Part shown: piece after piece, positions 1-22,731 of the stretch
Layout of the letters: every line of letters begins with the position of its first letter
How positions within the stretch are numbered: the first letter of the stretch is position 1
IMG/VR virus record: IMGVR_UViG_2585427766_000007
Origin: a virus
Lineage: Duplodnaviria > Heunggongvirae > Uroviricota > Caudoviricetes
Reading direction: 5' to 3' (one strand)
Length of the DNA stretch: 22,731 nucleotides
Translations under genes and position numbers: made by a program
The notes under the pieces: model-generated
Told to the model about the DNA's origin: nothing
The model's input: only the letters and a program-made list of their open reading frames with translations
Databases searched by the model: none

Positions 1-362
1 ATGACGTCACTGCCCGGCTGTATGCGCGAGGTTACCGACTGCGGCCTGAGTTTTTTAAATGGCGGAAAATCGTGTTGAGGCCAACGCCCATAATGCGGGC
101 GGTTGCCCGGCATCCAACGCCATTCATGGCCATATCAATGATTTTCTGGTGCGTACCGGGTTGAGAAGCGGTGTAAGTGAACTGCAGTTGCCATGTTTTA
201 CGGCAGTGAGAGCAGAGATAGCGCTGATGTCCGGCGGTGCTTTTGCCGTTACGCACCACCCCGTCAGTAGCTGAACAGGAGGGACAGCTGATAGAAACAG
301 AAGCCACTGGAGCACCTCAAAAACACCATCATACACTAAATCAGTAAGTTGGCAGCATCACC
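1..362 (-). mobile_element. IS1 insertion sequence, partial copy; window begins inside the element, terminal inverted repeat ends at 362
   Basis: Reverse complement of 300-362 reads GGTGATGCTGCCAACTTACTGATTTAGTGTATGATGG..., the canonical IS1 end; contains the insA reading frame. Confidence 0.9.
32..307 (-). CDS. insA: IS1 InsA transposition regulator (91 aa, GTG start)
   Basis: Translation [43 protein letters not shown]... matches IS1 InsA as recalled; zinc-finger Cys pairs plus HTH. Confidence 0.9.
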
Positions 363-387
363 AGCGATCCCATGTATTATTGGTTTT

Positions 388-1758
388 ATGCCAGCTCCGG
401 CAGGATTAAGCGAACTGGCGTGGGTGCTTTTTGGTATTTACCTGGCGGCCATTGTGGGGCTGGTTATCAAGCCTTTCCCGGAACCTGTCGTACTGTTAAT
501 TGCCGTTGCTGCCTCAATGGTGGTGGTCGGTAACTTATCCGACGGTGCGTTTAAAACCACCGCCGTATTAAGCGGTTACTCTTCAGGTACCACCTGGCTG
601 GTGTTCTCGGCGTTTACCTTAAGCGCCGCATTTGTGACCACCGGTTTAGGTAAACGTATTGCCTATCTGCTGATTGGTAAAATCGGTAACACCACGCTGG
701 GTCTGGGTTACGTTACGGTATTCCTCGATCTGGTACTGGCTCCGGCAACACCGTCTAACACCGCGCGTGCGGGCGGCATTGTGTTACCGATCATCAACAG
801 CGTGGCGGTGGCTTTGGGGTCCGAACCGGAAAAAAGTCCGCGTCGTGTCGGACATTACCTGATGATGTCCATTTACATGGTCACCAAAACCACCAGCTAT
901 ATGTTCTTTACCGCAATGGCGGGGAACATTCTGGCGCTGAAAATGATCAACGACATTCTGCACCTGCAAATTAGCTGGGGTGGATGGGCGCTGGCAGCCG
1001 GATTGCCGGGCATCATTATGCTGCTGGTCACCCCGCTGGTGATTTACACCATGTATCCACCAGAAATTAAGAAGGTGGATAACAAAACCATCGCTAAAGC
1101 GGGCCTTGCCGAACTAGGACCGATGAAAATCCGCGAAAAAATGCTGCTCGGTGTCTTTGTGCTGGCGCTGCTGGGCTGGATTTTCAGTAAGTCTCTGGGG
1201 GTTGATGAATCCACCGTGGCAATCGTTGTTATGGCAACCATGCTGCTGCTGGGTATCGTTACCTGGGAAGACGTGGTTAAAAATAAAGGCGGCTGGAATA
1301 CCTTAATCTGGTACGGCGGTATTATCGGCTTAAGCTCCTTATTATCGAAAGTTAAATTCTTCGAATGGTTAGCTGAAGTCTTTAAAAATAACCTGGCATT
1401 TGATGGTCACGGTAACGTTGCTTTCTTCGTTATTATTTTCCTCAGCATTATCGTGCGTTATTTCTTCGCTTCCGGTAGTGCCTATATCGTTGCTATGTTA
1501 CCGGTATTTGCCATGCTGGCGAACGTCTCCGGCGCACCGTTAATGTTAACCGCGCTGGCACTGTTGTTCTCCAACTCCTATGGCGGCATGGTTACTCACT
1601 ATGGCGGCGCGGCAGGTCCGGTCATCTTTGGCGTGGGTTATAACGATATTAAATCCTGGTGGTTGGTCGGTGCGGTACTGACGATATTAACCTTCCTGGT
1701 GCATATCACCCTCGGCGTGTGGTGGTGGAATATGCTGATCGGCTGGAACATGCTGTAA
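388..1758 (+). CDS. ybhI: Inner-membrane anion transporter (DASS/CitT-like), YbhI-like; 5' end probably interrupted by IS1
   Basis: Long hydrophobic multi-helix ORF; position upstream of ybhJ/ybhC matches the K-12 gene order; reading frame stays open back to the IS1 boundary at 363, first ATG at 388 has no good Shine-Dalgarno. Confidence 0.7.
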   Translation: MPAPAGLSELAWVLFGIYLAAIVGLVIKPFPEPVVLLIAVAASMVVVGNLSDGAFKTTAVLSGYSSGTTWLVFSAFTLSAAFVTTGLGKRIAYLLIGKIGNTTLGLGYVTVFLDLVLAPATPSNTARAGGIVLPIINSVAVALGSEPEKSPRRVGHYLMMSIYMVTKTTSYMFFTAMAGNILALKMINDILHLQISWGGWALAAGLPGIIMLLVTPLVIYTMYPPEIKKVDNKTIAKAGLAELGPMKIREKMLLGVFVLALLGWIFSKSLGVDESTVAIVVMATMLLLGIVTWEDVVKNKGGWNTLIWYGGIIGLSSLLSKVKFFEWLAEVFKNNLAFDGHGNVAFFVIIFLSIIVRYFFASGSAYIVAMLPVFAMLANVSGAPLMLTALALLFSNSYGGMVTHYGGAAGPVIFGVGYNDIKSWWLVGAVLTILTFLVHITLGVWWWNMLIGWNML

Positions 1759-1764
1759 ATATAC

Positions 1765-1890
1765 TCGTCATACTTCAAGTTGCATGTGCTGCGTTTGCGT
1801 TCGCTCACCCCAGTCACTTACTTATGTAAGCTCCTGGGGATTCACTCACTTGTCGCCTTCCTGCAACTCGAATTATTTAGAGTATATCCA
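1765..1890 (+). repeat. ERIC/IRU enterobacterial intergenic repeat
   Basis: 1802-1845 reads CGCTCACCCCAGTCACTTACTT + ATGTAAGCTCCTGGGGATTCAC, the two halves of the ERIC core (the ERIC2/ERIC1R primer sequences), within an imperfect palindrome. Confidence 0.75.
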
Positions 1891-1940
1891 TTTATTATCT
1901 TTCTGCGCACTTCACGGTGCGCAGATATCTGGAGCATTTG

Positions 1941-4202
1941 ATGATCAAGTTATCTGAAAAAGGCGTGTTTCTCGCCAGTAATAACGAAATAATTGCCGAA
2001 GAACATTTCACCGGCGAAATTAAAAAAGAAGAAGCCAAAAAAGGCACTATTGCCTGGTCTATTCTCTCTTCTCATAATACGTCCGGAAATATGGATAAAC
2101 TTAAAATTAAGTTTGATTCATTAGCCTCTCACGATATTACCTTTGTTGGTATTGTACAGACCGCTAAAGCGTCCGGAATGGAACGTTTCCCGCTGCCGTA
2201 TGTGCTGACCAACTGCCATAACTCACTCTGCGCCGTCGGCGGCACCATTAACGGTGATGACCATGTTTTTGGTTTATCGGCAGCTCAGCGTTATGGCGGT
2301 ATTTTTGTGCCTCCGCATATTGCGGTCATCCATCAATATATGCGTGAGATGATGGCAGGCGGCGGCAAAATGATCCTCGGGTCAGACAGCCACACCCGTT
2401 ACGGTGCATTAGGGACAATGGCAGTCGGTGAGGGCGGCGGTGAGTTGGTAAAACAGCTGCTTAATGACACCTGGGATATCGACTATCCGGGAGTTGTTGC
2501 GGTGCATCTGACCGGAAAACCAGCGCCGTATGTGGGGCCGCAGGATGTGGCGCTGGCTATCATCGGTGCCGTGTTCAAAAACGGCTACGTCAAAAACAAA
2601 GTGATGGAATTCGTAGGTCCCGGTGTTGCTGCGCTCTCTACCGATTTCCGTAACAGCGTTGACGTTATGACCACTGAAACGACCTGTTTAAGTTCTGTCT
2701 GGCAAACCGATGAAGAAGTCCATAACTGGCTGGCGCTGCACGGTCGCGGCCAGGATTACTGCCAGCTTAACCCTCAACCGATGGCGTACTACGATGGCTG
2801 CATCAGCGTTGATTTAAGCGCCATCAAACCAATGATTGCGCTGCCGTTCCACCCGAGCAACGTGTATGAAATCGACACACTGAACCAGAACCTGACCGAC
2901 ATTCTGCGTGAGATTGAAATTGAGTCCGAACGCGTGGCGCACGGTAAAGCCAAACTCTCGCTGCTGGATAAAGTGGAAAATGGTCGCCTGAAAGTGCAGC
3001 AGGGGATTATCGCGGGCTGTTCTGGCGGTAACTACGAAAACGTCATCGCGGCGGCGAATGCACTGCGCGGTCAATCCTGTGGCAATGACACCTTCTCGCT
3101 GGCAGTTTACCCGTCATCACAGCCGGTGTTTATGGATCTCGCCAAAAAAGGTGTGGTAGCAGATTTGATTGGCGCAGGCGCAATCATCAGAACCGCGTTC
3201 TGCGGCCCATGCTTTGGCGCGGGCGATACGCCAATCAACAACGGATTAAGTATTCGCCACACCACGCGCAACTTCCCGAACCGCGAAGGCTCTAAGCCAG
3301 CTAATGGGCAGATGTCAGCGGTGGCGTTGATGGACGCTCGTTCTATCGCTGCGACTGCGGCAAACGGTGGCTATTTAACCTCTGCCAGCGAACTTGATTG
3401 CTGGGACAACGTGCCGGAGTACGCCTTCGATGTAACGCCGTATAAAAACCTTGTTTATCAGGGCTTTGTGAAAGGGGCAACTCAGCAACCGCTGATTTAC
3501 GGACCGAACATTAAAGACTGGCCGGAATTGGGTGCGCTGACTGACAATATCGTCCTGAAAGTGTGCTCGAAGATCCTCGACGAAGTGACCACCACCGACG
3601 AACTGATTCCTTCCGGTGAAACCTCTTCTTATCGTTCAAATCCGATTGGTCTGGCGGAGTTTACCCTGTCACGCCGCGATCCCGGTTATGTTGGCAGAAG
3701 TAAAGCGACTGCTGAGCTGGAAAATCAGCGTCTGGCGGGGAATGTCAGCGAGCTGACAGAGGTGTTTGCGCGCATTAAGCAGATTGCTGGTCAGGAGCAT
3801 ATTGATCCGCTGCAAACTGAAATTGGCAGCATGGTATATGCGGTGAAACCAGGCGATGGTTCTGCGCGTGAACAGGCGGCGAGCTGCCAGCGTGTGATTG
3901 GCGGTCTGGCGAATATTGCCGAAGAGTACGCGACTAAACGCTACCGTTCTAACGTCATCAACTGGGGGATGTTACCGCTGCAGATGGCGGAAGTGCCAAC
4001 CTTTGAAGTGGGGGATTACATTTACATCCCTGGCATTAAAGCGGCGCTGGATAATCCGGGTACGACGTTTAAAGGTTATGTGATCCATGAAGATGCGCCG
4101 GTAACGGAAATTACGCTCTATATGGAAAGTCTGACTGCTGAAGAGCGCGAGATTATCAAGGCGGGTAGTTTGATTAACTTCAATAAAAACCGTCAGATGT
4201 AA
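1941..4202 (+). CDS. ybhJ: Aconitase-family putative hydratase, YbhJ-like (about 753 aa from ATG 1941)
   Basis: Large ORF with Cys-containing aconitase-like motifs (SDSHT, CGPCFG); GGAG Shine-Dalgarno before ATG 1941; synteny ybhI-ybhJ-ybhC. Confidence 0.8.
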
Positions 4203-4204
4203 AA

Positions 4205-4428
<224 letters not shown>

Positions 4429-4435
4429 ATTGCTC

Positions 4436-5719
4436 TTACTTCTTCGCCTCTGCAACCACTTTACTACCCACGCCGCGGTTATTGTATTCCCACATGCGGT
4501 TGTAGTTAGTGTCATTCAGATTGCGCTGTATTTCGTCGTTATCATCTACGCTGCCGGTATTACCCGCAAACGGACGATTAGAGATCACCGCATCGGCCCA
4601 CGGTTTAGCCGTGTTAAAACCTTCGTTGATGGCGCTATCACGGATCACCACCTGACCGTTGGTATTGGCATCAACATCCAGCGAGCGGCCCAGTTGCGCC
4701 ACACCATCACCGAAAGCATTGAAACGGCTGTTTACGGCGAGGAAACCGTAGTAAATGTTGGACAGCGTAGCCGGTGCAAACACATACGCTTCTTGCTGAG
4801 TACGTGAGTTCACCACGCGGAATTCGGTGTTATCGAACACCACTGCGCCGCGACCAGAAACGATATCCACATCCCCTTCAATGTAGCTGTTGGTCACCAG
4901 CGTACGCGGCTGACGATTCGTTTCCAGACGGTTCTGCACACCGCTGTTGGTGACAAAGAAGGTGTTCTGACGACCGAGAATGTTAACGTTGTTAATCTGT
5001 ACCTGGTCACCATCAGTACGCAGTGCCACCGCCGGATGGTTACCTGCATCTACGCTATCGCCCAGCGTGTTTTCGATGGTCAGATTTTGCAGTTGCAGGC
5101 CATTGTTTTGTGACCAGAAGACCGCAGAGCAGAGAACACCGATACTGTCGCTGCGTTTGCTCTGGCAGCTATCGTACATATACCACGCTGGTTTACCTGG
5201 CATATATTTGCCGCGCGGGTTGACGTCGTGACGCCAGTCGGCAGGGCTCATGCCACCATCAAGGGAAAGCCCAATCTTCACATCAATCGGTTTTTCACCT
5301 GTACCGTACAGAGTAATTCCACCCGGAGCGGCAGGGACATATACCGTTCCCTGATACTCACCAGGCATCACGGCAATATACTGGCGCTTGTTGGTACGCT
5401 TGATAATTGCCGCATCTACCGCCGCCTGAATCGTGGTATGCGTTACACCTTGAGTGCCCGCCGGGCCGACAACAAAGTCAGGTTGCGCAGGCAGGGTAAT
5501 CGGGGAAGGATTCCACGCTGCAGCACCTGGTGTCAGGGATGCAAAATAGTGTTGAGCATCGAAATTCTGCGCTTCTTTTGCCGACAGAATCGGGCGAGAA
5601 GAGGTACCAGGCGCGGTTTGATCAGAAGGACGTTGATCGGGCGGGGTTGAGCTACAGGCGGTCAGCGTCACGCCAAAAGCCAATGCCAGCGCCAGACGGG
5701 AAACTGAAAATGTGTTCAC
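4436..5719 (-). CDS. ybhC: Outer-membrane lipoprotein, pectinesterase-like (YbhC-like), GTG start
   Basis: Signal peptide with lipobox LTAC; beta-helix-like Gly/Asn-rich sequence; GGAG Shine-Dalgarno; lies next to attB as in K-12. Confidence 0.8.
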   Translation of the reverse strand: MNTFSVSRLALALAFGVTLTACSSTPPDQRPSDQTAPGTSSRPILSAKEAQNFDAQHYFASLTPGAAAWNPSPITLPAQPDFVVGPAGTQGVTHTTIQAAVDAAIIKRTNKRQYIAVMPGEYQGTVYVPAAPGGITLYGTGEKPIDVKIGLSLDGGMSPADWRHDVNPRGKYMPGKPAWYMYDSCQSKRSDSIGVLCSAVFWSQNNGLQLQNLTIENTLGDSVDAGNHPAVALRTDGDQVQINNVNILGRQNTFFVTNSGVQNRLETNRQPRTLVTNSYIEGDVDIVSGRGAVVFDNTEFRVVNSRTQQEAYVFAPATLSNIYYGFLAVNSRFNAFGDGVAQLGRSLDVDANTNGQVVIRDSAINEGFNTAKPWADAVISNRPFAGNTGSVDDNDEIQRNLNDTNYNRMWEYNNRGVGSKVVAEAKK

Positions 5720-5755
5720 AGGTTGCTCCGGGCTATGAAATAGAAAAATGAATCC

Positions 5756-5850
5756 GTTGAAGCCTGCTTTTTTATACTAAGTTGGCATTATAAAAAAGCA
5801 TTGCTTATCAATTTGTTGCAACGAACAGGTCACTATCAGTCAAAATAAAA
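5756..5850 (+). other. attL (B-O-P') of a lambda-type prophage; 15-bp core GCTTTTTTATACTAA at 5766-5780
   Basis: Left of core is TGAAGCCTGC (attB B arm); right of core is GTTGGCATTATAAAAAAGCATTGCTTATCAATTTGTTGCAACGAACAGGTCACTATCAGTCAAAATAAAATC (lambda attP P' arm with Int arm-type sites), running straight into int. Confidence 0.85.
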
Positions 5851-5853
5851 TCA

Positions 5854-6924
5854 TTATTTGATTTCAATTTTGTCCCACTCCCTGCCTCTGTCATCACGAT
5901 ACTGTGATGCCATGGTGTCCGACTTATGCCCGAGAAGATGTTGAGCAAACTTATCGCTTATCTGCTTCTCATAGAGTCTTGCAGACAAACTGCGCAACTC
6001 GTGAAAGGTAGGCGGATCCCCTTCGAAGGAAAGACCTGATGCTTTTCGTGCGCGCATAAAATACCTTGATACTGTGCCGGATGAAAGCGGTTCGCGACGA
6101 GTAGATGCAATTATGGTTTCTCCGCCAAGAATCTCTTTGCATTTATCAAGTGTTTCCTTCATTGATATTCCGAGAGCATCAACATGCAATACTGTTGGGA
6201 TGGCAATTTTTACGCCTGTTTTGCTTTGCTCGACATAAAGATATCCATCTACGATATCAGACCACTTCATTTCGCATAAATCACCAACTCGTTGCCCGGT
6301 AACAACAGCCAGTTCCATTGCAAGTCTGAGCCAACATGGTGATGATTCTGCTGCTTGATAAATTTTCAGGTATTCGTCAGCCGTAAGTCTTGATCTCCTT
6401 ACCTCTGATTTTGCTGCGCGAGTGGCAGCGACAGGGTTTGTTGTTATATGGCCTTCAGCTATTGCCTCTCGGAATGCATCGCTCAGTGTTGATCTGATTA
6501 ACTTGGCTGACGCCGCCTTGCCCTCGTCTATGTATCCATTGAGCATTGCCGCAATTTCTTTTGTGGTGATGTCTTCAAGTGGAGCATCAGGCAGACCCCT
6601 CCTTATTGCTTTAATTTTGCTCATGTAATTTATGAGTGTCTTCTGCTTGATTCCTCTGCTGGCCAGGATTTTTTCGTAGCGATCAAGCCATGAATGTAAC
6701 GTAACGGAATTATCACTGTTGATTCTCGCTGTCAGAGGCTTGTGTTTGTGTCCTGAAAATAACTCAATGTTGGCCTGTATAGCTTCAGTGATTGCGATTC
6801 GCCTGTCTCGGCCTAATCCAAACTCTTTACCCGTCCTTGGGTCCCTGTAGCAGTAATATCCATTGTTTCTTATATAAAGGTTAGGGGGTAAATCCCGGCG
6901 CTCATGACTTCGCCTTCTTCCCAT
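5854..6924 (-). CDS. int: Lambda-type integrase (tyrosine recombinase, 356 aa)
   Basis: Translation MGRRRSHERRDLPPNLYIRNNGYYCYRDPRTGKEFGLGRDRRIA... matches lambda Int as recalled; adjacent to attL. Confidence 0.95.
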   Translation of the reverse strand: MGRRRSHERRDLPPNLYIRNNGYYCYRDPRTGKEFGLGRDRRIAITEAIQANIELFSGHKHKPLTARINSDNSVTLHSWLDRYEKILASRGIKQKTLINYMSKIKAIRRGLPDAPLEDITTKEIAAMLNGYIDEGKAASAKLIRSTLSDAFREAIAEGHITTNPVAATRAAKSEVRRSRLTADEYLKIYQAAESSPCWLRLAMELAVVTGQRVGDLCEMKWSDIVDGYLYVEQSKTGVKIAIPTVLHVDALGISMKETLDKCKEILGGETIIASTRREPLSSGTVSRYFMRARKASGLSFEGDPPTFHELRSLSARLYEKQISDKFAQHLLGHKSDTMASQYRDDRGREWDKIEIK

Positions 6925-7120
6925 TTCTGATCCTCTTCAAAAGGCTACCTGTTACTGGTCGATTTAAGTCAACCTTTACCGCTGATTCGTGGAACAGATA
7001 TTCTCTTCCATCCTTAACCGGAGGAGGGAATATCCTGCATTCGCGCACCCATCGACGAACTGTTTCAAGGCTTCTTGGGCGTCGCTGGCGAGCGTTCCAC
7101 TCCTGAAGTGTCAAGTACAT
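6902..7120 (-). CDS. xis: Excisionase Xis (72 aa)
   Basis: MYLTLQEWNARQRRPRSLETVRRWVRECRIFPPPVKDGREYLFHESAVKVDLNRP... matches lambda Xis; overlaps int start as in lambda. Confidence 0.9.
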   Translation of the reverse strand: MYLTLQEWNARQRRPRSLETVRRWVRECRIFPPPVKDGREYLFHESAVKVDLNRPVTGSLLKRIRNGKKAKS

Positions 7121-7144
7121 CGCAAAGTCTCCGCAATTACACGC

Positions 7145-7168
7145 AAGAAAAAACCGCCATCAGGCGGC
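7145..7168 (-). terminator. Rho-independent terminator candidate upstream of xis
   Basis: Minus strand reads CCGCC-TGAT-GGCGG followed by TTTTTTCTT. Confidence 0.45.
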
Positions 7169-7340
7169 TTGGTGTTCTTTCAGTTCTTCAATTCGAATAT
7201 TGGTTACGTCTGCATGTGCTATCTGCGCCCACAGCATCCAGTGGTCATAGCAGTCGCTGATGTTCTCGGCTTCGATAACTCTGTTGAATGGTTCTCCATT
7301 CTATTCACCTGTGACTCGGAAGTGCATTTATCATCTCCAT

Positions 7341-7363
7341 AAAAAAACTCGCCGTAGCGAGTT
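7341..7363 (-). terminator. Rho-independent terminator candidate downstream of the 142-aa cargo gene
   Basis: Minus strand reads ACTCGC-TACG-GCGAGT followed by TTTTTTT, 46 bp after the stop at 7409. Confidence 0.55.
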
Positions 7364-7408
7364 CAGATATAATTTTCACCAAAGGCAGTAGTTGCTTTAT
7401 GCTAAGAA

Positions 7409-7837
7409 TTATTCAATATCTATTCCTGTAATATCTTTTATTTTTTTTCTTGCAAAGCCTTTTGCTAGTGATTTTGAAACACTCATAAGAGTACTAATCC
7501 CCTCATCCTTAAAGTTTGTTTTTATAGCTTGCCAGACCTCCTTTTGACGTAAGTCAGCAATAAAATCATGCCCTCTTGCTGTCAACCTCAGTGGTACTTC
7601 GATCCAACTATATTCAACACCTTCCCCTAACTCGTTGGACATTATATGACCGAACCCAGGTTTTCCATCAACCCTAACTATTAATTCGTAGTCACATAAT
7701 AATCGCATATGGAAAATAAAATTTTGGTCATATCTATTAAAGCCATTATCCTCTAGTTCACTAAGCATCGTGTCAGGGCCATAAGTTTTTTCGAATGCGA
7801 TAAGTAGATCTTTTAGATATTGCTGGTCTAATTTCAT
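7409..7837 (-). CDS. Hypothetical cytoplasmic protein (142 aa), AT-rich cargo gene; possible DUF2513/YjcQ-like fold
   Basis: ORF with GGAGG Shine-Dalgarno 5 nt before the ATG; own terminator; C-terminal motif RLTARGHDFIADLRQKEVW resembles a recalled L-T-W-x-G-H-E-F motif of DUF2513-type phage proteins (memory only, not searched). Confidence 0.6.
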   Translation of the reverse strand: MKLDQQYLKDLLIAFEKTYGPDTMLSELEDNGFNRYDQNFIFHMRLLCDYELIVRVDGKPGFGHIMSNELGEGVEYSWIEVPLRLTARGHDFIADLRQKEVWQAIKTNFKDEGISTLMSVSKSLAKGFARKKIKDITGIDIE

Positions 7838-7847
7838 TGCCGCCTCC

Positions 7848-7859
7848 GTGACATGTCAC
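7848..7859. promoter_or_regulatory. Perfect 12-bp palindrome GTGACATGTCAC abutting the Shine-Dalgarno of the 142-aa gene; candidate operator
   Basis: Exact self-complementary 12-mer seen directly; regulatory function is inferred. Confidence 0.3.
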
Positions 7860-8083
7860 AGAGATTTATATCATTAATTTTGTTTCGTGCCAGCCTTTGG
7901 TCACCCAGTATTGTGAGTCACCATTACACGGGCATGAATTAACAGGAACTCTCTCGCCGCACTTACGGCAACGTTTTCTGCTAATCGATTTTATACGCCA
8001 GCGCACACGTGCATCATCCTGGCGGCTCAGTAACGCTATGTACTCACCAAACTCGTAAGGCGCACGCCTGAAGCGGCGCGTGG

Positions 8084-8203
8084 CTCAGTTACGCTCCAGC
8101 ATTTCAATTTCCTGAGCATCAAGTACAAGCTCCAGCTTACGCATACCGGATGATGCTTGCTTGGCTCTCTGATCGGCTTTGCGCTCTGCTGCTGATTTAG
8201 TCA
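8084..8203 (-). CDS. Small hypothetical protein (39 aa), MTKSAAERKADQRAKQASSGMRKLELVLDAQEIEMLERN
   Basis: ATG preceded by AGGAAA 6 nt upstream; charged helical peptide; below the size cutoff of the ORF track; coding status unproven. Confidence 0.3.
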
Positions 8204-8497
8204 TTCTGCTTTTCCTGCATCAGGAGAAAGACAATCATGGCGGCGCGGATACTTCCGGTATCTTTTTACGCGATATTACCCTTCAATGACACATACAAGA
8301 AGACAGCCATCAGCAGGAATGAGTGAGGAATCGACAACCAGTAACGCTTAATTATCTATAGTGTCGTATTTGCTTCATAAAATATGGCGAATAACACAAA
8401 GCCCGCAGCAGCTCATTGTGCGGACTTTTCTTATACTTACTTCCTAGAGATAATTCTATGGAGGCATTAAATTAATGCTGTCATTGGTAATATCATA

Positions 8498-9112
8498 TTA
8501 TCTAAAAGTCTTTCCACTTTTAACGTCTAGATATATTCTGTTCGACAACGTCATTCCTCCGCAATATGTGAAATAGATGTTTTCACCCTTATTGCTTGAT
8601 GCCATCCACCCTCCAACTTCCTTAAAATCGCTCTCCGTGCAGACACCTTCACTTATTAACTTCCTAGCTGCCGAAGAAAACTCTTTTTTGTATATACGGT
8701 AGTCATCAGATCCTTTGATTAAGGTATCATTTCTGCTCGCATTTTCAGCAGGATCTGATGGCCTTTCACTGCTAAGATCACTAAGTTTAACCCATTCTGA
8801 AAACTTGCCATTAACGATTCCGTTTTTTCTTGTGCAGGATTTATTACCTTCTTTAATATATTCGCTTTCCCCTCCCACACATGAGGCTGAATATGGCTCA
8901 GTTATACGAACCCATTCACCTTTTTTTTCTAGAAAATCTACGCCTTCCCTGAAAAATAGTTTCCCAGCCACTCCACATTTACTTGAAGGGCAGGTATGTC
9001 TTTCCGTTCGATCAACAACAACCCAAAGTTTTGATTCATTTTTTGCCATTGCCGATGGTATTTGAGATGAGACAATTAACGTAAGCCCTAAAATTAGTGT
9101 TGATTTTTTCAT
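8498..9112 (-). CDS. Secreted/periplasmic Cys-containing protein of unknown function (204 aa), AT-rich cargo gene
   Basis: N-terminal signal peptide MKKSTLILGLTLIVSSQIPSAMA with AXA cleavage motif; AAGGAA Shine-Dalgarno; ~250-bp upstream intergenic region suggests its own promoter. Confidence 0.65.
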   Translation of the reverse strand: MKKSTLILGLTLIVSSQIPSAMAKNESKLWVVVDRTERHTCPSSKCGVAGKLFFREGVDFLEKKGEWVRITEPYSASCVGGESEYIKEGNKSCTRKNGIVNGKFSEWVKLSDLSSERPSDPAENASRNDTLIKGSDDYRIYKKEFSSAARKLISEGVCTESDFKEVGGWMASSNKGENIYFTYCGGMTLSNRIYLDVKSGKTFR

Positions 9113-9362
9113 TGTAATTTCCTTTTACTTTTTACAAAGCATTTAATCATGACTGATTATCTCTAAGCGTAGTAACAGCCTTGTGCGAAACATGTTACCA
9201 AATCGCCATTTCAGTGTATCCACAGTTAGGCTGCCACTTCAAGGATTCCTAGTTACATGGTACGTAAGCGTAATATCCCGTTGGTTGGCAGGTAATAACT
9301 CTGATCAATTCTCCCTTGTCTTTTGCTCTTACGTATGCAAATCTTGTACACTCAACCTAGGC

Positions 9363-9665
9363 TTACAGTTCAGCAATACGCTTACTTCCATCCGAGATAA
9401 CACCTTCGTAATATTCACGCTGCTCGTTGAGTTTTGATTTTGCTGCTTCCAGCTCAACGCGCAGCTTTCCTACCGTTAGCGCAATTTCCTCGTTCTCCTG
9501 GTCGCGGCGTTTGATGTATTGCTGGTTTCTTTCCCGCTCATCCAGCAGTTCCAGCACAATCGATGGTGTTACCAATTCATGGAAAAGGTCTGCGTCAAAT
9601 CCCCAGTCGTCATGCATTGCCTGCTCTGCCGCTTCACGCAGTGCCTGAGAGTTAATTTCGCTCAC
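9363..9665 (-). CDS. Coiled-coil protein in the lambda ea22 position (100 aa), possibly a shortened Ea22 homolog
   Basis: Acidic, heptad-rich sequence (ELEAAKSKLNEQREYYEG); start overlaps the orf73 stop; sits where ea22 lies in lambda; identity from recall is uncertain. Confidence 0.45.
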   Translation of the reverse strand: MSEINSQALREAAEQAMHDDWGFDADLFHELVTPSIVLELLDERERNQQYIKRRDQENEEIALTVGKLRVELEAAKSKLNEQREYYEGVISDGSKRIAEL

Positions 9666-9883
9666 TTCGAACCTCTCTGTTTACTGATAAGCTCCAGATC
9701 TTCCTGGCAACTTGCACAAGTCCGACAACCCTGAACGACCAGGCGTCTTCGTTCATCTATCGGATCGCCACACTCACAACAATGAGTGGCAGATATAGCC
9801 TGGTGGTTCAGGCGGCGCATTTTTATTGCTGTGTTGCGCTGTAATTCTTCAATTTCTGATGCTGAATCAATGATGTCTGCCAT
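9662..9883 (-). CDS. TraR/DksA-type C4 zinc-finger protein (73 aa), lambda orf73-like
   Basis: CCECGDPIDERRRLVVQGCRTCASCQ gives a CxxC...CxxC zinc ribbon typical of TraR/DksA; position matches lambda orf73. Confidence 0.7.
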   Translation of the reverse strand: MADIIDSASEIEELQRNTAIKMRRLNHQAISATHCCECGDPIDERRRLVVQGCRTCASCQEDLELISKQRGSK

Positions 9884-9937
9884 CTTCCATTAATCCCTGA
9901 ATTGTTGGTTAATACGCTTGAGGGTGAATGCGAATAA

Positions 9938-9959
9938 TAAAAAAGGAGCCTGTAGCTCC
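9938..9959 (-). terminator. Rho-independent terminator candidate within the pL operon
   Basis: Minus strand reads GGAGC-TACAG-GCTCC followed by TTTTTTTATT. Confidence 0.45.
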
Positions 9960-9981
9960 CTGATGATTTTGCTTTTCATGT

Positions 9982-10197
9982 TCATCGTTCCTTAAAGACG
10001 CCGTTTAACATGCCGATTGCCAGGCTTAAATGAGTCGGTGTGAATCCCATCAGCGTTACCGTTTCGCGGTGCTTCTTCAGTACGCTACGGCAAATGTCAT
10101 CGACGTTTTTATCCGGAAACTGCTGTCTGGCTTTTTTGATTTCAGAATTAGCCTGACGGGCAATGCTGCGAAGGGCGTTTTCCTGCTGAGGTGTCAT
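9982..10197 (-). CDS. Lambda orf61-like small protein; start uncertain (ATG 10197 gives 71 aa, ATG 10263 gives 93 aa)
   Basis: ORF in the lambda orf61 position between orf63 and orf73; no strong Shine-Dalgarno at either start. Confidence 0.5.
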   Translation of the reverse strand: MTPQQENALRSIARQANSEIKKARQQFPDKNVDDICRSVLKKHRETVTLMGFTPTHLSLAIGMLNGVFKER

Positions 10198-10273
10198 TGA
10201 ACAAGTCCCATGTCGGCAAGCATAAGCACACAGAATATGAAGCCCGCTGCCAGAAAAATGCATTCAGTGGTTG

Positions 10274-10465
10274 TCATACCTGGTCTCTCTCATCTGCTTC
10301 TGCTTTCGCCACCATCATTTCCAGCTTTTGTGAAAGGGATGCGGCTAACGTGTGAAATTCTTCGTCTGTTTCTACTGGTATTGGCACAAACCTGACTCCA
10401 ATTTGAGCGAGGCTATGTGCCATCTCGATACTCGTTCTTAACTCAACGGGAGATGCTTTGTGCAT
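10274..10465 (-). CDS. Lambda orf63-like small protein (63 aa)
   Basis: [36 protein letters not shown]... and the surrounding DNA match the lambda sequence just downstream of exo as recalled. Confidence 0.6.
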   Translation of the reverse strand: MHKASPVELRTSIEMAHSLAQIGVRFVPIPVETDEEFHTLAASLSQKLEMMVAKAEADERDQV

Positions 10466-10626
10466 ACAGCCCCTCGTTTATTATTTATCTCCTCAGCCAG
10501 CCGCTGGGCTTTCAGTGGATTTTGGATAACAGAAAGGCTGGGAAATACCCAGCCTCGCTTTGTAACGGAGTAGACGAAAGTGATCGCGCCTACCCGGATA
10601 TTATCGTGAGGATGCGTCATCGCCAT
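10438..10626 (-). CDS. Lambda orf60a-like small protein (62 aa)
   Basis: [29 protein letters not shown]... overlaps the exo stop exactly as in lambda (GCAATGGCGATGACGCATCCTCACGATAATATCCGGGTAGGCGC). Confidence 0.55.
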
Positions 10627-11297
10627 TGCTCCCCAAATACAAAACCAATTTCAGCCAGTGCCTCGTCCATTTTTTCGATGAACTCCGGCACCATCTCGTC
10701 AAAACTCGCCATGTACTTTTCATTCCGCTCAATCACGACATAATGCAGGCCTTCACGCTTCATGCGCGGGTCATAGTTGGCAAAGTACCAGGCATCTTTT
10801 CGCGTCACCCACATGCTGTACTGCACCTGGGCCATGTAAGCCGATTTTATTGCCTCGAAACCACCGAGCCGGAATTTCATGAAATCCCGGGAGGTAAACG
10901 GGCATTTCAGTTCAAGGCCGTTGCCGTCACTGCATAAACCATCGGGAGAGCAGGCGGTGCGCATATTTTCGTCGCGATAGATGATCGGGGATTCAGTAAT
11001 ATTCACGCCGGAAGTGAATTCAAACAGGGTTCTGGCGTCGTTCTCGTACTGTTTTCCCCAGGCCAGCGCCTTAGCATTAACTTCCGGAGCCACACCGGTG
11101 CAAACCTCAGCCAGCAGGGTGTGGAAGTAGGACATTTTCATGTCAGGCCACTTCTTTCCTGAGCGGGGCTTTGCTATCACGTTGTGAACTTCTGAAGCGG
11201 TGATGACGCCGAGCCGTAATTTGTGCCATGCATCATCCCCCTGTTCGACAGCTCTCACGTCGATCCCGGTACGCTGCAGGATAATGTCCGGTGTCAT
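10617..11297 (-). CDS. exo: Lambda exonuclease (Red alpha, 226 aa)
   Basis: [62 protein letters not shown]... matches lambda Exo. Confidence 0.95.
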
Positions 11298-12079
11298 GCT
11301 GCCACCTTCTGCTCAGTGGCTTTCTGTTTCAGGAATCCAAGAGCTTTCACTGCTTCGGCCTGTGTCAGTTCTGACGATGCGCGAATGTCGCGGCGAAATA
11401 TCTGGGAACAGAGCGGCAATAAGTCGTCATCCCATGTTTTATCCAGGGCGATCAGCAGAGTGTTAATCTCCTGCATGGTTTCATCGTTAACCGGAGTGAT
11501 GTCGCGTTCCGGCTGACGTTCTGCAGTGTATGCGGTATTTTCGACAATGCGCTCGGCTTCATCCTTGTCATAGATACCAGCAAATCCGAAGGCGAGACGG
11601 GCACACTGAATCATGGCTTTATGCCGTAACATCCGTTTGGGATGCGACTGCCACGGCCCCGTGATTTCTCTGCCTTCGCGGGTTTTGAATGGTTCGCGGC
11701 GGCATTCATCCATCCACTCGGTAACGCAGATCGGATGATTACGGTCCTTGCGGTAAATCCGGCATGTACATGATTCATTGTCCTGCTCAAAGTCCATGCC
11801 ATCAAACTGCTGGTTTTCATTGATGATACGGGACCAGCCATCAACGCCCACCACCGGAACGATGCCGTTCTGCTTGTCAGGGAAGGCGTAAATTTCTTTC
11901 GTCCACGGATTAAGGCCGTACTGGTTGGCGACGATCAACAATGCGATGAACTGCGCATCGCTGGCATCACCTTTAAATGCCGTCTGGCGAAGAGTGGTGA
12001 TCAGTTCCTGTGGGTCGACAGAATCCATGCCGACACGTTCAGCCAGCTTCCCAGCCAGCGTTGCGAGTGCTGTACTCAT
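11294..12079 (-). CDS. bet: Bet single-strand annealing protein (Red beta, 261 aa)
   Basis: [66 protein letters not shown]... matches lambda Bet. Confidence 0.95.
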
Positions 12080-12084
12080 CCGTT

Positions 12085-12381
12085 TTATACCTCTGAATCA
12101 ATATCAACCTGGTGGTGAGCAATGGTTTCAACCATGTACCGGATGTGTTCTGCCATGCGCTCCTGAAACTCAACATCGTCATCAAACGCACGGGTAATGG
12201 CTTTTTTGCTGGCCCCGTGGCGTTGCAAATGATCGATGCATAGCGATTCAAACAGGTGCTGGGGCAGGCTTTTTTCCATGTCGTCTGCCAGTTCTGCCTC
12301 TTTCTCTTCACGGGCGAGCTGCTGGTAGTGACGCGCCCAGCTCTGAGCCTCAAGACGATCCTGAATGTAATAAGCGTTCAT
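12085..12381 (-). CDS. gam: Gam RecBCD inhibitor (short form, 98 aa)
   Basis: [37 protein letters not shown]... matches lambda Gam; AGGAG Shine-Dalgarno; DNA upstream of ~12463 diverges from the recalled lambda sequence. Confidence 0.9.
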
Positions 12382-12457
12382 GGCTGAACTCCTGAAAATG
12401 GCTGTGAAAATATCGCCCGCGAAATGCCAGGCTGATTAGGAAAACAGGAAAGGGGGG

Positions 12458-12868
12458 TTAGTGATTCAGGCCGTTACCGCGTCCGTCGAGAAAAACTTCC
12501 ACGAGCAAATCACTGGTATAAGTGCGCTCGATGCCGCGATGCAGATAAAGCCGTCCGCGTAAATTAGCTGATGCAGTCCAGGTACCATCTTTGTGTTTGA
12601 CCAGCATTCCTGGCATGACCGCGCCGCGATTAACGGTCTGTGTTCCGTAATGTTGATGAACCATAAAAACTCCTGCCCGTAAGCTGGGCTGCTGAACATA
12701 TAGAGACTTCTGCGCATATTCAGGCGGTGGATGGCCGCCGGTTGTCATAACTAAGCCGCCTCGTTGAAGCGACTGAGGTATGAAATGTTGAGTTAATTTC
12801 AGCTGGTCACACCGACGTTCACGCGTCCGTTTCACCCCTCGCACTCCCCGAAGCCTGCTGAAATTCAA
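12458..12868 (-). CDS. Hypothetical ORF between pL and gam; candidate N-type antiterminator (arginine-rich N-terminus); start codon unresolved
   Basis: N-terminal VKRTRERR resembles the arginine-rich motif of lambdoid N proteins; position right after the putative pL; only TTG/GTG starts near the N-terminus; a strong internal CAGGAG-ATG at 12664 would give a 68-aa product. Confidence 0.3.
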   Translation of the reverse strand: MNFSRLRGVRGVKRTRERRCDQLKLTQHFIPQSLQRGGLVMTTGGHPPPEYAQKSLYVQQPSLRAGVFMVHQHYGTQTVNRGAVMPGMLVKHKDGTWTASANLRGRLYLHRGIERTYTSDLLVEVFLDGRGNGLNH

Positions 12869-12904
12869 ACTGCGGATCTAAGCGGTCATCGCAACGGTGA
12901 ATCA

Positions 12905-13040
12905 GGTAGTTGCCGTATCGTTGTGTTGTTGCGATGAACTTATTTAAAACTATAGTTGTTTTATCGTCAACAACAAAAGTTGTTTTATTGGTTGTTTTAG
13001 ATATAACTGGTTGTATTTAGGATGGATTTATTTTGTGACT
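12905..13040 (-). promoter_or_regulatory. Candidate oL/pL region
   Basis: Minus strand has TTGACG (12965-12970), a 17-nt spacer, then TTAAAT (12942-12947); overlapped by the palindrome AACAACAAAAGTTGTT (12969-12984) and further GTTGTT repeats. Confidence 0.4.
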
Positions 13041-13111
13041 TGAATCGCATAGCGATAACTGAAGCGAGGTTATGGTGGTTTTTTTAACGGTGTGTGTGAT
13101 GAGGGGAGGGC

Positions 13112-13138
13112 AAAAGAAAACCCGGCACGGTGACCGGG
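13112..13138 (-). terminator. Rho-independent terminator candidate downstream of the cI-like repressor
   Basis: Minus strand reads CCCGG-TCACCGTG-CCGGG followed by TTTTCTTTT, ~120 bp after the repressor stop. Confidence 0.5.
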
Positions 13139-13259
13139 ATTCTTACGCCGTTAGGTAAAGATATTATTGCGGTGGCTTAATATTACTACCTAGAGCAAAG
13201 ATAGGAATTAGTTCTTTACTGAATGAGCACAATGTCCAGTTGATAATTTTTAATTGGTA

Positions 13260-13949
13260 CTACCCATGCTTCCTATATGTCTGCGGCATGCTCCCAATAA
13301 CCTTACCGAAGATGAACACCCGGTTCATCTCGTCTTTCTCGATCGGGTCCCACGGTGAGTAGCTTTTGTTATCAGAGATGACCAGCAGCTTATCCTTCAT
13401 CATTTGCAGGCGCTTTACATGGGCTGTGTCGTCGTACAGAAACGCATAGATACCATCACCGTCGAAAGATTTAACTGTGATATCAACGAACAGCAGATCA
13501 CCTGGTTCGATCGTTCCTGACATGCTGTCACCACGCACGTTAATGATGCGGATATTTTCCGCCTTCCTACCATCGAACATGTGACGAGCATCGTCAAACG
13601 AGTACTCAACCGAGCGTAGAACTTCTACAAACTCACGGTTGATGACTCCCGGCCCAGCACTGACTTCTATATCAAGAACGTCAATCTTGAAGTATTTGGA
13701 ATGGCTGACAGTTGATTGTATTGGTTGCACTGTACTGTCTGACATATTTCCAACGCCAGAAGATAACCATTCTGCGCGCACACCCAAAGCGTTCGCGATC
13801 TCCACGATTTTAGTTGTTTGATTAGCTTTCCCTGTTTCGATTTTCTGAATAGCAGCCTGGCTAACCCCGACCAAATCCCCAAGCGCCTTTTGTGTAAGGC
13901 CTCGCGCTAATCTGGCTTCTTTAAGTCTTTCTGAGAGTGTTGTTTTCAT
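13260..13949 (-). CDS. cI: CI-type prophage repressor (HTH plus S24 LexA-like autopeptidase), non-lambda immunity; about 229 aa from ATG 13949
   Basis: N-terminal HTH (LTQKALGDLVGVSQAAIQKIETGK); Ala-Gly cleavage site; C-terminal GDSM serine and KRL lysine motifs; no Shine-Dalgarno before the ATG, so possibly a leaderless transcript as for lambda pRM. Confidence 0.85.
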   Translation of the reverse strand: MKTTLSERLKEARLARGLTQKALGDLVGVSQAAIQKIETGKANQTTKIVEIANALGVRAEWLSSGVGNMSDSTVQPIQSTVSHSKYFKIDVLDIEVSAGPGVINREFVEVLRSVEYSFDDARHMFDGRKAENIRIINVRGDSMSGTIEPGDLLFVDITVKSFDGDGIYAFLYDDTAHVKRLQMMKDKLLVISDNKSYSPWDPIEKDEMNRVFIFGKVIGSMPQTYRKHG

Positions 13950-14053
13950 AGTCCAAATGTACAACCAAGGTTTTATTCCATCAAACGAAAATGGTTGTTG
14001 ACTAAAAACAACCATAGTTTTAATCTTGATTCAAATTAACCACGGAGGTTGTT
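13950..14053. promoter_or_regulatory. Candidate oR with divergent pRM/pR promoters
   Basis: Inverted repeat ATGGTTGTT-N7-AACAACCAT (13991-14015) overlaps a TTGACT -35 hexamer (13998-14003) for rightward transcription; TTGATG-N17-TACATT on the minus strand could serve the repressor. Confidence 0.45.
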
Positions 14054-14284
14054 ATGAACCCAGCTATCAAAACAGCGATCAATATCGTTGGTTCACAAAA
14101 GAAACTGGGCGCTGCTTGCGAAGTTTCACAGCAGGCCGTCTATAAGTGGCTTCACAACAAAGCAAAGGTATCCCCTGAACATGTCGGCAGCATTGTTACG
14201 GCTACTGGTGGAGTAGTGAAGGCATACCAGATTCGCCCGGATCTTCCGAAGTTGTTTCCACACACCGAAAAGAACGCAGCTTAA
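14054..14284 (+). CDS. cro: Cro-like HTH regulator (76 aa), Cro/YdaS type
   Basis: Divergent from the repressor; GGAGG Shine-Dalgarno; HTH-like GSQKKLGAACEVSQQAVYKW and C-terminal ATGG-x-V...RPDLP pattern recalled from YdaS/Cro-like proteins. Confidence 0.7.
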   Translation: MNPAIKTAINIVGSQKKLGAACEVSQQAVYKWLHNKAKVSPEHVGSIVTATGGVVKAYQIRPDLPKLFPHTEKNAA

Positions 14285-14296
14285 ATTTCCATTTCA

Positions 14297-14309
14297 CGCT
14301 CTTTAACAA
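14297..14309 (+). promoter_or_regulatory. boxA-like antitermination element (candidate nutR component)
   Basis: CGCTCTTTAACAA is identical to the rrn-type boxA consensus as recalled; 13 bp downstream of cro, where nutR sits in lambda; no boxB hairpin found by eye. Confidence 0.4.
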
Positions 14310-14353
14310 TAAGCAATCAACTTAACAGTCAATTCAAACTAAAGGAGTCAATT

Positions 14354-14893
14354 ATGCAACCACTTCCATACCAACAGACTAGCGGATTTAGCCCGACTGC
14401 GGTGATAAATCGTTCTCAAACAAAACAGGTGCCAGGCCACGAAAAAATCCGTGATGCCGTCCGCGCCTGGTCGGCTGTAGATAATCAGGATGTCGTTGCC
14501 ACACTCATTGTGAATGAGTATCGGGAGCAGGGCGGCGGCACCATCGATTTCCCTGATGATGTCAGCCGTGCACGCCAGAAGCTGTTCCGCTTCCTCGATA
14601 ACAAATTCGATTCTGAAAAATACCGAAATAACGTGCGTGAACTGACCCCGGCAATTCTGGCGGTACTACCGCTGGAATATCGCGGTTACCTGGTTGAGCA
14701 GGATAGCTTCATGGCCAGGTTGGCTGAAATGGAAAAGGAACTCAGTGAGGCAAAACAGGCTGTCATTCTCAACGCACCACGCCACCAGAAACTGAAGGAA
14801 ATTAGTGAAGGTATTGTATCGATGTTTCGTGTGGACCCAGATCTGGCTGGTCCATTGATGGCGATGGTTACTACCATGCTGGGGGCGATATGA
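14354..14893 (+). CDS. CII-like early regulator (179 aa), CP-933/YdaT-type, putative
   Basis: Occupies the cII position after cro; AAGGAG Shine-Dalgarno; family assignment is from recall of prophage CII-like proteins and is uncertain. Confidence 0.45.
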   Translation: MQPLPYQQTSGFSPTAVINRSQTKQVPGHEKIRDAVRAWSAVDNQDVVATLIVNEYREQGGGTIDFPDDVSRARQKLFRFLDNKFDSEKYRNNVRELTPAILAVLPLEYRGYLVEQDSFMARLAEMEKELSEAKQAVILNAPRHQKLKEISEGIVSMFRVDPDLAGPLMAMVTTMLGAI

Positions 14894-14979
14894 CAGGTTC
14901 AGAAATGGCGAAAGCCGGTCTGCTGGAACAGAACCGACTTTCAGGTGCAAATCGTAACACACTCATTGCGGGAGGAATT

Positions 14980-15909
14980 ATGGCAAACACTGCTGAGATA
15001 TTCAATTTTCCAGTGCCGGATGCGGCACAAAAGGAGCCGCGCGTGGCAGATCTCGATGATGGTTATACGCGCATTGCAAATGAGTTGCTGGAAGCTGTGA
15101 TGCTGGCCGGATTAACACAGCACCAGCTTCTGGTCTTCCTGGCTGTCATGCGCAAAACATATGGCTTTAATAAAAAACTGGATTGGGTGAGCAACGAGCA
15201 ACTGTCCGGATTGACCGGGATATTACCGCACAAGTGTTCTGCTGCAAAAAGTGTTCTGGTAAAGCGTGGGATTTTGATTCAGAGCGGGCGGAATATCGGT
15301 ATTAATAATGTGGTCAGTGAATGGTCAACATTACCCGAATCAGGTAAGAAAAATAAAGTTTACCTGAAAGAGGTAAATTTACCTGAATCAGGTAAGAAAA
15401 GTTTACCCAAATCAGGTAAAGGCGTTTACCCGAATCAGGTAAACACAAAAGACAAACTAACAAAAGACAATATAAAACCTTTTTCGTCCGAGAATTCTGG
15501 CGAATCCTCTGACCAACCAGAAAACGATCTTCCTGTGGTGAAACCAGATGCTGCAATTCAGAGCGGCAGCAAGTGGGGGACAGCAGAAGACCTGACCGCC
15601 GCAGAGTGGATGTTTGACATGGTGAAGACCATCGCACCATCAGCCAGAAAACCGAATTTTGCAGGGTGGGCTAACGATATCCGCCTGATGCGTGAACGTG
15701 ACGGACGTAACCACCGCGACATGTGCGTGCTTTTCCGCTGGGCATGCCAGGACAACTTCTGGTCCGGTAACGTGCTAAGTCCGGCCAAACTCCGCGACAA
15801 GTGGACCCAACTCGAAATCAACCGTAACAAGCAACAGGCAGGCATGATAGCCAGCAAACCAAAACTCGACCTGACAAACACTGACTGGATTTACGGGGTG
15901 GATTTATGA
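14980..15909 (+). CDS. O: Replication initiator O (chimeric: non-lambda N-terminal iteron-binding domain, lambda-type C-terminal P-interaction domain)
   Basis: ATG 14980 with GGAGG Shine-Dalgarno; C-terminal ~110 aa (SGSKWGTAEDLTAAEWMFDMVKTIAPSARKPNFAGWANDIRLMRERDGRNHRDMCVLFRW...) matches lambda O; N-terminal part differs; internal iterons. Confidence 0.85.
   Translation: MANTAEIFNFPVPDAAQKEPRVADLDDGYTRIANELLEAVMLAGLTQHQLLVFLAVMRKTYGFNKKLDWVSNEQLSGLTGILPHKCSAAKSVLVKRGILIQSGRNIGINNVVSEWSTLPESGKKNKVYLKEVNLPESGKKSLPKSGKGVYPNQVNTKDKLTKDNIKPFSSENSGESSDQPENDLPVVKPDAAIQSGSKWGTAEDLTAAEWMFDMVKTIAPSARKPNFAGWANDIRLMRERDGRNHRDMCVLFRWACQDNFWSGNVLSPAKLRDKWTQLEINRNKQQAGMIASKPKLDLTNTDWIYGVDL
15331..15442 (+). 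repeat. Replication origin iterons inside O: five copies of TTACC(C/T)-N5-GGTAA, followed by an A-rich stretch
   Basis: Copies at 15331, 15360, 15379, 15403 and 15426, each itself palindromic; A-rich CACAAAAGACAAACTAACAAAAGACAATATAAAAC follows, as at lambda ori. Confidence 0.7.
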
Positions 15910-16607
15910 AAAACATCGCCGCACAGATGGTTAACTTTGACCGTGAGCAGATGCGTCGGATCGCCAACAACATGCCGGAACAGTACGACGAAAAGCCGCA
16001 GGTACAGCAGGTAGCGCAGATCATCAACGGTGTGTTCAGCCAGTTACTGGCAACTTTCCCGGCGAGCCTGGCTAACCGTGACCAGAATGAACTGAACGAA
16101 ATCCGCCGCCAGTGGGTGCTGGCTTTTCGGGAAAACGGGATCACCACAATGGAACAGGTTAACGCTGGAATGCGCGTAGCCCGTCGGCAGAATCGACCAT
16201 TCCTGCCATCACCCGGGCAGTTTGTCGCCTGGTGCCGGGAAGAAGCATCCGTTACCGCCGGGCTGCCAAACGCCAGCGAGCTGGTTGATATGGTTTACGA
16301 GTATTGCCGGAAGCGCGGGCTGTATCCGGATGCAGAGTCTTATCCGTGGAAATCAAACGCGCACTACTGGCTGGTTACCAACCTGTATCAGAACATGCGG
16401 GCCAATGCGTTGACTGACGCGGAATTACGGCGCAAGGCTGCCGATGAACTGTCCTGTATGACCGCACGAATTAACCGTGGTGAGGCTATACCTGAACCAG
16501 TAAAACAACTTCCTGTCATGGGCGGTAGACCTCTAAATCGTGCACAGGCTCTGGCGAAGATCGCAGAAATCAAAGCTAAGTTTGGGCTGAAAGGAGCAAG
16601 GGTATGA
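15906..16607 (+). CDS. P: Replication protein P (DnaB helicase loader, 233 aa)
   Basis: MKNIAAQMVNFDREQMRRIANNMPEQYDEKPQVQQVAQIINGVFSQLL... matches lambda P; start overlaps the O stop. Confidence 0.95.
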   Translation: MKNIAAQMVNFDREQMRRIANNMPEQYDEKPQVQQVAQIINGVFSQLLATFPASLANRDQNELNEIRRQWVLAFRENGITTMEQVNAGMRVARRQNRPFLPSPGQFVAWCREEASVTAGLPNASELVDMVYEYCRKRGLYPDAESYPWKSNAHYWLVTNLYQNMRANALTDAELRRKAADELSCMTARINRGEAIPEPVKQLPVMGGRPLNRAQALAKIAEIKAKFGLKGARV

Positions 16608-16906
16608 CGGGCAAAGAGGCAATTATTCATTACCTGGGGACTCATAAGAAATTCTGTGCGCAGGACGTTGCCGCGGTAACAGGCGCAACGGTAACCAGCA
16701 TAAATCAGGCTGCGGCTAAAATGGCACGGGCAGGTCTTCTGGCTATCGAAGGTAAGGTCTGGCGAACGGTGTATTACCGGTTTGCTACCAGAGAAGAACG
16801 GGAAGGAAAGGTGAGCACGAATCTGATTTTTAAGGAGTGTCGCCAGAGTGCCGCGATGAAACGGGTATTGAGGGTATATAAAAGAACATCAATGGGTACA
16901 CAATGA
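16604..16906 (+). CDS. ren: Ren protein (Rex exclusion-relief, about 100 aa)
   Basis: MTGKEAIIHYLGTH...TGATVTSINQAAAKMARAGLL... matches lambda Ren as recalled; start overlaps the P stop. Confidence 0.8.
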   Translation: MTGKEAIIHYLGTHKKFCAQDVAAVTGATVTSINQAAAKMARAGLLAIEGKVWRTVYYRFATREEREGKVSTNLIFKECRQSAAMKRVLRVYKRTSMGTQ

Positions 16907-16923
16907 TGAAACAGGTGAGTTGA

Positions 16924-16958
16924 GTTCAAACTGTAGTACAATTCTCTCCAGTTTGAAC
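16924..16958 (+). promoter_or_regulatory. Perfect 10-bp inverted repeat GTTCAAACTG-N15-CAGTTTGAAC just upstream of emrE
   Basis: Arms at 16924-16933 and 16949-16958 are exact reverse complements; lies between the ren stop and the emrE start. Confidence 0.3.
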
Positions 16959-16973
16959 AGGAAAGAATATTCT

Positions 16974-17306
16974 ATGAACCCTTATATTTATCTTGGTGGT
17001 GCAATACTTGCAGAGGTCATTGGTACAACCTTAATGAAGTTTTCAGAAGGTTTTACACGGTTATGGCCATCTGTTGGTACAATTATTTGTTATTGTGCAT
17101 CATTCTGGTTATTAGCTCAGACGCTGGCTTATATTCCTACAGGGATTGCTTATGCTATCTGGTCAGGAGTCGGTATTGTCCTGATTAGCTTACTGTCATG
17201 GGGACTTTTCGGCCAACGGCTGGACCTGCCAGCCATTATAGGCATGATGTTGATTTGTGTCGGTGTGTTGGTTATTAATTTATTGTCACGAAGCACACCA
17301 CATTAA
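16974..17306 (+). CDS. emrE: EmrE small multidrug resistance (SMR) efflux protein (110 aa)
   Basis: MNPYIYLGGAILAEVIGTTLMKFSEGFTRLWPSVGTIICYCASFWLLAQTLAYIPTGIAYAIWSGVGIVL... near-identical to E. coli EmrE as recalled; ORF-track start at 16920 is an upstream extension. Confidence 0.95.
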   Translation: MNPYIYLGGAILAEVIGTTLMKFSEGFTRLWPSVGTIICYCASFWLLAQTLAYIPTGIAYAIWSGVGIVLISLLSWGLFGQRLDLPAIIGMMLICVGVLVINLLSRSTPH

Positions 17307-17336
17307 AAATAATTTGTTTCTAAACGACTAAAATAT

Positions 17337-17376
17337 GGAGGCTCTTATATTTATATGAGCCTCGTTTTATGCTTTT
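17337..17376 (+). terminator. Rho-independent terminator after emrE
   Basis: GAGGCTC-N12-GAGCCTC hairpin followed by GTTTTATGCTTTTT. Confidence 0.6.
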
Positions 17377-17561
17377 TGTTAATGTCTTTATTTTTTTATG
17401 TATTCTTTTGTGCTTTCAAGATTATGGCGTAAGAAAATTGCAATACGATTATTGTTGTATATTCAAGATAATGTGACCTTAATTGTCTTTTTAAATAAAA
17501 ATTAAACAAAATTATATCCCACCACTAAGGTTTATAAAAGCATACGTTAGCAGGTGTCACC

Positions 17562-19088
17562 ATGAAAAAAGCCATAGCATATATGCGATTTTCATCACCA
17601 GGTCAGATGTCTGGCGACTCATTAAACCGACAGAGAAGACTTATTGCTGAATGGTTAAAGGTAAATAGTGATTATTATCTTGATACCATAACATATGAAG
17701 ATTTAGGATTAAGTGCATTCAAAGGAAAGCATGCACAATCAGGAGCTTTTTCGGAATTTTTAGATGCTATAGAGCATGGTTATATATTGCCAGGAACTAC
17801 ATTGTTAGTTGAAAGTCTGGACAGACTTTCAAGAGAAAAAGTCGGTGAAGCGATTGAACGTCTGAAATTGATTTTGAATCACGGTATTGATGTTATAACT
17901 CTTTGCGACAATACAGTCTATAATATTGACTCTTTGAATGAGCCATATTCATTAATAAAAGCCATACTTATAGCACAAAGGGCAAATGAAGAAAGCGAGA
18001 TAAAGTCAAGTCGGGTTAAATTATCATGGAAGAAAAAACGGCAGGATGCACTGGAATCAGGTACGATTATGACGGCGTCTTGTCCGAGATGGCTCTCCTT
18101 AGATGACAAAAGAACGGCTTTTGTTCCAGACCCCGACAGGGTGAAAACTATTGAGCTAATTTTTAAACTCAGGATGGAAAGGCGCTCATTGAATGCAATA
18201 GCCAAGTATTTAAATGATCATGCTGTAAAGAATTTCTCAGGAAAAGAAAGTGCATGGGGACCTTCTGTAATTGAAAAATTATTAGCGAATAAAGCTCTGA
18301 TAGGTATATGCGTACCTTCATATCGTGCAAGAGGTAAAGGAATAAGTGAAATCGCTGGCTATTATCCCAGAGTCATATCAGATGATTTGTTTTACGCTGT
18401 ACAGGAAATTCGGTTGGCACCTTTTGGTATTAGCAATAGTAGCAAAAATCCTATGTTGATAAATCTACTTCGAACAGTTATGAAGTGCGAGGCTTGTGGT
18501 AATACCATGATTGTTCATGCGGTATCTAGAAGTTTGCATGGCTATTATGTTTGTCCGATGAGAAGACTGCATCGATGTGACAGGCCATCAATAAAGAGAG
18601 ATTTGGTTGATTATAATATCATTAATGAGTTGCTTTTTAATTGTAGTAAAATCCAACCAGTTGAAAACAAGAAAGATGCTAATGAAACTTTAGAGTTGAA
18701 AATTATTGAGCTCCAGATGAAAATTAATAATTTAATTGCTGCATTATCTGTTGCGCCTGAAGTTACCGCTATAGCAGAAAAAATCAGAGTATTAGATAAG
18801 GAATTACGAAGGGCTTCTGTATCATTAAAAACTTTGAAGAGTAAAGCGGTGAGTTCACTTGGTGATTTTCATGCTATTGACTTAACCAGTAAAAATGGGC
18901 GAGAGCTATGTCGTACACTTGCCTATAAAACATTCGAAAAAATCATAATCAATACAGATAATAAAACCTGTGATATCTATTTTATGAATGGCATTGTTTT
19001 TAAACACTATCCTTTAATGAAAACAATATCCGCCCAGCAGGCGATAAGTACTCTCAAATATATGGTTGATGGTGAGGTTTATTTTTGA
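17562..19088 (+). CDS. ybcK: Large serine recombinase (resolvase-type N-terminal catalytic domain plus recombinase and zinc-ribbon domains), YbcK-like, 508 aa
   Basis: N-terminus MKKAIAYMRFSSPGQMSGDSLNRQRRLI has the resolvase catalytic-serine motif context; Cys cluster CEACGN...CPMRRLHRCDRP; AT-rich; follows emrE as in DLP12. Confidence 0.85.
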   Translation: MKKAIAYMRFSSPGQMSGDSLNRQRRLIAEWLKVNSDYYLDTITYEDLGLSAFKGKHAQSGAFSEFLDAIEHGYILPGTTLLVESLDRLSREKVGEAIERLKLILNHGIDVITLCDNTVYNIDSLNEPYSLIKAILIAQRANEESEIKSSRVKLSWKKKRQDALESGTIMTASCPRWLSLDDKRTAFVPDPDRVKTIELIFKLRMERRSLNAIAKYLNDHAVKNFSGKESAWGPSVIEKLLANKALIGICVPSYRARGKGISEIAGYYPRVISDDLFYAVQEIRLAPFGISNSSKNPMLINLLRTVMKCEACGNTMIVHAVSRSLHGYYVCPMRRLHRCDRPSIKRDLVDYNIINELLFNCSKIQPVENKKDANETLELKIIELQMKINNLIAALSVAPEVTAIAEKIRVLDKELRRASVSLKTLKSKAVSSLGDFHAIDLTSKNGRELCRTLAYKTFEKIIINTDNKTCDIYFMNGIVFKHYPLMKTISAQQAISTLKYMVDGEVYF

Positions 19089-19199
19089 GTAATAATCACT
19101 TTTTCAACCGTGCTATAGTAAGAAAGTTAGGTAAGTACATTAAAATTATCTATCCTGAACGAAGCGTCCTGAGCTATGGTTTTACTATAGAGACTGCCA

Positions 19200-19523
19200 A
19201 TGGATGCTGGCGTTCTCGTTCTAGCAGTTCAACAATACCCAATCACAAAACAATTCACTGATAACGAACTTTGCACACTCGCCTGGTTATGGCGAGCAGG
19301 GAATGTGATGTTAATTACCTACCAGAACGTTACTCCTCTTCTTCAGGTTGCGGAGCATCGTGAAGCTGGTCGCTTCACTTCTATCGAGCAAGAATATCCC
19401 CAGATACTCAATAAGGCACAGGCAATCCTTGCCAGAGAAACGGCACATGTAAAATTCCGGCCGTGGCAGGATGATAAGTGGAGTCGAGTTTTGCCGCATT
19501 TACGTTCGGATCGATTACAGTAG
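19200..19523 (+). CDS. Hypothetical ORF (107 aa from ATG 19200, or 71 aa from ATG 19305); coding status doubtful
   Basis: Open frame only; weak ribosome-binding sites; no recognisable motif. Confidence 0.25.
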   Translation: MDAGVLVLAVQQYPITKQFTDNELCTLAWLWRAGNVMLITYQNVTPLLQVAEHREAGRFTSIEQEYPQILNKAQAILARETAHVKFRPWQDDKWSRVLPHLRSDRLQ

Positions 19524-19984
19524 ATTCCAATTAACAATGAGAAACACATAGCCACCCCGTGGTATTGAAACCATATAATGTTGGATTTGAAAACAGATCT
19601 TTTTCCATGTATTAATAACTACATCCCCGCGAGTGATTCAAAAAGGAGGGCCCAATTTTGTCCGAGTTTTTGTATTCCCCCGCATGCCGCTGCGGAGCAC
19701 TACATCTGAGTGTCTGACTAGGGGATAAAATTAGACTGGATAGTGAGAAGAAAGTGGCGTGCTAGGCTGTGCCGAGTGCTACCAGTACACCCTGGGGGTG
19801 TGCAGCTTTCGCCGAGACTGTAGTGGGTATCGGTTAATGCACGAAAAACCGAGAGGTCAGACAACCAATTTGCCGTAGGATTGTTTCCGGTGCGATACCG
19901 GTGTACTAACTGAAAGCAATGCGAAAAAGCATAAACTCGGTCCTTCAGTCGCCCTACACACTATTTACTAAGAAGGGCTAAAGC

Positions 19985-20341
19985 ATGGATACAATTATCA
20001 CATGGATGGGAGATCGTCTGTTGGGGTGGATAACAAACAAATCCGATCTGCGGCAGAGGGCAATCACTGGATTAACTCCTGCGATTTATTCAACAATTTT
20101 ATATACTGAAAAATTAAAACGTGGTGAGCCTAATAACCCAAACGAAGAAGAAAAACTTTATAGGCTTTGGTATGAAGCGTCTTCCCAAGTCGTAGACTTT
20201 GATCGAGAGCTGGCTAAAAGATGTTTAGATAAATCAGAATATTGGCTTCATTCTGAATTATATAGCCCTGAGAAAGTTGGAGAGCTAAACATTTCTTTGG
20301 TTGGTATGAAGGCAACGCTTGAAGGAATAAAGCACAATTAA
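19985..20341 (+). CDS. Hypothetical AT-rich orphan protein (118 aa)
   Basis: ATG with AAGAAGGG upstream; no recognisable motif; occupies the slot where K-12 DLP12 carries ybcL-ybcM. Confidence 0.55.
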   Translation: MDTIITWMGDRLLGWITNKSDLRQRAITGLTPAIYSTILYTEKLKRGEPNNPNEEEKLYRLWYEASSQVVDFDRELAKRCLDKSEYWLHSELYSPEKVGELNISLVGMKATLEGIKHN

Positions 20342-20430
20342 AACCTTTGATTTGCGATAATCAACTCGCCATAATCATGTCATCGGAGCCTGAACAACTC
20401 CGGTGACTTCTGCGCTAAACGGGGACGTTT

Positions 20431-20532
20431 ATGCGCACACACAATCCAAACTCTCTTCTCCCTCCACAGATGCAGAAATGCACCTGCGATATATTGTATC
20501 CAGCGTTTGACCTCTGCGGAGGTGAAGCGTGA
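20431..20532 (+). CDS. ylcH: Small protein YlcH-like (33 aa)
   Basis: [33 protein letters not shown]; GGGGA Shine-Dalgarno; stop overlaps the ybcN start; position as in DLP12. Confidence 0.5.
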
Positions 20533-20984
20533 ATCTCCCACAAGATGGCATCAAATTACATCGCGGTAACTTCACCGCTATCGGTCGGCAGATCCAGCCT
20601 TATCTGGAGGAGGGCAAATGCTTTCGCATGGTGCTTAAACCGTGGCGTGAGAAACGCAGTCTTTCCCAGAATGCACTCAGCCACATGTGGTACAGCGAAA
20701 TCAGTGAATACCTCATCAGCAGGGGTAAAACGTTCGCTACTCCAGCTTGGGTAAAAGATGCTCTCAAACACACATATCTCGGTTATGAAACCAAAGACCT
20801 GGTTGATGTTGTAACCGGTGATATCACCACTATCCAGTCGTTACGCCATACCTCCGATCTTGATACCGGAGAGATGTATGTCTTCCTGTGTAAGGTTGAA
20901 GCCTGGGCGGTGAATATTGGCTGCCACCTGACTATTCCGCAGAGCTGCGAGTTCCAGCTGCTCCGCGACAAGCAGGAGGCGTAA
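20529..20984 (+). CDS. ybcN: NinB-family recombination protein, YbcN-like (151 aa, GTG start)
   Basis: GGAGG Shine-Dalgarno; internal [16 protein letters not shown] resembles the NinB motif; followed by ninE as in lambdoid nin regions. Confidence 0.8.
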
Positions 20985-21154
20985 TGGCTACACCGCTTAT
21001 TCGTGTCATGAACGGACACATCTACAGAGTACCAGATCGTCGTAAGCGTAAACCGGAGCTGAAGCCTTCCGAAATACCAACACTGCTCGGATATACCGCC
21101 AGCCTGGTTGATAAAAAATGGTTGCGACTGGCAGCAAGGAGGAATCATGGCTGA
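20984..21154 (+). CDS. ninE: NinE-family small protein (56 aa)
   Basis: [56 protein letters not shown]; start overlaps the ybcN stop; below the ORF-track size cutoff, translated by hand. Confidence 0.7.
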   Translation: MATPLIRVMNGHIYRVPDRRKRKPELKPSEIPTLLGYTASLVDKKWLRLAARRNHG

Positions 21155-21437
21155 TTTGAGAAAAGCAGCGCGTAGTCGGGAATGCCAGGTAAGAATCCCT
21201 GGCGTATGTAATGGCAACCCTGAAACGTCTGTACTGGCACATATCCGGCTGACTGGATTGTGCGGCACCGGTACCAAACCGCCAGACCTGATTGCCACCA
21301 TTGCATGTTCTGCCTGCCACGACGAAATCGACCGCCGCACACATTTTGTCGATGCTGCATATGCAAAAGAATGCGCGCTGGAAGGTATGGCGAGAACACA
21401 GGTTATCTGGCTGAAAGAGGGGGTTATTAAGGCGTGA
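21147..21437 (+). CDS. ybcO: YbcO-like protein (96 aa from ATG 21147), Cys-rich putative nuclease
   Basis: AGGAGG Shine-Dalgarno before [35 protein letters not shown]...; DLP12 gene order ninE-ybcO-rusA. Confidence 0.75.
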
Positions 21438-21796
21438 ATACCTACAGCATCACATTACCCTGGCCTCCGAGCAATAATCGCTATTACCGCCATAATCGCG
21501 GGCGCACGCACGTCAGCGCAGAGGGGCAGGCATACCGCGATAACGTCGCCCGAATCATTAAAAACGCAATGCTGGATATCGGCCTGGCTATGCCTGTGAA
21601 AATCCGCATTGAGTGCCACATGCCGGATCGCCGTCGCCGTGACCTGGATAATCTGCAAAAAGCCGCTTTTGACGCACTCACTAAAGCAGGTTTCTGGCTG
21701 GATGATGCTCAGGTCGTTGATTACCGCGTTGTGAAGATGCCTGTTACCAAAGGTGGGAGGCTGGAACTGACCATCACCGAAATGGGGAATGAATGA
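21434..21796 (+). CDS. rusA: RusA Holliday-junction resolvase (120 aa)
   Basis: [51 protein letters not shown]... matches E. coli RusA as recalled. Confidence 0.95.
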
Positions 21797-21933
21797 TGTT
21801 TGAGTTTTATATGGCAGAACGTCTTCGCCACCGCTGGGGGCGTCTGCGCTTATATCGTTTCCCCGGTTCTGTTTTGACCGATTACCGAATACTGAAGAAT
21901 TACGCCAAAACCCTGACAGGAGCAGGAGTATGA
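21793..21933 (+). CDS. ylcG: Small protein YlcG-like (46 aa)
   Basis: [46 protein letters not shown]; start overlaps the rusA stop; translated by hand. Confidence 0.6.
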
Positions 21934-22018
21934 AGTCAGAGATAACAATCAACTAATACTGTTTCGTTGATTTTTGCTTGTAATTGGCGTTCTGGTCTGA
22001 TTTTTGTGGAGTAAGTTG

Positions 22019-22402
22019 ATGCGTGATATTCAGATGGTTCTTGAGCGTTGGGGAGCGTGGGCGGCTAATAATCATGAAGATGTGACCTGGTCGTCCATTG
22101 CCGCCGGTTTTAAGGGATTAATTACTTCAAAAGTAAAATCTCGCCCGCAATGTTGTGACGATGACGCGATGATCATTTGCGGGTGCATGGCCCGTCTGAA
22201 AAAGAACAACAGCGATTTGCACGATTTATTAGTAGATTATTATGTAGTCGGTATGACATTCATGTCACTGGCAGGTAAGCATTGCTGCTCTGATGGTTAT
22301 ATCGGGAAAAGGTTACAGAAGGCTGAGGGCATAATTGAAGGGATGTTAATGGCATTAGATATCCGGTTAGAGATGGATATCGTTGTTAATAACTCTAATT
22401 AA
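22019..22402 (+). CDS. quuD: Late-gene antiterminator Q (QuuD-like, 127 aa from ATG 22019)
   Basis: [34 protein letters not shown]... with Cys cluster [12 protein letters not shown]; lies downstream of rusA/ylcG as in DLP12. Confidence 0.85.
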
Positions 22403-22428
22403 TACGCCAATTATTTACTAAAAGTTAT

Positions 22429-22731
22429 GGTGATGCTGCCAACTTACTGATTTAGTGTATGATGGTGTTTTTGAGGTGCTCCAGTGGCTTCTGTTTCTAT
22501 CAGCTGTCCCTCCTGTTCAGCTACTGACGGGGTGGTGCGTAACGGCAAAAGCACCGCCGGACATCAGCGCTATCTCTGCTCTCACTGCCGTAAAACATGG
22601 CAACTGCAGTTCACTTACACCGCTTCTCAACCCGGTACGCACCAGAAAATCATTGATATGGCCATGAATGGCGTTGGATGCCGGGCAACTGCCCGCATTA
22701 TGGGCGTTGGCCTCAACACGATTTTACGCCA
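22429..22731 (+). mobile_element. IS1 insertion sequence, partial copy running off the window end; inverted relative to the copy at 1-362
   Basis: 22429 onward reads GGTGATGCTGCCAACTTACTGATTTAGTGTATGATGG..., same terminus as the left copy but on the opposite strand. Confidence 0.9.
22484..22731 (+). CDS. insA: IS1 InsA, 3'-truncated by the window end
   Basis: GTG start; translation [80 protein letters not shown]... runs off the window end. Confidence 0.85.

Follow-up and report, generated by a model that had tools for sequence, protein, structure and literature searches.

Mosaic exchange in exo-xis of a lambda-like Escherichia coli prophage, with a gene for a putative envelope protein

In a lambda-like prophage of E. 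coli, integrated next to ybhC, the lambda segment 29334-30092 (ea8.5 and the 3' part of ea22) is exchanged for 1,989 bp of other DNA, located on the minus strand at positions 7374-9362 of the window (the whole stretch of 22,731 nucleotides that was analysed; blastn and junction alignments). The insert is of mosaic origin. We explain it as a mosaic replacement in exo-xis that contains two unrelated accessory modules and a scar, with the 204-aa product of one module acting on the envelope of the lysogen; taken as a whole, we give this explanation an even chance. The most likely role of the 204-aa product would be that of an envelope-acting lysogenic-conversion or exclusion protein, and the remaining genes presumably are accessory genes of an early operon.

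Boundaries, composition and distribution of the insert

Both flanks of the insert are about 98% lambda. Positions 5766-7373 correspond to lambda 27724-29333 at 98.6% identity and positions 9363-12464 to lambda 30093-33193 at 97.6% (blastn). Lambda identity ends at 7373 and restarts at 9363 in the junction alignments, and the sequence in between has no counterpart in lambda. The insert is not a pure addition but replaces 759 bp of lambda (blastn against lambda). This part of the window shows the following features:

7121..7373, minus strand: lambda backbone with an orf55 homologue and two lambda hairpins, outside the cargo
7170-7151, minus strand: terminator-like hairpin of the lambda backbone (hairpin scan and RNA fold)
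7160-7327, minus strand: remnant of lambda orf55 with a W9* stop in the translation (intact copy compared)
7364-7345, minus strand: terminator-like hairpin, lambda's own, just downstream of ea8.5 (scan, RNA fold, junction alignment)
7374..9362, minus strand: actual insert (blastn against lambda and junction alignments)
9363..9665, minus strand: 5' fragment of ea22, 100 codons (PF13935, E 2.9e-29; PGAP 'missing C-terminus')

A first-pass annotation of this DNA had proposed unrecognised cargo in the non-essential xis-exo stretch, inserted between xis and an ea22-like gene at the position of lambda ea8.5 and the end of ea22. The lambda flanks confirm this position, and no product of the insert shows similarity to Ea8.5 or to the lost part of Ea22 (Pfam, PHROG). 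The extent of the proposed three-gene cluster (7121-9362) has to be corrected: the insert is real, but it comprises only 7374-9362 because 7121-7373 is lambda backbone, and its three open reading frames are not one unit. Similarly, the terminators assigned to 7341-7363 and 7145-7168 exist as the two hairpins listed above, but both are lambda's and not those of the cargo. The stop codon of the ea22 fragment arises at the insert junction (lambda alignment). No full-length Ead/Ea22 protein (PF13935) was found, lambda identity ending after 100 codons; since only the first 100 residues are kept, the C-terminal domain of Ea22 described in PMC10834534 must be missing. Homologues of orf73 (TraR/DksA-like), orf61, orf63 and orf60a are located just upstream.

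The reading frames of 204 aa (8498-9112), 39 aa (8085-8204) and 142 aa (7409-7837) were found as described before, all on the minus strand, and the gap of ~250 bp upstream of the 204-aa gene measures 250 bp (9113-9362). The 39-aa frame is part of a broken 112-aa gene (see below). The orf55 remnant, a humD-like fragment (8237-8347) and a hairpin at 8428-8398 had gone unnoticed. A lower GC content, as claimed for the entire cluster, was found for the 142-aa gene, which belongs to the DUF2513 family (0.352), for the 204-aa gene (0.385) and for their spacers, compared to 0.45-0.49 in the flanks, but not for the 112-aa gene (0.496). Among 5,426 complete E. coli genomes, ~131 contain the cluster, as does phage Chlobot; several genomes show IS insertions and deletions. 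Beyond this common occurrence each gene of the insert has its own separate distribution. Searches of all products against Pfam, NCBIfam and PADLOC matched only DUF2513, a sub-threshold SH3_3 and Ea22; an Rfam search over 6900-9800 found nothing.

A self-contained cassette for a predicted exported protein

The 204-aa gene is a stand-alone, self-contained cassette that moves on its own. The cassette and the scar next to it consist of:

8498..9112, minus strand: gene of the 204-aa protein, predicted to be exported, with signal peptide, SH3b-like domain and unassigned C-terminal domain
9113..9254, minus strand: upstream block travelling with the 204-aa gene (blastn block common to a P1-like plasmid)
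8398..8428, minus strand: terminator-like hairpin with U-rich tail, 70 nt past the stop codon of the 204-aa gene (RNA fold)
8237..8347, minus strand: internal fragment, with a stop, of a HumD/UmuD-like S24 peptidase gene (tblastn, nucleotide identity, PGAP)

A block of 759 bp (9254-8496) is common to the window and a P1/P7-like phage-plasmid at 84% identity (blastn); it begins 142 bp upstream of the ATG and finishes at the stop codon of the 204-aa gene. The upstream part contains a candidate sigma-70 promoter, TTGAAG-N18-TACACT (9242-9213), that matches the consensus at only 8 of 12 positions and was not called by the consensus scan. Both hexamers are invariant in the P1-like copy and the spacer between them differs. 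A strict promoter consensus scan gave no minus-strand promoter in the region. The hairpin at 8428-8398 (-15.3 kcal/mol, z -1.8) is only marginally more stable than shuffled sequences and was missed by the strict scan; in Chlobot one of its G.U pairs is replaced by G-C. No compensatory changes were detected in the RNA structure of the 204-aa leader, and the upstream sequences of different genera do not align. The proposal that the insert is a moron may fit the 204-aa cassette, which moves alone, brings along a conserved upstream stretch of 142 bp and has a hairpin after it, but does not fit a three-gene cluster with its own terminators.

Downstream of the cassette lies the humD fragment, a recombination scar. 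It is identical in 26 of 37 residues to the HumD-like protein of a P1-like phage-plasmid (tblastn) and aligns only over these 37 codons (residues 46-82 of 130), which contain a stop. Its nucleotide identity to the HumD genes of P1-like plasmids amounts to 82-84%, and PGAP labels it a partial 'DNA repair protein'. A complete HumD/UmuD S24 reading frame with catalytic domain was not found.

The 204-aa gene is under purifying selection, with a dN/dS of 0.10 relative to the P1-like copy and of 0.14-0.17 within E. coli, and its reading frame is intact in 36 of the 45 copies checked. The protein has a predicted signal peptide (residues 1-23, AMA|K), and six cysteines are invariant in a family whose members have a signal peptide or, alternatively, a lipobox. 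Fold similarity alone points to peptidoglycan binding, since the match to SH3_3 (PF08239) is below the Pfam threshold (16 versus 27 bits). The Cys-containing C-terminal domain of 90 residues has no relative in Pfam, NCBIfam or the PDB and represents a family of its own with 527 clusters, in which its position is always C-terminal. The PDB hits of the domain profile were de novo designed TIM barrels only, the sum of weak repeat matches, and were discarded as spurious.

Homologues of the 204-aa protein with 55-68% identity are found in Pseudomonas, Aeromonas and Citrobacter. The gene resides in the lambda-like prophage, in P1-like phage-plasmids, in a 5.3-kb ColE1-type plasmid, in Pseudomonas integrase islets and in an Aeromonas prophage. 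Among 42 loci of the family, no conserved neighbour was found besides the integrase of one Pseudomonas islet; the neighbours in the Pseudomonas islet, the P1-like plasmid and the ColE1-type plasmid were uninformative, and a literature search on the family found nothing. Certain distant members are located in ordinary chromosomal contexts, so that a housekeeping role in the envelope is just as possible as one related to phages.

A gene pair probably from another phage group

The second part of the insert carries the following features:

7866..8204, minus strand: 112-aa gene of the phiV10p55 / epsilon15 gp49 type (phrog_536), a pseudogene here, with TGA codon 40 at 8087-8085
7848..7859, no strand: perfect 12-bp palindrome GTGACATGTCAC between the 112-aa gene and the Shine-Dalgarno sequence of the DUF2513 gene (cross-locus comparison)
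7409..7837, minus strand: DUF2513 gene, 142 aa, winged helix-turn-helix and C-terminal helices, Shine-Dalgarno sequence GGAGG at 7847-7843

The 39-aa frame at 8085-8204, taken for a gene before, turned out to be codons 1-39 of the 112-aa gene, ended by an in-frame TGA at a conserved cysteine codon. Codon 40 specifies Cys in phiV10p55, in the ESBL15 copy and in other E. coli copies, and reads TGT in Chlobot. Both halves of the gene have PHROG matches, and PGAP annotates it as a pseudogene with 'internal stop'. Selenocysteine insertion at this TGA was considered and rejected: a SECIS hairpin was not found, Rfam giving no match at E <= 1; the RNA downstream of the UGA folds no more stably than shuffled sequences (z +0.37), and Cys alleles contain this hairpin as well. 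The gene is broken in about half of the copies checked and has been inactivated in various ways (C40*, C79*, a frameshift, 5' deletions), with DUF2513 still intact.

The 142-aa product matches DUF2513 (PF10711) with 42.7 bits (threshold 29.6) over model positions 1-100 of 100. With a pI of 4.8 and a net charge of -7, its winged-helix domain is acidic, which is unusual in a DNA-binding domain, and the putative recognition helix is mostly hydrophobic. In the literature, 'DUF2513' turned up in a single paper, which is unrelated. The reading frame is intact in most copies checked, and the 204-aa and DUF2513 families are both conserved across genera with 55-77% identity. Cronobacter prophages contain the same pair of 112-aa and DUF2513 genes at ~60% identity, with a spacer of 27-28 nt and the palindrome kept. 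DUF2513 is found within early operons of Serratia, Citrobacter and Cronobacter prophages, as is the 112-aa gene in other prophages; this placement suggests expression early in the lytic cycle and not in the repressed prophage.

GTGACATGTCAC is kept in loci of E. coli, Cronobacter, Serratia, Citrobacter and IMG/VR. The window has a single copy, and one match at <=2 mismatches equals chance expectation. We also considered a promoter and operator specific for DUF2513 (CTGGCA-17-TATAAA plus the palindrome). What weakens this reading is that the palindrome is found at the end of the 112-aa gene even where terS comes next and DUF2513 is absent.

Two small genes that are 28 nt apart, with a palindrome in between, a winged helix-turn-helix fold in the downstream product and repeated loss of the upstream gene while the downstream one is kept, might be a toxin gene followed by that of a DNA-binding antitoxin, the stop codon then marking the loss of the toxin and leaving an orphan antitoxin. 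We consider this hardly credible and reject it, because the 112-aa gene stands alone elsewhere: without DUF2513, it is found in >1,000 E. coli genomes as well as in phiV10-like phages, directly ahead of the small terminase gene and again with the palindrome. The obligate co-inheritance of a type II toxin-antitoxin pair is thus not seen, and the genes match no toxin-antitoxin or defence model.

Expression and role of the insert

The three frames are adjacent and co-oriented, they are inherited together in the ~131 E. coli genomes and phage Chlobot, and the site is near the prophage end. Prophage ends are a common place for defence or conversion cargo. A single anti-phage defence system or a lysogenic-conversion operon acting as a unit is nevertheless very improbable in our opinion. 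The central gene of the three is a pseudogene in the window as well as in roughly half of the copies checked. Between the modules lie a humD fragment and a hairpin, and at the loci examined the 204-aa gene and DUF2513 were never found together outside this prophage lineage. Five products and the intact 112-aa protein had no match in PADLOC-DB v2 at E <= 0.1, nor had the neighbours in the other contexts. The first-pass annotation had raised superinfection exclusion, defence or lysogenic conversion as a hypothesis; a joint defence system found no support from PADLOC or from the distribution of the genes.

One could also regard the insert as decaying DNA that has no selected function: within 2.2 kb there are two nonsense mutations (112-aa gene and orf55), the humD fragment and a truncated ea22, and several genomes have suffered IS insertions and deletions. 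This is extremely unlikely in view of the low dN/dS of the 204-aa gene, the intact 204-aa and DUF2513 frames in most copies, the maintenance of both families across genera and the presence of the cluster in a phage isolate, Chlobot.

A more serious alternative, although we still regard it as unlikely, is that all genes of the insert are ordinary early exo-xis genes driven by pL, which would act only during infection or induction (in the lysis-lysogeny decision or in host takeover) and would be silent in the repressed prophage. Every gene is located on the early-left strand between the ea22 fragment and xis, the minus strand has no strict promoter match, and the 112-aa gene and DUF2513 are found within early operons elsewhere. 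In exo-xis, early genes are known that modulate both lysogenisation and induction (PMC3824215, PMC4195576). For the 204-aa gene, however, its own conserved upstream block and its occurrence on a ColE1-type plasmid, beside integrases of Pseudomonas islets and in plain chromosomal contexts speak against pL-driven expression, and an exported, disulfide-bonded protein that presumably binds the wall is no obvious early regulator.

We return to the mosaic of two modules. In the first (9254-8398), the 204-aa protein would be exported via Sec, cleaved after Ala23 and stabilised by three disulfides. It could dock on peptidoglycan via its SH3b domain, and the conserved C-terminal domain would then act on a partner in the envelope. 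Our best guess is that the protein is made in the lysogen from its own candidate promoter and alters or protects the envelope, either excluding a superinfecting phage or guarding against a wall-targeting attack. This protective role is a guess because the C-terminal domain has no characterised relative. The second module (8204-7409) would be a pair from another phage group, a 112-aa gene of the zinc-ribbon type and a winged-helix gene of the DUF2513 family, presumably early-operon accessory genes that are transcribed from pL as far as the terminator of lambda itself. The window copy of the 112-aa gene is dead (C40*), which leaves only DUF2513.

One may go further and speculate that the 204-aa family comprises widely mobile single-gene envelope factors, periplasmic and anchored to peptidoglycan, which block phage tail lysins or wall-degrading toxins and are spread by prophages, P1-like phage-plasmids, small ColE1-type plasmids and integrase islets over Enterobacterales, Pseudomonas and Aeromonas; we consider this generalisation improbable. 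If the 204-aa protein truly protects or remodels the envelope, it would be one more prophage or plasmid cargo that changes the phenotype of the host, and a first function would be assigned to a C-terminal domain family of ~500 sequence clusters without a Pfam entry. The locus opens no long-standing question; it is a clean example of mosaic exchange in exo-xis, one junction lying at the end of a gene and the other within ea22.

Comparison with known systems

Morons, as defined by the Hendrix laboratory, are extra genes with their own promoter and terminator between conserved phage genes, for example lambda bor and lom or HK97 gp15. As in lambdoid morons, the DNA of the insert is extra relative to lambda, sits between conserved genes and is lower in GC, the latter for two insert genes only; the 204-aa gene has its own upstream block and a hairpin after it, and its product is predicted to be exported, as are several known moron products. 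Unlike morons, the insert takes the place of lambda genes and is not an addition between them, no more than one of the three reading frames fits the definition, the promoter candidate of the 204-aa gene is a weak consensus match, and its expression in the lysogen is hypothetical.

With the lambda exo-xis genes (ea8.5, ea22, orf61, orf63, orf60a, orf73) the insert shares genomic position and strand, but Ea8.5 is absent, Ea22 is reduced to its first 100 residues and the new products are dissimilar to the lost ones. SH3b domains are present in endolysins, lysostaphin and NlpC/P60 peptidases. The 204-aa protein differs from these in that it has no catalytic domain but the 90-residue Cys-containing C-terminal domain, and that it probably resides in the periplasm of a Gram-negative host.

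The 112-aa gene has the same length and Cys pattern as phiV10p55 / epsilon15 gp49 (phrog_536, labelled 'transcriptional regulator') and 90.7% nucleotide identity over the whole gene. Compared to phiV10p55, the window copy is broken by the TGA at codon 40 and has lost a further conserved cysteine (C99Y), and whereas the gene stands just before the small terminase gene in phiV10-type phages, it is found here in the exo-xis region. DUF2513 is by sequence outside the MarR/PadR-type families of winged-helix regulators, from which its acidic winged-helix domain and largely hydrophobic putative recognition helix also set it apart; an operator is hypothetical. The cargo, annotated as hypothetical proteins, is thus of the ordinary prophage accessory kind and not a new system.

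Results

Boundaries of the insert

The prophage is lambda-like and adjoins ybhC, the lambda attachment site. By blastn against lambda (J02459), positions 5766-7373 match lambda 27724-29333 (98.6% identity) and 9363-12464 match lambda 30093-33193 (97.6%). As the lambda matches stop at 7373 and resume at 9363, the insert occupies 7374-9362; 759 bp of lambda, namely ea8.5 and the 3' part of ea22, are lost there. The features referred to below are:

5854-6924, minus strand: int
6902-7120, minus strand: xis, after which the insert region follows
7374-9362: insert of 1,989 bp, bounded by the blastn comparison with lambda J02459
7409-7837, minus strand: gene for the 142-aa DUF2513 protein
7848-7859: palindrome GTGACATGTCAC at the 3' end of the 112-aa gene (in the examined loci L064 and L148 at 3486-3497 and about 2485-2496, respectively)
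7866-8204, minus strand: 112-aa gene
8237-8347: fragment of a HumD-like S24 peptidase gene, 37 codons, containing a stop
8428-8398: hairpin after the 204-aa gene, ending in a U-rich tail
8498-9112, minus strand: gene for the 204-aa protein

The first-pass annotation, which described an AT-rich cluster of three genes, had placed the insert correctly; its three ORFs were all found on the minus strand, and the 250-bp gap upstream of the 204-aa ORF is present. The two hairpins with T-runs that it took for the cluster's own terminators do exist (7364-7345 and 7170-7151), but both lie within the lambda-identical block and are therefore not terminators of the cargo. The former is the hairpin following ea8.5 in lambda, and the insert junction lies immediately upstream of it. 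A homologue of lambda orf55 (7160-7327) carries a W9* stop in the window allele and is intact in most related prophages. The low GC content ascribed to the cluster holds for the 142-aa gene (0.352), the 204-aa gene (0.385) and the two non-coding stretches flanking the latter (8348-8497 and 9113-9362; 0.34-0.40), but not for the stretch with the 39-aa ORF, which has 0.496 (lambda flanks: 0.45-0.49).

The complete 2.2-kb stretch is present in 131 of 5,426 complete E. coli genomes (coverage of at least 80%), the window allele in about 26, and phage Chlobot carries it at 96.6% identity. Counted per gene, the 204-aa gene was found in 133 E. coli genomes and DUF2513 in 185, the surplus over the full stretch representing IS-deleted versions of the same prophage. 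A remnant of the prophage also resides on large plasmids, most of them conjugative, from E. coli, Enterobacter, Citrobacter and Klebsiella (pECO-cbb3, NZ_CP026206.1, L018, and the hits H139-H154). This remnant is lambda-like, extends from int through orf60a with the cluster included and has IS elements on either side; the 204-aa protein encoded there shows 97% identity.

An interrupted 112-aa gene next to DUF2513

The supposed 39-aa gene is a fragment of a longer reading frame: positions 7866-8204 translate into 112 codons with a sole in-frame TGA at codon 40 (8085-8087, minus strand). Either half of this frame is matched by phrog_536. Intact versions occur in phage Chlobot (TGT), phiV10 (phiV10p55, 90.7% nucleotide identity to the window gene) and E. 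coli ESBL15, all with Cys40. Of 38 full-length copies taken from IMG/VR and E. coli loci (L068-L106), 19 have TGA-40 in place of the conserved Cys codon, making the stop allele a common one; one copy has an independent stop (C79*), and a frameshift and 5' deletions represent further lesions. The TGA-40 copies fall into two diverged haplotypes with a common local block around codon 40, so that one origin plus recombination suffices. Decoding of TGA-40 as selenocysteine was tested and is unsupported, no SECIS-like element being found. NCBI PGAP labels the locus a pseudogene; in this lineage of prophages the 112-aa gene is undergoing decay.

Cronobacter prophages contain the 112-aa/DUF2513 pair as well (~60% identity each), with early genes on one side and the small terminase gene on the other, with a spacer of 27-28 nt as in the window and the perfect palindrome GTGACATGTCAC beside the Shine-Dalgarno sequence. 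In Serratia and Citrobacter prophages only the last codons of the 112-aa gene and the palindrome remain, and DUF2513 is placed in early-left or nin-like operons. Prophages of the phiV10 type lack DUF2513 at this place: their 112-aa gene ends in the palindrome, and terS comes directly after it. The 112-aa gene thus does not need DUF2513, which rules out a toxin-antitoxin reading of the pair, and the palindrome is a feature of the end of the 112-aa gene, not of DUF2513. Prophages of E. coli, Cronobacter, Serratia and Citrobacter all retain it, irrespective of whether the next gene is DUF2513 or that for the small terminase; where lineages have lost the rest of the 112-aa gene, it persists along with the final 10-28 codons. 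The window copy of DUF2513 lacks its own terminator and runs into the lambda hairpin. The winged-helix domain of its product (residues 1-97) is acidic (pI 4.8, net charge -7), the 'recognition' helix is mostly hydrophobic and basic charge is confined to the C-terminal helices; binding to protein is as plausible a role as binding to DNA.

A mobile cassette with a predicted exported product

The 37 codons at 8237-8347 show 70% identity to the HumD-like S24 peptidase of a P1/P7-like phage-plasmid, and at the DNA level HumD genes from E. coli plasmids of the P1-like kind match at 82-84%; PGAP annotates a partial 'DNA repair protein'. This fragment is a scar that separates two modules. In P1/P7-like phage-plasmids (L020 of E. 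fergusonii and L021, a Logan assembly) the 204-aa gene comes immediately after the HumD-like gene and also adjoins Tad2-like and dUTPase genes. The gene order of the window differs, since here the HumD fragment is downstream of the 204-aa gene.

With the E. fergusonii phage-plasmid the window shares a block (9254-8496, 84% identity) that extends from 142 bp before the ATG to the stop codon. Homologues occur in Pseudomonas, in a small islet 80 bp past a tyrosine integrase, in a prophage-like region of Aeromonas and on a 5.3-kb ColRNAI-type plasmid of Citrobacter braakii; a distant relative has a plain chromosomal context. No recurring partner gene was detected across 42 loci. The 204-aa gene therefore moves independently. 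The Pseudomonas islet (L009-L013, L025, L027, L028) continues behind the homologue with four genes without family assignment, one of them with a weak PHROG match to 'transcriptional regulator', and may be an integrative element or satellite. For the 204-aa gene, dN/dS amounts to 0.10 in the comparison with the P1-like copy and to 0.14-0.17 among E. coli copies. A candidate promoter (TTGAAG/TACACT, 18 nt apart, 9242-9213) has hexamers that are invariant in the shared upstream block and a spacer that differs at five positions; it matches the consensus at just 8 of 12 positions, and a consensus scan made no call there.

The 204-aa product begins with a standard signal peptide, MKKSTLILGLTLIVSSQIPSAMA, with an AXA cleavage site before the following K; several relatives have a lipobox instead. 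Six cysteines are invariant in 29 sequences. The AlphaFold2 model is confident (pLDDT 89.5); the Pfam SH3_3 match of the sequence scores under threshold. A profile of the C-terminal domain retrieved 527 clusters, and the domain is C-terminal in every case: by itself after a signal peptide or lipobox, behind SH3b, or behind SH3b with ankyrin, coiled-coil or membrane-anchor extensions. In other bacteria the relatives P0206, P0197 and P0299 have the core of SH3b and C-terminal domain fused to ankyrin repeats, to a zinc-ribbon with membrane anchor, or at the N-terminus to long stretches of coiled coil or low complexity. The protein would be exported and disulfide-bonded; it could then dock on peptidoglycan via the SH3b fold, whereupon the C-terminal domain would act.

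Discussion

Rather than the three-gene system initially proposed, our results support a mosaic of two unrelated modules plus scars. The idea of a moron fits best for the 204-aa cassette, because this is independently mobile, has its own upstream block, a hairpin after the gene and a different composition, and because it encodes a predicted exported product under strong purifying selection. It does not extend to the 112-aa gene and DUF2513, which look like early-operon accessory genes. A defence function had also been considered; PADLOC identified none of the products as a known defence system. The products are hypothetical proteins that public annotation already contains, and as lambdoid accessory cargo the locus is an ordinary case.

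Follow-up and report, generated by a model that had tools for sequence, protein, structure and literature searches.

The locus described here raises the question of what a 204-codon open reading frame (ORF), whose product bears the marks of an exported protein, is doing in the early region of a lambdoid prophage. The window, by which we mean the whole stretch of 22,731 nucleotides that was analysed, is a segment of the Escherichia coli chromosome carrying such a prophage at attB-lambda, with the att core GCTTTTTTATACTAA at positions 5766-5780. In blastn comparisons with lambda (NC_001416), positions 5766-7373 were 98.6% identical and positions 9363-11369 were 97.5% identical, with no match between them. 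The substitution that occupies this interval (Table 1) contains the target gene with its leader, a pseudogene, and a DUF2513 gene. Its GC content is around 37-40% over the target and DUF2513 parts, against approximately 50% in the flanks. The window retains orf60a, orf63, orf61, orf73, and the first ~100 codons of ea22. Since the homology to lambda ea22 ends at the edge of the substitution (position 9363), leaving ~100 codons in the ead/Ea22-like ORF at 9363-9665 (minus strand), the prophage is without the Ea22 C-terminal domain and ea8.5.

Table 1 Features of the target gene and its surroundings, in window coordinates
Feature	Position	Strand	Basis or remark
Substitution of 1,989 bp relative to lambda 29334-30092 (ea8.5 and the C-terminal half of ea22)	7374-9362		blastn against NC_001416
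GC-rich hairpin with U-rich tail, 69 nt after the stop codon; possible intrinsic terminator	8398-8429	-	RNA fold
Target ORF, 204 codons plus stop	8498-9112	-	ATG start; sequence as quoted in the sequence-only reading
Small alpha/beta C-domain, residues 129-204, two helices and three strands	8501-8728	-	
Ordered linker, residues 111-128, motif R117-P118-x-D120-P121	8729-8782	-	Near-invariant or invariant columns; pLDDT 88-96
SH3b-fold domain, residues ~27-110, with conserved insertion 70-107 (C78 and C93) and C41-x4-C46 loop	8783-9034	-	
Predicted Sec/SPase-I-type signal peptide MKKSTLILGLTLIVSSQIPSAMA, codons 1-23, predicted cleavage after A-M-A	9044-9112	-	Sequence rules, hydrophobicity
Leader of 142 nt moving with the ORF; contains the Shine-Dalgarno sequence AAGGA (9120-9124)	9113-9254	-	
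Candidate weak sigma-70 promoter, TTGAAG, 18-nt spacer, TACACT	9237-9242 and 9213-9218	-	By eye

The same 1-kb stretch is found, identical, in E. coli AH65, where the RefSeq locus reads ybhC, integrase, excisionase, DUF2513, the target gene, a truncated ead/Ea22-like gene, TraR/DksA (lambda orf73), exo, bet, gam, and kil. Canonical products of the exo-xis region are cytoplasmic regulators. The target shares with the canonical exo-xis genes of lambda and Stx phages (orf60a, orf63, orf61, orf73, ea22, and ea8.5) its position in the block and its presumed early transcription from pL, but it bears no relation to ea8.5 or to the C-terminal half of ea22, whose place it takes. None of the exo-xis ORFs kept in the window had an export-related Pfam match. 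An earlier sequence-only reading had called an exported product unusual for an early-region gene, and the target is indeed atypical for the lambdoid block, lying inside a 2-kb exo-xis substitution relative to lambda.

Downstream of the target, and before the DUF2513 gene (7409-7837, minus strand), comes a pseudogene with an internal stop (7866-8204, minus strand). This 339-bp ORF is uninterrupted on plasmid pA18-1, its counterpart in phage Chlobot is split and annotated as 'UmuD-like protein' and 'transcriptional regulator', and the P1-like plasmid of E. fergusonii has a real S24/HumD-like peptidase gene just upstream of its target homologue. The right arm of the prophage (~14354-19088, plus strand) is mosaic, with a YdaT-domain protein at the cII position followed by replication genes and then by emrE, ylcJ (frameshifted), and the ybcK recombinase, three genes familiar from DLP12, a defective prophage of E. 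coli K-12. Outside the prophage, in host DNA near ybhC, positions 4297-4367 (plus strand) matched the Rfam model of naRNA4 (CssrE, a nucleoid-associated non-coding RNA) with 60.7 bits, above the gathering score.

Comparison of its copies indicates that the ORF is a real gene under strong purifying selection. The dN/dS of the ORF was 0.08-0.18 against the copies of Chlobot, pA18-1, and E. fergusonii, with Nei-Gojobori values by copy of 0.18, 0.14, and 0.09 (dS 0.71 for E. fergusonii), respectively. The Shine-Dalgarno sequence lies 7 nt upstream of the start codon, and the product is a precursor of 22.7 kDa, with a predicted mature protein (residues 24-204) of 20.3 kDa and pI 8.7. The ORF has a GC content of 38.5% and a GC3 of 30.7%, against the ~50% GC of its flanks. 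The 1-kb region around it was found in 133 of 5,426 complete E. coli genomes, including 11 occurrences on plasmids, and the ORF was intact in at least 129 E. coli genomes. One sequenced phage, Chlobot, has the 1-kb region, at the matching exo-xis position. Full-length homologues of equal length occur in E. fergusonii (87% identity), in Pseudomonas and Aeromonas (61-68%), and in many metagenomes, and 32 columns are invariant across 39 homologues with identities down to 42%. The 204-residue gene proposed from the sequence alone was thus recovered as an exact, selected ORF with intact homologues. An antisense ORF at 8715-9065 (plus strand), present in 14 loci, was rejected as a shadow of the conserved minus-strand frame, which is the frame that dN/dS supports.

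This gene has so far gone without a name. The identical 204-residue protein occurs on at least 830 contigs, each time as 'hypothetical', as is the case for the RefSeq entry of E. coli AH65 (WP_000749915.1, 'hypothetical protein') and for every database name of the window protein and its homologues. It belongs to PHROG 8310, labelled 'unknown function', and literature searches by accession, PHROG identifier, and topic returned nothing on the window protein.

The window protein is almost certainly exported via the Sec pathway, judging by rule-based calls of signal peptides (charged n-region, h-region of 10-15 residues, small residues at -3/-1) and lipoboxes ([LVI][ASTVI][GAS]C). It begins with MKK, continues with the hydrophobic core TLILGLTLIV (Kyte-Doolittle 10-residue mean up to 2.66), and presents A-M-A at -3/-1 before K24, so that its n-region, h-region, and cleavage site all follow the Sec/signal peptidase I pattern. 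There is no lipobox in the window protein, in which LPAM_1 matched in Pfam at E 0.18, and because no cysteine precedes C41, it is not a lipoprotein. The first residues also differ from the rest in structure prediction and conservation: pLDDT was below 50 at residues 1-6, 15-17, and 21-24 (block means of 44-68 over residues 1-24) and above 90 for nearly all the rest, and column conservation rose from 0.33 over the signal peptide to 0.62-0.71 over the mature residues. Among the 228 family members examined, 78 had an N-terminus of the short Sec type, 30 had a lipobox, 78 had a longer N-terminus with a hydrophobic segment, and just eight had no hydrophobic segment. The longer N-termini hold either a signal peptide and an extra domain or a cytoplasmic zinc ribbon and a membrane anchor. 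Since signal peptide, lipobox, and membrane anchor alternate across the relatives, the module appears to be placed consistently outside the cytoplasm. The Sec signal with an AXA site described in the sequence-only reading therefore agrees both with the layout of this N-terminus and with export signals throughout the family.

The cysteines of the mature protein are consistent with such a location. All six (C41, C46, C78, C93, C158, and C184) are invariant in 39 diverse homologues. Among relatives, the pattern of presence and absence was CCCCCC in 136 and xxx-CC in 20, with CC--CC, CCxxCC, and xxCCCC also observed. Because these patterns co-vary, we pair 41 with 46, 78 with 93, and 158 with 184, each pair within one domain. 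Their co-occurrence thus supports the view that the six cysteines behave as three disulfide pairs, a more specific form of the possible disulfides suggested earlier, and the protein would reside in the periplasm with three disulfides.

The AlphaFold2 model, built from the alignment of 39 sequences, reached a mean pLDDT of 89.6 and a pTM of 0.72, and it displays two domains joined by an ordered linker (Table 1). The N-terminal domain adopts the small beta-barrel fold of the SH3 type. Its match to Pfam SH3_3 (PF08239) is below the gathering score (16 bits, E 0.014; cutoff 27), and homologues have precomputed PF08239 matches; the homologue P0082 scored 26.7 bits. The GEWVRI segment, which had been described as loosely reminiscent of SH3b, does fall within this fold. 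Cell-wall-binding SH3b domains are found in endolysins, NlpC/P60 peptidases, and lysostaphin. The domain of the window protein has the same fold but differs by its conserved insertion of 38 residues and two disulfide pairs, by its fusion to a small, non-catalytic-looking domain rather than to a hydrolase, and by its setting in a Gram-negative periplasm. SH3b domains can also bind ligands other than peptidoglycan.

The C-domain displays the conserved motifs SDD, GGW, YFTYCGG, and N-R-I-Y-L-D, together with the C158/C184 pair. It matched no model in Pfam, NCBIfam, or PADLOC and no known structural family. Scanned at E ≤ 1, the whole window protein gave SH3_3 and LPAM_1 as its sole Pfam matches and none among the defence models of PADLOC-DB 2.0, in line with the earlier failure to assign a specific family. 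Profile matches to PDB sequences consisted of de novo designed TIM barrels, one helix each at E of at least 27, and were discarded as spurious.

This C-domain is the constant element of a much wider family. A profile of the whole two-domain protein, searched against 1.84 billion representative proteins, retrieved 829 at E ≤ 1e-3 and 148 at E ≤ 1e-30, these counts being of representative clusters; the C-domain profile alone retrieved 303 proteins. The C-domain is found with a Cys-rich SH3b, with an ordinary SH3_3, with ankyrin repeats upstream, or with a Cys-containing N-terminal domain of no described family. It also stands alone in exported products or lipoproteins of ~100 residues, such as those of Agrobacterium ('exported hypothetical protein') and Marinobacter. 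In a scan of genomes, the family ranged over Pseudomonas, Vibrio, Marinobacter, alpha-, beta-, gamma-, and epsilon-proteobacteria, and Acidobacteriota. Several longer relatives (P0089, P0090, P0118, P0124, P0138, P0159, and P0164) place a recurrent, unannotated N-terminal domain with the motif GPKEDCE..LGY..DY.F...G.F......FG.LTCY before the SH3b and C-domain; it had no Pfam match in the four that were scanned (P0089, P0118, P0124, and P0164).

Comparison of the genomic contexts indicates that the ORF and its leader are a self-contained cassette that moves among phages, plasmids, and genomic islands. In lambda-like prophages of E. coli, the gene lies in the exo-xis region, and a fragment of that same region travels with it on IncA-type and other large plasmids. 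On an 88-kb plasmid of E. fergusonii, the homologue is near P1-like genes for DNA polymerase III theta, an S24/HumD-like peptidase, and dut. An Aeromonas prophage carries it between the antiterminator region and the lysis genes, a zone typical of morons. At five Pseudomonas loci it adjoins a tyrosine integrase of ~490 residues, and on a 5.3-kb ColRNAI (ColE1-type) plasmid of Citrobacter braakii it is the main cargo gene. A plasmid of Pseudomonas veronii (L050) has two paralogues ~2 kb apart, at 2232-2876 and 4980-5612. Homologues also sit in ordinary chromosomal neighbourhoods, in Vibrio and in a metagenome contig of alphaproteobacterial type. The Vibrio copy has nap genes on one side and a GGDEF-EAL gene on the other, with a gene for a phosphonate-binding protein also in the neighbourhood, a setting uninformative on function, and other chromosomal copies adjoin metX/metW-type genes and pheST.

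We clustered all ORFs within 4 kb at 45-46 loci. No partner gene was conserved family-wide across these loci, and the sole shared neighbour was the integrase of the five Pseudomonas loci. This lack of a conserved partner argues that the gene works alone. A bacteriocin pairing on the 5.3-kb plasmid was considered and rejected, the other ORFs being mob-like or membrane/coiled-coil proteins without a toxin domain.

Several of these elements deserve mention for their other contents. The exo-xis fragment, which extends from orf60a to DUF2513 and includes the target, was seen on large resistance plasmids of Enterobacter, Klebsiella, Citrobacter, and E. coli. On pA18-1 of Citrobacter freundii (IncA; L010, 5514-8704), it adjoins IS5, a Tn5403-family transposase, and an arsenic-resistance operon. 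In Pseudomonas monsensis (L002, 1156-5971 and 6402-12411), the integrase island with the homologue lies beside two tandem modules of S-type pyocin, DUF6572, and immunity genes, and also encodes a KilA-N protein and a 336-residue protein without a Pfam match. On the P. veronii plasmid, a DsbA-family gene is located ~3.4 kb downstream of the paralogues. In Marinobacter litoralis (L055, 6401-6763), a DUF2513 gene is found 80 nt downstream of a stand-alone C-domain lipoprotein homologue. The pairing with DUF2513 in two very distant contexts may be a coincidence or may reflect a loose functional link; phmmer and hmmsearch did not find it at ~40 other loci, nor was it seen in three further contexts.

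The boundaries of the cassette are sharp. Between the lambda-like copy and the P1-like copy of E. fergusonii, similarity is limited to window positions 8496-9254, which is the ORF plus the 142 nt upstream. Over the 150 nt that precede the ATG, leader included, the two copies were 78% identical when aligned globally, against 54% at synonymous sites, and because the former value exceeds the latter, the leader is under constraint. Both hexamers of the candidate promoter are the same in the two copies, with six of the 18 spacer bases differing. This promoter matches the consensus at 8 of 12 positions, the scan threshold being 9 of 12, and the scan called no promoter or terminator on the minus strand beside the ORF. 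TTGAAG/TACACT may thus be a weak promoter, by our own reading of the bases rather than by the call of a tool. A sigma-E-type promoter in the leader was dismissed as a poor match by eye, and Rfam returned no match in the leader or the gene. The RNA fold of 8385-8500 (minus strand) includes the hairpin stem downstream of the gene, with a z-score of -2.1 for the whole region; the hairpin lies outside the stretch common to the E. fergusonii copy and so is not part of the mobile cassette.

Based on its architecture, we propose that the gene encodes a Sec-exported, disulfide-stabilised periplasmic protein of ~20 kDa, in which the most likely task of the SH3b domain is docking on peptidoglycan or a cell-wall peptide, and the C-domain is most likely a binding or blocking module. 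We regard the C-domain as probably non-enzymatic in view of its small size, the absence of an invariant His, the pairing of its only cysteines, its occurrence as an exported protein in its own right, and its weak fold neighbours, which are of binder or inhibitor type only. With the cassette inserted in the exo-xis region, transcription of the early leftward pL operon would run across it, and the cassette may additionally use its own weak candidate promoter. The wall-bound protein would then neutralise a periplasmic attacker, be it the muralytic tip of a superinfecting phage, a delivered peptidoglycan hydrolase, or a lysozyme. Our preferred reading, which we put forward tentatively, is therefore that of a protective, wall-docked blocker in the envelope. 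The spread of a single gene on phages, plasmids, and islands is suggestive in this regard, as it is what would be expected of a self-sufficient protective factor.

The best precedent for a phage protein that blocks an incoming muralytic enzyme is Spackle (gp61.3) of T4, a periplasmic, disulfide-bonded early protein that inhibits the tail lysozyme gp5 and excludes superinfection (PMC7677548). Like the target, Spackle is phage-encoded, early, small, and provided with a signal peptide, but it is an alpha-helical bundle with which the window protein has neither homology nor a common fold. Since the folds differ, the comparison is a functional analogy, and a role of the target in superinfection exclusion or host interaction, as raised by the sequence-only reading, would likewise be assigned by analogy. 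The lysozyme inhibitors Ivy, MliC/PliC, and PliG are also small exported proteins of Gram-negative bacteria and come in soluble periplasmic and lipoprotein forms, as does the target family. The Pfam models of Bor, Lom, Ivy, and MliC/PliC did not match the window protein at E ≤ 1. Because the family is also found on plasmids, islands, and chromosomes, a function directed at other phages is no more likely than a generic one in the envelope.

This breadth raises the possibility, which we hold to be real if somewhat doubtful, that the protein is a general factor of envelope or peptidoglycan maintenance (an adaptor or regulator of wall enzymes, or a structural component) that would benefit many Gram-negative bacteria, that mobile elements carry passively, and that has no part in the exclusion of phages or toxins. 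A family of 829 clusters at E ≤ 1e-3 across four classes of proteobacteria and Acidobacteriota would accommodate such a role, several copies are single genes in core-like neighbourhoods, and the extra periplasmic domains and membrane anchors of some relatives resemble those of resident envelope proteins. The ordinary chromosomal neighbourhoods of many relatives are equally compatible with a housekeeping role in the envelope and with protection. However, in Enterobacterales, Aeromonas, and Pseudomonas, the gene resides on phages, plasmids, and integrase islands, it occurs in only 133 of the 5,426 complete genomes of E. coli, as expected of an accessory rather than a housekeeping gene, and no wall hydrolase or synthase accompanies it as a conserved operon partner.

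The gene lies inside the exo-xis block transcribed from pL, with the truncated ea22 on one side and xis on the other, and no consensus promoter of its own was called; this setting would also suit a part in the phage's own lytic programme. Under this explanation, which we consider unlikely, an early pL product would shield or modify the wall, for instance averting premature lysis or lysis from without, or tuning the timing of lysis, and would have no role in the lysogen. Two reports place the exo-xis genes among the earliest expressed in lytic development (PMC8614690, PMC10834534), and T4 Spackle is an early periplasmic protein of such a kind (PMC7677548). Yet the gene is also carried by a 5.3-kb ColE1-type plasmid, by conjugative plasmids, and by chromosomes, its conserved leader accompanies it into a P1-like element, which points to autonomous expression, and lambda itself does without it.

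That the protein is a peptidoglycan hydrolase or modifying enzyme, targeted by its SH3b domain and equipped with a new catalytic domain, seems to us very improbable. The C-domain spans ~75 residues with no invariant His, and both of its cysteines belong to a co-occurring pair; the comparison of folds gave no match to any hydrolase, and no catalytic model of Pfam or NCBIfam matched. Finally, the presence of two pseudogenes and the truncated ea22 among the neighbours in the substitution might suggest a chance or decaying ORF without function in the prophage, but the intact copies, the low dN/dS, the full-length homologues in Pseudomonas and Aeromonas, and the confident structure model effectively refute this as far as sequence analysis can go, and we give it next to no credence.

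Returning to the protective, wall-docked blocker, the target can be set beside the morons and lysogenic-conversion genes of lambdoid phages (bor, lom, and cor) and llp of T5. As would a moron, it is absent from lambda between flanks that are 97-99% identical and differs from them in base composition, and like those genes it is an extra gene of foreign composition with an envelope-targeted product. It differs from bor, lom, and cor in being unrelated in sequence (no match to Pfam Bor, Lom, or Cor), in that the E. coli protein is neither a lipoprotein nor an outer-membrane beta-barrel, in its location in the early exo-xis region rather than the late region, in having no consensus promoter, and in belonging to a family that reaches far beyond phages.

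A bolder version of the protective reading concerns the C-domain itself. It may be that this domain (SDD...GGW...YFTYCGG...NRIYLD, with one disulfide) defines a new and widespread exported family of single-gene periplasmic immunity or exclusion factors, spread as a cassette with its own leader and tethered to the wall by SH3b in the E. coli form, and that it neutralises muralytic enzymes of phage tails, wall-degrading effectors of the T6SS, or lysozymes through a fold new among inhibitors. Stated in this full form, the proposal is speculative and we regard it as rather unlikely.

Accessory envelope proteins of prophages and mobile elements with SH3b targeting are already known; the C-domain joined to SH3b here is new to the structure and family databases. 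These findings provide a confident domain annotation (signal peptide, SH3b, and new domain) for a protein that is 'hypothetical' on at least 830 contigs and in PHROG 8310, and they define a domain family that was missing from Pfam and the PDB. The exo-xis region of lambda, usually discussed in terms of cytoplasmic modulators of the lysis-lysogeny decision, can accommodate cargo for the envelope as well. If the protective reading is true, the protein would represent a new structural class among the few periplasmic single-protein exclusion or immunity factors, and protection would explain why lambda-like phages, a P1-like phage-plasmid, ColE1-type and conjugative plasmids, and integrase islands have captured the gene independently.

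Follow-up and report, generated by a model that had tools for sequence, protein, structure and literature searches.

Comparison with described systems

Type III toxin-antitoxin systems (ToxIN, CptIN, TenpIN) are composed of a promoter, an RNA, a terminator and a small protein, are located on mobile elements or prophages and act by abortive infection. In lambdoid phages, RNA elements such as the lambda late leader and put belong to the early-right or late control path; the put element of HK022 has a size of about 70 nt. For RCd22/AbiF of C. difficile (PMC12373285) and AvcI/AvcD (PMC10511110), a structured, non-repeated RNA located just upstream is described as controlling a prophage or defense protein. 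For GOLLD, ROOL and OLE, complexes consisting of RNA only were reported (10.1101/2024.12.08.627333), and BstA is described as a prophage abortive-infection protein (PMC8585504).

The window, i.e., the whole stretch of 22,731 nucleotides analyzed here, contains a cassette of approximately 835 bp in which a structured RNA gene is followed by an ORF of 118 amino acids. The comparison of relatives defined the RNA family with its fold, strand and boundaries as well as the cassette and its slot. As in type III systems, RNA and ORF follow each other on the same strand, with an intrinsic terminator in the relatives of the cassette only: between RNA and ORF it is absent in the window and occurs in four forms in relatives with other downstream ORFs. 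In contrast to these systems, the cassette has neither a tandem-repeat array nor a ToxN-type endoribonuclease, the RNA forms a single pseudoknotted fold of about 330 nt and it precedes unrelated proteins. The position just upstream is shared with RCd22/AbiF and AvcI/AvcD, as is a HEPN-like protein with the motif Rx4H in one downstream family, whereas neither an abiF motif or Rfam hit nor an Abi_2 or deaminase protein was found, the RNA exceeds these RNAs in size by far and is only loosely linked to any one protein.

Similar to GOLLD, ROOL, OLE and raiA, which are long, elaborately folded, pseudoknotted and often phage-borne, the RNA was found by covariation and has no known job, but no sequence or model similarity to these classes was detected in the Rfam scan, its size is smaller and its occurrence is limited to lambdoid phages of Enterobacterales. 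As a short promoter-proximal RNA before a terminator and phage genes it resembles lambda pR′-6S RNA-tR′ and HK022 put; it differs from both as accessory cargo of about 3% of the E. coli genomes, in its complex conserved fold and in having no known link to Q or N. BstA cassettes use the same slot, from the antirepressor remnant to the ylcH-type ORF and ybcN, with 96% identical flanks, but the proteins share no similarity and the RNA is the main conserved product here. As for riboswitches, a conserved structured domain is located upstream of an ORF in the same orientation.

Location of the cassette

The exchangeable cassette covers positions 19514-20341 (+ strand); its left junction maps to about 19505-19513 and its right one to about 20338-20346. 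The sequences of sibling prophages agree at 96% identity as far as position 19505 and again from 20346. In the same slot, the sibling L003 carries BstA and the sibling L004 a HEPN protein together with an ORF of 133 aa; the 309-aa protein of the former matches the PADLOC BstA model with an E-value of 3.6e-121. In K-12 DLP12, the genes ybcL and ybcM lie between ybcK and the 33-aa ylcH-type ORF, as stated in the earlier note. That note had also considered a module of an RNA plus a small protein, and the RNA and the 118-aa ORF do swap as one cassette.

The conserved left flank of the slot is the 107-aa ORF at 19200-19523 (+ strand), which had been regarded as doubtful before. It is a genuine remnant of an antirepressor/Roi-type gene with a match to the C-terminal domain P22_AR_C (PF10548; E 1.1e-15, residues 15-85) and is contained in RefSeq as CDS WP_001351655.1. 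Among the PHROGs, 7640 was found at E 9e-73, in addition to the Ant PHROGs 245 and 377. Since the C-terminal domain is present and the N-terminal Bro-N/ANT/KilA-type domain is missing, the ORF is a fragment and not a full member; the Ant profiles comprise 213-319 positions, and a 202-aa version is present in an O103 prophage.

Just outside the cassette, in the conserved right flank, the promoter scan found a promoter-like site (TTGATT-17-CATAAT; 20347-20375, + strand) ahead of the 33-aa ylcH-type ORF and ybcN. A Klebsiella phage has these hexamers at the corresponding position.

The GC content is 50.8% for the RNA core (19623-19951), 32% for 19524-19622, 38% for the 118-aa ORF and 36% for ybcK. 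For positions 19778-19840, a GC content of about 60% had been claimed before; the measured value is 57%, and the flanks are indeed lower.

Structure of the RNA

The conserved structured core of about 329 nt (19623-19951, + strand) consists of 15 nested helices and two long-range tertiary pairings (alignments A3 and A7). In the resulting model of 89 base pairs, 97.7% of the cells are paired compared to 92.1% in shuffled alignments. Compensatory changes were identified in 21 pairs, while shuffles gave 13.0±1.3 and none of 500 reached 21. The number of double-change cells was 175 (66.5 shuffled; 0-24 in slid controls), where cell counts overstate the independent events since the sequences are related and represent about ten lineages. 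The RNA of Citrobacter L164, which was excluded from the derivation of the structure, keeps 81 of 85 pairs and shows 10 double changes.

Two hairpin loops are complementary to each other. The loop CACUAC (19698-19703, + strand) of the hairpin 19688-19696/19705-19712 pairs with the loop GUAGUG (19820-19825, + strand) of the hairpin 19811-19819/19826-19834, and 98.9% of the cells of this 6-bp kissing loop are paired. Four complementary versions were found (CACUAC/GUAGUG, CGCAAC/GUUGCG, CACCAC/GUGGUG and CAUCAC/GUGAUG), with 26 double-change cells compared to 7.9 in shuffles (0 of 500). A second pseudoknot is formed by the nearly invariant GUCUGACU (19712-19719, + strand) and the complementary GGUCAGAC (19855-19862, + strand). 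This predicted pairing is backed less well than the kissing loop; in Citrobacter L164 one C-G is changed to U-A, and the same change disrupts a competing local hairpin.

Both hairpins singled out in the earlier note are part of the conserved fold: CACCCTGGGGGTG corresponds to the helix 19789-19792/19796-19799 and CCGGTGCGATACCGG to the helix 19887-19891/19897-19901, in which the loop-closing pair is A-U, U-A or C-G among relatives. The helices proposed by RNAalifold for columns 254-294 of A3 were replaced by a covarying hairpin (columns 269-273/279-283). The folding energy of the single sequence is ordinary (z = −0.68 vs. shuffles). An RNAfold-type check, which had been suggested for this region, is uninformative, since either strand is indistinguishable from shuffles.

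Across the alignment, 305 G·U cells were counted compared to 6 A·C cells, which fixes the RNA on the + strand. This asymmetry also bears on a function at the DNA level, e.g., as a site where the adjacent serine recombinase acts, as an origin or as a single-strand initiation signal. The gene ybcK is only 0.5 kb away in the window and inverted repeats are numerous, but the tolerance of G·U and not of A·C indicates one transcribed strand, and the long-range and loop-loop covariation as well as the promoter and terminator signals point to an RNA. Furthermore, the RNA is also found in phages without ybcK nearby. A DNA-level element is thus highly improbable, and the recombination site brought up for this stretch earlier fits poorly with the G·U cells and the strand-specific terminators.

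The proposal of a structured non-coding RNA, by comparison, is strongly supported by covariation, strand asymmetry, the promoter-like element and the terminators. A search of the region 18900-20700 against Rfam 15, which had been recommended, gave no match at E ≤ 10; for two other lineages of the RNA only sub-threshold matches were obtained, located on the 3′ end and terminator tail or far below the gathering scores. No tRNA or tmRNA was found by ARAGORN, and full-text literature searches gave no description of the RNA.

Coding potential of the GC-rich stretch

The stretch 19556-19984 contains no ORF of at least 60 aa on either strand, as reported before; the largest have 43, 31 and 39 aa (+ strand) and 48 and 34 aa (− strand). 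The 39-codon frame pointed out at 19759-19878 is present but is not kept as a coding sequence: its GTG is GCG even in near-identical relatives, a number of lineages have stops within it and conservation of the cysteines is lacking. A perfect Shine-Dalgarno-like AAGGAGG (19643-19649, + strand) in an internal loop is located 8 nt before a TTG at 19658, which opens a frame of 19 codons. This frame was rejected as a gene, with a stop or frameshift in two lineages and mostly non-synonymous substitutions.

A decayed protein-coding gene, as considered in the earlier note, or a gene on the minus strand could in principle explain the conservation. On the minus strand, some relatives have an open frame of 108-124 codons; its length was determined as 110-124 codons for several lineages, compared to 80 codons for the window. 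However, the variable columns are evenly distributed over the codon phases (52/52/60, p = 0.68), i.e., no 3-periodicity is seen. The alignment is almost indel-free, and because of a 1-nt indel the reading frame of the invariant nucleotide blocks is not the same in all lineages. All three codon positions are covered by invariant runs of up to 13 nt, and no Pfam or PHROG family matched any frame of the stretch. With terminators and G·U pairs both specific for the + strand, the probability of a coding explanation is practically negligible.

Promoter, terminator and linker sequences

Upstream of the core, a promoter-like element was identified at 19587-19615 (+ strand), composed of the −35 hexamer TTGAAA (19587-19592), a spacer of 17 nt and the −10 hexamer TATTAA (19610-19615) preceded by TG. 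The RNA start is predicted at about 19622-19624. In all 24 distinct upstream sequences, the hexamers (−35: TTGAAA, TTGAAT, TTGATA or TTGTAT; −10: TTTAAT, TTAAAT or TATTAA) are found at the fixed 17-nt spacing, while the letters of the spacer differ. A simple promoter scanner made no call at 19587-19615, since the −10 hexamer deviates at position 2 or 6. The conserved hexamers suggest that the element is a functional promoter.

The imperfect palindrome AACCATATAATGTTGGATT (19569-19587) abuts the −35 hexamer. At this place, AACCATATGTTGTATGGTT or inverted repeats of another sequence are found in other lineages. With 3 mismatches allowed the palindrome is the single match in the window, and at least one match occurred in 66 of 100 shuffles, so it is not significant; only the recurrence at the same position across lineages is suggestive. 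It may represent an operator or an insulating hairpin. Half-sites AACCAT/ATGGTT near the RNA promoter resemble the palindrome ATGGTTGTT...AACAACCAT of the immunity region, but orientation and spacing are opposite. For this reason, and since the RNA is found in phages of other immunity types, no operator is claimed.

In the relatives, four unrelated intrinsic terminators (hairpin and U-tract) are located 12-20 nt past the conserved core. The terminator scan found none between the core and the 118-aa ORF in the window. Instead, the 3′-tail fold contains a linker hairpin (GCCCU 19951-19955, AGGGC 19974-19978, + strand) at the place of the intrinsic terminator of the relatives. It spans the likely RBS (GAAGGG) of the 118-aa ORF and may have a role in the control of translation.

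A complementarity of 12 nt between the RNA (19734-19745) and ybcN (20828-20839) was examined as a trans target and attributed to chance, since it varies synonymously among relatives.

Autonomy of the RNA from the downstream genes

The gene 3′ of the RNA differs between lineages and encodes the 118-aa protein, a protein of 176-183 aa with Rx4H, a 178-aa protein with two TM segments, a 177-aa ORF, a 95-aa ORF or the core DUF1367 protein. The Rx4H motif is invariant in the HEPN-like family of 176-183 aa; for the downstream ORFs other than the 118-aa ORF, profile and fold libraries were uninformative about the function. In nearly every lineage a co-oriented ORF follows within tens of nucleotides, in most of them 25-50 nt past the RNA, terminator or linker. 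A same-strand ORF close downstream is equally what a cis-acting leader would show.

The RNA stretch of close relatives is better conserved than the adjoining genes. The C21-type lineage has an ORF truncated to 66 aa, while the RNA is 98.5-99.1% identical and the flanks are 83%, 92% and 95% identical. Vice versa, a 51%-identical homolog of the HEPN-like protein in Superficieibacter has a 90-aa ORF and a terminator in place of the RNA. Since the RNA is the best-conserved local piece, survives the decay of the ORF and precedes unrelated ORFs, it is read as an autonomous RNA gene, which may act in trans.

A riboswitch- or attenuator-like sensor leader acting in cis, with no job of its own, was weighed against this reading. 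The signal could be a metabolite, a protein, a tRNA, the temperature or the passage of ribosomes, and the leader would gate the terminator or the RBS, so that a possibly toxic gene is made on cue; the downstream genes gave nothing pointing to a ligand. The short distance to the same-strand ORF, which leaves no room for a separate promoter, and the combination of a constant RNA with varied downstream genes correspond to the pattern of a generic regulatory domain. The window hairpin covers the likely Shine-Dalgarno sequence, and the internal AAGGAGG with its short frame could couple translation to folding. On the other hand, no conserved antiterminator pairing was seen on inspection of the 3′ tails, where the sole competitor for the 3′ arm of the terminator, UCGCC of CAGUCGCC, would itself make a terminator-like hairpin. 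The gene that follows in L058 belongs to the core nin genes, and its ORF start has an offset of 115, considerably further from the RNA than in the other lineages. The RNA is under strong constraint even where the downstream ORF is broken. To our knowledge, about 330 nt with two pseudoknots exceeds almost all known bacterial cis-regulators, which also counts against a leader. Taken together, a purely cis-acting leader is possible but rather improbable.

The 118-aa protein

The 118-aa ORF (19985-20341, + strand) starts 33 nt after the RNA core and is predicted to encode a four-helix bundle (AF2 model, pLDDT 79.9). It is AT-rich (38% GC, as given above) and, in line with the earlier description, without recognizable motif in Pfam, NCBIfam and PADLOC. 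The protein belongs to PHROG 12412 (E 5e-71), a family of unknown function, and was found in just 21 clusters among 5.8 billion proteins, all named sources being Enterobacterales. Sequence and fold searches of the PDB gave nothing significant. Homologs with 51-79% identity share 44 invariant columns; an Rx4-6H motif is not among the invariant residues, and HEPN chains appear in Foldseek at E 0.66 or worse. No match to ToxN, CptN, TenpN, Abi_2 or HEPN was obtained with Pfam and PADLOC, and no window protein gave a PADLOC hit, BstA included.

Conservation of the ORF elsewhere, which had been named as a test, was found in other genera. All homologs with at least 69% identity, which come from three further genera and different phage backbones, are preceded by the RNA at a distance of about 30 nt, while a 51%-identical homolog stands without the RNA.

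These data bear on a type III-like toxin-antitoxin or abortive-infection pair, in which the 118-aa protein (HEPN-like or membrane proteins in relatives) would be the toxin and the abundant upstream RNA would bind and neutralize it until the RNA level drops upon infection and the toxin is set free. The order of promoter, RNA, leaky terminator and small protein is the layout of ToxIN, the slot is also used by BstA and HEPN genes, and one downstream family has the invariant Rx4H. RNA antitoxins that are not repetitive have been described for AvcI/AvcD (PMC10511110) and RCd22/AbiF (PMC12373285). The 51%-identical Superficieibacter homolog with its 90-aa ORF and terminator instead of the RNA was also counted in favor of such a pair. 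However, tandem repeats are absent, as noted before: none was found at a Tandem Repeats Finder score of at least 30, and the only direct repeat, an 18-mer pair inside the ORF, is due to chance. The 118-aa protein has none of the toxin matches listed above, and one nearly invariant RNA, which is also found with no such protein downstream, would have to neutralize unrelated proteins. Moreover, the RNA persists beside a truncated ORF, and distant homologs of both the 118-aa and the HEPN-like protein occur without it. The type III model put forward in the earlier note is therefore not upheld in its specific form, and a type III-like pair in the wider sense is unlikely.

Distribution of the RNA family

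The RNA family comprises about 100 loci with more than 30 distinct sequences in lambdoid phages of E. coli, Klebsiella, Citrobacter, Enterobacter and Obesumbacterium. Five conserved-block patterns were searched in IMG/VR; their hits of 48-65 loci each overlapped and comprise about 70 distinct loci in total. The family is rare and of limited size, with 159 of 5,426 complete E. coli genomes (~3%) and 4 of 50,697 phage records. No match was found in plasmids, and the 4 hits in species-representative genomes are all due to chance. Two isolated E. coli phages, Turner and IdasGreatGrand, carry the cassette, as do the E. coli strains MB56 and FORC_041. In unrelated phage backgrounds, the non-coding stretch is found at 72-83% identity.

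In every phage backbone examined, the RNA is located between the replication genes and ninB...Q. Together with the terminator after the RNA and the missing annotation of an N gene in the prophage, this position would fit an element for processive antitermination, or a leader, of the early-right operon in the style of HK022 put or lambda pR′-6S-tR′. Such an element would modify the polymerase or load a factor, so that the nin-region terminators are read through toward Q. In contrast, the RNA occurs in only ~3% of the E. coli genomes, and prophages that are otherwise near-identical carry BstA or HEPN genes as cargo in its place, so it does not belong to the core regulatory equipment. A promoter-like element precedes the RNA itself, inspection of the sequence revealed no boxA/boxB arrangement, and put is far smaller. 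An antitermination element is accordingly considered very unlikely.

Putative function of the cassette

The reading we favor, tentatively and with slightly less than even confidence, is that of a lambdoid prophage cassette of two accessory genes, with a free-standing folded RNA as the working product and a role in phage-phage conflict. In this model, the cassette lies downstream of the dead antirepressor fragment, and the sigma-70-type promoter at about 19587-19615 would start an RNA of about 330 nt at about 19623, from which no protein would be made. The transcript would fold into a compact multi-helix body, locked by the loop-loop kiss and the second pseudoknot. The folded RNA itself would be the product and work as a particle and not as a message.

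In most relatives, the RNA is a free-standing gene by virtue of its own intrinsic terminator. In the lineage of the window, the terminator is replaced by the short hairpin over the RBS, so that the same transcript would run on into the 118-aa gene and the RNA would double as its 5′ leader. Judged from this arrangement, RNA and 118-aa ORF are probably co-transcribed. In most lineages the downstream gene follows 25-50 nt past the RNA, which leaves a promoter no space; the RNA unit would therefore also set the expression of the next gene and keep it low.

The cassette may thus provide an accessory function that is expressed in the lysogen and acts in phage-phage conflict. This role is judged most likely since siblings carry abortive-infection genes in the same slot; it is a case of guilt by location, and the 118-aa protein matches no defense model.

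A broader alternative is a class of large pseudoknotted phage RNAs that act as RNA particles in conflicts between phages or between phage and host and do not depend on the small proteins encoded downstream. Such a particle could be a decoy or sponge for a factor of the host or a rival phage, or it could self-assemble with kissing loops pairing between molecules, as in ROOL and GOLLD. We consider this rather improbable, at roughly one chance in five. If true, the RNA would be the first of its kind from lambdoid phages of E. coli and Klebsiella, which are amenable to genetics. Large bacterial RNAs with a complex fold and unknown function are few and mostly found in organisms that are hard to work with. 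The RNA described here occurs in lambdoid phages of E. coli, Klebsiella, Citrobacter and Enterobacter, including the two isolated coliphages, and in such tractable hosts and phages deletion, complementation, probing and phage challenge are routine. An RNA that serves as effector, sensor or gate of defense genes would add an RNA-centered module to prophage immunity.

At minimum, the family is missing from RNA catalogs, and its listing would end spurious calls of small ORFs. In the annotation of phage Turner, spurious small ORFs are called over the RNA.

Covariation and Coding Potential of the ORF-Free Stretch

Every feature listed in the earlier note was found in the window. Between positions 19556 and 19984 there is no ORF of at least 60 aa, and no tandem repeat was detected in the segment (19089-20430). 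The GC content lies well above that of the flanks (32-38%), although the part put at about 60% (19778-19840) measures 57%; the core of the conserved RNA (19623-19951, + strand, about 329 nt) has 50.8%, compared to 32-38% in its immediate flanks.

The RNA alignment comprises 343 columns with hardly any indels and invariant runs of up to 13 nt. A first RNAalifold model contained 81 pairs with clear compensatory changes. The scan of all column pairs revealed that two loops interact through 6 bp (19698-19703 with 19820-19825), in versions (CACUAC/GUAGUG, CGCAAC/GUUGCG and CACCAC/GUGGUG) that are all complementary. A poorly supported region of the RNAalifold model was dropped and a hairpin (19887-19891 with 19897-19901) was put in, which relatives close with an A-U, U-A or C-G pair. 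The model fits four sequences not used in its derivation. For the Citrobacter locus L164, which was left out of the derivation, 81 of 85 pairs are kept with 10 double changes, and the kissing loop occurs in a fourth version (CAUCAC/GUGAUG). A second pseudoknot (19712-19719 with 19855-19862) is supported by a C-G to U-A change in the same locus.

The final model, based on 30 distinct sequences, groups 89 pairs into 17 helices, and 97.7% of its cells are paired, compared to 92.1% in shuffles. Changes on both sides were found for 21 pairs (13.0±1.3 in shuffled alignments, 0 of 500 reaching this value; the false-positive rate of this measure is 0-1% by tool calibration) and double changes in 175 cells (66.5 in shuffles, 0-24 in partner-slid controls), whereby these counts rest on sequences falling into roughly ten lineages. 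The + strand shows 305 G·U cells and only 6 A·C cells, and pairing on the opposite strand would drop to 86%. The single-sequence folding energy was unremarkable. By comparative evidence, the stretch encodes a structured RNA on the + strand. This reading, one of those offered earlier, is borne out by the covariation, the kissing loop, the G·U/A·C strand asymmetry and the terminators in relatives, and a DNA site is extremely improbable.

The variable columns show no preference for a codon phase (52/52/60, p = 0.68), and a search of all frames of the ORF-free stretch against Pfam and PHROGs gave zero matches. Both results speak against the decayed gene proposed earlier, the probability of which is practically negligible. 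A minus-strand frame that reaches up to 124 open codons in certain lineages was rejected since a 1-nt indel places identical invariant bases in differing frames between lineages. The 39-codon GTG frame exists as described, but its start is lost in near-identical relatives and stops occur in others. In the deposit of phage Turner (locus L008), a 43-aa frame and this 39-aa frame are annotated as two small 'hypothetical proteins' within the RNA (3049-3180 and 3230-3349), which are almost certainly spurious. One of the internal loops of the RNA contains a perfect Shine-Dalgarno sequence, AAGGAGG, and a TTG 8 nt further on starts a frame of 19 codons that ends at 19717 (19643-19717 for motif and frame together). 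The motif is kept across nearly all lineages, whereas the peptide is not conserved, so that the frame was rejected as a gene; AAGGAGG might serve for ribosome docking or anti-SD binding.

Boundaries and Distribution of the RNA

A −35-like hexamer, TTGA(A/T)(A/T) or TTGTAT, is kept in all 24 distinct upstream lineage sequences, followed after a 17-nt spacer of unrelated sequence by a −10-like TTTAAT, TTAAAT or TATTAA preceded by TG. The invariant AUCCCCGCGAG starts 6-7 nt past the −10. In the window, the hexamers are located at 19587-19592 and 19610-19615 (+ strand), with a predicted start near 19623. A simple promoter scanner made no call at 19587-19615; we infer promoter activity from the sequence. 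Four unrelated hairpin-plus-U-tract terminators were found 12-20 nt past the conserved core in different lineages. Together with the promoter-like hexamers, they make the element, in most relatives, an RNA gene running from promoter to terminator. Antitermination as the function is very improbable. The terminator is absent from the lineage of the window and from three other genera, where the 118-aa ORF (19985-20341, + strand) begins about 30 nt past the RNA.

In every lineage an inverted repeat of varying sequence abuts or overlaps the −35 (window 19569-19587). Its forms are AACCATA...TATGGTT, ATCGAAAGA...TCTTTCGAT and CCAC...GTGG, and it is a candidate for an operator or for an insulating hairpin. 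The palindrome ATGGTTGTTGACTAAAAACAACCAT in the immunity region (13990-14015), flanked by the genes for the S24 repressor and the cro-like protein, is likely the operator; it has the hexamer AACCAT/ATGGTT in common with this repeat, in opposite arrangement.

Rfam 15 has no family covering the RNA, ARAGORN found nothing in the RNA region, and the literature searched contains no description of it. In complete E. coli genomes, 455 bp of the stretch are present in 159 out of 5,426. Two Klebsiella phages, Kp4856-1 and Kp4862-1, and a further E. coli prophage share the core (about 19597-19951) at 78-83% identity, with different ORFs downstream. Exact-block scans of IMG/VR and metagenomes raised the total to about 100 loci with 32 distinct sequences, and the homologue look-up for downstream proteins added examples from Obesumbacterium, Enterobacter and Citrobacter. 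The element was absent from the species-representative genome collection and from plasmids, and only four phage records matched. Given this pattern, it is rare, real and, as far as visible, confined to lambdoid phages of Enterobacterales. In one IMG/VR locus (L050, about 3400-3450) the RNA ends after about column 309, followed by unrelated sequence, a natural truncation of the 3′ domain.

Genes Downstream of the RNA

The family of the 118-aa protein comprises 21 clusters among 5.8 billion proteins, with 44 invariant columns. Its predicted structure is a four-helix bundle (pLDDT 79.9), and searches against family libraries and for similar folds gave no significant match. A 51%-identical homologue is found elsewhere in a phage, without the RNA. 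What follows the RNA depends on the lineage: the 118-aa ORF, a form of it shortened to 66 aa, or a family of 176-183 aa in which the motif R-x-R-H-N-L-L-H (Rx4H) is invariant. Elsewhere the next gene encodes a 178-aa protein with a pair of hydrophobic helices, or it is an ORF of 177 aa or of 95 aa, or a core DUF1367 gene comes immediately after the RNA. In close relatives the RNA is 98.5-99.1% identical to the window, compared to 83% for the upstream sequence, 94-95% for the ylcH-type ORF/ybcN region and 92% for the 5′ half of the 118-aa ORF, which contains frameshifts and a deletion. For both protein families examined, the RNA accompanies homologues of at least 67% identity and is missing at 51%. 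The RNA is the constant of the locus, and its conservation beside variable partners argues for selection on the RNA itself rather than as the dedicated partner of any one protein. A sensor leader acting purely in cis, the main rival, would also fit a constant RNA with variable ORFs and the lack of promoter space ahead of the downstream ORF; the 3′ tails show no conserved alternative pairing, the retention of the RNA beside a dead ORF fits it poorly, and it is considered unlikely.

The Variable Slot in DLP12-Like Prophages

The window covers the early-right part (replication through nin to Q) of a DLP12-like lambdoid prophage, with the gene order S24 repressor, cro-like gene, YdaT, O, P, ren-like gene, emrE, ylcJ and the serine recombinase gene ybcK (17562-19088), directly left of the segment. 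To the right follow the 33-aa ylcH-type ORF (20431-20532), ybcN, ninE, ybcO, rusA, ylcG and quuD. In K-12 DLP12, ybcL and ybcM were indeed found between ybcK and the ylcH-type ORF, as stated in the earlier note. Positions 1-9696 contain ybhJ, ybhI, ybhH and ybhC, then an integrase, so the prophage adjoins ybhC, presumably the lambda attachment region. Strain MB56 carries a 99.8%-identical early region (window 9697-22428), and there the prophage adjoins tRNA-Thr/proA, which means that one module is shared by prophages with different integration sites.

The ORF at 19200-19523, regarded as doubtful before, matches the C-terminal domain of the P22 antirepressor (Pfam E 1.1e-15) and Ant PHROGs. It represents the C-terminal piece only (an O103 prophage has a version of 202 aa) and is best read as what is left of a nin-region gene of the antirepressor/Roi type. 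The variable slot has this ORF as its conserved left flank.

In flank-matched siblings (flanks 96% identical) the entire block from about 19506 to 20345 is swapped out. In E. coli WL164 (locus L003, 3134-4063) the slot is occupied by a 309-aa BstA (PADLOC E 3.6e-121), an abortive-infection protein according to PMC8585504; RefSeq labels it as hypothetical protein only. In O103 and other E. coli (L004, 3121-3917; L005, 3963-4759) a HEPN-domain protein (Pfam E 3e-6; PADLOC candidate PDC-M28A) overlaps a 133-aa ORF, which may constitute a HEPN toxin-antitoxin pair. With these occupants, the slot ahead of the ylcH-type ORF/ybcN acts as a hotspot for defence genes in DLP12-like prophages. The whole-block replacement shows that RNA and 118-aa ORF form a single exchangeable cassette (19514-20341), in a slot elsewhere occupied by abortive-infection genes.

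Proposed Function and Comparison with Known Systems

The observation holds and is more specific than could be seen earlier. In the reading favoured here, tentatively and with slightly less than an even chance, the RNA gene would be autonomous, with the folded product as the functional entity acting in trans, and its transcription unit would also feed low-level expression of the gene behind it. In relatives this would occur through a leaky terminator, whereas in the window the two would be fused directly, the ribosome-binding site being partly masked: a hairpin (19951-19955 with 19974-19978) overlaps the likely site of the 118-aa ORF. The cassette would provide an accessory function expressed in the lysogen, probably in phage-phage conflict, as the slot suggests. 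What the data establish is the anatomy; expression, action in trans and a role in defence are inferred. A truly new RNA-only effector class is quite unlikely.

The RNA-plus-small-protein module considered earlier holds as regards the exchangeable cassette, but its type III version fails on repeats, toxin and specificity. A type III-like antitoxin, with which the RNA-first operon is shared, is therefore distinctly improbable. In working, type III systems come closest, together with the RNA-first RCd22/AbiF and AvcI/AvcD pairs; in form, orphan 'ornate' RNAs such as ROOL and GOLLD. The cassette belongs to none of these; repeats, a matching toxin and an Rfam model are lacking. What occupies the defence-type slot is a phage RNA of complex fold, not yet catalogued and linked to a small protein; it falls under either RNA-led prophage accessory modules or orphan large RNAs.

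A promoter-like TTGATT-17-CATAAT is located just ahead of the ylcH-type ORF/ybcN in the window (20347-20375) and in the compared locus L006 (4964-4992). It is present in both E. coli and Klebsiella phages, so the nin genes may be served by a separate promoter beyond the variable slot.
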